A stretch of DNA of 53,436 nt, from the NCBI GenBank assembly GCA_964616855.1, contig CAZTUJ010000005.1:1-53436 (forward strand), given 5' to 3'. This document shows positions 1 to 53,436 of this stretch, piece after piece. Numbering within the stretch: the stretch's first letter is position 1; every line of letters starts with the position of its first letter. Origin of the DNA: an uncultured Gammaproteobacteria bacterium (lineage in GTDB: Bacteria > Patescibacteriota > Patescibacteriia > Patescibacteriales > UBA12465). The notes beneath the pieces were generated by a model. It worked only from the letters and a program-made list of their open reading frames with translations, searched no databases and was not told where the DNA came from. The position numbers were made by a program, and so were the translations under genes.

Positions 1-344
<344 letters not shown>

Positions 345-454
345 GTATAGAGATCATTATTCCCGAAAGAATAATGAAAAGATTCTGGTTATTTCTATTA
401 TCCGAATTGATGCCGATTCGCATCAAAATTTTTTGTTTATTCACCAAGTTTGAA

Positions 455-467
455 ATTGTCAAAGTTC
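455..467 (-). promoter_or_regulatory. boxA-like antitermination element in the rRNA leader
   Basis: Minus strand GAACTTTGACAAT lies between the rRNA promoter and the 16S 5' end and resembles Firmicutes-type rrn boxA (GTTCTTTGAAAA). Confidence 0.65.
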
Positions 468-568
468 TGATTTCTGAAACATTTTTGGATAGGACAGAAA
501 AAAACAGAGATATATTGAAATACCTTGTTTTTAAAAGCGTATTCTGTTTTTATGTTTCAAGTATCCCT

Positions 569-597
569 ATCTTATATCATTTGCGAATAGCTGTCAA
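569..597 (-). promoter_or_regulatory. sigma70-type promoter of the rRNA gene
   Basis: Minus strand TTGACA-17 bp-TAAGAT, about 225 nt upstream of the 16S start. Confidence 0.75.
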
Positions 598-707
598 GAG
601 CCCCGCAAGAGCCCGTTTTCACAGCTCGCCAGGGCTTTTTATGAAGAATTAGGCCGGGCGCTTTTAGGAGTTTTGAAAAAAATATAAAAAAGTTAAATAT
701 TTTTAAT

Positions 708-735
708 TTGACAGAAAATCAGCAGTTGTTAGAAT
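708..735 (+). promoter_or_regulatory. sigma70 promoter for purC
   Basis: TTGACA (708-713), 16 bp, TAGAAT (730-735), with an extended -10 TG. Confidence 0.6.
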
Positions 736-785
736 TGATAGTTGCCCAGTAGTCCTTTTAAATATTCACCCTAAAATTTCATGTC

Positions 786-1754
786 ATGTCAAAAATTCCC
801 ATCTCTGTACAGAGCGACGCTTTAAGCCTAAAAATTAAGGCTGGTGGCTTAGATCAAATTCATCAAGGTAAAGTCCGCGATACCTACGCTTTACCCGACG
901 TTAATTTGCTTTTTCCTTTTGCGAGCGATCGCGTCAGCATCTTTGATTTTGTCCTTTCGGCCTTAGTGCCGGAAAAGGGCCGCGTTTTGACCCATCTTAC
1001 ACAAATGTGGCTGACTGATGTCTTATTCGAGTTTAAACATCATTTGGTCGGTCATGGTGCCGGCTTAAGTCAGTGGCTGCCACCAGCTTTGAGCGAAGAT
1101 CTTGAGATCCAGGCTCGGGGTGTTGTGGTTTTGAAACTCAAAATGCTCCCAGTAGAATGTATCGTCCGCGATTATTTAACCGGAAGTGGCCTCGATTCCT
1201 ATAAGGAAACTAGCCATATTTGCGGCCATGCTTTACCGGCTGGTTTGCATGATGGCTCCCGTCTCCCTTACCCCTTATTTACTCCTACCACTAAAGCCGA
1301 AGAGGGACACGATGAGCATATCAATGCTTTTTCTGTGGAAAGGCTTTATGGCTCCGGACCAGAAGAATTATCTCTGGCAATTTTTAACAAAGCTTCTCGC
1401 TACGCCGCCGAAAGGGGTATTATCATCGCTGATACTAAGATGGAGTTCGGTTATTATAATAACGAACTTTTTATCGGTGATGAAATCTTCACTCCCGACT
1501 CCTCTCGTTTCTGGTTGAAGGAGGACTGGGAAAAAGCGGTGGCTCAAAAAAAATCGCCCACCGGTTACGATAAGCAGCCGGTAAGGGAATGGGGTAAGAC
1601 CGTCTCCACTCCCTTTGGTGTTATCGGCATCAACAAACTTAATCCCGCCAACAAAGAGCATCTTGAATTTGTCCACTCCCTCACGGTGCCGCCCGCGGTG
1701 ATTGAAGAAACAACGCGCAGGTATCTGCAGATTGAAAAAATGCTTTTTTCTTAA
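786..1754 (+). CDS. purC: SAICAR synthetase (phosphoribosylaminoimidazole-succinocarboxamide synthase), long form
   Basis: Motifs GKVRDTY, ASDRVSIFD, ECIVRDYLTGS, PLFTPTTKA, IIADTKMEFG, DEIFTPDSSRFW and YDKQPVR. Confidence 0.95.
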   Translation: MSKIPISVQSDALSLKIKAGGLDQIHQGKVRDTYALPDVNLLFPFASDRVSIFDFVLSALVPEKGRVLTHLTQMWLTDVLFEFKHHLVGHGAGLSQWLPPALSEDLEIQARGVVVLKLKMLPVECIVRDYLTGSGLDSYKETSHICGHALPAGLHDGSRLPYPLFTPTTKAEEGHDEHINAFSVERLYGSGPEELSLAIFNKASRYAAERGIIIADTKMEFGYYNNELFIGDEIFTPDSSRFWLKEDWEKAVAQKKSPTGYDKQPVREWGKTVSTPFGVIGINKLNPANKEHLEFVHSLTVPPAVIEETTRRYLQIEKMLFS

Positions 1755-1774
1755 CAGTTCACGCTTTAAAGAGG

Positions 1775-1796
1775 GGCCCTGGAAACAGGGCCTTTT
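1775..1796 (+). terminator. intrinsic terminator after purC
   Basis: GGCCCTG-GAAA-CAGGGCC followed by TTTT. Confidence 0.75.
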
Positions 1797-1873
1797 CAAA
1801 TAGATTCTCTTTATTTATACATTTTTCTCTATTATTAGACATAAAAAATCAGGCTATTTTTCCTAAGTTCTTC

Positions 1874-1902
1874 TTGACATATTTTATAAAAAATGCTAGG
1901 AT
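1874..1902 (+). promoter_or_regulatory. sigma70 promoter for the 2015 gene
   Basis: TTGACA-17 bp-TAGGAT with an extended -10 TG. Confidence 0.7.
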
Positions 1903-2014
1903 ACAAAGAATACTCAAACTGGGTATTTTGTACCTTTACATTTGAATCCAACAAATCCCAACATAATTCACAGAAATTCACCAAATTACAAATTAACATT
2001 AACACTGATAAGTC

Positions 2015-2974
2015 ATGAGAAAAATTATGTTCATCGCCCTGGCCGCTTTTTTGCTTGGCCCGATTATTTGTACCGCACAGGTATCAACGAAAAATTCGTA
2101 TGGCACGGAAATTGATGTCTCCACCAAAAATGGCGGACCCGTATCGATTTCCAATAACGCAACGAAAAACCTAACCTTCCTCACCGTGAACGAAAGTTCG
2201 CCGGTGACCATCTTTATCCGCTACCGTAATGGCAGTGGCTATAAAGTGGACAAAAAAGAAGTGCTCATCACTTCCAAGAACCTCGACCTTTCGCCCAACA
2301 TGGCAACTTACTCCAAGGGGAATGCTACCGGCAAAACGGCAACATCCGAGACCCAGTCAAAAAGAACCACTCCCGAAGGAGATAAAGGGTCATCGTCCTC
2401 AAATGCAAATTTACCTGTTGTTGGCGATCAAATTTCCCTCATAGTTAGGGACAGCTCTACTCACCGCTTTATGGTAATTGGTCCGACTGGCAGTCCTTTT
2501 TTAGGAATTGCCTTAGCCCCCGGTCAAATTTCCAAAGAAGTTAATACTACTTTAGGACTACACCAGTTAACCGCTTTGGTTGACATGGATCCGGAAGGTT
2601 CCTCTACGGGTAAAAACTTTTCCCAAGCGGTAATTAAATTGATTGTGGTGGCAGACCAGGAGGAAATTGTCGTTCGCGACGAAAATATCACTCCGATTAC
2701 CAGCGGACAGGTGAAAGTCCAGGTGAAGTCTTCTTTTCCTTTCAGAATAGTATTTATGTCAGGCAAACTCGCCGGCAAAGCAATGAAGCGTAACCTTAAA
2801 GGTAAGTATGATTTCGATATGGGATTCAACTCCCTATCAATTCAATTCTTTAAAAATGGCATTCGCTATCAAGCCGATCTTGAGTTTGCTCTCGCCGAAG
2901 GCGATAAAACAATCGTTTTCGGTGAAAATTATCTCAAAAACGTCGTTGCCATCGATGGCTATGGCACATACTAA
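2015..2974 (+). CDS. secreted hypothetical protein, beta-rich, with a probable internal domain duplication
   Basis: 319-aa ORF with a Sec signal peptide (MRKIMFIALAAFLLGPIICTA|Q), a Ser/Thr/Lys linker, and its own promoter and terminator. Confidence 0.8.
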   Translation: MRKIMFIALAAFLLGPIICTAQVSTKNSYGTEIDVSTKNGGPVSISNNATKNLTFLTVNESSPVTIFIRYRNGSGYKVDKKEVLITSKNLDLSPNMATYSKGNATGKTATSETQSKRTTPEGDKGSSSSNANLPVVGDQISLIVRDSSTHRFMVIGPTGSPFLGIALAPGQISKEVNTTLGLHQLTALVDMDPEGSSTGKNFSQAVIKLIVVADQEEIVVRDENITPITSGQVKVQVKSSFPFRIVFMSGKLAGKAMKRNLKGKYDFDMGFNSLSIQFFKNGIRYQADLEFALAEGDKTIVFGENYLKNVVAIDGYGTY

Positions 2975-3010
2975 TTAATTACTCGTTAACTCGTTCTTCT
3001 CACTTCACGG

Positions 3011-3044
3011 GCCCGGTACTCCTCTTTTGGATGCCGGGCTTTTT
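3011..3044 (+). terminator. intrinsic terminator
   Basis: GCCCGGTA...TGCCGGGC stem followed by TTTTT. Confidence 0.7.
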
Positions 3045-3065
3045 CTTGGTCAAAAAGCGGAGAAA

Positions 3066-3094
3066 TTGACCTTCGGGACGGGCTTTGATATAAT
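3066..3094 (+). promoter_or_regulatory. sigma70 promoter of the MBL-ndk-gyrA operon
   Basis: TTGACC-17 bp-TATAAT with an extended -10 TG. Confidence 0.75.
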
Positions 3095-3168
3095 CAAAAT
3101 AAGGTTGGAGGACCTATTTTTGTTGTTATTGTTATTAAATATTTTTTTAATTTTCGGTCAAAAATTAT

Positions 3169-3813
3169 ATGATTCTTACTTGGTTAGGACATTCTTGCTT
3201 TAAAATGCAAGACAAATCTGGTCCGGATGGGGTGACGGTTATTACCGATCCTTTTGATAAAGAAACCGGCTTAAAATTGCCTAATTATGAAGCCGATATT
3301 GTCACCGTCTCTCATGATCACCACGATCATAATAATGTCTCGGCTCTCCGCGGCAATCCTTTTGTAATTAATTGCGCTGGTGAATATGATGTTAAAAATG
3401 TCTTAATTGAAGGCATTGATTCTTATCACGACGCTAATAACGGTTCGGATCGTGGCGCTAATCTAATTTTTCGTTTTGAAATTGATGATATTTCCGTTGT
3501 TCATTTAGGTGATCTTGGTCAAGTTTTAGACAGCACACAGTTAGAGAAACTGGCCGGCACCGACATTCTCTTAATTCCGGTTGGCGGCAAATATACTTTA
3601 GATGCGCAGAAAGCGGTGGAAGTTATTTCTCAGATTGAGCCCCGTATCGTTATCCCTATGCATTATAAGACGCCAGATTTGAAAATAGAGATTGAAGGAG
3701 TTGATAAATTTATCAAAGAAATTGGCTTGACTCCGTCCTATGAAGAGAAGCTGAAGGTTAGTAAAAAAGATTTACCCCAGGAAGATATGGAGTTAGTCAT
3801 TCTCCAATTTTAA
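3169..3813 (+). CDS. MBL-fold metallo-hydrolase (Lactamase_B_3-like)
   Basis: Motifs WLGHSCF, ITDPF, SHDHHDH, HLGDLG and IPMHY. Confidence 0.9.
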   Translation: MILTWLGHSCFKMQDKSGPDGVTVITDPFDKETGLKLPNYEADIVTVSHDHHDHNNVSALRGNPFVINCAGEYDVKNVLIEGIDSYHDANNGSDRGANLIFRFEIDDISVVHLGDLGQVLDSTQLEKLAGTDILLIPVGGKYTLDAQKAVEVISQIEPRIVIPMHYKTPDLKIEIEGVDKFIKEIGLTPSYEEKLKVSKKDLPQEDMELVILQF

Positions 3814-3843
3814 ATTTGTTTTTAATTTTTTAACGATATTTAT

Positions 3844-4446
3844 ATGATTCACCCCAAGAAAGAAAAGACCTTTGTAATTTTAAAGCCTGACACTATTCAG
3901 CGCGGTTTAGTCGGAGAAATGATTAAGCGCTTTGAGTCCGCTGGTTTAAAACTTGTCGCCATGAAATTAACGATGGCTCAAGAAGAGATGCTTTGGACCC
4001 ATTATAATAAAGATGAGGCTTGGTTTCAGAGGAAGGGCGAGCAAACAATTAAGAATCGCCAAGATTTAGGCATGCCGATTGAAAAAGAAGCGGCTGAATA
4101 TGGGAGAGACATTATTCGGGCCCTCGTTAAATTTATGAGTTGTGGCCCGATTGTGCCCATGATTTTTGAGGGCAATCAGGCGGTGGCAGTGGTAAAGAAG
4201 ATTGTGGGTGGCACTGAGCCTACTACTTCTGATGTTGGTACTATTCGGGGTGATTTGACTTTAGACTCCTATGAATTAGCTAATCGCGATGAGCGAGCAG
4301 TGCGTAATTTAGTCCACTGTTCTGATGAGGTGACTGAAGCGGAGCGGGAAATTTCTCTTTGGTTCAAGCCGGAAGAAATTTTAAGCTATCGCCTAGTGGC
4401 TGAACAGATTTTGTATGATGTGAATTTGGACGGTATCATGGAATAA
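3844..4446 (+). CDS. ndk: nucleoside-diphosphate kinase
   Basis: TFVILKPD, GTIRGD and the catalytic NLVHCSD motif. Confidence 0.95.
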   Translation: MIHPKKEKTFVILKPDTIQRGLVGEMIKRFESAGLKLVAMKLTMAQEEMLWTHYNKDEAWFQRKGEQTIKNRQDLGMPIEKEAAEYGRDIIRALVKFMSCGPIVPMIFEGNQAVAVVKKIVGGTEPTTSDVGTIRGDLTLDSYELANRDERAVRNLVHCSDEVTEAEREISLWFKPEEILSYRLVAEQILYDVNLDGIME

Positions 4447-4465
4447 TTTATTAATTTTTTGCCTT

Positions 4466-4981
4466 ATGCCTAAATTAACTGAAGAAGACTTCGCCGTTGA
4501 AGCGAAGAAGCGGCTTCTGTTAAAAGTCGGAGTAGGAATATTTTCTGCCCTGATTATTGGTTTTTGGCTTTTAAGTTTACGCCTAACGACTGATGGAAAA
4601 ATGGCGGCTGAAGCTAATAATAGTGAGATGGATGCTTGGCAAGAGGAATTTGGCCGTACTATCAACGCTATGCGCTCCGGTCTAGAAACTGAGACCGAAA
4701 CGGCAAGCACTACTAAAGCAGGCAAAGAATTTTTATCGGAAATGGCCGATAACTTAGAGGAATCTGAGGCGGCAATAGCCACTGGCAGCGACTTAATGGC
4801 TACCAATACGCCAGTAAACGCTACTATTACCCCCGAACAAATGATTAAGAGGCTAGAAGATAGGCTGCCCGCTGCTAATTCTGCTTGTCCGGAATTTATC
4901 GATTGTATGCCGACCATTGGTGAAGCTAAGCCCTGCGTAATTCCGCCGGGATGTGAAAATATTACTCAAATCGCTTATTGA
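4466..4981 (+). CDS. single-pass membrane protein with a small C-terminal four-Cys domain
   Basis: N-terminal TM helix, acidic/Thr-rich stalk, C-terminal CPEFIDCMP...CVIPPGC; co-oriented inside the operon. Confidence 0.75.
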
Positions 4982-4982
4982 T

Positions 4983-7508
4983 ATGAAAAAAAATAAAGAA
5001 CCGCAAGATTTAACTTTGGAACCGGAAAATAGCCTGCCTTTGCCCGATAATCAACGGCGAACAGCTTTTGGTTTAATCCAAGACCAGCCTTTAGTTGAGG
5101 AGATGAGCCGCTCTTATCTAGAATATGCGATGAGCGTCATTGTTTCTCGGGCTTTGCCGGATGTGCGTGATGGCTTAAAGCCGGTGCATCGCCGTATTCT
5201 TTATGCGATGTGGAGTATCGGTCTGCGGGCTAACGCTAAATTTCGTAAATCTGCGACCGTGGTCGGTGAAGTTTTGGGCAAATATCATCCGCACGGTGAT
5301 AGTGCTGTTTATGAATCCATGGTGAGAATGGCTCAGGATTTTTCCATGCGCTATCCTTTAGTGCGTGGTCAGGGAAACTACGGTTCAATGGATGGTGACG
5401 GGGCAGCGGCTATGCGTTATACCGAAGCGAAGTTGGCTGGTATCGCCGAAGAAATGTTGTTTGATATTGATAAAGATACGGTTGATTTTATTCCTAACTA
5501 TGATGGTTCACATAAAGAGCCGCGGGTCTTACCCGCGAAACTGCCCAACCTTTTATTAAATGGCACCATGGGTATAGCGGTCGGCATGTCGACTAATATT
5601 CCTCCTCATAATTTAGGTGAATTGGTGCAAGCTATTTGTCACCTATTAGATAATCCCGAGGCGAGCATTGAAGACTTAATGCAGTTTGTTAAAGGTCCAG
5701 ATTTCCCGACTGGTGGCATTATTTATAATCAAAAAGATATTTTAGCCGCCTATTCTACGGGCAAGGGTGGCATTATCATTCGTGGTAAGGCGGAAATAGA
5801 AGAACAGAAGGGTGGTACTTTTCAAATTATTATTTCCGAAATTCCCTATCAGGTTAATAAAGCAGATTTAGTGGAAAAGATTGCCGATTTAGTGAAAGAT
5901 AAGAAATTGGAGGGAATTAAAACTTTGCGCGATGAATCGGACAAGGATGGTGTCCGGATTGTGATTGAATTAAAGAAAGACTCCTATCCGAAAAAGATTC
6001 TCAACGCTCTCTATAAACACACTTCTTTGCAGACCACTTTTCACGTCAACATGTTGGCTTTGGTGGACGGCATTCAACCGAAAGTTCTGACTTTGAAGAT
6101 GATTTTAGAGGAATATATTAAACACCGCGAAGAAGTTATCCGTCGCCGTACTCAGTTTGAATTAAACAAAGCCAAAGATCGTTCGCATATTTTAGAAGGT
6201 TTGTTAATTGCCTTAAAGAATATTGATGAGGTGATTAAAACCATTAAAGCTTCGAAGGATAAAGAGGTGGCTAAGGTAAGTTTAATTAAGAAATTTAAAT
6301 TATCAGAACGGCAGGCGGTGGCTATTTTAGAGATGAGATTGCAGAGCTTGGCTAATTTGGAAAGATTGAAGATTGAACAGGAGTGGGAGGAAAAGCAGAA
6401 GCTCATTAAAGAACTGGAGGGTATTTTGAAATCAATTGCTAAAATTCGGGCCATCATCAAAGAAGATATTCAAGGTGTGGCCGAAAAATTTGATAACCCC
6501 CGCCGAACGGATGTGGTCACTCACGGTATTAAGGAATTTAGTTTGGAGGATTTAGTTCCGAATGAAGAAACCATGGTAATGATGACCCGCGATGGTTATA
6601 TCAAGCGCTTAGAACCGGATACTTTCAAGGTTCAGGCTCGCGGCGGCAAAGGCGTCATGGGCTTAACGACCAAAGAAGAAGACACCGTTGAATTCATGTT
6701 TACCACCTTTACTCATAGCGATATCCTTTTTTTCACTACTCGCGGCCGCGCTTTCCAATTAAAAGCGCACGAAATTCCTCAGGCCTCGAGAGTAGCTAAA
6801 GGTAACTCTATTGTTAACTTCCTTCAGCTTACCGGCGGCGAACAAGTCACTTCCGTTTTGCCTTTAGACAAGATTTTTGGCAGTAAATATTTATTCTTCG
6901 CCACCGAGAAAGGCTTGGTGAAGAAAGTAGAGTTGTCTGCTTTCAATAATGTCCGTCGTAGCGGCTTGATTGCCATTAAGATTAAAGAAGATGATCGTTT
7001 GATTTGGGCCAAGCCGACTTCTGGTAGCGATCATATTCAGTTAATTACCGCCAAAGGTCAGGCTATTCGCTTTAAGGAAACTGACGTCCGTGACATGGGC
7101 CGCAACGCTGCCGGTGTCTATGGTATTCGTTTACATAAAGATGATGCCGTTGTCGGTATGGGCGTGGCTAAAACTGATAAAGAGAAGAAGCGCAGCTATC
7201 AGATTCTAATTATCATGGCCCAGGGCTACGGCAAGCGTACCGAGTTGTCTTTATATAAACTCCAAGGACGAGGCGGTAGCGGTATTAAGACGGCGAAGGT
7301 GACTGATAAGACCGGAGATATCACTAATGCTTTCTTAGTAAATGCTGATTCAATGGATGAGCGTGACTTAATCATCATTTCTAATAACGGTCAGGTCATC
7401 CGTACTCCTTTCAAGACTGTTAGTCTCTTGGGTCGTGACACCCAGGGTGTCCGCATTATGCGCTTTAAAGATAATGATGATCGCGTTTCTGGTGTTACTT
7501 GGATTTAA
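4983..7508 (+). CDS. gyrA: DNA gyrase subunit A
   Basis: [23 protein letters not shown], catalytic AAMRYTE, GyrA-box QARGGKG and pinwheel repeats. ATG at 4983 is preferred over the upstream GTG. Confidence 0.98.
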
Positions 7509-7533
7509 TCATTGTCTTAATATTCTTGTTAAT

Positions 7534-7561
7534 AAAAAAACCGCTGTGATGGCGGTTTTTT
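7534..7561. terminator. bidirectional intrinsic terminator after gyrA
   Basis: A7-CCGCT-GTGAT-GGCGG-T6. Confidence 0.8.
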
Positions 7562-7563
7562 GG

Positions 7564-7597
7564 AAAAGAAAACAAGCTTCGCGGGGGCGAAGCTTGT
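7564..7597 (-). terminator. intrinsic terminator of the 7619-8506 gene
   Basis: Perfect 11-bp stem ACAAGCTTCGC-GGGG-GCGAAGCTTGT, followed on the minus strand by TTTCTTTT. Confidence 0.7.
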
Positions 7598-7618
7598 GGG
7601 GAGAGGAGAACGAAATTT

Positions 7619-8506
7619 TTATTTGGGGCCAAGACCGACCATCAAGCAGCTTTTAATAGCTTTCAGATGGTGGTCATAAATGATCCCGATTACGCCTTTT
7701 AAATAAGGCATTTCAAAGTTTTTTACCATCCCGATTTCGAGATGAGGAATGTCTTTGTTTTTTAAGGAGTATCCTCCGTTTAAAAATACATCGATTTTTT
7801 GGCGGGGAAGAACTTTAAAGTTCGTGAATACGGCGGCAACTTTGTCACCATTAATGGTGTCGCTGCCCTGGTAGAGGGCGAGGGCGTAGAAACGGTCGTG
7901 CTTGTAAGAGGCACCAGCGGTGGTTTTTTTGTCGCTAACGCTGTAGTTGGTAAAAAGATTCATTTTTCCCATCACTATTCTGCCAGAATACTCAATTTGA
8001 TTGTCCCGGCTAAATACGCCGAAAACCAGCTTGTCTTTTTTGTTTTTGGGGTTAAAAGCATAGCTGACTTTAGCTCCGGGAGTAATGCCCGGGATTAAAG
8101 CTTGGACCCAAGTTTCAAACTGGCCATCACTGCTGAGGGGAATAGGACGAATTTCGGTGGCGGAAGTCGGTATTTTACCAACTTCCAAATTGAAGGCTTC
8201 GTTGCGGGTGTGCAGATTCAGGCTTACCATATTCATGAAAGCATCGCCTCCATTGGAACGGGCATACACCGTGAAAGCACTCATTCTGAGCCAGGTGGTA
8301 GCACTCCAGGTGCCTTTGGCGCCCGCGCGGAAATCAGTGAAGGTTGAAGCCTTCAGGGTGTCAAGGTCAAAATTGACCAGATTTAGGACACCGGCGTAAA
8401 CGCCGTTTAAGCAGACAGTGGAATCTTTACTGTAAAGATTCTCAATTTGGGCGGAGCTTCCTAATGTTAGGGTGATGGCGGCAATAATAAGAGCAATCTT
8501 TTTCAT
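7619..8506 (-). CDS. secreted protein with porin/beta-barrel-like amphipathic strands
   Basis: Signal peptide MKKIALIIAAITLTLGSSA|Q. Repeated alternating strands, often ending in aromatics (FNLEVGK, GAKVSYAF, AGASYKH, VFLNGGYS). Own promoter and terminator. Confidence 0.75.
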   Translation of the reverse strand: MKKIALIIAAITLTLGSSAQIENLYSKDSTVCLNGVYAGVLNLVNFDLDTLKASTFTDFRAGAKGTWSATTWLRMSAFTVYARSNGGDAFMNMVSLNLHTRNEAFNLEVGKIPTSATEIRPIPLSSDGQFETWVQALIPGITPGAKVSYAFNPKNKKDKLVFGVFSRDNQIEYSGRIVMGKMNLFTNYSVSDKKTTAGASYKHDRFYALALYQGSDTINGDKVAAVFTNFKVLPRQKIDVFLNGGYSLKNKDIPHLEIGMVKNFEMPYLKGVIGIIYDHHLKAIKSCLMVGLGPK

Positions 8507-8576
8507 TTTTGCGGTGTTTTTTGGTGGATATTTACTTTATTTGCTTTAATTTTCAAAGATCTTTAATTAACTGATA

Positions 8577-8605
8577 ATTATAACATATTTTATAATATTA
8601 GTCAA
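8577..8605 (-). promoter_or_regulatory. sigma70 promoter for the 7619-8506 gene
   Basis: Minus strand TTGACT-17 bp-TATAAT with an extended -10 TG. Confidence 0.75.
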
Positions 8606-8646
8606 TAACTACTCCAAATAGGGAAAGTGGGCTATAATTTAGCTAT

Positions 8647-9768
8647 ATGAATAACACAATCTTAATTTTTCTCTTTTTAGTTTTACTAGCCGGGATTATT
8701 GCCGTAATTTTTCTATTATTAAAGAAAAAAGACGGTGGGAGCGATGCCCAGGCGGTGGCCACCCTCGAACGTTTAGCCCAGCAGTCCGAAAAGCTGTCAC
8801 AATTGGCTGTCCAAAATACCGAGCTAAGGCAGGAATTGGATAAAAAATTAAGTGAAACCCACCGGGCTAGTCAGGGTCAGTTTGAACAGACTACCCGGGT
8901 CATTCAAAATATTAGCAGCCAGTCGGCTAAATTAATTGCCGATGTCACGGAAAAATTAGCCAAGCTCGATGAGACTAATAAGCAGGTGGTTAATTTTTCT
9001 TCACAGCTGCAAAGCCTGCAGGATATTTTAAAAAATCCCAAACAGCGGGGAGTTTTGGGTGAATATTATTTGGAAGAGACTTTGAAGAATGTTTTGCCGC
9101 CGAAGTCTTATGCCCTGCAGTATGCTTTAGGAAAAAATGAGAAGACGGGTAAAGACTTAATTGTGGATGCGGTGGTTTTTGTAAAAGATAAGATTATTCC
9201 GATTGATGCTAAGTTTTCTCTGGAAAATTATGAGCGCTTACTTAACACCAGTGATCCGGAGGCACGCAAAAAGATTGAAGCCCAGTTTAAACAGGATTTG
9301 AAAAATCGCATTGATGAAACAGCTAAATATGTTTTACCGGAGCGGGGGACCTTGGAGTTTGCTTTCATGTTTATTCCTTCAGAAGCAATTTATTATGATT
9401 TATTAGTTAACACCGTGGGTGCGGTGAAGGTAAATACTCGCGATTTAATTGAATATGCTTTCCGTGATAAAAAGGTGATTATTGTTTCACCTACTTCCTT
9501 CTTAGCCTACCTACAGACTGTCTTGCAGGGCTTAAAGGCGATGCAGATTGAAGAGAAGGCCAAAGAGATTAAGGAAAATATTGAAAAACTGGGCAAGCAC
9601 ATGCTCAGTTATGATGATTTTTTACGCCGTTTAGGCGGGAGCTTATCAACTACCGTTAATCATTATAATGATGCTTATCATGAGTTTAAAAAAATCGATA
9701 AGGATGTAATTAAAATTACTGGCGGCAAGAGCGAAATCGAGCCGATGAAACTGGATCGTCCCAAATAA
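8647..9768 (+). CDS. rmuC: DNA recombination protein RmuC
   Basis: N-terminal TM, coiled coil, NPKQRGVLGE, IPIDAKFS, FMFIPSEAIY and VSPTS. Confidence 0.93.
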   Translation: MNNTILIFLFLVLLAGIIAVIFLLLKKKDGGSDAQAVATLERLAQQSEKLSQLAVQNTELRQELDKKLSETHRASQGQFEQTTRVIQNISSQSAKLIADVTEKLAKLDETNKQVVNFSSQLQSLQDILKNPKQRGVLGEYYLEETLKNVLPPKSYALQYALGKNEKTGKDLIVDAVVFVKDKIIPIDAKFSLENYERLLNTSDPEARKKIEAQFKQDLKNRIDETAKYVLPERGTLEFAFMFIPSEAIYYDLLVNTVGAVKVNTRDLIEYAFRDKKVIIVSPTSFLAYLQTVLQGLKAMQIEEKAKEIKENIEKLGKHMLSYDDFLRRLGGSLSTTVNHYNDAYHEFKKIDKDVIKITGGKSEIEPMKLDRPK

Positions 9769-9774
9769 TCATTT

Positions 9775-10722
9775 ATGGTGCGTGACTTCAATAATTTGTC
9801 GGAATTACAGCTGGCCCTGATTAAGATTGTGGTTTTTTTCGATATGTTTTCCTATCCCCTGACCGCCTACGAATTGTGGCGTTATTTGGGGGTGGGGGCG
9901 GAATTTAAGGAAGTGTTTGCGGAGGCCCAAGGTTTAATTGCTCTTGGCTTTCTCGCGGGCGAGCAAGGTTTTTATTTTTTGCCCGGACAAAATCAGCTCG
10001 TGGCCACCAGGAAACAGCGTTATCATTATACTAACCGTAAGCTTAAAATTGCCCGGCGGGCAGTGCGTCTTTTCCGTCTTTTGCCCACAGTTGAATTTGC
10101 CGCTTTAAGTAATCTTATTGGCCGGCATAATTTGCGTGACGGCAGTGATATTGATATTTTTATTATTGCCAAAGAAAACCGGATTTGGATAACGCGCTTA
10201 TTTTGTGCCGGATTGATGAAGCTATTACGTCAGCGGCCGACGCCTTCCCGGAAGCGTGATAAAATTTGTCTGAGTTTTTATATTGATAATGCTCATTTAG
10301 ATTTAAGTAGTTTAGCTGATGGCCCGGAAGATTATTATTTTCATTTTTGGCTAGCTGGTCTTTACCCGCTTTATGATGCCGGCGCCTATCATCATCAATT
10401 AATGATGGCTAATAGCTGGCTTAAAAAGTATTTACCTAACGGCGATTTTGTAGTTAACAATAATTCTTACCGTGAATCTCCCCGTTATTGGCTGACCCGG
10501 CGCTTAGTTTTGAAATTTTGGAATCATATTTGTAATTTTTTAGAGACGCTGGCCCGCTCTTTCCAGCTTTTAATTATGCCAATGGCGCTCAAGGAAAAAA
10601 TTAATTTAGATTCGCGGGTTATTATTCGCGAGGGGGTGCTTAAGCTTTACCTGGTCGACCGCCGTCAGGAATTTATGCGTCGCTATCAAGAACGCTTGCG
10701 CCGTTTATTTCATGCTTCATAA
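9775..10722 (+). CDS. hypothetical protein with a Pol-beta-like nucleotidyltransferase motif
   Basis: GSDIDIFII motif and KICLSFYID; overlaps the start of the next gene. Confidence 0.7.
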   Translation: MVRDFNNLSELQLALIKIVVFFDMFSYPLTAYELWRYLGVGAEFKEVFAEAQGLIALGFLAGEQGFYFLPGQNQLVATRKQRYHYTNRKLKIARRAVRLFRLLPTVEFAALSNLIGRHNLRDGSDIDIFIIAKENRIWITRLFCAGLMKLLRQRPTPSRKRDKICLSFYIDNAHLDLSSLADGPEDYYFHFWLAGLYPLYDAGAYHHQLMMANSWLKKYLPNGDFVVNNNSYRESPRYWLTRRLVLKFWNHICNFLETLARSFQLLIMPMALKEKINLDSRVIIREGVLKLYLVDRRQEFMRRYQERLRRLFHAS

Positions 10723-11968
10723 ATTTTGGCCACGTTTAAGTTTTATCCTGTTGGCGCTCTGCGTCTGGGCTTTGCCGTGGCAGACAAAACTAATTTTGCG
10801 TCCGGCGGCCAGTAATTATTGGGAGATTTCTCTTTTTGCTGGTATTTTTTTATTGTGGCTAGCAATTTTATCTTTAGTCCTGTCCGGTTTTATTAATAAG
10901 AGTATTTGGCGGGAAAAATCTCGACTCTGGCGCTGGTCTTTAGTTTTATTTTTGCTTAGTGGCGCTGCTTCTATTTTTATTTCTCCTGATCCTTGGCTAT
11001 CTTTTTCCCGTTATCTATTTTGGTTGAGTGCCGTGTCCCTTTTTTTAGGCTTAGCTTCGATTCCGTCCTCCTGGCGGCGCTCTTTACTTTTTATTTTCTT
11101 GGCGAGCTTATCTGTTCAGGCGCTTATCGGTCTGGGACAGTTTTTTGGCCAGTTATCTTTTGCTAGTTCTTATTTAGGCTTAGCGTCCCATGATGCTGGG
11201 GCTGCTGGTTCAGTGGTAATTGAAACAGCGAGTGGACGCTGGCTTCGGGCTTATGGCGCCAGTGATCATCCTAATATTTTCGGAGGCTTAATGGCACTTG
11301 CCAGCCTCAGCTCTATTTATCTTTGGACGCAGATTAAAGAGCGGAACTTGCGTTCACTGCTCTTAGCCGCTTATGTCTTATTTTTTACCGCCCTTTTAGT
11401 ATCTTTTTCGCGAGCTGCTATCCTTGCCTTCGCTGTCGGCTTGATTGTTTCTATTTGGGAACATCGCACTTTGTTGCTGGCTCACGGTCGGGGAGTAGTG
11501 GCTTGGTTGTCTCTCTCTTTGCTTTTAGTTGGCCTCTTTGGTTGGCAGTATCAAGAATTGATTTGGGAGCGAACTCAACTTTCCAATCGCTTGGAAATTA
11601 CTTCCATCAACGAACGCCAGGAGTTTAATCGGCGCGGTCTTAATAATTTTTTGCAACATCCATTTTTAGGAAGCGGATTAGGAGCTTCCACTCTTTATGA
11701 TCAGGAGAAAGATTTAGCGACTGGTTTAAATAATTCGGTTTGGTCTTATCAGCCGGCCCATAACTATTGGTTGCTAGCGGCGGCTGAAGGTGGCGCTGTC
11801 TTTGTCTTGTCTTTACTGGGCTTGTGGTTTTGTGCCTATCAAAAAAGTCGGCAGAGCCGACTTCAGGGTTTGTTTGCAGTTTTATTAATTCTTACTTTAT
11901 TTGATCATTGGCTTTTCACTTTACCTTTAGCTCCTTCCTGGCTTTTCTTTTTCTTCGCTTTGATTTGA
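10712..11968 (+). CDS. O-antigen ligase (Wzy_C) family membrane protein
   Basis: Multi-pass TM protein with RAYG...HPNIFGG, SFSRAA, HPFLGSGLG and PAHNYWL motifs. Confidence 0.85.
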   Translation: MLHKFWPRLSFILLALCVWALPWQTKLILRPAASNYWEISLFAGIFLLWLAILSLVLSGFINKSIWREKSRLWRWSLVLFLLSGAASIFISPDPWLSFSRYLFWLSAVSLFLGLASIPSSWRRSLLFIFLASLSVQALIGLGQFFGQLSFASSYLGLASHDAGAAGSVVIETASGRWLRAYGASDHPNIFGGLMALASLSSIYLWTQIKERNLRSLLLAAYVLFFTALLVSFSRAAILAFAVGLIVSIWEHRTLLLAHGRGVVAWLSLSLLLVGLFGWQYQELIWERTQLSNRLEITSINERQEFNRRGLNNFLQHPFLGSGLGASTLYDQEKDLATGLNNSVWSYQPAHNYWLLAAAEGGAVFVLSLLGLWFCAYQKSRQSRLQGLFAVLLILTLFDHWLFTLPLAPSWLFFFFALI

Positions 11969-12207
11969 TAGTTTTTTTGGAGGATTAGTAAGTCGGTTTC
12001 TAAATTTTTAAACGCTTTTTCAATCAGCGCCCGCTCCGATGCCGGGGCTGATTTTATTTCCACCCTTAACTGTTCCTGGAGCAGACGGACAAGGGTGGCG
12101 GCGGTGCCAAAATAGTCTTCATTATCCACGTGGAAACGGACGCTGGCAGCGTCTTTTAAAAGGCGGGCGTTGGCCTGCAATTGGTAATTTTTATTTCTTT
12201 TTATCAT
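11905..12207 (-). CDS. small hypothetical protein coupled to radC
   Basis: Its start overlaps the radC stop (TAATG). Helical 100-aa protein with FHVDNEDYFGT; its 3' end overlaps the convergent gene. Confidence 0.6.
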   Translation of the reverse strand: MIKRNKNYQLQANARLLKDAASVRFHVDNEDYFGTAATLVRLLQEQLRVEIKSAPASERALIEKAFKNLETDLLILQKNYQIKAKKKKSQEGAKGKVKSQ

Positions 12208-12923
12208 TAGATAATGCTTAGGTATTTATTGTTACCAATAATCAGGTGGTCAAGAATTTCGACGTCTAAGATTTTACCGGCAGCTAAGAGCTGGTCGGTA
12301 ATTTCTGCATCGGCTCGACTGGATTTGAGCACGCCGGAGGGATGGTTATGGGCAATAATGATAGCGGTGGCACCATATTCTAAGGCCGGACGGAAGACTT
12401 CTCGGGCTTGCACTAAAGAAGCGTCAATGGTACCAATGGAAATTACTTCATCGTGGATTAATTGATAGTGATTATTGAGATAGAGACCGCGGAATTGTTC
12501 TTTTTTCAGAGCGCCCATGTCTTTAAGATAGGCAAAGGCTTGAGCGGCGTTACGAATGGTGACTAAGCCGCCTGGTTTCTTTTGGAAAAGGCGACGTCCT
12601 AATTCAAAGCAGGCGACGATTTGGCAGGCTTTTGCTTCTGGCATCTTTAGTTCTCTGACGATGGCAAGGGGGTCTTTCTGGGAGGCAATAGCTTTTTCTC
12701 CATATTCCCGCAAGAGTCGTGAGGCCATCGCGAAAACTTCTTCCCGTTTTGTCCCTACTCCCAAAACTACCGCTAACAGTTCGGCGAGACTAAGAGCGCC
12801 GACGCCTTCGGCAATCATTTTTTCTCTAGGCTTTTCTCCCTCCGCCATGTCGCGCACGCGCTTAATTTCGTAAGCGCGACCGTGTCCGTTATTGGCTTGT
12901 TTTCTTTTTAAACGATAGGGCAT
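12207..12923 (-). CDS. radC: RadC family JAB-domain protein
   Basis: KPREKM, ELLAVVLGVG, HNHPSG...S..D JAMM motif and LDHLII. Confidence 0.95.
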   Translation of the reverse strand: MPYRLKRKQANNGHGRAYEIKRVRDMAEGEKPREKMIAEGVGALSLAELLAVVLGVGTKREEVFAMASRLLREYGEKAIASQKDPLAIVRELKMPEAKACQIVACFELGRRLFQKKPGGLVTIRNAAQAFAYLKDMGALKKEQFRGLYLNNHYQLIHDEVISIGTIDASLVQAREVFRPALEYGATAIIIAHNHPSGVLKSSRADAEITDQLLAAGKILDVEILDHLIIGNNKYLSII

Positions 12924-13003
12924 ATTATTGGCAGTTAAGCTTAATTAGCTTCGCTTTCCATTATAACAGAGATGTGTTAAATTTAAAATATAATTTTATA
13001 CCT

Positions 13004-14278
13004 ATGTCTAAACATAAAAAAGTAATTTTGTCCAATAAAATACCCCTAATTTTAGCGCCGATGCCGGGGGTAAAGACAGTAACGGCTTTGGTGATGGTTA
13101 AAACTGGTTCTAAATATGAAAGTCGCGCCGAAAGCGGTTTATCACACTTTTTAGAGCACCTTTTTTTTAAGGGAACTAAGCGTCGTCCTAACACTTTGGC
13201 CTTATCGGCAGAACTAGATGTCTTAGGGGGAGAATACAATGCTTTTACCTCCAAAGAATACACGGGCTATTTTGTTAAAGTTGCCGCTGGTAAGTTAGAA
13301 ATTGCTCTCGATATTTTAGGAGACATGCTCACCGCCTCTAAGTTTGAGGCTAAGGAAATTGAGCGGGAAAAAGGAGTGATTGTGGAGGAGCTGAATATGT
13401 ATGAGGATAATCCGATGATGCATATTGAAGATGTTTTGGAGTCTTGTCTCTATGGCGATACGCCGGCCGGCTGGGATACTATTGGCACGAAGAAAAATAT
13501 TCGTTCTTTTCGTCGAGCTGATTTCATCCGTTACTTCAAGCGTCAATATGGAGCCCAGAGTATGAGCATTGTTTTAAGTGGGGCCATTAGTCCACGCGAC
13601 CAGGCAGCGGTGAAAAAGATATTTGGTAAAATTGCGCGCAATCCTTGGCGAGATAAGCCGGTGGTAGTCGAGACTCAGAAAAATCCAGCCTTAAAAATTG
13701 TGACCAAAAAGACGGATCAGGTAAATTTAGCTTTAGCGGTTCGCTCCTTCCCCGTTGGCCATCCTCAGGAAATAGCTTTAAAGCTTTTAAGTGTAATCTT
13801 GGGTGGTTCAATGAGCTCCCGACTTTTTATCTCTTTACGTGAGCGTTCCGGTTTGGCTTATTACGTCAAAACTGCGGCTGAATTTTATTCTGATTCTGGT
13901 TATTTAAGCACTCAAGCGGGCGTGCCTAAGGATAAAGCCGAAGCGGCCGTCGCCATTATTTTAGAAGAGTATCGCCGCATCGCCCAAACTGAAGTTTCGG
14001 CGGAAGAGCTGGCTCGCGCCAAAGATCTGATTTCCGGACGTTTACTCATGCAGTTAGAAGCTAGTGATGAAGTGGCTAGCTGGTATGGTCGTCAGGCGAT
14101 TTTACGCCAACACTTTTCTGATCCAGAGGAATTAGAAAAGCGCTTACGTGCTCTGACCGCGGCGGATATTAAAAAAGCAGCCGCGTTGGTGATGAAAAAT
14201 AAAAATCTAAATTTAGCTTTAATTGGTCCGATTAAAACGGCTGAAAAAAAACGTCTCCGCCAATTATTGCAACTATAA
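13004..14278 (+). CDS. M16 family (pitrilysin-like) zinc metallopeptidase
   Basis: Inverted zinc motif HFLEH, NAFTSKEYT and SSRLF..LRE..GLAY; ATG at 13004. Confidence 0.93.
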   Translation: MSKHKKVILSNKIPLILAPMPGVKTVTALVMVKTGSKYESRAESGLSHFLEHLFFKGTKRRPNTLALSAELDVLGGEYNAFTSKEYTGYFVKVAAGKLEIALDILGDMLTASKFEAKEIEREKGVIVEELNMYEDNPMMHIEDVLESCLYGDTPAGWDTIGTKKNIRSFRRADFIRYFKRQYGAQSMSIVLSGAISPRDQAAVKKIFGKIARNPWRDKPVVVETQKNPALKIVTKKTDQVNLALAVRSFPVGHPQEIALKLLSVILGGSMSSRLFISLRERSGLAYYVKTAAEFYSDSGYLSTQAGVPKDKAEAAVAIILEEYRRIAQTEVSAEELARAKDLISGRLLMQLEASDEVASWYGRQAILRQHFSDPEELEKRLRALTAADIKKAAALVMKNKNLNLALIGPIKTAEKKRLRQLLQL

Positions 14279-14279
14279 T

Positions 14280-17264
14280 ATGGAAGCCCCTAAGCTCCAA
14301 CTGAATAGCGGCCAAAAGGCAGCGGTGGAACATCGCCAGGGTCCTTTGTTGGTGGTGGCGGGGGCTGGCACAGGTAAGACCAGTGTTTTAGTTAATCGTT
14401 TGGCCAATATTTTAGCGGAAGAGAAATTAGATAGTGACCGGGTATTGCTTTTAACTTTTACCGAAAAAGCCGCTCAAGAAATGGAAGAGCGGGCCGATCG
14501 ACTTTTGCCTTACGGTTATTTAGATCTCTGGATTAATACTTTTCATGGTTTTTGTGAAAGACTTTTGCGCGAACACGCTTTAGATATTGGTTTGCCGGCC
14601 GACTTTAAAGTTTTAAGTGCGACTGAACAGTGGATGCTGATAAAAAAGAACCTAGATCTTTTTGATTTAGATTATTATCGTCCCTTAGGTAATCCCACTA
14701 AATTTATTGCGGAGTTGTTGAAGCATTTTTCCCGCTTGAAAGATGAAAATATTTCGGCCGCAGAATATTTAGAGTATGCGGAAAATATTATAGCGGCCGG
14801 GGACCAGGCTTTAAGCGGCGCTCCGGGACGAAAAGGAGAAGATGATGGCGAGGAAGAAGGAGGGGAAGATGTCTTAGAAAGCAGTCGCTTGCGTGAATTA
14901 GCCGGAGCTTACCATCTCTATAATCGTTTACTTTTAGATAACAGCCAGTTAGATTTTGGCGATTTAATTCTTTATACTTTAAAACTCTTACGCGAGCGCC
15001 CCAATATTTTAAAATATTATCGAGAAAAATTTGCCTATATCATGGTGGACGAATTTCAGGATACTAATTGGGCCCAATACGAGCTCGTGAAACTCTTAGC
15101 CGCTCCGAAAAATAATTTAATGGTGGTCGGCGATGATGATCAGGCCATCTATCGTTTCCGCGGAGCCTCACTGGCCAATATTATGCAGTTTAAAGATGAC
15201 TTTCCTCGGGCCTTGGAGATTGTGCTCACGGAAAATTATCGCTCCCGCCAAGATATTTTGGACATCTCTCATCGTTTTATCATACATAATAATCCTAACC
15301 GTTTGGAAGATAAGTTGGCGATTGATAAGGCTTTAATTGCTAAGGGCGCCTCTGCTCAAGCAGGCTTGCCTCCGGCTTTTATTCTCTTAGAAAGACAGGA
15401 AGACGAGCTGGCTTTTGTGGCGGATAAAATTGGGGAAATTTATAATCGCGAGCAAGCTAGTAAGGAGGGAATAGCCTGGTCGGACTTTGCTATTTTAACT
15501 CGTTCTAACGATACGGCCGACTTATTTGTTAAAGAACTGAGTCGCCGCGGCATTCCTAATCAATTTGTGTCTTTGCGCGGTTTGTATTACAAACCAATAA
15601 TCTTAGATTGTTTGGCTTATTTACGTTTGTTAGATAATTATCATGAATCTTCCGCTTTATTTCGAGTGTTAAATATTGAGCCTTTCCGGGTGACACACGC
15701 GGACGTGATTGCTTTAAATCGCTTTGCTCGCCGTAAGGCTTGGTCCCTATTTGAAACTTTGGGTCAGGTGGAGATGGTCCCAGATTTAAGCGCTGAAGCG
15801 GTGCCGCCGATTAAGCGTTTATTGCAATTAATTGAACAGCATTCTGCCCTGGTCGCCACTTCTTTGCCTAGCCGTTTATTTTTTAAATTTGTGGAAGAAT
15901 CTGGTCTTTTAAAAGGATTGGATATTGATCGTGATCAAGAAATATTTTCCTATTTAAATCAGTTTTATCAAAAGATGAAGCGTTTTGAAGAAGCAGATGC
16001 TTCCGTACGTCTGTCTGATTTTATGGCAGCCATGAATTTGGAAATGGAAGCGGGTGACAGCGGTTCTTTGCGTCTAGATTTTGTGGATGAAGAAACCGTA
16101 AAGGTGATGACAGTGCACGCCGCTAAAGGTTTGGAATTTCCCTATGTCTTTTTAGTGAACTTAGCTGATAAAAAATTTCCCACTATTAACCGCAGTGAAA
16201 AAATTCCTTTGCCGGCGGGCTTAGTTAAAGAAATTTTAGTTGATTCTAAGGATGCTCATCTGGAAGAAGAGCGGCGCTTATTCTATGTAGCTTTAACTCG
16301 GGCTAAGCGCGAGCTTTATCTTACTAGTGCTAAAGACTATGGCGGTGTTCGCGCCAAAAAGACTTCTCGTTTTCTGGAAGAAGCGGGCTTAGAAGCTATT
16401 AATAACGTGAGTGCGGGTAAGGGCAACGAATTGCTGCGGGATTTAGCGGCGGAGGGAGCTCAGTTTTTGCAAGAGGAATTGAAGCCAGAGGTTTTACCAA
16501 AACGTTTTTCTTTCTCTCAGCTGGCGGCTTATGACAATTGTCCTTTGCAGTATAAGTTTGCCTTTATTTTAAAAATTCCGGCGCCAGAAGATAAACCTAG
16601 TTTGATTTTTGGCCGGGTAATGCATAATGTCTTTTATGATTTTTTAAAACCACTAAGCTCCGGTTTGCAGGCGAGTTTGTTTGGCGGTGGAGAGACAAAT
16701 AAAGAACTTTGGAGTCTCCAGCGCTTGGAAAAAATTCTTGCTGATCACTGGGTGAGCGATGGTTATGAGAGCGCTGTGCAGCGGGAAGAGTATTATCATA
16801 AAGCCAAACAGGCTTTACGCGATTTTTTAGCCGCCTTTTTCCCTCAAGGCGGCAATATCCCCCAACCCTTATTTTTAGAAAAGAGTTTTTCTTTTAAAGT
16901 CGGCGGTGAAACCTTGAAGGGGGCCATTGATCGGGTTGATCAAGTGGCCGATGGCGTTGAGGTAATTGACTATAAAACTGGACGACCCAAAGAGAAACTG
17001 GAATGGAAAGATCGTCGCCAACTCATTCTCTATCAATTATTTTTGGAGGAGGTTTTACAAATTAAGGTTTTATCTTTAAGATATTATTATGTAGAGGGCG
17101 GAACTTCGGTGGCCTTCAGTCCTAAAGAGAAGGAAAAAGATAAATTGAAGTTGGAAATAGCGGCTCAAATTAAAGCGATTAAAGAACGGCGCTTCCAACC
17201 AAAACCTTCGGAGATGTGTAAGTTTTGTGACTTTAATAAGATTTGCGAATTTCGGCAAAGGTAA
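14280..17264 (+). CDS. UvrD/PcrA-like SF1A helicase fused to a C-terminal PD-(D/E)XK nuclease with four Cys
   Basis: AGAGTGKT, VDEFQD, GDDDQAIYRFRGA, TVHAAKGLEF and EERRLFYVALTRA, then SFSQL..Y..CP, GAIDRVD, IDYKTG and CKFCDFNKIC. Confidence 0.93.
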   Translation: MEAPKLQLNSGQKAAVEHRQGPLLVVAGAGTGKTSVLVNRLANILAEEKLDSDRVLLLTFTEKAAQEMEERADRLLPYGYLDLWINTFHGFCERLLREHALDIGLPADFKVLSATEQWMLIKKNLDLFDLDYYRPLGNPTKFIAELLKHFSRLKDENISAAEYLEYAENIIAAGDQALSGAPGRKGEDDGEEEGGEDVLESSRLRELAGAYHLYNRLLLDNSQLDFGDLILYTLKLLRERPNILKYYREKFAYIMVDEFQDTNWAQYELVKLLAAPKNNLMVVGDDDQAIYRFRGASLANIMQFKDDFPRALEIVLTENYRSRQDILDISHRFIIHNNPNRLEDKLAIDKALIAKGASAQAGLPPAFILLERQEDELAFVADKIGEIYNREQASKEGIAWSDFAILTRSNDTADLFVKELSRRGIPNQFVSLRGLYYKPIILDCLAYLRLLDNYHESSALFRVLNIEPFRVTHADVIALNRFARRKAWSLFETLGQVEMVPDLSAEAVPPIKRLLQLIEQHSALVATSLPSRLFFKFVEESGLLKGLDIDRDQEIFSYLNQFYQKMKRFEEADASVRLSDFMAAMNLEMEAGDSGSLRLDFVDEETVKVMTVHAAKGLEFPYVFLVNLADKKFPTINRSEKIPLPAGLVKEILVDSKDAHLEEERRLFYVALTRAKRELYLTSAKDYGGVRAKKTSRFLEEAGLEAINNVSAGKGNELLRDLAAEGAQFLQEELKPEVLPKRFSFSQLAAYDNCPLQYKFAFILKIPAPEDKPSLIFGRVMHNVFYDFLKPLSSGLQASLFGGGETNKELWSLQRLEKILADHWVSDGYESAVQREEYYHKAKQALRDFLAAFFPQGGNIPQPLFLEKSFSFKVGGETLKGAIDRVDQVADGVEVIDYKTGRPKEKLEWKDRRQLILYQLFLEEVLQIKVLSLRYYYVEGGTSVAFSPKEKEKDKLKLEIAAQIKAIKERRFQPKPSEMCKFCDFNKICEFRQR

Positions 17265-17299
17265 AGAGTGATTTAATCTTTTATATAATTTTTTAAATT

Positions 17300-17971
17300 A
17301 TGTTAGGAAGATATTTCCATTGGCGCTGGTTTCTCTATGCTTTATTTTTTGGGATTTGGTCCTTGTGGCTTTTACAGCAAAGGGTGGTGGCTTTTGATCG
17401 CTATATCGTTGATGATTGCCTGCATGATATTAAAGGACAGCGGCCGGCAGTTTTAGTTTTAGGGGCAGCTGTTCAAAGTAAGAATCAGATTAGCCCCATC
17501 TTTATTGATCGCTTAGATACATCCGTAGAATTATATCGGGCCGGTTTAGTGAAGAAGATTATTGTCAGCGGCGACCACGGACGTAGCGTTTATGATGAAG
17601 TTAATGCCGGCAAAGATTATCTTTTGGCCCAGCAAGTACCGGCCCAGGATATTTTTTTAGATCACGCTGGTTTTGATACTTATGACAGCCTCTATCGCGC
17701 TAAACAAATTTTTGCCGCTGATAATCTGTTGGTGGTAACTCAAGACTTTCATCTTCCCCGTGCCTTATATATTGCCCAGCGCTTAGGTTTAAATGCTTGG
17801 GGCTGCCGGGCAGATAAAAGATTCTATGCCGATAGTAAATACTTAGAAAGAAGAGAATGGCTGGCCTCAATTAAGGCCTGGCTGGATGTTAATCTTGACT
17901 CTAAACCTCGTTTTGGCGGGTCTTCCTTCAATTTAGAAGGTGATGGTAGGGAAGCTTGGGATGAATTATAA
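17300..17971 (+). CDS. SanA/YdcF (DUF218, ElyC-like) family protein
   Basis: N-terminal [24 protein letters not shown] and TQDFHLPRA. Confidence 0.9.
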
Positions 17972-17985
17972 ATTGCTTTAAAATT

Positions 17986-19002
17986 ATGTCCGACACTCAA
18001 CGCCTGCTTGATCCCCAGGAAACAAATGAAGAAGAGATGTTAGAGCTGACTTTGCGTCCGCGCTTTTTGCGAGAATATATCGGACAGGAAAGTATTAAAT
18101 CTAATTTAGAAATTGCGATGGCGGCGGCGAAGCAGCGAAAAGAGCCGCTAGAACATGTTTTGCTCTACGGTGCTCCTGGCCTAGGAAAAACTACCCTCGC
18201 GCACGTGATTGCTAACGAGATGGGGGCTAATTTACGGGTTACTTCTGGTCCGGCAATTGAAAAAAGTGGCGATTTAGCCGCGATTTTAAGTAACTTAGAA
18301 GAAAACGATGTTTTATTTATTGATGAAATTCACCGTTTACCTAAAACCGTAGAAGAAATTTTATATCCGGCAATGGAAGATTATGCCCTGGATATTGTGA
18401 TGGGTAAAGGTCCGAGTGCTCGTACCCTCCGTTTGGATTTACCTCATTTTACTATTATCGGCGCCACTACTTTAGCCAGTCTTTTGTCCGCCCCTTTGCG
18501 TGATCGTTTTGGTTTATCTCATCATTTAGACTTTTATGAGCTCGCGGAAATGGAAAGAATTATTGCCCGGAGCGCTAATATTTTAAAAATTGATCTACCC
18601 TCACCAGCAGCCACAGCGGTGGCTGGTCGGGCCCGGCGAACGCCTCGAATTGCTAATCGCTTGTTAAAGCGTGTGCGTGACTATTGCCAAGTGCGCAACA
18701 ACGGCGAAATTAGTCTGGAAGCTTGTGCGGAAGCCTTCTCCCTGTTAGCGGTTGATCATTTAGGTTTAGACGCCGTTGATCGTAAAATTTTAGAGGTGTT
18801 GATTGATAAATTTCAAGGTGGGCCGGTTGGTTTGAATACCTTAGCGGCCGCCACTGGCGAAGAAATTGATTCTTTAGAAAATATTTATGAACCATATCTT
18901 TTGCAATTAGGCTTTCTTGACCGTTCTCCGCGGGGGCGCATTGCCACGATTGCTGCCTATCAGCACTTAGGGAAGACCCTTAATCCGGGCGGATTATTAT
19001 AG
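17986..19002 (+). CDS. ruvB: Holliday junction branch migration helicase RuvB
   Basis: LRP...[36 protein letters not shown] and EPYLLQ. Confidence 0.98.
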
Positions 19003-19008
19003 TATTTT

Positions 19009-20061
19009 ATGTTTGCTCTTGAGGATTTTAATTACGAACTGCCGCGCTCTTTGATTGCTCAGGAGCCGGCCAAGCCGCGCGACCATGCTCGGCTTTTATG
19101 TTTGCAACGTAATAGTGGCTTGATTGAACATGACCGTTTTGACCATATCGGTGCCCATTTAAAGCCCGGGGATGTTTTAGTAATTAATGATTCCCGGGTT
19201 TTTCCCGCTCGTCTTTTGGGTAAGAAAGAAGAGAGCGGCGGTGCGGTTGAAATTTTTTTACATAAAGAATTATCTCCCGGCCAGTGGGAGTGTTTGGTTG
19301 GCGGGCGGGTGCATCCTGATCTGCAAGTTGTTTTTCGTTACGGCTTATCTGCTCGTTTATTGGCCGATCAAGGCGATGGTACTTGGCGGGTAGCTTTTAA
19401 TCTTCGGGGTGATAGTTTTTGGAAGACTTTAGAAAAGATAGGGCGCATGCCTTTACCACCCTACATTAGTCCTGGAGCTAGTCAAAAACTTGACCGTAGT
19501 CGTTATCAAACTGTTTATGCTGCCCCTCAACAAAATGGCTCGGTGGCAGCGCCGACGGCCGGATTACATTTTACTAAGCGTTTACTCACTAAATTACAGA
19601 GACAGGGGATAGAGATTGTCAATGTTACTCTTCATGTTGGTCTTGGTACCTTCGCTGCCGTCAAAAGCGAGGATATTCGTCAGCATCAGATGCATTCAGA
19701 ATTGGCGGTTATTAGCCGGAAATCAGCTTTAGCTTTAGTGCGAGCTAAGCAAGAGGGGCGAAGGATTGTGGCGGTGGGCACGACCAGCTGCCGAGTGCTA
19801 GAATCTTACGGCCAGGCAATCGCGCAGGGAAGGCTTACTGGGGGTGACGCGTATCAAGAATGGACGGAAATTTTCATTTATCCAGGCTATCAGTTCCAAC
19901 TAGTGGAGGCCCTAATTACCAACTTCCATTTGCCCAAATCAAGCCTGTTAATGCTAGTTTCAGCCCTGGCCGGAAAGGAGAATATTGACGCCGCTTATCG
20001 GGAGGCAATCGCTCAACATTACCGTTTTTACAGTTATGGTGATGCGATGTTTATTGGCTAA
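19009..20061 (+). CDS. queA: S-adenosylmethionine:tRNA ribosyltransferase-isomerase
   Basis: LIAQEP, PLPPYI, AAPTAGLHF, AVGTT, TNFHLPKS and YRFYSYGDAM. Confidence 0.97.
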   Translation: MFALEDFNYELPRSLIAQEPAKPRDHARLLCLQRNSGLIEHDRFDHIGAHLKPGDVLVINDSRVFPARLLGKKEESGGAVEIFLHKELSPGQWECLVGGRVHPDLQVVFRYGLSARLLADQGDGTWRVAFNLRGDSFWKTLEKIGRMPLPPYISPGASQKLDRSRYQTVYAAPQQNGSVAAPTAGLHFTKRLLTKLQRQGIEIVNVTLHVGLGTFAAVKSEDIRQHQMHSELAVISRKSALALVRAKQEGRRIVAVGTTSCRVLESYGQAIAQGRLTGGDAYQEWTEIFIYPGYQFQLVEALITNFHLPKSSLLMLVSALAGKENIDAAYREAIAQHYRFYSYGDAMFIG

Positions 20062-20080
20062 TAATTGATATTTTATCGAT

Positions 20081-20109
20081 TTGCCTTTTTTAGTTTTTTG
20101 TGATATGCT
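20081..20109 (+). promoter_or_regulatory. putative promoter for lepB-hisS-rpsU
   Basis: TTGCCT-17 bp-TATGCT with an extended -10 TG. Confidence 0.5.
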
Positions 20110-20194
20110 CATTAAACATTGCTATTTGGCCGGCCTTGTTCACAGTATTTAGATCGATTAAGAAACAAGTTTCTCCCCTTAGCAATTTTTCATT

Positions 20195-20764
20195 ATGTTT
20201 AAGAAATTCTTAATTTTAGCTTGGGAAGGGGTAAAAGTGGTGGTTATTTCTTTTGCCATTATTATTCCGGTTAGGTACTTTTTGATTCAGCCCTTTTATG
20301 TTAAGGGTATGTCCATGGAATCAACTTTTCATGATCATGAGTATCTGATTATTGATGAAATTAGTTATCGCTTTCGTCCGATTGAACGCGGTGAAGTCGT
20401 AGTTTTCCGTTATCCCCTTAATCCCCAGGAATATTATATTAAACGGATTATTGGTCTACCCGGTGAAGGGGTGCAAGTTAAAGATTCGCGGGTAATTATT
20501 TATAACGAAGAATATCCCGGTGGCTTGATTTTGCCCGAGCGTTATTTGGATGACGGCACTCCTACCTACTCTAACAGTGACGATAAGTTGACTTTAGGTG
20601 AAGATGAATATTTTGTTATGGGTGATAACCGCACTGCCTCTAAAGATTCTCGTACTTTTGGTGGCGTCAACAAAAGCTTTATTACTGGTCGTGTGCTCTT
20701 GCGTGGTTGGCCCTTTAGTCGCGCCACTATCTTCAATGACCCGGTTGATTATTCCCAACAATAA
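20195..20764 (+). CDS. lepB: signal peptidase I
   Basis: Single N-terminal TM, catalytic Ser in GMSME, YIKRIIGLPG and GDNR..S.DSR. Confidence 0.95.
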   Translation: MFKKFLILAWEGVKVVVISFAIIIPVRYFLIQPFYVKGMSMESTFHDHEYLIIDEISYRFRPIERGEVVVFRYPLNPQEYYIKRIIGLPGEGVQVKDSRVIIYNEEYPGGLILPERYLDDGTPTYSNSDDKLTLGEDEYFVMGDNRTASKDSRTFGGVNKSFITGRVLLRGWPFSRATIFNDPVDYSQQ

Positions 20765-20819
20765 TTTGGTTTTCTAAATAGTTCTGGTAATTGTTAGTGT
20801 TTTATTGTCTTCTAAACTT

Positions 20820-22178
20820 ATGCCTAGAAAAAAAATGCCTGCAAAACATAATCCTGCTTTTAAGAAACCGGTAGAAAAGAGAAGTGCCAAAGCGATTGAT
20901 CGTCTTTTGGGTATGAAAGATATTGTTCCCGGCGAGTTTCGTTATCTTAGCACCGTGATTAATAAAGCCGCTTCTTTAGCTGAACTCTATAGCTTTAATG
21001 CTATTAAGACGCCTATAATTGAGAATGCGGAATTATATAAGAAAGCGACTCGTCACAATAATGATAAGGAACTATATAGCTTAGATTGTGAAAAGGGAGA
21101 AAATGGGGTTTTACGTCCGGAATTAACCCAAGGCATTGTCCGCACTTATATTGAAAATAATTTTTCAGAATTACCCCAACCCGTGCGCCTTTATTCCATT
21201 GGACCGGTTTTTCGTCGAGAAAAAATGCAGACCGGGCGTTATCGGGAATCAACTCAATTTAATTTGGAAATAATTGGCGAAAACAAACCGATGGCTGAAG
21301 CTTTACTAATTGCCGCCGCTTATAATTTCTTTCAAGATTTACAAACAAAATTTCAAATTCAAATCAATAGCTTGGGTAAGGCGGATTGCCGCAAAGAATA
21401 TAGCACTAAACTGAATAATTTTTATAAAGAACGTGGTCGCCGCTCCAAGCTGTGCAACAACTGCAAAAAGTATTTAGGGAAGAATATGTTGGCTTTATTA
21501 GATTGCAAGGAAGAAGCTTGCCAGCAGCTATTGAGTGAAGCCCCCCAAATCGCCGATTGTTTATCTGATGAAAGCCGTGAGCACTTTGCCAAGGTGTTAG
21601 AATATTTAGATGAATTAAATATTTCCTATAACTTCAATCCTTATTTAGTGCGGGGTTTAAGTTATTATAACGATACTGTTTTTGAATTTTGGCCAGTCAA
21701 TGATGAAGGCGTTGCTCAGAGTAAGTTAGCCTTAGCTGGCGGCGGTCGTTATGATAATTTAGTAGAGAGTCTAGGCGGTCGCCCTACCCCCTCCGTCGGT
21801 CTTGCAATCGGCTTAGAAAGATTAGTAGCTAAAATTAAAGATAAGTTAGTTTTGCCTGATTTTAAGGAAGAAGCTATCTTCTTAGCTCAATTAGGTGATC
21901 AAGCCAAGATTAAGTCTCTGATTTTATTTGAAGAATTACGTCGTGCCGGCTTTAACGTTCGCCAATCTTTCTCCACCGATAGTTTGAAAAATCAAATGGA
22001 AGAAGCGGGTAATTTAAAAGCCAAGATCAGCTTGATTCTGGGCAAGAAAGAAGTGATGGACGAAACTATCCTTTTAAGGGACATGGAATCAGGCGTGCAA
22101 GAAACAGTTGCCTTTAAGAAAATTAAAGATAGATTAGAAAAAAAAGTAAATAGAAAGGAAGGTGTAATTTATGGCTGA
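20820..22178 (+). CDS. hisS: histidyl-tRNA synthetase or divergent HisRS paralog
   Basis: LRPELT, motif 2 FRREKMQTGRYRE, VRGLSYY, GGGRYD, GLER and a C-terminal anticodon-binding domain; several consensus residues are altered. Confidence 0.85.
   Translation: MPRKKMPAKHNPAFKKPVEKRSAKAIDRLLGMKDIVPGEFRYLSTVINKAASLAELYSFNAIKTPIIENAELYKKATRHNNDKELYSLDCEKGENGVLRPELTQGIVRTYIENNFSELPQPVRLYSIGPVFRREKMQTGRYRESTQFNLEIIGENKPMAEALLIAAAYNFFQDLQTKFQIQINSLGKADCRKEYSTKLNNFYKERGRRSKLCNNCKKYLGKNMLALLDCKEEACQQLLSEAPQIADCLSDESREHFAKVLEYLDELNISYNFNPYLVRGLSYYNDTVFEFWPVNDEGVAQSKLALAGGGRYDNLVESLGGRPTPSVGLAIGLERLVAKIKDKLVLPDFKEEAIFLAQLGDQAKIKSLILFEELRRAGFNVRQSFSTDSLKNQMEEAGNLKAKISLILGKKEVMDETILLRDMESGVQETVAFKKIKDRLEKKVNRKEGVIYG
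22151..22164 (+). promoter_or_regulatory. extended Shine-Dalgarno-like element of rpsU
   Basis: TAGAAAGGAAGGTG, ending 6 nt before the ATG at 22171. Confidence 0.65.
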
Positions 22179-22401
22179 TTTTAAAAGAAAACCAGGTGAA
22201 AGTTTTGAAAGTTTTTTGCGTAAATTCAAGAAAGGATTAAAAAACAGCAAAAGACTCGATAAAGCTCGCTCTAAACAACATTTAGAACCTAAGAAAACCA
22301 AGCGACAACAGAAAAAGTATGCTTTAACCAGCATGGAAATGCAACGCAAGAAAGAATATTTGCGCAAGACCGGTAAATTGGAAGAGACTCAAAATCGCTA
22401 A
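22171..22401 (+). CDS. rpsU: 30S ribosomal protein S21
   Basis: Small, very basic protein with GESFESFLRKFKK, matching the bS21 N-terminal pattern. Confidence 0.85.
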   Translation: MADFKRKPGESFESFLRKFKKGLKNSKRLDKARSKQHLEPKKTKRQQKKYALTSMEMQRKKEYLRKTGKLEETQNR

Positions 22402-22413
22402 AAGATATCTTAC

Positions 22414-22445
22414 AAAAACCGCCGCGGAATACGCGGCGGTTTTTT
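22414..22445. terminator. bidirectional terminator between rpsU and the RelA/SpoT gene
   Basis: A5-CCGCCGCG-GAATA-CGCGGCGG-T6. Confidence 0.85.
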
Positions 22446-22449
22446 GATT

Positions 22450-23910
22450 TTATGACTTCATACCTGGAATAAAGCGTTTGATGTTTTCTAGTGGTCCTTT
22501 TTTGGCAAATTGTCTGATACGGTCGCGCGCTCTTTTGGTTTTGGCAAATTTTAACCAGTCACGGTTAGGGTGTTGTCGCCCCTTTTCGGTGATAATTTCT
22601 ACTAAGTCACCATTCTTTAGCTCTTGGTCAAGTTTTGCTAAGCGATCATTGATAATCGCACCAGTTGCTTGGTTGCCGATGTTGGTATGAACTGCGTAAG
22701 CAAAGTCAATCGGCGTCGATTGTTCTGGCAACTCAAAGACGTCACCTTTGGGGGAAAAGACGAAGATACGATCGTTAAAAATATCAAGTTTAATATTTTT
22801 AATTAATTCGTTGGTGTCCGATATTTCTTTTTGGATGTCAATTATTTCTTTTACCCAATGGGGTTGCATGCCTCCTTGATGCTTAGATTTATAATACCAA
22901 TGAGCCGCTAGACCATAGAGAGACTCTTCATGCATTTCTTGGGTGCGGATTTGAAATTCGACAGCCTTACCTTCCGGCCCAAAGATAGTGGTATGCAGAG
23001 AACGGTAGCCATTGGGCTTGGGGACGGCGATATAATCTTTAAAACGATTAGGTTTTGGCCGCCAGAGAGTATGGATAACACCCAGGGCTTTATAGCAATC
23101 ATCGATTGCTGGGACAATTAATCTCAGGGCAAAAACATCATAAATTTCGTCAAATTTTCTGTCTTTGCGCTGCATTTTTTGGTAAATACTGTAAAGATGT
23201 TTAAAGCGGACTTCAATATCATACTTTAAGTCAACTTCGGCTAAGCGCGGCATTAATTCTTTTTTTATTTTTTGGAAATATTGGTTTCTCTCAGCTTTTT
23301 TTTCGACTTCGTATTCTTGTTCCAGCTCTTGAAATTTTTCTGGATAGAGATATTTGAAGCAGAGATCTTCGAGCTGCCACTTGAGGCGCCAAATTCCAAG
23401 CATGCCGGCAATGGGGGCATATATTTCTAAAGTTTCCTCAGCAATACGCTTCTGTTTAACCGGCGGTAATCCTTCTAAGGTCCTTAGATTGTGCAGGCGG
23501 TCGCAGAATTTAATGAAAATAACCCGGATATCGGCGGCCATCGCTAAAAACATCTTTTTTAAATTTTCCCGATACCGTTCAATGCCACGATATTTGATTT
23601 TTCCAAGCTTAGTGATGCCGGCTACTAAGGTAGCGACTTCTTCGCCGAAGTTTTTTTCCACGTCTTCTAAGGTGCGGTCAGTATCTTCGGGGACGTCATG
23701 AATTAAGCCGGCGATTATCGTGGGTAAATCGGCTTTAATTTCGGCCAACAAAAAAGCGGTATGAAGAGGATGCTGGATGTATTCTTCTCCGGTTTTACGG
23801 ACTTGGCCAGCGTGCGCTTCGGCCGCAAAATCGTAAGCTAAACGTAACATCGTCGGATCTTCGCCCGGATGATTTTCTTGGAACTTTTTAATAATGCGAT
23901 CGATGGTCAT
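22450..23910 (-). CDS. RelA/SpoT homolog ((p)ppGpp hydrolase/synthetase plus TGS; no ACT domain)
   Basis: HD motif IHDVPEDT, DRLHNLRT, YRSLHT, EFQIRT and TGS TPIDFAYAVHT; 486 aa. Confidence 0.95.
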   Translation of the reverse strand: MTIDRIIKKFQENHPGEDPTMLRLAYDFAAEAHAGQVRKTGEEYIQHPLHTAFLLAEIKADLPTIIAGLIHDVPEDTDRTLEDVEKNFGEEVATLVAGITKLGKIKYRGIERYRENLKKMFLAMAADIRVIFIKFCDRLHNLRTLEGLPPVKQKRIAEETLEIYAPIAGMLGIWRLKWQLEDLCFKYLYPEKFQELEQEYEVEKKAERNQYFQKIKKELMPRLAEVDLKYDIEVRFKHLYSIYQKMQRKDRKFDEIYDVFALRLIVPAIDDCYKALGVIHTLWRPKPNRFKDYIAVPKPNGYRSLHTTIFGPEGKAVEFQIRTQEMHEESLYGLAAHWYYKSKHQGGMQPHWVKEIIDIQKEISDTNELIKNIKLDIFNDRIFVFSPKGDVFELPEQSTPIDFAYAVHTNIGNQATGAIINDRLAKLDQELKNGDLVEIITEKGRQHPNRDWLKFAKTKRARDRIRQFAKKGPLENIKRFIPGMKS

Positions 23911-24000
23911 GGCGTTTTCAAGTTTACGTCTTTATGTTATAATAGGCTTAACTGCTTAGCGTTTAAATTATATCATGCTTTGCGGTTCAATTAAAATAAA

Positions 24001-26676
24001 ATGCGTCGCAGATTTTTTTCTTTTTTATTATTTCTCGCGCTTATCAGCGCCGGTCTTAGCCTGGCTAATTTTGCTTTTGCCCAGAACATTGATGTGGGAA
24101 TAAACGAGATTAGCGACACTATTGCTTTAAGTGCTACTGACCCCCGCGTTATCATCGCCAGAATAATTAACATCACTTTACTCTTTTTGGGAGTAATAGC
24201 TGTTGGCTTAATAGTATATGCTGGTTTTCTTTGGATGACCAGCGGTGGCAGTGAAGACAAGATTGATGATGCCAAGAAGATTTTAAGGAATGCCATTATT
24301 GGACTAGCTATTATTTTATCTTCTTGGGGGATTGCCTCTTTTATCCTTAGTCGTCTGATGCAAGCAACTGGTGTGGGTGGTATTTTTGGTGGAGATGAAA
24401 ATAATTCTGCTCTGGTTGGTACCGGTGCTATTGGTGCCTGTACGGTGGAGAGAGTGTACCCGGAGAACGGTCAAAGTGCGGTTGCTCGTAACACCTCTAT
24501 CATTGTTTCTTTTAAAGAGCCTTTAAATTTAGAGAGCGTTTGTCAAAATGAAGCCGGTGATACTTGTTCCTGTAACCAAGATACCTGTCGTTTAATCAAT
24601 CCAGAGAATATTCGTATTTTCCGACAGGATTTGGGCGACAACTGCGGCGCTAATAGCTGTCCAGATGATAATACTAACGTTAGCCGCGCCTATGTGCACG
24701 CCTCCAGTGATCGTTTGACTTTTATTATTACGCCTTTAGATTTCTTAGGTAATCCTGATGGCAATACTGACTATAGTGTTAAGCTAACGAGCGGTCTTAG
24801 GAAGGATGGCGGTGATTCTATTTTTAAAACTTGTCAGAGTGATTTCTTGCAGTGGGGCTTCGAAGTGAGCAACAATGTTGACTTAACCCCGCCCCAGGTG
24901 ATAAAGGGTGGAATTTTCCCTTTGCCTGATAATGAAGAAGATATTTTTGCCTCTACGCAGGCGGCGGTGGCCGCAGCCGCTTCTATTCAAGTCGAAACCT
25001 GCCCTAATATTTATCAGCCGGCGGTAGTTTTGGGGGTTACACCCACAGCCGGCAATCAAAACGGCAGCGCTACTATCGACTCTAATTATCATAGTCATTT
25101 TTCTTCACTTTCTGTAGTTACTACTGTTAATAATGCACAAGCGCAGCTTTTCGCAGGACAGTCTTTATTGGGAGTGGCTGATTGGTCAGGCAATCAGATA
25201 AATTTTCCTGGATTTTTTCAATTACAAGTTGATGGTCATGAAGCCGGTAATTCTTGGAACGTAGCCATTACTCCCGAGGTGCTAGCCGATAATTTAACGG
25301 TTAGCGGCGAGCTTTACACCTTTGCGGCAACGGGTAACGGTAATAATATTTTAGTTGCTCCCGGTAATTGCGATGTGAACGCGGTGGCCACTTCTATCTA
25401 TGCTAAGTTAAGCGGCCATCCTGACGTGAATGTTGACAAGAATGCTGCTCATATTACTTTAACGGCCAAAGTGGCTGGCTCCGCTGGTAATAATCTTCGC
25501 CTTGCCACCAATAATGTTACCGCCTTATCCTTACAGCCTTTTAGCGGCGGCCAAGATCGAACCTCTTCAAGCGAGGTTAAAGATAAGCATGACCGGCCGA
25601 TGAATTCGGTTATTCAATTGAATTTTAACGAAGCCGTTAATCCTTTACTGGTATCGGGATTGGCGAGCGATGTTAGTTCCTATATTAGAATTATTAATGC
25701 TGAGGCGGCTGCTCCCGCTGGAGGGGTGTGCACTCAAAATAGTGACTGCGTTTCTTATAAGTGTGAAAACAATGTTTGCGTTGGCGATTATTTGGCTGGC
25801 AAATTCATGATTGCTAATGCTTATAAAACCGTAGAATTTATTTCTGATGTTGAATGTGGCCAGAACGGCTGCGGCGAAAAGATTTATTGTTTGCCCGCCA
25901 ACAGTCATTTGGCGGTAGAATTAGTCTCCGCTAATTTAAAGACCTGCGCTTCTGATAATGACTGCGCTAATTTCCAGCCTTTTTCCCATTGTGCCCCCTT
26001 TGCTAATTATCAGACCTGTCAGGACGGGAATGGTAAGAACTATCCGGTTTCCAACATTGAGCAATTAGATGGTGTCGTTGATGCTTCTCTTAATTCTTTG
26101 GATGGTAATCGGGATATTTTTGCTGATGGCCCCTTGGCTTTTTATAACGAAAACGATTCTAACAATTTAACTTTAAAGGATAAGTATAAATGGTCTTTCT
26201 ATATCAATGATCAGATTATGTCTGAGCCGCCCCAGATATCTTTTATTCAGCCAGATAATAATAGCTTAGGAGTTGATACTAAAGAGGCGGTAAAGATTAA
26301 CTTTAATACCTTGATGATGAATAGCAGTTTGCGCACTGGTAGCGTGATTGTTAATAATGGTCAGGAAGATATTGAACATCATTTGCTTAATATTTTTAGC
26401 TCCTCCCCCTCTCCCTTAGGTTATTGGGTGACAGCTGATAATCGTGACGTTTCTCCTTTAGATGGTGAACCTGACCTTACTTTTGCCTCTTTAAACCACA
26501 CCGAATTAGCTGCCTCCGTTAGCTATAAGACTCAAGTTGGTTCCGGTGTTAAAGACATCTATCAAAATTGTTATAAGCCTAGCGCTGGCCCTAATTGTGC
26601 CGCTGATATTTCTAATCCTTCCTGTTGCTACGGCACGGCCACTAATTTACTGGGCTTAGATGGTAATTGTCAATAA
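24001..26676 (+). CDS. VirB2/TrbC-like pilin fused to Ig-like and Cys-rich extracellular domains
   Basis: Signal peptide, pilin hairpin (IVYAGFLWMTSGG.EDKI..AKK.L.NAIIGLAII), Big_5-like repeats (VYPENG...RNTSIIVSFKEP; IKINF-type segments) and many Cys. Confidence 0.85.
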   Translation: MRRRFFSFLLFLALISAGLSLANFAFAQNIDVGINEISDTIALSATDPRVIIARIINITLLFLGVIAVGLIVYAGFLWMTSGGSEDKIDDAKKILRNAIIGLAIILSSWGIASFILSRLMQATGVGGIFGGDENNSALVGTGAIGACTVERVYPENGQSAVARNTSIIVSFKEPLNLESVCQNEAGDTCSCNQDTCRLINPENIRIFRQDLGDNCGANSCPDDNTNVSRAYVHASSDRLTFIITPLDFLGNPDGNTDYSVKLTSGLRKDGGDSIFKTCQSDFLQWGFEVSNNVDLTPPQVIKGGIFPLPDNEEDIFASTQAAVAAAASIQVETCPNIYQPAVVLGVTPTAGNQNGSATIDSNYHSHFSSLSVVTTVNNAQAQLFAGQSLLGVADWSGNQINFPGFFQLQVDGHEAGNSWNVAITPEVLADNLTVSGELYTFAATGNGNNILVAPGNCDVNAVATSIYAKLSGHPDVNVDKNAAHITLTAKVAGSAGNNLRLATNNVTALSLQPFSGGQDRTSSSEVKDKHDRPMNSVIQLNFNEAVNPLLVSGLASDVSSYIRIINAEAAAPAGGVCTQNSDCVSYKCENNVCVGDYLAGKFMIANAYKTVEFISDVECGQNGCGEKIYCLPANSHLAVELVSANLKTCASDNDCANFQPFSHCAPFANYQTCQDGNGKNYPVSNIEQLDGVVDASLNSLDGNRDIFADGPLAFYNENDSNNLTLKDKYKWSFYINDQIMSEPPQISFIQPDNNSLGVDTKEAVKINFNTLMMNSSLRTGSVIVNNGQEDIEHHLLNIFSSSPSPLGYWVTADNRDVSPLDGEPDLTFASLNHTELAASVSYKTQVGSGVKDIYQNCYKPSAGPNCAADISNPSCCYGTATNLLGLDGNCQ

Positions 26677-26769
26677 AAATCTTAAGTCATCAAGTTATTT
26701 AGCGATAAGGTTTAGGGTAATTAATATTTTTATCCTTTAATAGCTTTACGCTTAATAATTATTTCCTTT

Positions 26770-29700
26770 GTGTTTAAAAATAAAAAAGCCATTATTCGTT
26801 TATTTGCGCTTTTCTTCTTGATTGGTGCTAGTCTTGCGTTTGCGCAGTTGGCAGGCGCTCAAATTGACGTCGGGACTAACGAAATCAGCAATGATATTGT
26901 TTTAAGCGCGAATGATCCCCGGACAATAGCGGCCCGCATCATTAATGTGGTGATGTTGATTTTGGGTGTATTAGCGGTTGGCTTGGTTGTTTATGCGGGT
27001 TTTCTCTGGATGACTTCCAACGGCGAGGAAGATAAGATTGATCAGGCTAAAAAAATCATGCGCAATGGTGTTATTGGTTTAGCGATTGTTCTATCAGCTT
27101 GGGGCATCGCTTCTTTTGTTTTAAGTCGTTTAATGGGGGCTACTAATGGTAACGGCTCCGGAAATTATTGTGTTAACGGTTCATCTAGTGCTTGTGGTTG
27201 TGGTGGTTCCATGATTTGTACCGATAATTCTTGGGGAAGCTGTATCGGTAGTGATTGTAGTAATGGTGGCGGACCCACTAGTTGCGACAGCGATCCTTTA
27301 CCCGGTTGTCAGGCCGTTGATCAGATTTGTGCCAGCGATAGTTACTGTGATAGCAGCACTTGTGCCTGTTTACCAAAAGGGGAATTGGGTGACTCCTGCG
27401 ATGCCGATGCTGTGAGTCCTACTTGTGAAGCGGACAACAATCTTTGCGCGGAATATTTAAGTTGCGATACGACTTCTTGTACTTGTTATGGACCGCCCGT
27501 AATTACGGAAATTAGTCCGGTAGGAGGTTTTTGCCAAGAGGATAGCAATAGAAGCTGTGACAGTGATGATGATTGTTCCATTGCTTGCGATTTAGCCACT
27601 CCTAATGGAGCTGTTGATAATATTATTACAATTTCAGGAAGTAATTTTGGAGCCTATGATCCTACTAATAGTAGAGTAATTTTTGGTGGTGATTTAGCGG
27701 GCGTAGAGCCCTCAGTATTAAATCCAGACTGTATTAATTCTTGGTCCAATAATCAAATCATTATTGCCGTCCCTTCTGGTGTTCTCACCGGTTCTGTCAG
27801 AGTGATTACGTCTGACAATCAAGCCGATACCACTAATGATGAAAATGGTCCGGTTTTACCTGATTTTGTTGCTAATAATATTGTTAGACCCGGCCTTTGT
27901 CTTCTCACCCCTGACGCTGGTTTATTAAGTGAGCAGGTAAATTATCGGGGGATTAATCTTTATTCGGGTGATGCTTATTTTGGTAATTATAGTAAGAACG
28001 TTCGAGGCTTAGACTCGGTTTTCGTTAATCCCGCCGGTTTAGCCGGTACTAGCACTATTCCGAATTTGAATCGCGGTAAAATGAGTAGTTTTGTTGTCGC
28101 CAGTGTGGCCGGTAACCAAGAAAAGAGTAACTATGTCAGTTTCGTTAAAGAAGAAGAGCCTGATGCCGGTCCCTTTATTAGTTATTTTGAGCCCGCTACT
28201 GGCCGCGCCGGTCAATATGTCACTATTCACGGCGGTGGTTTTGGTGGTGCCAGAGGCTCTTCTCAAGTGTATTTTGGCGATGTCGAGGCTGACTATGCCT
28301 TCCCTGAGGTTTGTGCAAATTCTGTTTGGCGGGATAAACAAATTATTGTAAAAGTGCCAGCCAATCTCAGCGACGGTAACTATGAAATTTCTGTTAAATT
28401 AGGAGAGACAGAAATTGATTCTCAGAATGCCAATCCTAACACTTTTGCTGCTAATGCTGCTATTTCTTTAAAGACTAGTATTTGTCGAGTTTCTCCGCAG
28501 CGGGGACAGATTGGTACCCCGGTTAGTATCTGGGGCGAATATTTTGGCGATAATGGTGGCGATGCTTTGTCAGTCTTCACCTATAATCGTTCCGTAAGCG
28601 GTGTTATTGCCCTTGATCAAGGGGCTCAGCGCTTAGACCCGCTGGTTCCAGAAAATGCCGTGACCGGCCCCTTGAAAGTTTTAAAAAATAATGAATGGGG
28701 CAACGATGTTAATTTTGAAATTGGTGCCTGTACCGCCAACAGTGATTGCGGTGGGGAAGTTTGTTGTCCGGCTAGTACTTATAAGCAGGGTCGCTGCGTT
28801 AATGCTTTAGCTGATTGTTACCTTGATATTCCTAATTCTGTTTTTGAGTGGGGATTTTCTACTGGTTTTGGTGGCGTCGCTACTACGACCACTTATGATA
28901 GTTGTCAGGGGATGGCTCAAACTTTGGGTGCTTGCCAAGTGGGAGCCTTTTGTCCTAATTCTCCTGGCCTTTGCTCTCCTTTTGGGGGAGGCACTCAGAT
29001 TTTAGGCTCTTGTGACTCTACTTGTGCCAGCAATCCGGCTTGCGCTTCTCAAGCAGCAGGTGCTTGTAGTTATGATTCTGAACTCGATGCCTGTGTGGCT
29101 AATAATGTTAATTGTTCGCTCTCTTCAACTCTTATTTATAATTTAAATGGCACGGAATTTAGTGCCATCCAGTCGTGCAAAGTTTTCCCTCAGTTTGGCA
29201 GTCAGACTCACTGGGAAATAAATACCGCCGCCTCTTGTCCTAACGGTTGGACAAGATTAGACGGCGGCCGTTGTGTGGATAGCGTTAGTAATACCACCTC
29301 AAGCTGTTCTTTATGCGCCTCCGGGTTTGATTGCGCTAGCATTAATAATACCGGTCGCTGCGTAACCGCAGAGTTATGCGGGGGTGAGGCTGACTGTAAT
29401 GGCAGTTCTTGTGTCGCTTCTGATTCCGCTCGTTGTGATTGTTGCTGTGAAATTGGTCAAGATGCTCGTGATTGTTGTGCTCCTTTAAGTTGTACCGGCA
29501 CCTGTGGCAGCGACTTATCTGATGATAACTCCGGCTTAGGTCAATGTTCAGGCTGCGCCATTGATAGCGATAATAATGGTTCCTTTTCTGTTGATGAACA
29601 GCTTTTGTCTGATCAAGCTTGTAATTGTAGCAGTCATTCTGGAAAATATTGTGATGTTTCTCAACCGACGGGAGCTTGTGTCGATTGCAGCCGTTTGACC

Positions 29701-32634
29701 ACTAAAGATTCTTGCATGGCTCATAGCCAGTTCTGTTGCTTTGATTCTCGTGGTACCGCCAGTGAGCATGATGATGTCTGTACTGGGGGTAGCGGCCAAG
29801 CAGTGAGTAGTGATCCGGCGAGTCCCGATTTCGGCTATTGTGCCTATTTTGATTGTGAAAGTGCCTCTTCTTTACCGCCAGGAGATCCCAGTAAGTGTGC
29901 CTCTTCGACGCCTAAAGTTTTTGGTTTATTTAAAACTGTCGAAAGCTGCGTTGATAATTGTGCCGCTAATCCCGGTGTAGATTTCTGCAGCCAATTTGAC
30001 GGTGATCAGTTGGCGTGTGCCGCTGGTGCCGGCTGTTGTTTCAACTTTAGTGACCAACAATGTAATTCTGGTACGCAGATGGCCGGTGGTTATTGCGCTT
30101 ACTATAATTGCCAAGCCACCCCCAATAATGATCAATGTGATCCCAATCCGATTGCTACCGGAACTTACCAAAGTTTAAGCACTTGTGCTACTGGCTGTGC
30201 CCAGCCGGTTCTCGGTGGACTTGGTAAAGATTGTCGGAATTTAACAACTACTTCTACCACGGAATGTAATCAATCTTTCTGCTCCTCTCCTTTTGCCTGT
30301 TTAAATAGTACGGGCTCGGTTGGCCTACCAGGCGATTGCGGTACCTGTTGTTGTCAGGTGAGCAATCCGGCTTCCTGTGCAGGAATTGGCAATGGCAATT
30401 TGGTCTGTCAGCCGAATCAAGCTCCTTGCTCCGGCAATGACCGTGGTTTATGTTGCGGCTGTAGCCAAGATTCTGACTGCGGCAATGTTGAGACTTTAGG
30501 TTGCGATGCCGGTACTTGTTGTCGCGCTCGCCCAGAAGTGATTGTGGATTCTGTCCAGCCACCTTCTAGTGCTAATAACGTCTGTCGTAATGCTAGCATC
30601 AGGGTGCCTTTTGATCAGGATATGGATATTAGCAGTTTGTCTAACGGTTTAATTTTATTAGAAGAACATGATTATGGTAACGGCTCTTGTCCAGCCGGTA
30701 CATTTTTAGCTGCGGCCGATGGCTTTAAACCTTTACACCAGAATTTTTTTGTCCGCGTTTATCAAAAATTTACTCGTTCTGTGCGTAGTCTTGCCCGTCA
30801 TTTAGGTTTAAGTTCTGAAACCGCCCTCGCTTTATCTCCTCCTAGCCCTTCGAAGCTGTATTGTGCCGTGCCAGGAATGGTGGTACTTACTCAAGAAGGT
30901 AATGGCAGCGTTGCTGAATTCCGTCCCAAGAAATTATTAGCGCCCGCCACTTCTTACTATTTAATCGTGAAAGGTGATGGCGCTCTAGATAGTAATGAGG
31001 GTGTTTTAAGTCAGTGGCAATTGGGGATGAACGGCGCTGGCTATTTAAATCCCGCTACCAATAATTATATTGAAGGAGCTACTCTGACTTTTAATAATTT
31101 AATATTTACTAATTCTTACATTACTAGCTTCAGTACTCTGCCTCAACAGGGAGCTAACGCTGGTATTTGTGCGGTTGATTATGTTGTGACTGCTCCCGCT
31201 TCTTATCTATTCAAAAATACGGAAAATGATCTCAACGAAGATGACACCAATCCCCAGAGCAATAGTTTTGATACTAAGGCTGACCGGGATAAATTATTCA
31301 GCGCTAGTGCTTATAGCGCTGATGGCCAGAAACTCCATCCTAGCTCTGGTTACTATTGGGATTGGAATTGGGAGGTTGTTAAGCCTAGCGTCGCCACCCT
31401 CGCCTCTGTCAGCGGCTTAAGTTCGGACCAAGCTTTCGTGGTGGCGGCCGGTGGAGTTTCCGATGACTCTACGATTTTAAGAGCCGAATTAAACATGGAT
31501 CGTTTTTCCGCTCCGGCCTGTAACGCCTCTTCTGCTTGTGTTTGTGCTGAACCAGAATGTTTTAATAATTGTTGTAATGCTTATCAAGATGGTGATGGTT
31601 TGCGCACGGAGACGCCTTTGTTTATTTTCTTATGTAGTAATCCTTGGCCGGCCATTGATCCGGCGACTCAGAACTGGTCCCCTTGGTATGATACTTGCGA
31701 TGGGGCTATTGGTAATTGCTCTAATTATAATTATAAGTTTTATTACTGCCGCGATGCTGGTGGCGATAGCCTGGCGGATGATTTACCCGCAATGATTAAC
31801 CCGGCTGTTATCAGAGGCTCGGGTAATGCTTTGGCCTGTAGTGAGGGCCAAGCCCCTTGCTCTAATCTGGGTTCAACTTGCGGTCCTGATAATAATTTTG
31901 ATGGCGTTGGTGATGGCTTCTGTATCTGGAATGTCTTAAAAGAATCTTACTTCTTTAAGGAAGCAACTCCGCAGGTCGGTGCGATTACGGCTGCCGTTGA
32001 CGAAGAGGACGGTGAAACGGTACGTTTGGAGTGGTATGGCGATTCTAGTTTGATTTATGATGCCAACCCAAATAAGATGGGTAAATATCGAATTTACTAT
32101 GCGCCGGTTAATGCGGGTAATATGTCTTTTGTTGATACTAAGCCGACCGATGATTATTTAGAGGGTTTTTCTACCCCCGTTTGTTCACCCTTAGTTCCTA
32201 GCGCTGGTGAAAATTATTCTTGCCACTTCTTGTTGTCTGGTTTACAGACTGACGTTTCTTATCGCTTTAAAGTTTCCGCTATTTCGATTGCTCAAGTAGA
32301 AAGTCCCTTGTCAGATGAAAAGACCGTGCTGGTAAGCGACAAAATTGCGCCACCCGCACCCCAGGGTTTAAGTGCGCAAATTATTAATGCCCAGCGAGTG
32401 CGCTTTACTTGGCACGCTAATGATAGTGACACCTCTTTTAATCGCCTTTATCACGGCATTGCTAGTGGCCAGTATGGAGAATCTTTTGATTCCGAGGAAG
32501 GCGTGACCGCCTTAGAGCTGGATTTACTTCAGTTTAGTCCGGGTACTCATTATTTTGCTTTGTCAGCCTTAGATGAGTCTAATAATGAAAGCGGCAAATC
32601 CGCACCGATTTCTCTAGTGATCAGTGCGCAGTAA
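26770..32634 (+). CDS. 1954-aa VirB2/TrbC-like pilin fusion with IPT/TIG, Cys-rich, Ig-like and FN3-like domains
   Basis: Pilin N-terminus paralogous to the upstream gene. IPT repeats (GQYVTIHGGGFG, W.DKQIIVKVP), dense Cys clusters (CDCCC, CGTCCC) and C-terminal FN3-like segments. GTG start. Confidence 0.85.
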   Translation: MFKNKKAIIRLFALFFLIGASLAFAQLAGAQIDVGTNEISNDIVLSANDPRTIAARIINVVMLILGVLAVGLVVYAGFLWMTSNGEEDKIDQAKKIMRNGVIGLAIVLSAWGIASFVLSRLMGATNGNGSGNYCVNGSSSACGCGGSMICTDNSWGSCIGSDCSNGGGPTSCDSDPLPGCQAVDQICASDSYCDSSTCACLPKGELGDSCDADAVSPTCEADNNLCAEYLSCDTTSCTCYGPPVITEISPVGGFCQEDSNRSCDSDDDCSIACDLATPNGAVDNIITISGSNFGAYDPTNSRVIFGGDLAGVEPSVLNPDCINSWSNNQIIIAVPSGVLTGSVRVITSDNQADTTNDENGPVLPDFVANNIVRPGLCLLTPDAGLLSEQVNYRGINLYSGDAYFGNYSKNVRGLDSVFVNPAGLAGTSTIPNLNRGKMSSFVVASVAGNQEKSNYVSFVKEEEPDAGPFISYFEPATGRAGQYVTIHGGGFGGARGSSQVYFGDVEADYAFPEVCANSVWRDKQIIVKVPANLSDGNYEISVKLGETEIDSQNANPNTFAANAAISLKTSICRVSPQRGQIGTPVSIWGEYFGDNGGDALSVFTYNRSVSGVIALDQGAQRLDPLVPENAVTGPLKVLKNNEWGNDVNFEIGACTANSDCGGEVCCPASTYKQGRCVNALADCYLDIPNSVFEWGFSTGFGGVATTTTYDSCQGMAQTLGACQVGAFCPNSPGLCSPFGGGTQILGSCDSTCASNPACASQAAGACSYDSELDACVANNVNCSLSSTLIYNLNGTEFSAIQSCKVFPQFGSQTHWEINTAASCPNGWTRLDGGRCVDSVSNTTSSCSLCASGFDCASINNTGRCVTAELCGGEADCNGSSCVASDSARCDCCCEIGQDARDCCAPLSCTGTCGSDLSDDNSGLGQCSGCAIDSDNNGSFSVDEQLLSDQACNCSSHSGKYCDVSQPTGACVDCSRLTTKDSCMAHSQFCCFDSRGTASEHDDVCTGGSGQAVSSDPASPDFGYCAYFDCESASSLPPGDPSKCASSTPKVFGLFKTVESCVDNCAANPGVDFCSQFDGDQLACAAGAGCCFNFSDQQCNSGTQMAGGYCAYYNCQATPNNDQCDPNPIATGTYQSLSTCATGCAQPVLGGLGKDCRNLTTTSTTECNQSFCSSPFACLNSTGSVGLPGDCGTCCCQVSNPASCAGIGNGNLVCQPNQAPCSGNDRGLCCGCSQDSDCGNVETLGCDAGTCCRARPEVIVDSVQPPSSANNVCRNASIRVPFDQDMDISSLSNGLILLEEHDYGNGSCPAGTFLAAADGFKPLHQNFFVRVYQKFTRSVRSLARHLGLSSETALALSPPSPSKLYCAVPGMVVLTQEGNGSVAEFRPKKLLAPATSYYLIVKGDGALDSNEGVLSQWQLGMNGAGYLNPATNNYIEGATLTFNNLIFTNSYITSFSTLPQQGANAGICAVDYVVTAPASYLFKNTENDLNEDDTNPQSNSFDTKADRDKLFSASAYSADGQKLHPSSGYYWDWNWEVVKPSVATLASVSGLSSDQAFVVAAGGVSDDSTILRAELNMDRFSAPACNASSACVCAEPECFNNCCNAYQDGDGLRTETPLFIFLCSNPWPAIDPATQNWSPWYDTCDGAIGNCSNYNYKFYYCRDAGGDSLADDLPAMINPAVIRGSGNALACSEGQAPCSNLGSTCGPDNNFDGVGDGFCIWNVLKESYFFKEATPQVGAITAAVDEEDGETVRLEWYGDSSLIYDANPNKMGKYRIYYAPVNAGNMSFVDTKPTDDYLEGFSTPVCSPLVPSAGENYSCHFLLSGLQTDVSYRFKVSAISIAQVESPLSDEKTVLVSDKIAPPAPQGLSAQIINAQRVRFTWHANDSDTSFNRLYHGIASGQYGESFDSEEGVTALELDLLQFSPGTHYFALSALDESNNESGKSAPISLVISAQ

Positions 32635-32652
32635 TTTTGTTAATATTTTTAT

Positions 32653-35600
32653 ATGATTAATAAGCGTCTTTTTTATCCATTGCTAATCGGCTTGCTTCTT
32701 TTAGCTTTCTTGCCTCTTGCGGGCAGGGCGGCCGAAGGGAATAATAACGTTAATGTTATTGGTGATCCTGGCTCGGCGGCCGCGGAAGCTAGCAATAGTA
32801 GTGATGCGATTGCTGTTCGAATTTTGCCGAACCCAAATCACTATAGCGCGGCTCGTTGGTATAAAAGCCAGAAGTTTTCTGGTTCCCCGCAGGCCTTGAT
32901 GGTTGATGGCTATGACGCCGTCCGTGACGGACGCACAGTTTATGTTAACGCTGCTAATGTTAATCTGGCAACTAAGCAAATTTATACCAACATCTATTTA
33001 ATTTCGTATAACCAGGACCCTGATTTTAAGACAGTGGATGTTTTGGGACAGATAGTAGATCATTGGCGCTTTAATAGCAATTTGAATGAGTCGGGTAATT
33101 GCTATATTTCCACCATGCCTTGCGAGAGCGATTCCGATTGTACTGAAGGCTATACTTGTTTTGGTAAGAGTAATGCCCCGGGGCGCTGCCGTTTAGCCGA
33201 AAATGATGTCTGTTATACTGATGCTGATTGTGGCAAGAATTTATATTGCAATAGCTTGCGCGCCCAGGTTGCCCGTGATGTCCGCCGTTTAGGCATGTTG
33301 GGTGATTTGCGTGAATCCTTAGCGGCTTTTAATAATAAGAATGATCGTTATCCAATTTTGGGTGCCGGTACTTATTTACCCCTAAACAGCTTATCTGTTT
33401 GGCCAAGTTGGCAATCTTTGTTCTTACCTCAAATTGGGGCAGGTAGCTCTTTAGTCGATCCTATTAATACCCTTGGCCCTTGTGCCGATCACGATGTAGA
33501 TACTTGTTGGAATAAAGACACTAATTCTTTTGCTGATCCAGAACCAGATAACAACTCTTTAGAATTACCGGCGGGGAGCTATGTTTTTACCTACTCTAGT
33601 GACCAAAATGGCTCCAATTACAGTTTATGCGCGGCCATGGAAACCAAGAGTCTCGGTTATAATACAACCGAAGGACAGTTGGCTGATTCCGGTTGCGTTG
33701 CTAGCGGTGCCGGTTATGTCGGCTCTAGCGATAATCTTGAGCCGATTTTGATTGCCACTAATTTACAAGGTGAACAGAATCAAGAATTTAATGGTTTTAT
33801 TAAAGTGATTGATCCTGAGGGCAATCCTTTAGATTGGTCAATTAATACTAGTGCTAGTACTTGGACTAATTGGCGTAATAATAATCAAAACAATGTTGCT
33901 CCTATCTTGCAAGACAGCTCTAATCCTAACCAAAAGAGAATTTATGCTCAAGCCGCCGGTAATGCCGGCAACTACAATTTACCACTAACGGTTAGTGATG
34001 GTCAGGGCGGGACCTTGTCGACGGTGACAGTTTTAAAAATTACTAACAGTGCCCCGTTAATACAGTCGGATGACCTTGTTTATTATCCAAATGAACCTAT
34101 CCCTTTGATTGTTCGCTTCAGCGTTACGGATAAACATCATCCTCTTTCCTATACTTTTACTAAAGCAACTTGGAGCTCAGGTCCTTATGATATTCTTTCT
34201 CCGCCCCATTCCACTCTTGGCCCTGTGGCGGCAGAAAGAGTAGGGGATACCGTCTATTACGCTCGCAAATACGATATTCACACGACCAATAAGTTTAGTA
34301 AGGACACCACCTTCGTTTATGTCGTTACTGCCAAAGATCAGTATAATGTTAGTTCCACTCGGCAGATAAATATTACTTTTAAGGCTGACCCGCCCGCTTT
34401 GGACTTAAATTGTTCAAAATCAGTTCGTGTCGGTTCTTATTATTACTGTGGCTTGGGCTGGCAGAAGCAGGGGGATCATACCATTAGTTATAGTGCCTCC
34501 CTTCCTTTGCCTGCGGGCTTAGCGATTTTGGAAACAACTACGGGCGTGCCCGAGTTAGGCGATGATACTAATATCTCTAAATCTTCGGGTGGAGTTTGGG
34601 GCCGTTTGCTTACTTGGTTCAAGTCTTCATTAAATCCCGCGGCTGAAGCCGCTGTTACAATGAGCCATTATTATGCTTTGTACGGCACTCCGACGGTGGC
34701 CTCCTCTTCTTTCTTAATTAAGATTAAGGCAGAAAATGAATTTGGTGCTTTTACCGAAAGAGAATTCCGTTTAGGAGTTAATAATTACTGCGGCGATCAC
34801 TCTTTACAGAGACCGAATTTCGAAGGGCGTGGCGGCTTCTATAATGACGGCCACGAAGATTGTGATGGTAATACCGGAATTGTAGTCAATCGCAACAATA
34901 TCCCTGCTAGTTCTCCCAGCTTGCAATACGGTTGCACTACTAAAATCACAGACACTGTTCCTTTCCCCATCATGAATAATCAGTATTTTTGCACCTTCCT
35001 TGCTCCCGACGATGAAGAGGGCGGCGGTTATTGTGGCGATGGTATTTGTCAGGCAAAAGTAAGACGCAATGGTCAATTAGTTCCCTGGGAGATAGGCGGT
35101 CTTTGTCCTGAAGATTGTACTTGTGCCGGCCAGAATCAAGTTAATAATAATGGAGAGTGTGCTTGTGTGAGTGGTTGGTATGATTGTGACGGCCAAGATG
35201 GTTGTGAAAGCAGTACTGATTGTAACCAAGACGGCGGTTGTCTGGCTAGTCAATATTTATGCGCCGGTGAATGTCACCCGCGGGATATTAATCATAGTAC
35301 TGATTGCGGAGAAAACACTGATAAATGTTGTACCGGCGGGCCAGATTGTGCCGCCCAAGGCTGTCCGAACGGATTTTACAATTGTGATGGATTCTACGAT
35401 TGTGAAGCAACAAGTTGTTTGTGCCCAGCGGGTCACATTTGGAATGATGACGCCTGGCCTAACGGCGGCTGTGTTTTAGATCCTCAGGTCCCTTGTCCAG
35501 GGCAACAGCCTTGCGGCAATCACTGTTACAATCCCACCACTCAGCAATGTTGTGGCGGTCAAGTAGTTTGTGGAAATAACCAATATTGCTGTAATCCTTC

Positions 35601-35691
35601 TGCCAATTCATTTGTTTGTGTTTCTAGTTACACTTATTGTTATATAGATTCAGAGGGCGGTAATGGCAATGGCAATGGTAATGCTAATTAA
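32653..35691 (+). CDS. secreted Cys-rich multidomain protein with an internal type IV pilin/GspG-like segment and Ig/cadherin-like repeats
   Basis: Signal peptide; RDVRRLGMLGDL...YP...DP; DPEGNPL and LTVSDGQGG repeats; CGD...EDCD repeats; GN-repeat C-terminus. Confidence 0.8.
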   Translation: MINKRLFYPLLIGLLLLAFLPLAGRAAEGNNNVNVIGDPGSAAAEASNSSDAIAVRILPNPNHYSAARWYKSQKFSGSPQALMVDGYDAVRDGRTVYVNAANVNLATKQIYTNIYLISYNQDPDFKTVDVLGQIVDHWRFNSNLNESGNCYISTMPCESDSDCTEGYTCFGKSNAPGRCRLAENDVCYTDADCGKNLYCNSLRAQVARDVRRLGMLGDLRESLAAFNNKNDRYPILGAGTYLPLNSLSVWPSWQSLFLPQIGAGSSLVDPINTLGPCADHDVDTCWNKDTNSFADPEPDNNSLELPAGSYVFTYSSDQNGSNYSLCAAMETKSLGYNTTEGQLADSGCVASGAGYVGSSDNLEPILIATNLQGEQNQEFNGFIKVIDPEGNPLDWSINTSASTWTNWRNNNQNNVAPILQDSSNPNQKRIYAQAAGNAGNYNLPLTVSDGQGGTLSTVTVLKITNSAPLIQSDDLVYYPNEPIPLIVRFSVTDKHHPLSYTFTKATWSSGPYDILSPPHSTLGPVAAERVGDTVYYARKYDIHTTNKFSKDTTFVYVVTAKDQYNVSSTRQINITFKADPPALDLNCSKSVRVGSYYYCGLGWQKQGDHTISYSASLPLPAGLAILETTTGVPELGDDTNISKSSGGVWGRLLTWFKSSLNPAAEAAVTMSHYYALYGTPTVASSSFLIKIKAENEFGAFTEREFRLGVNNYCGDHSLQRPNFEGRGGFYNDGHEDCDGNTGIVVNRNNIPASSPSLQYGCTTKITDTVPFPIMNNQYFCTFLAPDDEEGGGYCGDGICQAKVRRNGQLVPWEIGGLCPEDCTCAGQNQVNNNGECACVSGWYDCDGQDGCESSTDCNQDGGCLASQYLCAGECHPRDINHSTDCGENTDKCCTGGPDCAAQGCPNGFYNCDGFYDCEATSCLCPAGHIWNDDAWPNGGCVLDPQVPCPGQQPCGNHCYNPTTQQCCGGQVVCGNNQYCCNPSANSFVCVSSYTYCYIDSEGGNGNGNGNAN

Positions 35692-35715
35692 AATTTTTTA
35701 GTAACATCAATAATT

Positions 35716-36030
35716 ATGAAGATTAATAAAAAAGTTTTATTACTGGCCGTTGGATTATTGGTTTTAGCCGCTTTAGCCTGGTGGCTTTACACTCAGCGCT
35801 CTAACCCAGAGAAGAATGGAACTAATGTTTCTGAAAACCAAGCAGCCTCTTTAAACCCGGTTTTTATGAGTACGGAAGAAAAGGCTAGCCTTTATATTCC
35901 AGAGGAAACTAAAGTCCAGGTTTTAAATAGAGATGAAAAAGGTGAGCCCATAACTTATAAAATCATTAATAATGATGCTGAAGTTGTTACCGAGGATAAA
36001 ATGGCGCCAATTAGGCCAGAAAATCAGTAA
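35716..36030 (+). CDS. small membrane-anchored hypothetical protein
   Basis: N-terminal TM, 104 aa, within the operon. Confidence 0.75.
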   Translation: MKINKKVLLLAVGLLVLAALAWWLYTQRSNPEKNGTNVSENQAASLNPVFMSTEEKASLYIPEETKVQVLNRDEKGEPITYKIINNDAEVVTEDKMAPIRPENQ

Positions 36031-36101
36031 AGATGCATTTTTTGAAAAAATCGTTTATAATAATAAAGAAATTAGTTTTCTTAAAATAAATTTTGAAATT
36101 T

Positions 36102-36785
36102 ATGTTTAACAATCTTGGCAATCAGCCTGCGGGCGCTGCCGGTGATAATTCTGTAGATGATATTTTTGCAGAAACTGATGCTTCGGTTGCCCATCCGGTT
36201 AGCGGTGCCAGTATTCAAACTCAGGCGGCCGGCCTTTCTGCCCCCCGCGCCTTAGTTGAAGGCGAGGATGCTCACGCTGGACGTTCAGGAATAAAAATAA
36301 AGTTTGTTCTCATTATTGTTTTAGTGGCTTTAATTTTGGGAGCAGCCGCTTATTTGGCTTATTCAAAATTTATGCGCTCAGCGGCGGAAAGTGATTTACT
36401 GCCTAGCGCCACCACTACCGCTGATAAGCCTTCAAATGAAGTCGTGGTAACTCCTCCCGTCAATAATGTTGTTGTTCCTGAGCCGGAACCCATTGTTCCT
36501 AACCCGGAGCCAGTAGTTAATACAAATGTTGCTACCAGCGCTAGTGGTACTACCGTAGTAACGGCACCGGTTGATTCCGATGGTGATAGTTTAACGGATT
36601 TAGAAGAAAAGGCGCTTAATACTAATATTAACTTGATTGATTCTGATTTTGACGGTTTATCCGATTACGAAGAGGTTAAAATTTATCTGACTAATCCTAT
36701 TAACCCTGATACCGATGCTGACGGTTTTAACGATGGTGATGAAGTTAAGAGCGGTTATAATCCCAAGGGTAGTGGTAAGCTCTAA
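36102..36785 (+). CDS. single-pass membrane protein with a Pro/Val stalk and thrombospondin type 3-like Ca-binding repeats
   Basis: DSDGDSLTD, DSDFDGLSD and DTDADGFND repeats; ATG at 36102. Confidence 0.85.
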   Translation: MFNNLGNQPAGAAGDNSVDDIFAETDASVAHPVSGASIQTQAAGLSAPRALVEGEDAHAGRSGIKIKFVLIIVLVALILGAAAYLAYSKFMRSAAESDLLPSATTTADKPSNEVVVTPPVNNVVVPEPEPIVPNPEPVVNTNVATSASGTTVVTAPVDSDGDSLTDLEEKALNTNINLIDSDFDGLSDYEEVKIYLTNPINPDTDADGFNDGDEVKSGYNPKGSGKL

Positions 36786-36809
36786 ATTACGCCGTCTCTA
36801 TTTGTTGCT

Positions 36810-36995
36810 ATGAATATGAACCAAAAAAGTAATCAGAAGAATTTATCCGGCATCGCGGGGGTGAGTTTGTATTTGCGTGTGCACGTGATGCCCAAATTAA
36901 ATATGCCTTTGCGCGGTCGCGCTTGGCAATGGATTAGCCCTTTTGCGGCCGCAGCCGTTTTGATTGTCGCTATTTTTTATTTTTTATCTGATTAA
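36810..36995 (+). CDS. putative small membrane protein
   Basis: 61-aa ORF that fills the gap, has a C-terminal TM and stops 2 nt before the next ATG. Confidence 0.5.
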   Translation: MNMNQKSNQKNLSGIAGVSLYLRVHVMPKLNMPLRGRAWQWISPFAAAAVLIVAIFYFLSD

Positions 36996-36997
36996 TT

Positions 36998-37999
36998 ATG
37001 GAGAAGCACGGCATCAAAGGTGATAAAAAAATTACGGATGATTTACAGCAAAAGCTGCAGAAGGATTTTATTGTTCGCAATATGCCTGCTTTTGCCAGTT
37101 TGAGTGGGGCGAGCTATGAGGGCCCTGATGGCAAAACCCATCATTCTTCAAAAAAGACAGTAAAAATTGGAGGGAAGTCCCTAGAATCACATAAATCTAC
37201 CGGCCTTATTATTATTGGCGCCGGTTTTTTGGTGGTGGCAATTTTATTTTATTTAGCCTATCGTTTTTTAATTTTGCCAGCAATGAATCCGGTTGCTCAG
37301 GAGCTTGTTGAAAATCCAGTTAAGTCTCAGGATGTGGCAACCAAAACAGACGAGGTGGTGCCGGAACCGGAAGTGGCTGTCACTCCTGCCCCAGTTGTAG
37401 TCGCGCCGGTGGTAGAGACGCCAGTAGCAGTCGTTGCCCCTAGTTTGCCGACCGTCGCTGATGCTGATAATGATGGCTTGAGTGATGTCGCCGAAGTTTT
37501 CATTGGCTCTAATGCTCAATTAGCTGACACTGATAATGATTCTTATAATGATAAACAGGAAATTTTGAGTGGCTATAATCCTCTTGGCGGTGGCAAGCTT
37601 AGTGAAAATAATAATTTGGGTCTTTACCGTGATGCCAGCGGTAGCTTTGCCGTTATCTATCCTCAAGCTTGGGAGGTAAAATCGGCTAGTGCTAACTCTA
37701 CTCTTTTTTCCGCCCCTGATCAGTCTTTTATCCAAATATCTTATGAAGCTAGCGATCAGGAATATGCCGATATTTTATCTTGGTACCAGGGTCAATTTTC
37801 TGATGCTGATGCTTTAAGCCCCGATCGTTTTATTGAGAGTAGCTTTGGGCCGGGAATTATTAGCGCCGACCAGCAAATAATTTATTTTTTAGACTCTGAC
37901 CGTCGTCATACTTTTGTTATTTCTTATATCAAATCAGGCGACGCCGCTCCTTACGCCGATATTTTTAAGATGATGGCGCTTACTTTAATGAAGCTTTAA
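36998..37999 (+). CDS. single-pass membrane protein with TSP3-like repeats and a C-terminal PsbP/Mog1-like domain
   Basis: TM helix, Pro/Val/Ala stalk, DADNDGLSD and DTDNDSYND repeats, then FAVIYPQAW. Confidence 0.8.
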   Translation: MEKHGIKGDKKITDDLQQKLQKDFIVRNMPAFASLSGASYEGPDGKTHHSSKKTVKIGGKSLESHKSTGLIIIGAGFLVVAILFYLAYRFLILPAMNPVAQELVENPVKSQDVATKTDEVVPEPEVAVTPAPVVVAPVVETPVAVVAPSLPTVADADNDGLSDVAEVFIGSNAQLADTDNDSYNDKQEILSGYNPLGGGKLSENNNLGLYRDASGSFAVIYPQAWEVKSASANSTLFSAPDQSFIQISYEASDQEYADILSWYQGQFSDADALSPDRFIESSFGPGIISADQQIIYFLDSDRRHTFVISYIKSGDAAPYADIFKMMALTLMKL

Positions 38000-38014
38000 T
38001 TTTATTAGTCTACC

Positions 38015-38048
38015 AAAAACCCCGCCGGTTTGCTGTGGCGGGGTTTTT
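38015..38048. terminator. bidirectional terminator between the surface-protein cluster and clpP
   Basis: A5-CCCCGCC...GGCGGGG-T5. Confidence 0.85.
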
Positions 38049-38066
38049 ATTTGATTTTAGTTGTGT

Positions 38067-38648
38067 TTATTCTCTGGAAATAATTTTGTCGATGAGGCCG
38101 TATTTTTTAGCCTCCTCTGCACTCATGTAGTTATCGCGGTCGCTATCTTTGTCAATAATATTAATTTTTTGCCCAGTGTGTTCAGCTAAAATCCGGTTCA
38201 TTTTATCTTTCGTTTTGAGAATATGCTCAGCTCTAATTTTAATGTCTGAGGCTTGACCTTCGGCCCCACCCATTACCTGGTGAATCATAATTTCACTATT
38301 GGGCAGAGCGAGACGCTTGCCTTTAGCGCCAGCGGCTAGTAAGATTGAAGCCATTGAGGCGGCTAAGCCGACGCAGATGGTAGACACCGGGCATTTAATG
38401 TACTGCATGGTATCGTAGATGGCTAAACCAGCAGAAACGGAACCACCGGGAGAATTGATATAAAATTTAATATCTTTTTCCTTATCTTCGGCAGCCAGAA
38501 AAAGCATTTGGGCAATGACGATATTGGCAACGTGGTCATCAATAGCTTCGCCTAAGAAAATAATACGATCCTTAAGTAAGCGGGAATAAATATCGTAAGC
38601 TCTTTCTACTTGGCCATCTTTTTCTATCACTGTGGGAATTAAGGGCAT
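38067..38648 (-). CDS. clpP: ATP-dependent Clp protease proteolytic subunit
   Basis: [24 protein letters not shown] (Ser), MIHQ (His) and DRDNYM (Asp). Confidence 0.98.
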
Positions 38649-38685
38649 ATAGTTTATTTTATATATTTTTTTGCTATTATTAAGA

Positions 38686-38751
38686 ATTATATGGCAATAT
38701 TGCTTTTTTGTAAAGCCTTGTCTTGATTTTTTCGGGTTTTTAGTCTAAGAT
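38686..38751. promoter_or_regulatory. divergent promoters for clpP and secDF
   Basis: Minus strand TTTACA-17-TATAAT (38714-38686); plus strand TTGATT-17-TAAGAT (38723-38751). Confidence 0.55.
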
Positions 38752-38792
38752 TTTAAAAGTTTCTAATCTTTGGCAATAAATCACCAAAATCT

Positions 38793-40676
38793 ATGTCTAA
38801 ACTGCAAAAGTTTTCTAATTTAGTAAAACGCCACCGTCAGCGCTGGTTGTTTTTGTTGGTTATTATTTTCGCTGCGCTCGGTTTTGTCCTGGCGGCCGAT
38901 AATTATTATAATCAAGCTGTTAATGCCCTAGCTAAAGCCACTAACAACATTATTGTTTTGCCTTCGGCTCCCAAGAGTCCTTTTGTTTTGGGCCTTGATT
39001 TACAGGGTGGTACTCAATTGATTTATGAAGCTGATGTGGCTAATATTGCCGAGGCTGAGCGTTTAAGTGCCCTTGAGGGCGTCCGCGACATCATTGAGCG
39101 CCGCGTTAATGGTGCTGGCGTCAGTGAGCCAGTAATCCAGATTAACCGCACTATGCAGGGAGACTATCGTATTTTAGCGGAGTTGGCTGGCATTAAAGAT
39201 GTTAATGAGGCTATTAAATTAATCGGAGAGACTCCTTTATTGGAATTTAAAGAACAGAGCACCGAAGCTCAAGAAGTTACCGCGGAACCTAATGCCGAAG
39301 CCGTTGCTTTTAATAAACAGGTGACCACTCAGGCCGCTGAAGCTATTAAGGCTATTAATACGGGTGCCGATTGGCAAGCTTTAGCCGATAAATATCAGGC
39401 TAAGTTTGAAACTAAGGAAGCTTTGGCTGAAGAAAATCAACCAGCTTTAGTTGCTTCCTTAAAGAATATGGCAATTGGTGGACTGAGTGCGCCTTTAAAA
39501 ATTGATAATACTTTAGTCATTGCCAAGTTATTAGCTAAAACCGAAAAAGATAATCCTTTTAAAGATCAGGTGGGTCAGTCTCCGAAAATTACAGAATATA
39601 AGGCTCAGCTGTTATCCTTCACTCTTCAGGACGAATCACCAGTTTTAAGCTTAGGTGATAATTGGCAAAATACAGAATTGTCTGGTAAAAATTTAAAACG
39701 AGCGAGCTTGCAGTTTAATCCTCAGGACAGCTCGCCTGAAGTGGCCTTGGAATTTGATAGTGAGGGAGCGGAAGCTTTTGCCAATATCACGGAAAGAAAT
39801 ATCGGCAAGCCGGTGGCCATCTTTTTAGATGGTTATGCTATCAGCGTGCCGACGGTTAATGATCGTATTCCGGATGGGCGGGCAGTTATTTCTGGCCGTT
39901 TCAATGTTCAGGAAGCAAAATTATTAGTACAGCGTTTGAATACCGGCGCTTTACCAGTACCGATTAATTTAGTCGGTCAGCAGACGGTGGGTGCTAGCTT
40001 GGGGCAGAAGTCTATTGATAATAGTGTAAAAGCGGGTTTAATTGGCTTCCTTTTTGTAGCTGTTTTCATGATTGTTTTTTATCGTTTACCGGGAGCAGTT
40101 TCCGTCATTTCTTTGGGAATTTATGCTTTGACTGTTTTAACAATTTTTAAGGCCGCCCCGATTTGGTTAGCTTTAATTTTCATTTCTTTACTTGTGGTTT
40201 TATTTGTTAGCGTCTTTAATCATTTGAAGATTTTTGACGGCATTTTTTCCTCTACTCTCTTTCTGGTAATTTTAGCTTTCTTAGTTTATTACGCTAATCA
40301 GCCTGTTACTTTAACCTTGGCAGGTATTACCGGTTTCATTCTTTCTATTGGTATGGCCGTTGATGCTAATGTTTTGATTTTTGAGCGCATGAAAGAAGAG
40401 TTGCGCTCGGGTAAACCGCTATCTACCGCCCTGGATGAAGGTTTCCGTCGGGCCTGGCCTTCAATTCGTGATGGTAATATCACTACTATTTTGACTTGTT
40501 TTATCCTTATGGGTTTTGGTACGGGCTTAGTCAAAGGTTTTGGGGCCACTCTGTTTATTGGCGTTTCCATTTCTATGTTTAGCAGTATTGTCATTACCTA
40601 TACTTTGTTGAAAGTGTTTAATAGCTCTTGGTTAGACCGACACCGCTATTTATTAGGGGCTCGTCGTCTTAAATAA
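38793..40676 (+). CDS. secD: protein translocase subunit SecD
   Basis: LGLDLQGG, GALPVP, GMAVDANVLIFER and IRDGNITT. Confidence 0.97.
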   Translation: MSKLQKFSNLVKRHRQRWLFLLVIIFAALGFVLAADNYYNQAVNALAKATNNIIVLPSAPKSPFVLGLDLQGGTQLIYEADVANIAEAERLSALEGVRDIIERRVNGAGVSEPVIQINRTMQGDYRILAELAGIKDVNEAIKLIGETPLLEFKEQSTEAQEVTAEPNAEAVAFNKQVTTQAAEAIKAINTGADWQALADKYQAKFETKEALAEENQPALVASLKNMAIGGLSAPLKIDNTLVIAKLLAKTEKDNPFKDQVGQSPKITEYKAQLLSFTLQDESPVLSLGDNWQNTELSGKNLKRASLQFNPQDSSPEVALEFDSEGAEAFANITERNIGKPVAIFLDGYAISVPTVNDRIPDGRAVISGRFNVQEAKLLVQRLNTGALPVPINLVGQQTVGASLGQKSIDNSVKAGLIGFLFVAVFMIVFYRLPGAVSVISLGIYALTVLTIFKAAPIWLALIFISLLVVLFVSVFNHLKIFDGIFSSTLFLVILAFLVYYANQPVTLTLAGITGFILSIGMAVDANVLIFERMKEELRSGKPLSTALDEGFRRAWPSIRDGNITTILTCFILMGFGTGLVKGFGATLFIGVSISMFSSIVITYTLLKVFNSSWLDRHRYLLGARRLK

Positions 40677-40719
40677 GTAAATCAAGGGCGGGGTAAGTCT
40701 TCTTCGCTCTCATATCGAT

Positions 40720-41625
40720 ATGATTAATCTTCACATTATTAAACGCCGCGCCTTCTGGTTATCTCTATCTGGAGCTATGGTGGTGGCTGCCATAATTTTT
40801 TTGTCTCTTTGGGGCTTAAGATTCGGCATTGATTTTACCGGGGGCAGCCTCTTAGAGTTGAAATTTAATGGCCAGCAACCTAGCGTTTCCGCAGTGCAAA
40901 CTCAGCTAGCTAATACCGCTGTGAGTAGTCTCACTGTTCAGCCCACGGAAGATTCTCTAATTTTACGTTTTCAAGAAAGTGACGAAGATACCCACCAGGC
41001 AGTTTTAGAATCTTTAAGCAACTTGCCTGAAGCCCAATTGGGTTTAGAGGAAATTCGCTTCGAAGCCATTGGCCCCTCTATTGGCCAAGAATTAAGAAGC
41101 AAAGCTTTTTGGTTAATGTTGATGGTTCTTATTGTTATTATTGCTTATGTTGCCTTTACTTTTCAGCGCGTTTCTAAGCCAGTAGCTTCTTGGAAGTATG
41201 GCGTGGTTGCGGTGGTCGCCTTATTTCATGATGTCTTAATTACCCTCGGTGTCTTTGCCTTATTGGGTAAGCTTTACGGGGTAGAAATAAATACCTACTT
41301 TGTTGTCGCTTTATTGACGGTCCTGGGCTATAGCGTCAATGACACTATTGTTGTTTTTGATCGAACGCGTGAGAATTTACCTAAAAGTGCCACTAGTTTT
41401 GGTGAAACTGTTAATGCTAGTTTGAATCAGACTTTTGTCCGTTCCATTAATACCGTTATTACCACCTTGCTCGCTTTGACTGCGGTGCTTTTCTTTGGTG
41501 GCGATTCGGTGAGAGACTTTGTTTTGGCTTTAATTATTGGTATTTTCTGTGGTGCTTATAGCTCTATTTTTGTAGCTAGCCCCCTGTTGGTGGTGTGGGA
41601 AAGATGGCAGCAGAGACGCCGTTAA
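40720..41625 (+). CDS. secF: protein translocase subunit SecF
   Basis: GIDFTGG, ALFHDV, GYSVNDTIVVFDR and GAYSSIFVA. Confidence 0.97.
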   Translation: MINLHIIKRRAFWLSLSGAMVVAAIIFLSLWGLRFGIDFTGGSLLELKFNGQQPSVSAVQTQLANTAVSSLTVQPTEDSLILRFQESDEDTHQAVLESLSNLPEAQLGLEEIRFEAIGPSIGQELRSKAFWLMLMVLIVIIAYVAFTFQRVSKPVASWKYGVVAVVALFHDVLITLGVFALLGKLYGVEINTYFVVALLTVLGYSVNDTIVVFDRTRENLPKSATSFGETVNASLNQTFVRSINTVITTLLALTAVLFFGGDSVRDFVLALIIGIFCGAYSSIFVASPLLVVWERWQQRRR

Positions 41626-41649
41626 TTTTCTATTACTATTTTTAAGAAG

Positions 41650-41680
41650 ACTCCGAACCTTGATGGTTCGGAGTTTTTTT
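41650..41680 (+). terminator. intrinsic terminator after secF
   Basis: ACTCCGAACC-TTGAT-GGTTCGGAGT followed by a T run; TGCTATAAT (extended -10) follows at 41684-41692. Confidence 0.85.
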
Positions 41681-41732
41681 ATATGCTATAATCAAGGCAG
41701 GAAATAATATTTTTTCTCTTATTCTGTGGCTT

Positions 41733-44051
41733 ATGTTTCGTCTTGACTGGCAAAAAATTATCACCTTACTTTTACGCTGTGCCTATTATTTAGCTTTAGC
41801 CGCCTTGCCCTTGGGTATGTCTTTTTTATTTCCCACCTTTAGTCCTTTTAATTTAGTAAAAGCGGTCTGGCTCCATATTTTAGGGGCTAGTATTTTTATA
41901 TTATTAATTTTACAAACACGTGCTCGTTGGCGGCAAGTCCCTCTTTCTTTTTTGCCTGTTAATTTCTGGTCATCCTTATTGCCAGTTTGGATCTTTTTTG
42001 GAGTTTGGGCCGTTCTTTCTTATTGGTCAGCCTCGCCCCTTCAGTCTTGGTTTGGTTCTTATGAGCGTCAGTTCGGTCTTAGTGCTTACTTTTGGTTAGC
42101 CCTGTGGCATAGCTTCGTTGTTTATTATAGCTCTGGGGCAGGGGAAGCGAAGGCTATCTCTCGGCCTGAATCCTGGTTAAAAATAGTGCGTCTGAGTGCT
42201 TTGACAGCGGCTATTGTTGGCGCCCTAGTTGGCCTTTATGCTGGTTTGCAGTTTTGTGGCTATGATTTTGCTGTCTGGCAGGAGCCGCAATTATACGCTC
42301 GCGCTATTTCCACTTTTGGTCAGCCTAATTTACTCGCCTCTTTTTTGCTTTTATCCTTACCCTTAACTGTTTATTATTTTTCTTTACAAAAGCGCTTTTT
42401 GACTCGTTTCTTCGCAATCGTTTTATTCGGTTTTCAGTTTCTAGGTCTAGTTGTTAGCGGTTCTAGGGCGGCATGGTTAGCCTTCGCTTTAACGATGGCG
42501 TTGCTGATTTTAGTTTTAGCTTGGCGCCGCTGGCGTTTTTGGTCTTTAACTTTAGTTTTGCCGCTGCCAATTATTATTTTAATGAGTTTTTCGGTTCTAA
42601 TGCCAGGGCGAGTGCAGGCTTTTTTAAATTTTAATGGGGGCAGTTTAGCTGTTCGGAAGCAGTTCTATGAAGTAGCTTTACCAGTGATTAAAGAACGGCC
42701 TTGGCTGGGAATTGGTTTAGAAAACGGTGGAGAAGCTATCATCCCTTATTACCAGCAAGATTGGGGAGTTTTTTCTAATATTAATAGCTATACGGATAAA
42801 GTACACAATAGTTTCTTAGATACTATTATCCAGACTGGTATTATTGGTTTTATTTTTTGGGCAGGACTCTATCTTTTCTGGGCTTGGCAATGTTGGCGCT
42901 TATGGCAACATCCAGCGAGTAGAAATTTTGCTCTGGCCGCCGCGGCCGCCATGTTTGCTTATAGTTTCTCTTTGTTATTTAGTATTTCTGATTTAACCGG
43001 GGTTTTTTATTTCTGGTTTTTAGCCGCTTTAGTGGTGGCGGGCAATCTCAGTTTAGCCTCGGGCGAAAAAAAATCTTTTTTTCAATGGTTAAGGCATTTC
43101 TTGTTTAAACTTGGAGGCAGAAATTCTCGTTTACAGACTTTAGGTGCTAGCCTGCTAGGAGTAATTATTATTAGTGGCTCGCTCTGGCAGATTTATTTTA
43201 GTTTTAGTTCTTTGTTGGCTGATTACTACTTTTTACAGCTTTATAGCAGTTTGTCTAGCCGTGAATATTTTACCATCGATGCTCTGTATTCTTACACCGA
43301 AAAAAATGCTTTAAATCCGATTAATCGCATTTATTACCAACGAGTTTTTAGTACTTATGCCTGGTTTAATTTTCAAAATTTACCTGATAAGGCTAGTCAA
43401 TATATTTTAAGAGAGCGGTTGGAGACAATCGTAAAAATATTTCCAACAGATACTTATGAAAATCTAGCGGTATCTTCGCGCTTACGCTGTTTTTTGCAAA
43501 CAGATAAGGTTGTTTTTAAAGATTTTAAAAAATTAATTAATTCTAGTCCCGTGCGGCCATCAGGTTATCGCGATCAGGCTTATTGCCTCCAGCTTTCAGG
43601 AGAGAATGAAGAGGCAATCGCCACTTACCAGCAAGCACTCTCTTTGTTGCCAGATAGAAGCGATCCCCGTTTTAATCCTGTTCATCTGTCTTATTTACAT
43701 TTTTATGCTTATCAGTTAGAAAAGGACAGTGCTTATTTGTATGAAAAGACGGGAGACCTTGAAAAAGCCTTGTTATCTTATCGTCAAGCCTACTCTGATT
43801 ATCCCGAAGATGTTGTTATTTTGGATAATATTTCTAAAGTTTATCAGCAGCTTCAGGACTATCCTTCCGCGCTAGCCGTTTTAGAGCATGCTTATGTTCG
43901 TCAGCCTCTCCAAGCCTATTGGCCCTTAGCTTTAGCGCAGTTATATCAAGAGTTGGGTAAGGAAGAGGTTTCAGCTTTTTATTATCAAGCCGCTAATGCT
44001 TTGCAGGCGGAAGCTGAAATAGTGCCAGAAAATTCTCAATTTTACCGTTAA
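41733..44051 (+). CDS. O-antigen ligase-like (Wzy_C) membrane protein with C-terminal TPR repeats
   Basis: STFGQPNLLA, SGSRAAW, RPWLGIG and KVHNSFLD motifs; TPR-like helices after about aa 600. Confidence 0.88.
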   Translation: MFRLDWQKIITLLLRCAYYLALAALPLGMSFLFPTFSPFNLVKAVWLHILGASIFILLILQTRARWRQVPLSFLPVNFWSSLLPVWIFFGVWAVLSYWSASPLQSWFGSYERQFGLSAYFWLALWHSFVVYYSSGAGEAKAISRPESWLKIVRLSALTAAIVGALVGLYAGLQFCGYDFAVWQEPQLYARAISTFGQPNLLASFLLLSLPLTVYYFSLQKRFLTRFFAIVLFGFQFLGLVVSGSRAAWLAFALTMALLILVLAWRRWRFWSLTLVLPLPIIILMSFSVLMPGRVQAFLNFNGGSLAVRKQFYEVALPVIKERPWLGIGLENGGEAIIPYYQQDWGVFSNINSYTDKVHNSFLDTIIQTGIIGFIFWAGLYLFWAWQCWRLWQHPASRNFALAAAAAMFAYSFSLLFSISDLTGVFYFWFLAALVVAGNLSLASGEKKSFFQWLRHFLFKLGGRNSRLQTLGASLLGVIIISGSLWQIYFSFSSLLADYYFLQLYSSLSSREYFTIDALYSYTEKNALNPINRIYYQRVFSTYAWFNFQNLPDKASQYILRERLETIVKIFPTDTYENLAVSSRLRCFLQTDKVVFKDFKKLINSSPVRPSGYRDQAYCLQLSGENEEAIATYQQALSLLPDRSDPRFNPVHLSYLHFYAYQLEKDSAYLYEKTGDLEKALLSYRQAYSDYPEDVVILDNISKVYQQLQDYPSALAVLEHAYVRQPLQAYWPLALAQLYQELGKEEVSAFYYQAANALQAEAEIVPENSQFYR

Positions 44052-44055
44052 ATTT

Positions 44056-44859
44056 ATGCTTTTATTTTCTCTAATTATTTTTTTTCTCGGCTTGGCTTTG
44101 GGCAGTTTTGCTAATTGTTTAATTTGGCGTTTATATCGTCAAGAAAAACTGAGCGGACGCTCGCACTGTCCTCGTTGCCAACATCAGTTAGCCTGGTATG
44201 AAAATATTCCTCTGTTAAGTTATGTGCGTTTGCGGGGCCATTGTCGTTATTGTCGTCAGACAATTGCCTGGCAGTATCCGGCGGTAGAGGCGGCGGTCGC
44301 AATTTTATTTACTTTTTTCTGGTTTAAACATTTAAATTTTAGTTGGCCTGGTCCCGAATCATTAGCTGTTATTTTAGGAGATTATAATTTCTGGCTACCT
44401 TTGCTACGGGATTTTCTAGCGGTCTGGGTTTTAACGGTTGTTTTCGTTTTCGATTTGCGCTTCTATTTAGTATCAACTTTGGTGGTTTTACCAGTTAGCG
44501 CGGCTTTTATTATTTTAAATTTGCTATTAGGAGCCTCTTGGCTGACTTTGCTAGGCACAATTTTGGCGGCAGTGATATTTTTTGGTCTGCAGTTTATTCT
44601 AACTCGGGGGCGTGGTCTGGGTGAAGGGGATATTTGGCTTGGTTTGATGTTGGGGGCCCTATTTCCGGATTGGAGTTTATTGATTTTAGCCATTTTGGTC
44701 TCTTATTTGATTGGTACAGCTGTAGGCTTAGCTCTAATTGCTGCTGGTCATAAGTCCTGGGGCTCAAAATTGCCCCTAGGAGTGTTTTTAGCGCTAGGAG
44801 CGATAATCGCCCTGGCTTGGGGTCCCAGCATTATTAGCTCCTATTGGCGCTGGTTCTAG
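44056..44859 (+). CDS. pilD: prepilin peptidase (A24)
   Basis: GSF..C...R, RSHCPRC, ENIPLLS, CRYC, first Asp in VFDL, G.GD and LPLGVFL. Confidence 0.93.
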   Translation: MLLFSLIIFFLGLALGSFANCLIWRLYRQEKLSGRSHCPRCQHQLAWYENIPLLSYVRLRGHCRYCRQTIAWQYPAVEAAVAILFTFFWFKHLNFSWPGPESLAVILGDYNFWLPLLRDFLAVWVLTVVFVFDLRFYLVSTLVVLPVSAAFIILNLLLGASWLTLLGTILAAVIFFGLQFILTRGRGLGEGDIWLGLMLGALFPDWSLLILAILVSYLIGTAVGLALIAAGHKSWGSKLPLGVFLALGAIIALAWGPSIISSYWRWF

Positions 44860-44959
44860 TTGTTAATATTTCAAAAATTTATTATAATGGAATAAGTATG
44901 GTCTAAAGCGTCGGAGAGCTGTTTTTTAAAAAAGCTCTTTCGGCTGTTTTCAATATTTT

Positions 44960-46216
44960 ATGAAAGATGACATCATCGCTGGTTTAGATATCGGCTCAAC
45001 TGCAGTTCGCCTGGTTATTGGTCAGAAAATTTCTGGTCCGACCGGGGAAGAAGTGCAGATTATTGGCGCCGTTTCTTCGCCGACCGCCGGCGTTAGCAAA
45101 GGCGTCGTCAATAGTATTGAGGAAACAACCTCATCGATTTCTGCTTGCTTGGAAAAAGCAGAGCGGATTGTGGGTGTGCCCATTACTAGCGTTTGGGTTG
45201 GCATCAATGATCCTAATGTTAAGTGTGAGCGGAGTAAAGGCGTGGTTGCTGTCAGTAAGAGTGATGGTGAGATTAGTGAGGCTGATGTCAATCGAGCAAT
45301 TGAAGCCGCGCGGGCTTTAGCGGTGCCGGTTAATTACGAAATTTTACACGTCATGCCTGTCCGTTTTAGCGTCGATAATCAGACCGATATCAAAGATCCC
45401 ATTGGGATGAGTGGTATCCGTCTGGAAGTTGAAGCTTTAATTATTCAAGGTCTAAGCACTCAGACTAAGAATTTAACCAAGGCTATTTTCCGTACCGGCT
45501 TAGAGATTGAAGACTTAGTGATCTCCCCGCTCGCTGCCGCTGAAGCCGTTTTAACTCCGAAGCAGAAAGAATTGGGTGTTGCCCTGATTAATATTGGCTC
45601 TTCTACTACTTCCATCGCTGTTTACGAAGAGAGAAATCTTTTACATACCGCCATTTTACCTATCGGTTCCGAATACATTACTAATGATATCGCTTTAGGT
45701 TTACGTTGTCCGATTAATTTGGCCGAGAGAATTAAATTAGAATATGGTAGTGCTAATCCAGAAGCTTTTAGTGAGGGTGAAGAGGTTGATGTTACCCGTT
45801 TAGTGAAAGAGGAAGATGTTAATGATGATATCAGTTTAGTTTCCCGGCGCTATATCGCAGAAATTATCGAAGCACGGGTAGAAGAAATCTTTGACAAGGT
45901 AGATAAGGAGCTGAAAAAGATTGACCGTTCCGGCATGTTGCCGGCGGGTGTTGTCTTTACTGGCGCTGGTGCTCAGTTGGATGGAGTGATTGAAGCGGCC
46001 AAGCGCAAGTTGCGCTTGCCGGCCGCCTTAGGGCAGAGCAAAAATATTAATGTTGTGATTGATAAGGTGAGGACCCCGGAATTTTTACCAGCTTTAGGAT
46101 TGGTAATTTGGGGGGCACATGAATACCCCAGTCAAAGTAGCAGTAATTTTCAGAAAAATTTTGGTAATATTTTTGGTAAAGCTAAAAGTATTTTTCAAAA
46201 AATTATCCCAAGATAA
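44960..46216 (+). CDS. ftsA: cell division protein FtsA
   Basis: AGLDIGST, DPIGMSGIRLE, AERIKLEYG, IIEARVEEI and VFTGAGA. Confidence 0.97.
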   Translation: MKDDIIAGLDIGSTAVRLVIGQKISGPTGEEVQIIGAVSSPTAGVSKGVVNSIEETTSSISACLEKAERIVGVPITSVWVGINDPNVKCERSKGVVAVSKSDGEISEADVNRAIEAARALAVPVNYEILHVMPVRFSVDNQTDIKDPIGMSGIRLEVEALIIQGLSTQTKNLTKAIFRTGLEIEDLVISPLAAAEAVLTPKQKELGVALINIGSSTTSIAVYEERNLLHTAILPIGSEYITNDIALGLRCPINLAERIKLEYGSANPEAFSEGEEVDVTRLVKEEDVNDDISLVSRRYIAEIIEARVEEIFDKVDKELKKIDRSGMLPAGVVFTGAGAQLDGVIEAAKRKLRLPAALGQSKNINVVIDKVRTPEFLPALGLVIWGAHEYPSQSSSNFQKNFGNIFGKAKSIFQKIIPR

Positions 46217-46269
46217 ACTAAATCAAGAGTAGCCGCTTTCTGTAAGTAGGCGGCGATTCGGCCAGAACT

Positions 46270-47472
46270 ATGGCGGAAGTCAAACCAGAAATTGAAACTT
46301 TTGCAAAAATTAAAGTTGTTGGTGTCGGTGGTGGCGGTGGCAGTGCCATCAACCGTATGATCGAAAACGGCATTAAGGGCGTGGAATTTGTGGCAATCAA
46401 TACTGATATCCAGGCTCTGCATTATAATAAAGCCGGGGAGAAGATTCACATCGGTAAGACCGTAACTAGGGGTTTAGGAGCGGGTATGAATCCAGATCTA
46501 GGCAAGGGCGCGGCTGAAGAATCGCAAAATGAAATTCGTGAAGCTTTAAAAGGTTGCGATATGGTTTTTGTTACCTGCGGCCTAGGCGGTGGTACCGGTT
46601 CTGGTGCTTCACCGATTGTCGCTCAGATTGCTCGCGATCTCGGGGCCTTGACGGTGGCAGTTGTCACCAAGCCCTTCGTCTTTGAGGGTGGTCAGAGAAA
46701 AAATATTGCGGATCGCGCTTTTGCTGATCTAGCGGATAAAGTCGATACTATTATTACTATTTCTAATGATAAGTTATTACAGGTAATTGATAAGCGCACC
46801 TCTTTATTAGAGGCCTTTGCTATTGCTGATGATGTGTTACGTCAGGGTGTGCAGGGAATCGCGGAAATTATTACTGTTCCTGGTGTTATCAATGCTGACT
46901 TTGCTGACGTTAAAGCCGTTATGGCTAATGCCGGCTCCGCTTTGATGGGTATTGGTCAGGCCAGTGGTGAAAATAAAGCGATTGAAGCGGCGAAGGCGGC
47001 CATTAATTCTAATCTCTTGGATATGTCCATTGATGGCGCTCGCGGTATTGTCTTTACAATTACTGGCGGTCCTGACTTGAGTATGAATGAAGTTAGTGAC
47101 GCCGCTAAGGTTATTACTTCGGCTGCCGATGAAGACGCGAAGATTATCTTTGGTGCGGTTATCGACGAAAAGATGAAAGATCAAATCAAGATTACGGTAG
47201 TCGCCACTGGCTTTGACGGTAAGAGCAAGGGGGTAAAGACAGAATTAAAGAGCTATACGCCTAATCCTTTTATTGAAAGTGAAAATGAGAAGGAAACTGC
47301 CTCTCCAGCCTCCGCTTTGTGGGGTGACAAGAAAGCCAAAGTCCCGACTATTAAAAATATCCCTCTAAAACCCTTAGTGGAAAAGCGTTTGGAAAAAGCG
47401 CCAGAGCCAGAGTTAGAGGAAGAAGATGATCTGAGCGTTCCTGCTTTTATTCGGAAGAAAATGGGTAACTAA
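46270..47472 (+). CDS. ftsZ: cell division protein FtsZ
   Basis: GVGGGG, tubulin signature GGGTGSG, INADFAD and C-terminal DLSVPAFIR. Confidence 0.99.
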   Translation: MAEVKPEIETFAKIKVVGVGGGGGSAINRMIENGIKGVEFVAINTDIQALHYNKAGEKIHIGKTVTRGLGAGMNPDLGKGAAEESQNEIREALKGCDMVFVTCGLGGGTGSGASPIVAQIARDLGALTVAVVTKPFVFEGGQRKNIADRAFADLADKVDTIITISNDKLLQVIDKRTSLLEAFAIADDVLRQGVQGIAEIITVPGVINADFADVKAVMANAGSALMGIGQASGENKAIEAAKAAINSNLLDMSIDGARGIVFTITGGPDLSMNEVSDAAKVITSAADEDAKIIFGAVIDEKMKDQIKITVVATGFDGKSKGVKTELKSYTPNPFIESENEKETASPASALWGDKKAKVPTIKNIPLKPLVEKRLEKAPEPELEEEDDLSVPAFIRKKMGN

Positions 47473-47493
47473 TAGGGCCTTTTCATTACGGAT

Positions 47494-48213
47494 ATGAAAA
47501 TTGATTTTTGTGTTCCCGCTTACAATGAAGATGCCATTTTTCCGGCTAATTCTCTCCGAATCTGGCAGTTTTTACAGGGTCTATCCTTAGAGCATGATTG
47601 GCGTTTAGTTTTTATTGTTAATGGCTCTAGCCCGGCTTTTCAAAAATTAGTTCAAAATTTTACTGAACAAAACAGACCGCGTGCGGTCTGTTTTATTGTA
47701 GAAAAAGACGGTAAAGGACGGGCAATCAAGACCTACTTTAATACCAGTGGCGCTGATATTCTGGTTTATATGGATATTGATTTGGCAGTTGATCTTGAAG
47801 ACTTGCCTCGTTTATTGGCCCCTATTTTAGCGGATGAGGCTGACTTGAGTTTTGGTTCCAGGATGTTGCCTAATTCGGTTAAATGTCGTTCTTGGTTCAG
47901 GGAGTCAAGCTCTCGGATTTATTTATATCTATCCCGAGCCCTGTTGCACCATCATTTCTCTGATTTGCAGTGCGGCTTCAAGGCAATAAAAGTTGAAACT
48001 TGGCGCTCTTTGTCGACTGAGATTGAGAATAATGCCTGGTTTTTTGATACCGAACTGATTTATCGTGCCCAGAAGAAAGGCTGGCGCCTGCGAGAGATTG
48101 CGGTAAATTGGTCAGAAAATCGTTATAGTCGCCGCCGGAGCAAGATAAAAGTTTGGCGGGAAGCTTGGATTTTTTTGCGAGCTATCATTCATTTGCGTCA
48201 AACTGTGCGTTAA
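47494..48213 (+). CDS. GT2 glycosyltransferase (polyprenol-phosphate glycosyltransferase-like)
   Basis: VPAYNE, GKGRA, MDIDL, GSR, DLQCGFK and FFDTE. Confidence 0.9.
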   Translation: MKIDFCVPAYNEDAIFPANSLRIWQFLQGLSLEHDWRLVFIVNGSSPAFQKLVQNFTEQNRPRAVCFIVEKDGKGRAIKTYFNTSGADILVYMDIDLAVDLEDLPRLLAPILADEADLSFGSRMLPNSVKCRSWFRESSSRIYLYLSRALLHHHFSDLQCGFKAIKVETWRSLSTEIENNAWFFDTELIYRAQKKGWRLREIAVNWSENRYSRRRSKIKVWREAWIFLRAIIHLRQTVR

Positions 48214-48243
48214 AATCTTTAATTTTGTCAGGCTGAAAATTTT

Positions 48244-48264
48244 CCGCTGTCAGGCGGTTTTTTT
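48244..48264 (+). terminator. probable terminator after the GT2 gene
   Basis: CCGCT-GTCA-GGCGG followed by a T run. Confidence 0.6.
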
Positions 48265-48274
48265 GTACTAATAA

Positions 48275-48283
48275 TTATCCACA
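48275..48283 (+). promoter_or_regulatory. DnaA box
   Basis: Perfect TTATCCACA about 55 bp upstream of the nrd -35. Confidence 0.55.
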
Positions 48284-48337
48284 GGCACTACTATAAAAGT
48301 GATTTTTTTCTCTTTTTTATCTGAATATTGGCTGATT

Positions 48338-48366
48338 TTGACCCTTGTTTTTTATTCTGCTATAAT
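48338..48366 (+). promoter_or_regulatory. sigma70 promoter of the nrdR-nrdD-nrdG operon
   Basis: TTGACC-17 bp-TATAAT with an extended -10 TG. Confidence 0.8.
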
Positions 48367-48373
48367 AAAGATA

Positions 48374-48422
48374 ATTACAATATTTAGTGGTTGATTGTTA
48401 AAAATACCCACAAAATATAGCT
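48374..48422 (+). promoter_or_regulatory. tandem NrdR boxes
   Basis: ttACAATATTTAGTg (about 48375-48389) and ccACAAAATATAGct (about 48408-48422), 33 bp apart just downstream of the -10; both resemble acaCwAtATaTwGtg. Confidence 0.75.
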
Positions 48423-48436
48423 TTTAGCGCTTTTTT

Positions 48437-48895
48437 ATGAAATGTCCAGTCTGCTATTATAACGATACTAAAGTAGTTGACTCCCGCGTTGCTCCCGACG
48501 GCCTTTCTATTCGCCGCCGTCGCGAATGTCTGAAGTGTAATTTCCGTTTTTCTACCTACGAAGAAATTGAAATTTTGGATTTAATGATTGTGAAAAGAGA
48601 CGGTCGCCGGGAATCTTACAGTCGTGAGAAATTAGTTAGTGGTTTACGTAAGTCTTTAGAAAAGAGATCGGTGACCGAGGATAAATTTAAACAGATTATT
48701 CATGGCATTGAACGTGATTTACAGAAGCTGAGGCAAAATGAAGTTACTTCTCGTCAGATTGGGCAAATGGTAATGAAACATTTGAAAAAAACTGATCAGG
48801 TTGCTTATATCCGCTATGCTTCCGTCTATGAATCCTTTAAGGATGCGAATGAATTCCGCCGCGAGCTCAATAAGCTCATCAAGGACAAAAAATAA
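48437..48895 (+). CDS. nrdR: transcriptional repressor NrdR
   Basis: MKCPVC, VVDSR, RRRRECLKC.FRFSTYE, ATP-cone and VAYIRYASVY. Confidence 0.98.
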   Translation: MKCPVCYYNDTKVVDSRVAPDGLSIRRRRECLKCNFRFSTYEEIEILDLMIVKRDGRRESYSREKLVSGLRKSLEKRSVTEDKFKQIIHGIERDLQKLRQNEVTSRQIGQMVMKHLKKTDQVAYIRYASVYESFKDANEFRRELNKLIKDKK

Positions 48896-48985
48896 ATTAA
48901 TATATTGCGGCGATGGCGCGGTTTAAGATCTAAAAACCCAGGAGGCTAGTTTTAGATCTTCAATCTCGCGATCGTTTCGAAACCC

Positions 48986-51037
48986 ATGTCCGAAATAATC
49001 AGCAAAATCCGGAAACGCTCCGGTGACATCGTTGACTTTAGTCAGCCTAAAATCAAGGCGGCTATCCATAAGGCGGCTCTGTCGGTAGAAATTGATGACG
49101 AAGCTCTCTCTCAGCAATTAAGCGATGAAGTGGTAGCGAAAGTTGCGAAGAAGTTTCATAAAAACAGCATTCCGGCAGTTGAAGAAATCCAGGATGTTGT
49201 TGAAGAAGTTTTAATTGAGCACAAGCAGATTAAGACCGCTAAAGCTTACATCTTGTATCGTGATCAACATCGTCAATTACGCGAATTAAACAAGGCTACC
49301 TCTGATGAGAAGTTGATGGAAGATTATCTGGGCCGGGCTGACTGGCGTTTAAAGGAAAACAGTAACATGAGTTTTTCCGTCCAGGGCCTAAATAATTATA
49401 TTGCTTCCGCTATCTCCGCCCGTTATTGGCTAAATAAGCTGTATCCAGAATCTATCAGGGAGGCGCATGTTAATGGCGATATCCATATTCATGACCTTGG
49501 GTTACTTGCTCCATACTGCTGCGGTTGGGATTTAAAAGATTTGTTAATTAAAGGTTTTGGGGGTGTTTCTGAAAAGGTGCAGAGCAAAGCTCCTAAACAT
49601 TTTCGTAGTGCTCTTGGTCAGATTGTTAATTTTTTCTATACCATGCAGGGGGAGGCCGCTGGGGCTCAGGCTTTCGCTAATTTTGATACTTATCTCGCTC
49701 CTTTTATCCGTTATGATAATTTGAGCTATAAAGAAGTAAAGCAGGGTTTGCAGGAATTCATGTTCAATATCAATGTACCGACTCGCGTTGGGTTTCAGAC
49801 CCCTTTTACCAATATCACTATGGACGTCACCCCCTCCAAATTAGTGGGTGAAGAAAATGTAATTATTGGTGGTCAGATGATGCCGGAAACCTATAAAGAC
49901 TTCCAGGCAGAAATGGATATGTTTAATCAGGCTTTTGCCGAAGTGATGTTAGAAGGTGATTCTACGGGGAGAGTCTTTGGCTTTCCAATTCCGACCTATA
50001 CGATTGATAAAACTTTTGATTGGGACCGTGAATGTTTGAAACCGGTGTGGGAGATGACCGCTAAATATGGTATTCCGTATTTTTCCAACTTTGTTAATTC
50101 CGACATGGATCGCGATGACGCTCGTTCAATGTGTTGCCGTTTACGTTTAGATAATCGGGAGCTGAGAAAGCGCGGTGGTGGCCTCTTCGGCGCCAATCCT
50201 TTAACCGGCAGTCTTGGCGTGGTCACCATCAATTTAGCTCGTATCGGTTATGTGGCTAAAAGCAAAGAAGAATTTTTACAAAAGATTTATCGGCTAATGG
50301 ATATTGCTAAAGATAGTTTAGAGATAAAGCGTAAAATTATTGAAAAATTTTCTGATGACGGCCTTTATCCTTATTCTCGCCACTATCTCGCTGATATTAA
50401 AGCTCGTTTCGGCACTTTTTGGCAGAATCATTTCAACACTATCGGTATTAACGGTATGAATGAAGCTCTGTTAAATTTGTTGGGTAAGGATTTAACGACG
50501 CCGGAAGGGCATGCTTTTGCTCTTGAAGTGATGGATGCGATGCGTGAGCGCCTAATGGACTATCAGAACGAAACCAATAATCTTTACAATTTGGAAGCTA
50601 CTCCGGGAGAAGGTTGTACCTATCGTTTTGCCAAGAAAGATTTAGAATTATATCCGGATATGAATTTTGCCAACACCGAAGCGGTAAAAGACGGTGCTGC
50701 TCCTTATTATACTAATTCTACACACTTGCCGGTCGGCTTCTCTGATGATATTTTTGCCGCCTTGGACTTGCAGGATGATTTACAGATTAAGTATACCGGC
50801 GGCACGGTTTTACACGGTTATTTAGGCGAGCGCTTGCCGGATGGCAATGCGGCTAAGAAATTAGCTCAGCGCATTATTAATAATTACCGTTTGCCCTACT
50901 TTACCATTACCCCCACCTTCTCCATCTGTCCGAAACATGGCTATTTAGCTGGAGAACATAAATTTTGTCCGAAATGTGATGAAGAAATGGGCTTTTCCAG
51001 CTCTGAGATGCAGGCTGAACGCTGCTCCACTTGTTAG
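48986..51037 (+). CDS. nrdD: class III (anaerobic) ribonucleoside-triphosphate reductase, large subunit lacking the glycyl-radical loop
   Basis: N-terminal ATP-cone, IHIHDL, finger loop SMCCRL, GVVTINL, EATPGEG, YYTNST and Zn site CPKH...CPKC. No RVxG motif; ends in CSTC. Confidence 0.95.
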   Translation: MSEIISKIRKRSGDIVDFSQPKIKAAIHKAALSVEIDDEALSQQLSDEVVAKVAKKFHKNSIPAVEEIQDVVEEVLIEHKQIKTAKAYILYRDQHRQLRELNKATSDEKLMEDYLGRADWRLKENSNMSFSVQGLNNYIASAISARYWLNKLYPESIREAHVNGDIHIHDLGLLAPYCCGWDLKDLLIKGFGGVSEKVQSKAPKHFRSALGQIVNFFYTMQGEAAGAQAFANFDTYLAPFIRYDNLSYKEVKQGLQEFMFNINVPTRVGFQTPFTNITMDVTPSKLVGEENVIIGGQMMPETYKDFQAEMDMFNQAFAEVMLEGDSTGRVFGFPIPTYTIDKTFDWDRECLKPVWEMTAKYGIPYFSNFVNSDMDRDDARSMCCRLRLDNRELRKRGGGLFGANPLTGSLGVVTINLARIGYVAKSKEEFLQKIYRLMDIAKDSLEIKRKIIEKFSDDGLYPYSRHYLADIKARFGTFWQNHFNTIGINGMNEALLNLLGKDLTTPEGHAFALEVMDAMRERLMDYQNETNNLYNLEATPGEGCTYRFAKKDLELYPDMNFANTEAVKDGAAPYYTNSTHLPVGFSDDIFAALDLQDDLQIKYTGGTVLHGYLGERLPDGNAAKKLAQRIINNYRLPYFTITPTFSICPKHGYLAGEHKFCPKCDEEMGFSSSEMQAERCSTC

Positions 51038-51131
51038 TTTGTTTTATTTATAAATTTATCTTATAATATATTAAAGGAGAGAGCTTTGTGAACGTTTTAA
51101 GGCCTTCACTACTCTCTACCAAACCAATAAT

Positions 51132-51275
51132 ATGAGCCCCATCACTACTCAGCGCCAAGAATGTATCGTTTATAGCCGCGTTGTCGGTTGGTTGACTCCG
51201 GTAAAAAACTATAATCCTGGTAAAGCTTCAGAGTATAAAGATCGCAAGACTTTTAAGGTTGCTTGCTCAGAATAA
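51132..51275 (+). CDS. stand-alone NrdD glycyl-radical domain (47 aa; not in the supplied ORF track)
   Basis: Translated by hand: MSPITTQRQECIVYSRVVGWLTPVKNYNPGKASEYKDRKTFKVACSE*. It matches the NrdD C-terminal pattern YSR(V/I)xGY.PV..WN.GK..E..DR. Confidence 0.92.
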   Translation: MSPITTQRQECIVYSRVVGWLTPVKNYNPGKASEYKDRKTFKVACSE

Positions 51276-51344
51276 AGTAATTATTGAGAGGAGCGCGGGG
51301 ACAGGGCCGTTGTTTAATCCCGGCTACTCCCTCAAACTCGTCTT

Positions 51345-52073
51345 ATGTTAATTGGCGGTTTAGAAAAATTAACCCTTTTGGACTATCCTGATAATTTGGC
51401 AGCGATTGTTTTCACCCAAGGTTGTAATTTCCGTTGCCACTTTTGCTACAATCCCATGCTTGTCTGGCCCCACCATTCGGAGGCGGCGGACGAAAACCAT
51501 AAAGACAAAGGTTATCCCCTGATTCAGGAGGAAGACCTTTTTCTTTTTTTAGAGGAAAGACGAGGGAAGTTGGACGGCGTTGTTATTACTGGCGGCGAGC
51601 CGACTCTTCATGCCGATTTGCCGGATTTAATTCGTAAGATTAAAGACATAGGCTATTTAGTTAAGTTGGACAGTAATGGCACTAATCCGGAAATGCTAGA
51701 ACACTTAATTTCTGCCGACCTCATCGACTATATTGCTATGGATATTAAAGCTCCTTGGGAAAAATATGAGACGGTTGTTGGTGTTCCTGTAAATTTAGAG
51801 AATTTGCAAAAAAGTGTTAAAATAATAATGGCTAGCGGTCTCCCTTATGAATTCCGTAGCACTTTATTACCAGAGTTCCATACAGCCGCCGATATTGAAC
51901 GCATGGGCGTGATGATTAAGGGCGCTGAGCGCTGGTATTTGCAAAAATTTAAGCCTGACACCGGTTTAGTAGACAGCTCCTTTGAGGGTAAAGATACTTT
52001 TCTGGATAAGGATTTAGAGGCGTTTGCGCTCATTGGCGCTAATTTTGTCAAGGATTGCCGCGCCCGCATTTAA
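51345..52073 (+). CDS. nrdG: anaerobic ribonucleoside-triphosphate reductase activating protein (radical SAM)
   Basis: GCNFRCHFCYN, VVITGGEPT, KLDSNG and IAMDIK; adjacent to nrdD. Confidence 0.95.
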   Translation: MLIGGLEKLTLLDYPDNLAAIVFTQGCNFRCHFCYNPMLVWPHHSEAADENHKDKGYPLIQEEDLFLFLEERRGKLDGVVITGGEPTLHADLPDLIRKIKDIGYLVKLDSNGTNPEMLEHLISADLIDYIAMDIKAPWEKYETVVGVPVNLENLQKSVKIIMASGLPYEFRSTLLPEFHTAADIERMGVMIKGAERWYLQKFKPDTGLVDSSFEGKDTFLDKDLEAFALIGANFVKDCRARI

Positions 52074-52077
52074 TAAT

Positions 52078-52371
52078 ATGGACAATATTACGGAAACTGC
52101 TACCAGTGAGCAGAAAAAAACAGAAAATATCGAGACCAAGGCTCCTGATGATTTAGCTTCTTTGTTGCAGGCTAACTTAGAAATGACCAAGGAGATTCAC
52201 GCAATGGTGCGCCATATTAATAGTTATGTCGCCTGGCAGCGTGTTTTTGGCTGGCTTAAATTTTTACTACTACTTATCCCTCTGATTATCGGAGTTATTT
52301 ATCTACCCCCGCTTTTGCGTGAATACTATCAGCAGCTGGTGCAGTTAATAGCTAATGGTGCCGGCATCTAA
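52078..52371 (+). CDS. small membrane protein
   Basis: ATG at 52078; coiled segment followed by one TM helix (FLLLLIPLIIGVIYLPP). Confidence 0.7.
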   Translation: MDNITETATSEQKKTENIETKAPDDLASLLQANLEMTKEIHAMVRHINSYVAWQRVFGWLKFLLLLIPLIIGVIYLPPLLREYYQQLVQLIANGAGI

Positions 52372-52407
52372 TAATCTAAGATTAAGGCTAGAGTTTATAT
52401 ATAATCT

Positions 52408-53436
52408 ATGAAAGACGAAATCGCAGTCTTTGCGCAAACTACTTTTCGCAATCAATTTAAGAAGTTCGGAATTAAAACTGACGACCGGCGCCGTCACATG
52501 TATTTGATTGGGAAAACGGGTATGGGCAAATCCACCATCCAGGAGAATATGATTGTTGGCGATATTCGCGCTGGCCACGGTTTGGCGGTGGTCGATCCTC
52601 ATGGTGATTTAGCAGAAAAAATTATTGAATTTATCCCGCCGGAACGAGTGAAGGACGTTGTTTATTTTAATCCGTCGGATATGGACTATCCGATTGCTTT
52701 CAATGTCTTAGAGCAAGTCGAGCCGCATTTACGGCACCTGGTTGCTTCTGGTTTATTGGGCGTCTTTCAGAAATTATGGGCAGATTCTTGGGGACCTCGT
52801 TTGGAATATATTTTGCGTAACGCGATTTTAGCGATTTTAGATTTTCCAGGCTCTACCCTTTTAGGGGTGGTGCGTATGCTTTCGGACAAGTCTTATCGTA
52901 AACGTGTGGTTGCTAATATTAAAGACCCGGTTGTTAAAGCTTTTTGGGAGAAAGAGTTCGCTTCTTATGCCGACAAGTTCGCTTCCGAGGCGGTTTCGCC
53001 TATTCAAAATAAAGTTGGACAATTTTTGTCCAGCTCTTTGATGCGTAATATTATTGGTCAGGTTAAATCTTCCATCAATATCCGGGAAATCATGGATGAA
53101 GGTAAAATTTTAATCATGAATTTGAGCAAGGGGCGCATTGGCGAAGATAATTCCGCTTTATTGGGAGCAATGATGATTACCAAAATTCAATTGGCGGCAA
53201 TGAGCCGGGTAGACATGCCCGAGAAAGAGCGCAAGGATTTTTATCTTTACATTGATGAGTTTCAGAATTTTTCTACCGATAGTTTTGCCAATATTTTGTC
53301 CGAAGCAAGAAAATATCATTTAAATTTAATTTTAGCTCATCAATACATTGAACAGTTGAGTGAGAAGGTAAAGCCAGCAGTCTTTGGTAACGTGGGGACG
53401 ATGGTTTCTTTCCGGGTGGGGGCAACTGATGCCGAG
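52408..53436 (+). CDS. VirD4/TrwB-like (type IV coupling protein, HerA-FtsK superfamily) ATPase, runs off the right edge
   Basis: Translated by hand: DDRRRHMYLIGKTGMGKST (Walker A), VVDPHGDL, WGPRLEYIL, LYIDEFQNF (Walker B) and SEARKY. No stop before the window end. Confidence 0.9.
   Translation, partial: MKDEIAVFAQTTFRNQFKKFGIKTDDRRRHMYLIGKTGMGKSTIQENMIVGDIRAGHGLAVVDPHGDLAEKIIEFIPPERVKDVVYFNPSDMDYPIAFNVLEQVEPHLRHLVASGLLGVFQKLWADSWGPRLEYILRNAILAILDFPGSTLLGVVRMLSDKSYRKRVVANIKDPVVKAFWEKEFASYADKFASEAVSPIQNKVGQFLSSSLMRNIIGQVKSSINIREIMDEGKILIMNLSKGRIGEDNSALLGAMMITKIQLAAMSRVDMPEKERKDFYLYIDEFQNFSTDSFANILSEARKYHLNLILAHQYIEQLSEKVKPAVFGNVGTMVSFRVGATDAE

Follow-up and report, generated by a model that had tools for sequence, protein, structure and literature searches.

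The window, that is, the whole stretch of 53,436 nucleotides analysed here, opened with the 5′ part of a 16S rRNA gene, the 3′ end of which lay on contig C2 of the same genome (G000). Around rpsU it contained the following features.

20805–22178, forward strand: hisS (histidine-tRNA ligase), the final codons of which span the element below and the end of which overlaps the start of rpsU by 8 nt.
22151–22164, forward strand: extended Shine-Dalgarno (SD) element, TAGAAAGGAAGGTG, which pairs with the 16S rRNA tail over 13 bp and leaves one mRNA base bulged.
22165–22170, forward strand: AT-rich 6-nt spacer, with the T at −1 that is the typical start context of this genome.
22171–22401, forward strand: rpsU, ribosomal protein bS21, 76 aa, assigned from weak TIGR00030/PF01165 matches, profile matches in the PDB and a structure model.
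22414–22444, no strand assigned: terminator-like hairpin separating rpsU from the convergent relA/spoT gene, with runs of A and T on its flanks.
22450–23910, reverse strand: short gene of the RelA/SpoT family (486 aa) that converges on rpsU and shares the hairpin with it.

The product of rpsU matched the bS21 families TIGR00030 (E = 2e-5) and PF01165 (E = 2e-4), both under the curated cut-offs, and a family profile searched against PDB sequences returned bS21 in 23 of its 27 matches. A fold search with the protein gave no match at E ≤ 0.001, with ribosome chains in its top five places. The model (pLDDT 87.6) showed a two-arm helical layout with predicted helices at residues 12–26 and 28–36 and a long C-terminal helix at 44–67. 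The nearest relatives with a specific label came from Candidatus Falkowbacteria and other Patescibacteria, many record titles being generic or discordant. RNA reads (two runs from a single sample, word shares being small) assembled into contigs covering 22051–22402 and 22187–22399 at a depth of ~3, which is uninformative on transcription level, start and strand. A promoter of rpsU's own was considered and rejected, as promoter-like sites numbered 4 against 4.3 expected, with none near rpsU.

The element ends 6 nt before the rpsU ATG at 22171 and pairs with C1533–A1545 of the 16S tail (E. coli numbering) at −17.7 kcal/mol, in a helix of 9 + 4 bp around a single bulge in which the A1545 pair presumes a mature 16S 3′ end reaching that far. 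The 16S 3′ end of this genome, read on contig C2, is the canonical ...GAUCACCUCCUUUCUAG, and the extra A of the element is therefore a bulge in the mRNA. The pairing proposed in an earlier note on this DNA was thus borne out, over 13 bp with one bulge, whereas the variant anti-SD with an extra U that the same note had considered was not found. The note had also cautioned that the element lies inside the last hisS codons, and it does: hisS reads through it as RKEGV and its stop ends at 22178. Only 14 of 20,000 shuffles of the leader reached the energy of rpsU, and the leader itself is almost without structure (−4.1 kcal/mol over 75 nt).

To place this energy in the genome, we scored RNA duplexes between leader positions −24 to −4 and the 14-nt tail for the 876 genes (88% coding) of our own gene caller, which overlooked at least one gene, a type IV pilin that a start-agnostic scan recovered. 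Starts at ≤ −4.5 kcal/mol numbered 99 of 876, against 223 and 247 in mock windows at −54 to −34 and +31 to +51, indicating that gene starts are depleted of SD-like sequence, in agreement with the earlier description of the window as otherwise SD-less. Among the 40 called genes of the window, rpsU ranked first, with a runner-up at −8.7, so that its description as the only gene with a long SD holds for the window; in the genome it is one of four, and the pattern of a sole SD gene known from Flavobacteriales does not apply. The start-agnostic scan found 8 of 99,441 NTG sites at ≤ −17.7, four of them real gene starts, placing rpsU among the few, with two pilins and a basic protein equally strong or stronger. 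At ≤ −14, real starts and each mock window alike gave 3 of 876, so the main proof is conservation across relatives and not any single genome.

Among the ribosomal-protein genes tested in this genome, rpsU has the strongest SD: the 18 Pfam-confirmed genes of the S10–spc clusters, with ATG starts, ranged from 0 to −6.3, rpsR stood at −0.7, and none of the other called genes below −14 (876 called) looked ribosomal. Across 30 genomes, neither rpsR nor rpsF reached −14 in any (start unsettled for 2 and 6 of them, respectively), and values of −11 to −13.7 occurred in a few SD-using lineages. Most starts carry another signature. Genome-wide, T occupies −1 at 319 of 392 first ATGs of long ORFs versus 608 of 2,809 internal ATGs, with A enriched from −13 to −11 and from −6 to −4 and with G depleted. 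This candidate start context, independent of SD pairing, is unlike that of Bacteroidia, where A stands at −3. The prfB frameshift SD was not found with two simple patterns.

The strongest SD of the genome (−22.7, a perfect 13 bp) precedes a gene for a 60-aa Lys/Ala/Val-rich protein at C2:50572–50754 (locus L036:2073–2255), which has a terminator-like hairpin of its own. No Pfam family matched this protein, which we take by its composition to be histone-H1-like; its Atlas neighbours were unnamed, the nearest named cluster, in which 21% of members carry PF07382 (HC2), being a lead, and its single match in five genomes searched (in G021) had no SD site. The other two genes are pilins at the head of tandem clusters.

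G000:C1:144926 (L552:1427–1849): type IV pilin-like gene (PF07963), lead gene of its cluster, extended SD at −20.6 kcal/mol.
G000:C6:43444–43827 (L037:2445–2828): PF18895 pilin, lead gene of its cluster, extended SD at −18.1 kcal/mol.

Within each tandem cluster of this genome only the lead gene carries the extended SD, which may be a sign of the major pilin. Of 10 relatives, 7 had the site at their best PF18895 pilin match, and together with the three equal or stronger genes here this suggests that the ribosomes are probably not blind to SD sequences. The type IV pilin site was present in G000 and G013 and absent at the examined loci of G017, G019, G021 and G038, and the rpsU site proved far steadier than its counterparts before the type IV pilin and basic-protein genes. 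A further long SD (−22.4 kcal/mol) lies in G017 (C1 near 359561, minus strand; L308), before a gene for an 82-aa signal-peptide membrane protein that presumably resembles an inovirus major coat protein.

Relatives carry the weight of the argument. Upstream of rpsU the site was present in 30 of 30 loci from genus to order level (this genome included), whether hisS overlaps rpsU or ends 17–177 nt before its start. The site is kept in relatives, as the earlier note had required, and it is kept independently of the hisS overlap; the overlap is, by this comparison, a trait of close relatives and not of the element. At family level all 79 scorable loci (one of 80 was too short) lay at −16.5 to −18.8, none with a perfect core. 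More widely, 140 of 184 genomes had the site at ≤ −11 (own class 77 of 79, other classes 63 of 105), as did 7 of 30 more divergent bS21 loci, making the trait widespread but patchy (147 of 214) in a sample that is not random, its loci being best profile matches or picked by family, and whose counts take in neither most of the unlisted matches nor 22 genomes in which the bS21 match was weak. The element is thus a conserved, extended SD site predicted to pair with the 16S rRNA tail. When each neighbour was scored at the best of all nearby start codons, rpsU still came out on top in 44 of 48 and in 7 of 8 SD-bearing 20-kb regions, and 20 of 995 neighbours reached −14.

The helix, which in the Bacteroidota type has 9–13 uninterrupted bp, is continuous in 58 of the 140 SD-bearing relatives, has an mRNA bulge in 59 and takes another form in 23; the inserted base varies (A, G, T or C) while the 16S tail is unchanged. 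The bulge as a mark specific to rpsU was unconvincing (40 of 116 outside the family versus 5 of 25 in the background). As to gene order, hisS lies within 1.7 kb upstream of rpsU in 147 of 180 loci. It precedes rpsU in 39 of the 43 loci that have no SD, while 29 of the 33 loci lacking an upstream hisS do carry the site, indicating that the operon context neither requires nor explains the site. With a broad profile, bS21 turned up in 80 of the 81 genomes in the class around G465; of 78 genomes that a narrow profile had missed, 48 yielded bS21 and 30 stayed without a match. The frequent absence of bS21 reported for Parcubacteria (PMC9297842, in the passages used here) may therefore partly reflect divergence below the Pfam and TIGR cut-offs.

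In 108 genomes for which both pieces were at hand, 72 had the CCUCC core of the anti-SD together with the site, 5 the core only, 29 neither, and 2 a pairing leader without CCUCC; counted by family, the same four classes held 60, 5, 22 and 2 of 89. Thus 72 of the 77 genomes with the core have the site, and 29 of the 31 that lost the core do not. In G541 (loci L553 and L434) the 16S tail is rewritten at four positions and the rpsU leader is complementary to it over 16 consecutive bases, with all four changes on both sides; this leader pairs at −15.8 kcal/mol with its cognate tail versus −6.1 with the canonical one, and is the best of 184 leaders for the G541 tail. These counts and G541, the one clear compensatory case, uphold the proposal that the rpsU SD is gained, lost or altered together with the anti-SD. 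Weaker co-variation was seen in G246, G277, G567, G234 and G522, the G544 leader pairs via G–U, and position 1546 of the 16S showed no clear co-variation among 18 cases. G033, an order-level relative (L196, L039), has lost the CCUCC core from a degraded tail; its rpsU leader retains distal pairing only (−9.2), and none of its pilins has a strong site.

On two trees the core changed 6 and 9 times and the site 8 and 11 times; the first comprised 74 rows, with 34 left out for short 16S, and the second 82 rows, with 22 left out for want of hisS and 4 thinned. Independent pairs on supported branches numbered 4 and 3, never in opposite directions, which is not significant (p = 0.125 and 0.25). That the site tracks the tail indicates that the element works by pairing with 16S rRNA; tracking alone does not show feedback, and joint loss of site and anti-SD is expected of any functional SD.

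Autoregulation of rpsU by ribosomes lacking bS21 is described for Flavobacterium johnsoniae and other Bacteroidota (PMC7797042, PMC9976891, PMC13000453, PMC13000457); here and below, published work is represented by the passages drawn on. The self-limiting circuit is proven so far only in Flavobacterium. We compared the proteins of this genome with the anti-SD pocket of Bacteroidia and found most of its defining residues absent, contrary to the suggestion that the same sequestration operates. The bS21 position equivalent to Tyr54, in a register inferred from the KPS/T motif rather than by direct alignment with F. johnsoniae bS21, holds R in 59, K in 27 and S in 24 of 121 sequences, and this bS21 has no Tyr there; its C-terminus is basic, and not weakly basic as in Bacteroidia. 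At the bS18 positions Tyr32, Arg34, Lys37, Ser38, Ile40, Phe50, Asn56, Glu57, Gln58, Leu62 and Arg65 this genome has D, F, V, N, L, T, N, F, Y, L and D, so that only Asn56 and Leu62 match (2 of 11; register from 7jil_w, query 3–65 = chain 27–90). The bS6 extension is long and charged, with no Trp in the first 50 residues, where a counterpart of the Bacteroidia C-terminal helix with Trp100 and Arg103 was sought; it was judged without alignment to F. johnsoniae bS6 and aligns poorly over 30 genomes. No bS21 column was seen that separates SD-bearing from SD-less genomes. With the pocket residues mostly missing, this lineage does not belong to the Bacteroidia pocket family, although it may still act like the rpsU circuit there.

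The most likely reading, which we consider somewhat more probable than not, is that the element serves feedback on bS21 synthesis through competition between bS21 and the long SD helix. The gate would then be this competition and not the three-protein pocket of Bacteroidia. Most mRNAs would do without SD pairing and use an A/T-rich leader that has T at −1, whereas translation of rpsU would require 30S subunits from which bS21 is absent or released, giving negative feedback. In F. johnsoniae, bS21 touches the 16S tail at A1534, and its C-terminal helix clashes with an RNA helix of 13 bp (PMC7797042, PMC13000457); by analogy with that cryo-EM work, the long C-terminal helix of bound bS21 would preclude a 12–13-bp helix reaching C1533/A1534. 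The rpsU leaders are consistent with such reach: of 140, 95% pair with A1534 and 89% with C1533, whereas the figures for 25 strong background leaders are 60% and 48%. The pilins and the basic protein with a similar site may draw on the same bS21-free subunits or may simply outcompete bS21.

The start codon points the same way. Of the SD-bearing rpsU genes, 63 of 140 have a non-ATG start (GTG 43, TTG 16, CTG 4), whereas the SD-less ones have ATG in 42 of 44 (unsettled in 2; starts set by N-terminal alignment), and SD-bearing pilins all have ATG, also in G136, G212 and G217, where rpsU has GTG. A poor start codon on rpsU fits gating better than maximal output. The association of non-ATG starts with the SD fails the independent-pairs test, and this rpsU, like 78 of 79 family loci, starts with ATG. 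Counting against the feedback reading, 5 of the 77 genomes with a CCUCC core lack the site, only 7 of 30 in more distant classes have it, no bS21 column follows it, the pocket residues are mostly absent, three other genes here have sites at least as strong, and the bulge is family-wide here, while single mismatches abolish initiation in F. johnsoniae (PMC13000453).

The main rival, possible but on the doubtful side, is that the site is a constitutive signal for strong translation, with the anti-SD always free and a few high-output genes (major pilins, the nucleoid-like basic protein and bS21) keeping a long SD without any feedback. The products of the three other genes (PF18895 pilin, PF07963 pilin-like and K/A/V-rich protein) are plausibly abundant, only the first pilin of each cluster is marked in this genome, the putative coat gene of G017 has its own very strong site, moderate SDs are in wide use in some classes, and the missing pocket residues leave room for this account. 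It sits less well with bS21 being required 1:1 with proteins whose genes are SD-free, with the weak starts of so many SD-bearing rpsU genes, with the SD-less rpsU genes that still sit behind hisS and with the greater steadiness of the rpsU site; moreover, the gene singled out is the same one as in Bacteroidota.

Convergent sequestration, in which other residues of bS21, bS18 and bS6 would build a pocket for the anti-SD that 12–13-bp sites or bS21-free subunits set free, seems decidedly unlikely. The SD-poor genome with an intact anti-SD would suit it, and Chlorobia carry an rpsU SD though without Tyr54 (PMC9976891). Its candidate residues fare worse: the lineage-typical bS21 C-terminal motif L-R/K-K-x-G-K is kept in SD-less genomes as well, and bS18, which has Asn or Ser at 56 and, in most ABY1-type genomes, Tyr at the Gln58 position, has Q, R or L in place of this Tyr in G528, G542, G548, G562, G564 and G566, which have both core and site. 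We therefore rejected the Tyr as a convergent pocket residue, since it tracks class and not anti-SD status, and the bS6 extensions could not be aligned. That the site merely places ribosomes at a weak or hisS-buried start, unrelated to the bS21 level, is very improbable: the overlap is seen in the genus, hisS is usually near and weak rpsU starts are common, but the site persists in hisS-free loci and where hisS stops well before rpsU, is missing from 39 loci that retain hisS, and precedes a start in a nearly unstructured leader. An origin as a by-product of the HisS codons or by chance, to which the coding of the element here and the equally strong mock windows might have pointed, is refuted by its retention in non-coding DNA of relatives with an earlier hisS stop, by the compensatory changes of G541 and by the rarity of shuffles as strong.

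There is likeness to Bacteroidota in several respects: an SD-depleted genome with an intact anti-SD, a 12–13-bp rpsU site below −13 kcal/mol that is the strongest of the ribosomal-protein genes tested, and a site that follows altered 16S tails (G541 here, ASD2/ASD3 of Flavobacteriales there). By the measures of PMC9976891, rpsU here lies below −13 kcal/mol, leads the ribosomal-protein genes tested and stands among SD-depleted starts, on an energy model that differs from the one used there. Unlike Bacteroidota, this lineage belongs to another phylum and lacks Tyr54, most bS18 contacts and bS6 Trp100; its bS21 C-terminus is long and basic; its helix is usually imperfect, with a one-base bulge family-wide; three more genes carry the site, and GTG, TTG and CTG starts of rpsU are frequent; and many Patescibacteria lineages have lost both anti-SD and site; the circuit here is a predicted one. 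Chlorobia (PMC9976891) are alike in a strong rpsU SD, an SD-less genome and a bS21 without Tyr54, with autoregulation predicted only, and they retain 11 other pocket residues, against the 2 of 11 listed bS18 positions that match here. In Staphylococcus aureus (PMC13009471) the SD–anti-SD helix is likewise extended on the start-proximal side, and its authors hold that E. coli bS21 would hinder the extended helix, bS21 density not being seen; there the extension is general in an SD-rich genome with a short bS21, whereas here it marks few genes. The anti-SD loss reported for a Parcubacteria subgroup (PMC9297842) concerns the same phylum, in which 31 of our 108 genomes lack the core; the passages used do not deal with mRNA leaders, and they give bS21 as often absent, against the near-universal bS21 of the class around G465.

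In a second phylum, then, a real and conserved element predicted to pair with 16S rRNA sets rpsU apart from the other ribosomal-protein genes tested. Our literature searches, which had supplements outside their scope, found no experiment or structure on bS21 gating from Patescibacteria and nothing on an SD-marked rpsU in them; term searches in the main texts of PMC9976891, PMC13000453 and PMC10783764 gave no mention of Patescibacteria or CPR, although the genome tables of PMC10783764 could include such organisms. Autoregulation by bS21 is among the few clear cases of specialised bacterial ribosomes and was previously thought to need a Bacteroidia-specific pocket. That the same genomic signature recurs across much of an unrelated phylum lacking these residues suggests a more general ingredient, namely that bS21 and a long SD helix compete. 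Such a circuit could account for the retention of an anti-SD in SD-poor Patescibacteria and for its loss from some lineages. The phylum also supplies natural variants in which the anti-SD is lost, the anti-SD is rewritten or the site is lost.

A bolder version, which we think unlikely, is that bS21-gated ribosomes arose in Patescibacteria independently of Bacteroidota and without a pocket, and read a small extended-SD regulon of rpsU, lead pilins and the nucleoid-like basic protein. If so, the maturation state of the ribosome would control pilus production in host-dependent bacteria, the regulon would be the main reason for keeping the anti-SD, and lineages in which rpsU was rewired could drop it.

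Pilin-like genes recur in these genomes in other settings. Just past rpsU and relA, at 24001–26676 and downstream, the window encodes large secreted proteins led by a pilin domain, and several relatives have long ORFs with a pilin domain close to rpsU. In G021, ~30 long ORFs with type IV prepilin-like N-termini form a large paralogue expansion.

Follow-up and report, generated by a model that had tools for sequence, protein, structure and literature searches.

Type IV secretion system (T4SS) pilins of Patescibacteria have been described as small proteins, in part encoded in arrays, that combine a signal peptide with a two-helix hairpin and match the PF18895 profile (PMC12102498, PMC10633639, PMC12857230). 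The portions of these papers considered here mention no cargo-bearing pilin, and the relevant part of one of them treats a patescibacterial T4SS pilus as a possibility only (PMC12857230). The products of two genes described below, A and B, share the signal peptide and hairpin; however, they add huge cargo and lie away from secretion genes, whereas the array pilins of the same genome have about 127-163 aa. A pilin that carries a binding module for display is known in the modular type IV pilin PilB of Streptococcus sanguinis (PMC8179133), and the VWA and lectin modules of such pilins (PMC8179133) recur in the tips of relatives of our gene C; the carrier in PilB, however, is a class III type IV pilin, in contrast to the VirB2-type hairpin of A and B. 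In the Pam pili of CPR bacteria and in chaperone-usher pili, subunits are joined outside the cell because one chain supplies the part that is missing from its neighbour's fold, and these systems resemble the assembly proposed below also in disulfide stabilisation and CPR host contact (PMC13278184). They are built from Ig folds, chaperones and repeated subunits and occur mainly in Saccharimonadia and Microgenomatia (PMC13278184), whereas here a single PsbP-type joint would connect stalk to tip; the comparison with Pam pili is one of descriptions. Finally, PsbP, Mog1, LpqN, BT_1490 and Apa represent the PsbP/Mog1/DcrB fold, which the domain shared by B and C is predicted to have in common with them at 9-14% identity. 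Unlike these proteins, the B-C domain lies inside a giant protein, has an extra Cys pair and is divided between two genes; it also tolerates inserts of several hundred residues.

Operon layout and the pilin modules of A and B

The analyzed window is a stretch of 53,436 nucleotides from contig CAZTUJ010000005.1 of an ultra-small bacterium (assembly GCA_964616855.1). The sequence-only reading described seven co-oriented genes closed by one terminator. All seven open reading frames, here named A to G, are present on the plus strand (Table 1) and are separated by gaps of 93, 18, 24, 62, 24, and 2 bp; a 13-pair hairpin does follow G, but terminator-like sites in the region occur at chance level (22 seen versus 19.7 +/- 4.6 expected). 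The promoter-like site lies between gene A and a divergent relA-like gene. In the one RNA run, 0.11 of the words were present, and the contigs obtained for A, C, E to F, and neighbouring genes were short and of low depth, too sparse for conclusions on expression or co-transcription. Cysteine makes up 2.9% of A, 6.3% of B, and 5.0% of C; D to G contain none.

Table 1. Features of the operon, with positions in the window.
Feature	Positions	Strand	Description
Promoter-like site	23915-23943	+	10/12 consensus match with TG; consensus match only
Gene A	24001-26676	+	891 aa: signal peptide, VirB2-like pilin hairpin, Big_5 Ig-like domains, small Cys-rich inserts
Pilin module of A	24127-24360	+	residues 43-120
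Gene B	26770-32634	+	1954 aa: signal peptide, pilin hairpin, TIG, Cys-rich repeats, Big_5, front half-domain, FN3-like tail; predicted stalk
Pilin module of B	26902-27135	+	residues 45-122
Front half of split PsbP/Mog1-type domain	31603-31989	+	B residues 1612-1740; two invariant Cys
FN3-like tail of B	32002-32619	+	profile match under cut-off; optional
Gene C	32653-35691	+	1012 aa: own signal peptide, no later membrane segment; predicted tip
Back half of split domain	32785-33096	+	C residues 45-148; most conserved part of C
Type IV pilin head without membrane helix	33250-33657	+	C residues 200-335
Cadherin-like Ig domain	33730-34053	+	C residues about 360-467; Z 9.6, rmsd 2.4, 92 aligned
Variable Cys-rich tip of C	34150-35688	+	per 50 residues, average identity to relatives lies mostly at 7-44%
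Gene D	35716-36030	+	104 aa, membrane segment at N-terminus
Gene E	36093-36785	+	230 aa: N-terminal region, one membrane segment, linker, TSP3_bac repeats
Gene F	36810-36995	+	61 aa, small membrane protein
Gene G	36998-37999	+	333 aa: one membrane segment, TSP3-like repeats, PsbP-like domain
Complete PsbP-like domain of G	37595-37996	+	related to split B-C domain
Terminator-like hairpin	38015-38048	.	13 pairs + T tail; between G and convergent clpP

On sequence comparison, almost all genomes of one class have the operon and few outside it do; the synteny check proposed with the sequence-only reading showed that its gene order is kept across the class. It is flanked by lepB-hisS on one side and by ftsA-ftsZ on the other. 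Relatives of gene A have 570-990 aa and stand at the operon head; some loci of relatives (e.g., L118) have no gene A. Literature searches turned up no description. Among the small genes, D occupies the position at which, in relatives, extra copies of C are accompanied by a small membrane protein with TSP3 repeats, and F was matched in the closest relatives only. Of the two proposed TSP3-repeat membrane proteins, E matches TSP3_bac (PF18884), a profile of putatively calcium-binding repeats, with 38.7 bits, whereas G falls just short of the cut-off (24.9 versus 25). In the G family, PsbP was matched weakly in 13 of 26 members (best E-value 7.8e-5). This PsbP-like domain, the split domain of B and C, and the type IV pilin head of C are absent from the sequence-only reading.

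The VirB2/TrbC-like character proposed for the N-termini of A and B was confirmed by PF18895 matches of 35.5 and 43.8 bits, respectively (curated cut-off 26.6). Both proteins have three hydrophobic segments inside the first 120 aa; their heads consist of a leader, which is presumably cleaved, and two hydrophobic helices joined via a short charged loop. The modules of A and B are 77% identical, and the small pilin closest to them, encoded by the first gene of the genome's array, shares 53% with the A module and 60% with the B module. At 891 and 1954 aa, compared with 127-163 aa for the array pilins, A and B are not small stand-alone subunits. The hairpin evolves slower than the body in seven of eight pairs. 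Within a genome the heads of A and B are more alike than between genomes (66% versus 51%, in 34 of 34 genomes), suggesting that they are partly interchangeable; recent gene conversion between the two heads was rejected for this genome, where 7 of 18 silent sites match and 6.3 are expected. Solved VirB2 pilins gave no match to the hairpin sequence profile. As to the cargo, Big_5 in A and B and TIG in B were recovered above their cut-offs, whereas the proposed fn3 domain of B was not (17 versus 25 bits).

The T4SS presumed by the sequence-only reading is represented elsewhere in the genome, by a VirB4-type ATPase (PF19044, 99.3 bits, over the cut-off) and by a six-gene array of small pilins that is included in 13 PF18895 matches. 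A VirB6-like match was obtained under the cut-off only, and a PF02534 match reached 22.4 bits. The VirB4-type gene, the pilin array, and the operon are placed on contigs C1, C6, and C5, respectively, and the operon was not beside secretion genes at any locus read. The search for oxidative folding factors revealed two DsbA-like genes, while VKOR was not found. The sequence-only interpretation is partly supported: of its refuting conditions, none proved true among those that could be checked.

Gene C as the far end of B

The sequence-only reading listed gene C as a secreted Cys-rich protein. Comparison across the class shows that it is not an independent one: gene C equals the distal portion of the B-C fusion proteins found in relatives and is, on this evidence, the far end of B in detached form. 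A match to the B half made 87 class genomes scorable; 68 of them have the B-half motif and the first domain of C in one reading frame, 18 are split and one is undetermined. In the fused proteins the B half precedes the C half, with a median of 88 aa between them, and all 20 fused loci that were read consist of a single ORF of 1947-4062 aa. The split, both in this genome and in the 18 of 87 class genomes, falls inside the PsbP/Mog1-type domain. Eleven split B proteins terminate 3-4 residues past the third (last) strand of the half domain, so the FN3-like tail of B is optional. All but one of 68 C-type proteins (67) start with a hydrophobic leader. Of 151 class genomes, 133 encode the C half; in the order, two to five C halves occur in at least 21 of 151 genomes. 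The extra copies are often paired with their own small membrane gene, and in several genomes C genes lie away from B.

Both halves retain the conserved residues of the fused form. Of 54 conserved columns of the fused proteins, 45 are still conserved in the split halves, and among the four regions tested per protein each half has the lowest dN in four of four pairs. Two breakpoints occur, the third strand being encoded in C in three genomes of one family, and at both of them this strand is retained in either B or C. (Alignment A8 omits the rows of the B pieces, whose last strand is misplaced in A6.) Profile searches of this genome (A3 and A2) revealed no second protein that could donate the front strands. 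An unrooted tree of fused and split states needs five changes, but five independent splits are not upheld, since a single split origin is not rejected (AU p 0.076); because the tree is unrooted, the direction would be fission, not fusion, by inference only. Separately, more than one split event is supported only by the two breakpoints and one mixed family. Genome G599, considered as a fused form within the order, was rejected since a stop codon separates the halves.

Structural modelling, performed on the single chain of a natural fused relative rather than on the separate B and C chains, yielded a model (pLDDT 83, pTM 0.84) in which a complete PsbP/Mog1 fold spans both halves. Residues 10-187 of this model match BT_1490 (Z 9.3, rmsd 3.5, 126 aligned), as well as LpqN (Z 8.5), Mog1, and PsbP, and residues 217-348 have many type IV pilin matches at modest scores (Z 3.5-5.8). 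The B and C halves are predicted to form one PsbP/Mog1-type domain, with a type IV pilin head that lacks an anchor next in the chain. In Foldseek no E-value was better than 0.002, ESM Atlas scores were 0.82 or lower and pointed to unnamed clusters only, the Pfam PsbP family matched 0 of 19 fused domains, and searches of solved structures with the sequence profiles of the pilin head, the fused domain, and the hairpin gave nothing meaningful. Against the complete domain of G, the C half aligns only to positions 44-129 (94.4%); the B half reaches 1% probability only, though at the missing positions 14-26.

The pilin-head region of C matches the genome's own type IV pilins (hhalign 93.9%). The domain is internal, with neither a class III signal peptide nor an N-terminal hydrophobic helix and with no membrane segment there, so the usual polymerisation would presumably not be possible; PF07963 has no match on this contig. 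A fold search with a model of C(40-470) was dominated by the Ig domain and is uninformative for the other parts. The tips of relatives bear VWA, LamG, PA14, and carbohydrate-binding domains, a set that would fit adhesion.

Proposed assembly and alternatives

We propose, with the balance about even, that A and B are surface proteins rooted by the VirB2-like hairpin and that C re-latches onto B, giving a stalk with an exchangeable and probably adhesive tip. The hydrophobic leaders of A, B, and C suggest that Sec exports these proteins. The hairpin's basic loop would remain inside the cell and the cargo outside, where disulfides may be introduced by a DsbA-like enzyme. B is predicted to supply the front strands of one fold and C the remainder, the halves rejoining across two chains after the split; C would thereby become free for duplication, relocation, and variation. 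The hairpin may pack with the small VirB2-like pilins or with the secretion platform, in which case A and B would act as modular minor pilins. The weakest steps are the role of the anchorless type IV pilin head as a docking or stiffening module and that of D, E, and G as membrane partners that would position the fibre.

It is possible, though we find it less convincing, that the latch is real while the hairpin is a borrowed anchor only, A and B standing alone or in small oligomers unrelated to a secretion machine or pilus. No virB4-like or virB6-like gene was matched in the operon loci L038-L129, a module of 78 aa has to carry 770 aa of cargo in A and 1830 aa in B, two further genes of the genome carry the hairpin fused to unrelated domains, and the closer likeness of the A and B heads within genomes would also fit. 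However, the whole pilin including its loop is about 52% identical across the class and changes more slowly than the body, and a plain anchor would presumably not need such conservation. That the halves no longer meet after the split, C being released and each half folding alone or with a partner such as G, is the least probable explanation and one we hardly credit: the C half modelled by itself is confident (pLDDT mostly 86-93), some C genes are distant from B and G offers a related complete domain, but both halves keep the conserved residues of the fused form and have the lowest dN of the regions tested, the third strand is preserved at either breakpoint, and the A3 and A2 profiles yielded no alternative front-strand donor in the genome.

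The chromosomal setting raises the question of whether the operon, rather than forming a host-binding organ, builds an envelope structure connected with growth or division. Its position is constant (of 20 fused loci, 16 have ftsA downstream and 15 have hisS or lepB upstream), the C half is widespread in the class, and LpqN, one of the fold matches, bears a title that links it to cell envelope biogenesis. We nevertheless judge this improbable, as conserved neighbours do not imply shared function in vertically inherited genomes and the tips vary fast, occur in multiple copies, and bear VWA, lectin, and carbohydrate-binding domains. An extended form of the stalk-and-tip proposal, on the whole unlikely to hold, is a class-wide contact fibre whose VirB2-like hairpin roots in a secretion pilus and whose type IV pilin head docks to a type IV pilus, so that one protein would bridge two machines. 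The cut made by several lineages inside the PsbP-type domain would then be a natural plug-and-socket, with one stalk and a repertoire of tips setting host range.

It has been described as an unsolved question how most Patescibacteria locate their hosts and stay attached to them, and what their VirB2-like pilins serve for (PMC12102498, PMC12857230). What is new here is that gene C is, from the comparison of fused and split relatives, the far end of B, separated inside one domain. The model predicts mutual binding of two fragments of about 130 and 100 residues; should they bind, they would represent a natural two-part protein coupling that has arisen at two different breakpoints. The operon offers concrete candidates in the form of a stalk that stays constant and a tip that varies, and the domains of the tip, expressed on their own, may be usable as host-finding probes.

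Organisation and neighbourhood of the gene block

The seven co-oriented genes claimed by the sequence-only reading are borne out as same-strand ORFs (A to G) with intergenic gaps of 2-93 bp, bordered by relA-like and clpP genes in divergent and convergent orientation, respectively (see table). From this spacing we infer a single transcript; the numbers of terminator-like and promoter-like sites in the region are close to chance. The VirB2-like pilin start proposed for the two giant proteins A and B is confirmed by PF18895 matches over the cut-off in both. Among the further domains claimed, TIG and Big_5 also exceed their cut-offs in the profile search of A and B, whereas the fn3 match of B and the TSP3 match of G fall narrowly below theirs. 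Overall, the observation made in that reading holds, and its interpretation, a host-attachment apparatus on a T4SS-type pilus, is partly supported. Loose patterns, run without a control, picked up short recurring motifs in the predicted cytoplasmic N-termini of the membrane proteins E and G (55 of 72 E-like proteins, 41 of 56 G-like proteins); these motifs may bind a cytoplasmic partner. The window also encodes two O-antigen-ligase-like (Wzy_C) membrane proteins, for which a role in protein glycosylation is possible.

Features with coordinates in the window and on contig C1 of the same genome (G000)
Feature	Coordinates	Details
Gene block A-G	window 24001-37999	A 891 aa, B 1954, C 1012, D 104, E 230, F 61, G 333
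Pilin head of A	window 24127-24360	
Pilin head of B	window 26902-27135	
N-terminal motifs of E	window 36093-36300	
N-terminal motifs of G	window 36998-37200	
Hairpin	window 38015-38048	among the region's two longest
Wzy_C membrane protein	window 10712-11968	
Wzy_C membrane protein	window 41733-44051	TPR repeats, weak PglL match; adjoins prepilin peptidase
Prepilin peptidase, ftsA, ftsZ	window 44056-47472	6 kb downstream of the block
Mid-sized hairpin protein (L013)	G000:C1:67474-68838	454 aa, Cys-rich
Mid-sized hairpin protein (L011)	G000:C1:69709-70674	321 aa, Cys-rich
DsbA-like gene	G000:C1:72683	near the mid-sized hairpin proteins
TSP3-like membrane gene and giant (L132)	G000:C1:77647-92317	227 aa; 2750 aa, Cys-rich (106 Cys)
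Type IV major pilin genes, three in tandem (L130)	G000:C1:144908-146369	mutual identity 87-89%

A-like matches (full or partial) with a B-like frame behind them are found across the order, and the order A-B-(C)-E-G recurs among 40 loci from close genomes, with C located elsewhere in several. Named relatives include Candidatus Falkowbacteria, a group that we take to be part of class ABY1. Several contigs that share this gene order (L023-L036) are titled "uncultured Gammaproteobacteria" and are probably mislabelled bins. The loci from L038 onward gave no match for a virB4-like or virB6-like gene.

A domain divided between B and C

Sequence comparison indicates that C, listed as a secreted Cys-rich protein in the sequence-only reading, represents the distal part of B and is no independent secreted protein: the two halves of a predicted PsbP/Mog1-type domain, the front half in B and the back half in C, share one frame in 68 of 87 genomes. 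The best-conserved part of C (residues 45-148) matches solely positions 44-129 of the PsbP-like domain of G (94.4%), and a motif near the end of B faintly resembles the missing front of that domain (1%, positions 14-26). When both half profiles were searched over the same 151 class genomes, the C half was matched in 133 and the B half in 87; the latter comprise the 68 fused genomes (B half first), 18 with separate frames and one without a C half, a scoring that leaves out 47 genomes matched by the C half only. Twenty of the 68 fused loci, picked for long contigs, were read, and every one is a single ORF of 1947-4062 aa. The layout is pilin, TIG, Big_5 (in the majority), both domain halves and a type IV pilin head, mostly followed by a tip. 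Downstream, 16 of the 20 loci have ftsA; upstream, 15 have hisS or lepB. In fused relatives, ftsA-ftsZ stands close behind G on the same strand. The fused-domain profile matched 142 of 151 order genomes. In the phylum set of 301 genomes it matched 20, of which 19 belong to the class; the remaining one carries a fused form, on a contig of 9.8 kb (L127, G239:C5). Among the 150 listed of 321 order matches, none spans the fused domain uninterrupted at full length, and at least 21 genomes carry two to five separate C halves; extra C copies are often accompanied by their own small TSP3 membrane gene.

Split genomes were fetched for all 14 cases outside the order and one more, G076 and G111 being weaker cases (separate or cut contigs). 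In loci with the ends present, B frequently terminates 3-4 residues past the third strand (11 proteins, all loci) and split C starts with a new leader. Among the C-type proteins of all loci, counted without one cut ORF, 67 of 68 have a hydrophobic leader, 67 of 68 a pilin head and 1 of 68 a later membrane-like segment. In all three genomes read from family f30, B is one strand shorter and C carries that strand; family f28 holds one fused and two split genomes. An unrooted gene tree built without the split-domain columns needs five state changes, and a single origin of the split is not rejected by the tree test (p 0.076). Other arrangements include two fused B-C genes in tandem (G083, L129, C52) and a B in two pieces with two G-like genes (G169, L115, C4).

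The split has not lifted the constraint on the domain. Fused proteins have 54 columns conserved at 75% or more, and 45 of these reach the same level in the split halves, whose rows are redundant and mostly from one order. Four regions per protein were compared in 4 close-relative pairs, in which dS is mostly saturated, and in all 4 pairs the lowest dN belongs to the half domain, in B as in C: 0.013-0.116 for the B half vs 0.018-0.229 for the B body, and 0-0.096 for the C half vs 0.043-0.372 for the C tip. Cargo and tips scanned in 19 relatives include VWA, LamG, PA14, a carbohydrate-binding module, Lcl and MopE repeats, with two relatives lacking any match.

A structure model of the natural fused region of one relative (G052, L089; pLDDT 83, pTM 0.84) was compared with 48,161 chains. 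For model residues 10-187, which cover both halves, the matches are proteins of the PsbP/Mog1 fold (best Z 9.3, rmsd 3.5, 126 aligned); for residues 217-348 they are heads of type IV pilins (best Z 5.8, rmsd 3.0, 87 aligned). These Z values are moderate, and the predicted folds draw their support from nearly all top rows falling into these two groups. The pilin head of C also aligns with type IV pilins encoded in this genome, from residue 36 onward, and thus lacks the membrane helix; the domain after it is cadherin-like (Z 9.6).

Pilin heads and the pilins of the genome

The 952-kb genome, of which the window is contig C5, has 13 PF18895 matches: A, B, a six-gene small-pilin array, three more small pilins and two mid-sized fusions, in one of which the hairpin is internal. 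The heads of A and B are 77% identical; they share 53-60% identity with the first array pilin vs 28-50% with the other pilin modules, and in 7 of 8 pairs they evolve at a lower rate than the body. Over 34 genomes, A and B heads are 66% identical within a genome and 51% across genomes, and are closer within the genome in 34 of 34; their silent sites match at 46% vs 34% expected, with an excess of identity in some genomes (21 of 24 in G016). Thus, the within-genome likeness and the excess of matching silent sites suggest occasional gene conversion between the two heads.

The T4SS ATPase sought elsewhere in the genome is present as a VirB4-type gene, preceded by two genes presumably corresponding to PrgI and TrsD, named by resemblance; a weak VirB6-like gene (under the cut-off), one PF02534 match and type IV pilins are also encoded. 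The search for disulfide genes returned two DsbA-like genes but no VKOR match. About 3 kb from the VirB6-like gene (874 aa), a TSP3-like membrane gene is again paired with the gene of a Cys-rich giant, which neither the split-domain profile nor the pilin-head profile matched.

A stalk-and-tip model and its alternatives

Arrays of small VirB2-like pilins, type IV pilins of modular build and Pam pili assembled by strand exchange are known (PMC12102498, PMC10633639, 10.1101/335083, PMC8179133, PMC12857230, PMC13278184), and the accessible parts of these sources do not describe the A-G system. The literature searched, with subscription papers mostly outside its scope, yielded no published account of these pilin fusions or of the split domain; tables of PMC12102498 may list these proteins as pilins.

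In the best-supported model, B would be a membrane-rooted stalk with A as its shorter partner, and C a tip rejoining the stalk via the divided domain. A latch between B and C is very probable; that the halves are independent of each other is highly improbable. The gene block, with ftsA downstream of most fused loci read, might instead form an envelope or division scaffold, which we consider improbable. The hairpin of A and B could be a plain membrane anchor, a reading we hold to be rather unlikely; its engagement with pilins or the secretion platform is mildly favoured. Latch and hairpin engagement taken jointly, we give even chances to the model in which a stalk so engaged would carry C as its latched tip.

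Follow-up and report, generated by a model that had tools for sequence, protein, structure and literature searches.

The locus described here raises the question of whether a class III ribonucleotide reductase (RNR) can carry its glycine loop on a polypeptide of its own and, if so, what the arrangement might be for. It lies in the window, the whole 53,436-nucleotide stretch of DNA that was analysed, and its host is an ultra-small bacterium. In the ORF list of the window, nrdR, nrdD, a 47-aa ORF and nrdG follow one another in that order on the + strand, with these features:

48338..48366, + strand: promoter-like TTGACC-N17-TATAAT upstream of nrdR (11 of 12 consensus matches, extended TG; a consensus match only), likely the operon promoter
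48437..48895, + strand: nrdR, the RNR transcriptional repressor (TIGR00244, 188 bits against a cut-off of 125)
48986..51037, + strand: nrdD large chain, 683 aa, with ATP cone, class III barrel and Zn motif and without a glycine loop
50132..50137, + strand: finger-loop motif SMCCRL with Cys383-Cys384, from the sequence and 17 homologs (motif as described in PMC9669993)
50927..50977, + strand: Zn motif C648-x2-H651 ... C661-x2-C664 on the large chain, from the sequence
51038..51131, + strand: spacer of 94 nt, 27% GC, with a weak TTGTTT-N17-TATAAT and a weak hairpin
51132..51275, + strand: glycine-loop peptide, a separate 47-aa ORF (Pfam NRDD positions 530-562 of 562, 28.7 bits against a cut-off of 26.2)
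51162..51164, + strand: peptide Cys11, invariant among type-A split peptides, with a putative role
51186..51188, + strand: peptide Gly19 in YSRVVGW, the predicted glycyl-radical site (NRDD profile position and RVxG[FWY] fingerprint)
51345..52073, + strand: nrdG, radical-SAM activase of the NrdG2 type, 242 aa

The large chain scores far above the cut-offs of two curated families, PRK08270 (1028.7 bits against 548) and TIGR02487 (513.4 against 326), and matches positions 1-530 of the 562-position Pfam NRDD profile. Its AlphaFold2 model (pLDDT 86.6, pTM 0.88) has the predicted ten-stranded barrel of the RNR/GRE fold, and its best structural matches in Foldseek are class III RNRs, with a TM score of 0.80 to 8p2s_B. 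The finger-loop cysteines lie in SMCCRL at residues 381-386, C384 being invariant and C383 nearly invariant among 17 NrdD homologs, while C648, H651, C661 and C664 form a predicted Zn motif that comes before the glycine loop. The sequence-only reading was correct that the chain stops soon afterwards: it ends 19 residues past the CPKH...CPKC motif, without an RVxG loop.

That loop, YSRVVGW, is indeed found in the separate ORF at 51132-51275, in a frame differing from that of nrdD and beyond the 94-nt spacer (27% GC), so that the RVxG loop of a class III RNR is encoded at the locus by the adjacent ORF. Coverage of the Pfam NRDD profile is complementary, with positions 1-530 in NrdD and 530-562 in the peptide. 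The window's genome yielded no further NRDD match, making the peptide the sole RVxG loop of the NrdD family there, and the nrdG that follows is intact, as claimed, its TIGR02495 score being 207.5 bits against a cut-off of 131. Since the glycine loop and barrel are on separate chains rather than on the same polypeptide, the locus is classed as a variant of canonical NrdD. The idea that a whole glycyl-radical domain had become a separate protein stands only in part: the loop and tail are detached, but the Zn motif is still on the large chain. The Trp after the Gly, earlier taken to be unusual, turned out to be ordinary. It is present in 26 of the 33 order-level loci, Tyr replaces it in split proteobacterial peptides, and the GRE fingerprint, given as RVxG[FWY] in PMC13450708, allows F, W or Y; Trp was accordingly rejected as a hallmark of the split.

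An assembly error or a decaying pseudogene is the simplest account of such a gene, and the source is a metagenome-assembled genome that also encodes an oxygen-using class I RNR, which might meet the need for deoxynucleotides. However, independent contigs agree with the window across the nrdD-peptide junction, with no differences or joints, in a check that rests on contigs rather than raw reads. Contig X4, assembled from DNA of a separate study, matches 51001-51151, and two RNA-library contigs match 51049-51498 (X6) and 51081-51231 (X18), all without differences; a second search found no additional contigs spanning the nrdD stop. Within the order, 32 of the 33 relatives read are split, bearing out the expectation of conservation in related genomes, and pN/pS at the order-level loci is 0.048 for the peptide against 0.071 for nrdD. 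The split is seen, moreover, in cultured species whose genomes are complete. It is not a misassembly, a frameshift or a pseudogene, and this account is effectively refuted: the locus has a conserved two-gene layout, with purifying selection on the peptide and an intact barrel and activase, and every test run supported the glycine loop as a separate, real and conserved gene product. Coverage by RNA-library contigs is greater for the peptide and the beginning of nrdG than for nrdD, but all of these contigs stem from a single study, and contigs do not allow genes to be ranked.

The split might also exist in the DNA only, with recoding (readthrough, frameshift or hopping) or splicing yielding one polypeptide. 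The last nrdD codon and the peptide Cys codon, both TGT, form a formal take-off and landing pair in the window, and Cys is the last NrdD residue in 9 of 33 loci. Against this, spacers measure 18-172 nt among relatives (18 nt in one relative) and are spread 12/12/9 over all three frames at the 33 split loci, where NrdD has ten different last residues and the peptide's start Met is fixed 10-11 codons ahead of the Cys (33/33). A stop closes the peptide frame at or past the nrdD stop in all 33, the window's own locus included. Further contrary evidence comes from the RNA-library contigs, in which the spacer is present unskipped, and from the lone phage copies described below. Hopping, frameshift, readthrough and splicing were rejected on spacer frames, last residues, the fixed Met and the absence of any Rfam match at the locus, and we regard a recoded single chain as very improbable.

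The hairpin reported in the spacer is present but weak (-19.9 kcal/mol, z -1.73, with 10 of 200 shuffles equally good), and no consensus structure of the nrdD-peptide spacer emerged across 14 genus loci. Of these 14, 8 retain TTGTTT-N17-TATAAT with a hairpin, variable in sequence, after it; a consensus promoter scan listed no site within the spacer. TATAAT occurs in 12 of 29 spacers (shuffle mean 6.3, maximum 15, over 1000 shuffles), on a par with 79 of 200 such gaps in the window's genome, a frequency not above genome background that leaves a promoter of the peptide's own unsupported. Several Proteobacteria have the small gene within a few bases of its neighbours or overlapping them.

Across the phylum, split NrdD accounts for 31 of 44 other sampled genomes with NrdD, the remaining 13 being one-chain. 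The split forms use three cut points and do not form one clade (AU p<1e-9, in a tree that did not include the split locus L223). Pseudomonas aeruginosa, Cupriavidus necator H16, where the small gene is E6A55_RS33455, and many Proteobacteria also have split NrdD; proteins of the P. aeruginosa layout are found on at least 1000 contigs, and the locus is described as required for anaerobic growth of that species (PMC5645315). As suspected, split NrdDs are already annotated in other lineages, where RefSeq names the small gene 'nrdD'. A one-chain Actinomyces oris form, from a plasmid record, is nested among the proteobacterial split forms. A peptide-NrdG fusion in A. oris, suspected from its long NrdG, was rejected on finding that its NrdD is one-chain.

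Copies of the peptide also occur apart from any large chain. Neither barrel nor NrdG was found in the fetched flanks of 80 viral loci bearing the peptide, and the whole viral records checked contain a C-terminal match only, with no barrel (10/10). In genome G108, an intact NrdD is accompanied by an 89-aa copy of the Zn motif and glycine loop, placed before nrdG. On the other side, the P. aeruginosa peptide had no match in curated phage genomes and two of the three phage matches of the window peptide that were read are one-chain, both of which count against the proposal set out next.

We propose a two-gene class III RNR in which the peptide acquires the radical, docks in the large chain and is swapped after cleavage by oxygen, a reading that we hold, as a whole, to be on balance probable. 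NrdG would abstract a hydrogen from Gly19 of the peptide, which would insert into the NrdD barrel like the C-terminal loop of one-chain NrdD and pass the radical to Cys383/384 of the finger loop. From the mechanism of the family, the peptide very probably does supply the radical in trans in this way, because it is the genome's sole NrdD-family RVxG loop and because searches of 15 of the 32 split relatives yielded no further RNR, and 14 of those genomes are at least 90% complete. More speculatively, the invariant Cys11 may contribute to anchoring the peptide near the Zn motif. Cys occupies this position in 137 of 137 type-A split peptides, compared with 18 of 53 fused representatives. High mobility of the radical domain has been described in P. 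copri NrdD (PMC11226230). The presence of an oxygen-using class I RNR in the window's genome also speaks for the proposal.

The final step, in which an oxygen-cleaved peptide would be replaced by a fresh copy at a loss of 47 residues instead of 683, we favour only slightly; it is suggested by the lone phage copies, the spare copy beside an intact NrdD and the repeated origins. It has to be weighed against tolerated gene fission, in which the radical would still act in trans but the peptide would stay bound for life, bringing no gain in repair, and the split would recur simply through a linker that breaks easily. Such fission would sit well with the coexistence of split and one-chain forms in the phylum, with the nested A. 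oris form and with the lack of a promoter for the peptide above background, each of which counts against our proposal. The same is true of one result within the order: the 15 relatives without a detected class I RNR retain the split, which therefore does not track oxygen use there. On the other hand, the lone peptides of phage records, apparently conserved, and the second copy in G108 are intelligible only if an enzyme already present can take up a free peptide, and invariance of Cys11 arose in each of two distinct split clades. Fission without benefit seems unlikely, though a good deal less so than recoding.

Alternatively, the benefit of the split might lie not in repair but in activation or control: a free peptide might be an easier substrate for NrdG, or its supply or release, for instance upon dATP binding, might set activity, with phages boosting host dNTP. 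The radical domain has to flip out for activation (PMC13450708), and in the presence of dATP that of P. copri NrdD is disordered (PMC11226230). In all cellular type-A loci read, the small gene adjoins nrdG, and a GC-rich hairpin between the two is conserved in 14 of 14 genus loci. Nevertheless, promoter scan, spacers and Rfam revealed nothing regulatory that is peculiar to the small gene, and a glycyl radical left exposed by a free peptide would be short-lived. Such a short life also appears in PMC11226230. We consider a role in activation or control instead of repair improbable.

Our search of openly accessible literature found no paper describing a split class III NrdD, and a 2026 review describes spare-part proteins for GREs beyond PFL as yet undetermined (PMC13450708). 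In its widest form, which we put forward tentatively and as rather less than an even prospect, the proposal of exchange would hold that a large fraction of class III RNRs, those of P. aeruginosa and C. necator included, are two-chain enzymes with the radical on an exchangeable small peptide. They would have arisen several times as an answer to oxygen cleavage and would represent the first spare part beyond PFL, with peptide-only phages sustaining the dNTP supply of the host. If so, the radical glycine of P. aeruginosa and C. necator NrdD has been sought on the wrong chain, and reconstitution of these enzymes would need three proteins, not two. The layout opens the spare-part question beyond PFL to direct test, through a synthetic peptide of 47 residues and cultured, tractable hosts; NrdG could for the first time be studied simply, with a natural substrate of small size, and phage nucleotide metabolism would gain a 50-residue auxiliary gene.

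Comparison with known systems begins with the one-chain class III RNRs, of which solved NrdD structures were found from four organisms, all one chain: phage T4 (1H78), T. maritima (4COI/4U3E), P. copri (8P23/8P2S) and S. thermophilus (9D3X). A PDB sequence search with the peptide alone gave no match. The locus shares with one-chain NrdD/NrdG the ATP cone, barrel fold (TM 0.80), MCCR finger loop, Zn motif, RVxG loop sequence, NrdG2 activase and nrdR-nrdD-nrdG operon, and differs in placing the glycine loop and C-terminal tail on a separate gene.

The precedent for an autonomous cofactor is that of PFL, with YfiD/Y06I (PMC8683613). Like GrcA/YfiD of E. coli and Y06I of phage T4, the window peptide is a small stand-alone protein with a predicted glycyl-radical loop, has cellular and phage-borne copies, and invites the same proposed logic. 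It does not belong to the GrcA/YfiD family with its PFL-type glycyl radical domain, since only NrdD models matched at E <=0.01 in Pfam and NCBIfam. YfiD is described as depending on 60 N-terminal residues to bind, and on a safety strand (PMC8683613); the peptide has neither, which counts against our proposal. Whereas YfiD is a 127-aa duplicate backing an intact PFL, the 47-aa peptide is a single copy in its genome and hence a required subunit. A duplicate of the parent domain is found only in G108, whose extra copy, together with the ANMV-1 protein, is closer to the YfiD arrangement.

Split class II NrdJa/NrdJb, of P. aeruginosa and others, likewise has an RNR C-terminal part on a neighbouring gene, but is B12-dependent, and NrdJb is described as a folded, IscU-like and zinc-finger protein with no stored radical (PMC9669993). 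Chains in pieces are also known from phage RNRs (Aeh1 nrdA-a/b, the fragmented nrdD of phiAS4 and intron- or intein-split nrdD), which are reported as sporadic or caused by mobile elements (PMC3653736). Here, in contrast, no intron, intein or endonuclease intervenes in the 94-nt spacer, which has no Rfam match, and the chain is cut at a point conserved from phylum to phylum.

The window holds a class III ribonucleotide reductase (RNR) locus whose genes all lie on the same strand:

48437-48895, same strand as the three genes below: nrdR
48986-51037, same strand: nrdD, 683 aa
51132-51275, same strand: ORF of the 47-aa peptide carrying the glycine loop (YSRVVGW; predicted radical site, Gly19)
51345-52073, same strand: nrdG

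The sequence-only reading, in which NrdD ends soon after its Zn site, the RVxG loop lies in a separate ORF and nrdG comes next, is upheld by the ORFs and by coverage of the Pfam family NRDD, whose 562 positions are shared out between NrdD (1-530) and the 47-aa ORF (530-562). NrdD retains the ATP cone, SMCCRL finger loop and Zn motif (C648/H651/C661/C664), its C-terminus lying 19 residues past the latter, and a model of residues 105-683 (pLDDT 86.6) has class III RNRs as its best structural matches (TM 0.80, 8p2s_B). No second NRDD match was found elsewhere in the 952-kb genome (100% complete), and close homologs of the peptide carry Patescibacteria names (Falkowbacteria, Parcubacteria).

Misassembly across the nrdD stop and spacer, which the same reading had wished to see checked, is ruled out by matching independent contigs and by the state of the relatives. 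A DNA contig from another study covers the nrdD stop and the spacer up to the peptide start with 0 differences, and two RNA-library contigs (one study) cross the boundary between spacer and peptide without a joint. NRDD was present in 37 of 40 sampled relatives; the DNA was read for 33 of the 37, revealing a separate loop gene (split) in 32 and barrel plus loop in a single NrdD (one-chain) in one. Conservation likewise rules out a decaying gene: comparing the peptide core with that of 13 members of the genus gave pS 0.70 and pN 0.034, a ratio of 0.048 that may be compared to 0.071 for 36 nrdD codons. Finally, any single recoding or splicing route is ruled out by the 33 split loci (own included), which use three spacer frames (12/12/9) and ten different final NrdD residues, yet all place a Met 10-11 codons upstream of the conserved Cys, and by the lack of an Rfam match at the split locus. 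In every one of the 33, a stop level with that of nrdD or beyond it closes the peptide frame, and spacers span 18-172 nt (29 measured). Split NrdD plus peptide is a real, conserved variant of class III RNR.

Several further features surround these genes. Between nrdR and nrdD a long hairpin (48905-48985) reaches the nrdD start (-30.9 kcal/mol, z -3.58, 0/200 shuffles as good). The peptide-nrdG gap (51276-51344) holds a GC-rich hairpin whose sequence motifs are kept in 14/14 genus loci (alifold -11.2 kcal/mol), which has no Rfam match and may limit nrdG expression. In 8/14 genus loci TTGTTT-N17-TATAAT (51039-51067), which may be an internal promoter confined to one sub-clade, precedes a variable-sequence hairpin (51077-51118). 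Downstream of nrdG are a short membrane-protein-like ORF (about 52078-52371) and an open-ended gene (52408-53436) for an ATPase that matches TrwB/DUF87 (HerA-like). The genome's class I RNR (L198:923-3937; G000:C1:215422-218436) bears its ATP cone on the 434-aa beta subunit, likened by description only to PDB 5olk-type architecture; the 559-aa alpha subunit has none.

A family-profile search of an even phylum sample found no NRDD match in 106/151 genomes, and 31 split and 13 one-chain forms among the 44 others with NRDD. The cut falls past the Zn motif, as in the window, in 22/31 split genomes (type A) and within the Zn ribbon in 4/31 of the same subfamily (type C); the remaining 5/31 (type B) represent a distant subclass of NrdD, with a CxxC in the small protein. 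At the type C loci L213, L219, L222 and L238 the final Zn cysteine ligand is apparently on the small protein. In the distant subclass (L229-L233) a thioredoxin-like CPKC ORF and then nrdG come after the CxxC protein, and in L229 a ferredoxin-like ORF separates the two NrdD parts.

Beyond the phylum, RefSeq/GenBank plasmid records from Azospira, Sulfuricystis, Thiothrix, Sulfuricurvum, Bradyrhizobium and Paracoccus show the three-gene layout, the small gene mostly annotated 'nrdD', and two others (Geoalkalibacter, Actinomyces oris) a one-chain NrdD. Among the best 80 of 577 GTDB matches 79 were split and one at a contig edge, a count biased by the split-type query. Two proteobacterial peptide queries recovered 3593 and 4072 clusters of short homologs, some of which may be fragments. 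The Zn motif was seen in 125 of 150 distant NrdD representatives, taken without genomic context: 53 run on into the glycine loop, 45 have the full motif and no loop by pattern (one, P0523, is actually one-chain) and 27, some perhaps truncated, stop in or at the motif. Representatives P0393, P0395, P0396, P0402, P0409, P0508 and P0509, which end in CPYPH/CPYEH and a tail lacking the glycine loop, may be another split type. Lengths of 800-1900 aa with gaps at fixed places, the pattern expected of inteins, are common among the representatives.

On a maximum-likelihood tree built from the barrel columns alone (LG+G4, no mixture; 29 of 74 aligned rows, with a single phage outgroup) type A needs at least three changes. 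Monophyly of type A (p-AU 6e-10) and of A plus C (p-AU 3e-10) was rejected even with the nested one-chain Actinomyces row, added to the constraint after the first tree had been seen, allowed in. The tree does not fix the direction of change, but three cut points require at least three fissions. The A. oris NrdD (L250:1342-3321), nested among proteobacterial split forms, is a possible re-fusion. A Cys three residues ahead of the loop aromatic occurs in 137/137 type-A peptides matched (54 recovered without a Cys-containing pattern) versus 18/53 one-chain representatives; our guess is that it tethers the peptide at the Zn site.

Free copies also occur. No fetched flank of the best 80 of 551 viral loci contained a barrel or NrdG match, two cellular controls being positive. 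The ORF is short and fully flanked in 35 of these loci (33 distinct) and short but only partly flanked in 34; seven have a longer open frame and four are cut. Ten hand-chosen long viral records searched whole, five of them at least 90% complete, gave only a C-terminal match (10/10), and neighbours match phage families (DNA polymerase, tape measure, terminase) in 6/8 loci scanned. Against curated phage genomes the Pseudomonas aeruginosa peptide had no match; the window peptide had four hits, two one-chain and one a stand-alone protein of the archaeal virus ANMV-1 (L035:2686-3120, AJP62049; 144 aa, two CxxC plus the NrdD glycine loop), where the annotated genes up to 3 kb away include no barrel. 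In genome G108 (C2, L228:625-4137) an intact one-chain NrdD is followed by an 89-aa Zn-plus-loop copy, its loop nearly identical, and then nrdG.

As regards function, no class I/II RNR was found with PF02867, PF00268 and TIGR02505 in 15/32 split relatives, 14 of them at least 90% complete; the argument is weakened by the many phylum genomes without an NRDD match, as these bacteria may scavenge. Cultured species give stronger support. At a locus whose proteins bear P. aeruginosa names, a 675-aa NrdD ending past the Zn motif is encoded together with NrdG and a peptide of 48 aa, each of the three found on at least 1000 contigs; anaerobic growth of P. aeruginosa requires nrdDG, in an account whose available text mentions no third gene (PMC5645315). 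Cupriavidus necator nrdDG is reported as essential for full denitrification (PMC2864759). Plasmid pHG1 of strain H16 (L248:2477-4850) encodes a 676-aa NrdD, a 66-aa 'nrdD' and NrdG; Gly650 sits in the CPTHG Zn motif, and it is the small gene E6A55_RS33455 that carries the RVMGY loop. The radical site was reportedly assigned to G650 (Siedow 1999); if so, the split was overlooked there.

In class III chemistry NrdG generates a glycyl radical, which the loop relays to the finger-loop cysteine. Given a working enzyme, the peptide very likely acts in trans, since the sole such loop in the genome is on it: NrdG would make the radical on the peptide glycine and the peptide loop would pass it to the NrdD cysteine. 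The radical domain is described as mobile in one-chain P. copri NrdD (PMC11226230), making a detachable form structurally plausible. Oxygen cleaves the backbone at the radical glycine (PMC13450708), so damage would cost the peptide only. We lean towards inferring that the peptide is exchanged and that exchange is why the split spread, as suggested by the lone phage copies, the G108 spare copy, repeated origins, the many facultatively aerobic carriers and the class I RNR of the window's genome. Against this stand the persistence of the split in relatives where no class I RNR was found, that of one-chain forms, and the want of any own peptide promoter signal above genome background.

The variant is apparently undescribed so far: no class III RNR whose glycine loop has a gene of its own was found in the available text of PMC9669993, PMC9531940, PMC13450708, PMC5645315, PMC10432549, PMC2864759, PMC4493059, PMC3653736, PMC8683613, PMC11226230, PMC2795772 and PMC4390871, most subscription literature and RNRdb lying outside the search. 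Specialists may have noticed it, as databases already label the small gene. The portions consulted cover split class II RNRs (PMC9669993), mobile-element splits in phage RNRs (PMC3653736) and the spare parts YfiD/Y06I (PMC8683613), formate lyases being given as the only glycyl radical enzymes with identified spare parts and others as remaining to be determined (PMC13450708). By analogy, split NrdD may be likened in action to NrdD plus a YfiD-type part. Unlike YfiD, the 47-aa peptide is not a GrcA family member and lacks YfiD's own elements for binding and safety, a further point against exchange; the gene order in G108 is the YfiD arrangement, making it the closest RNR analogue of YfiD.
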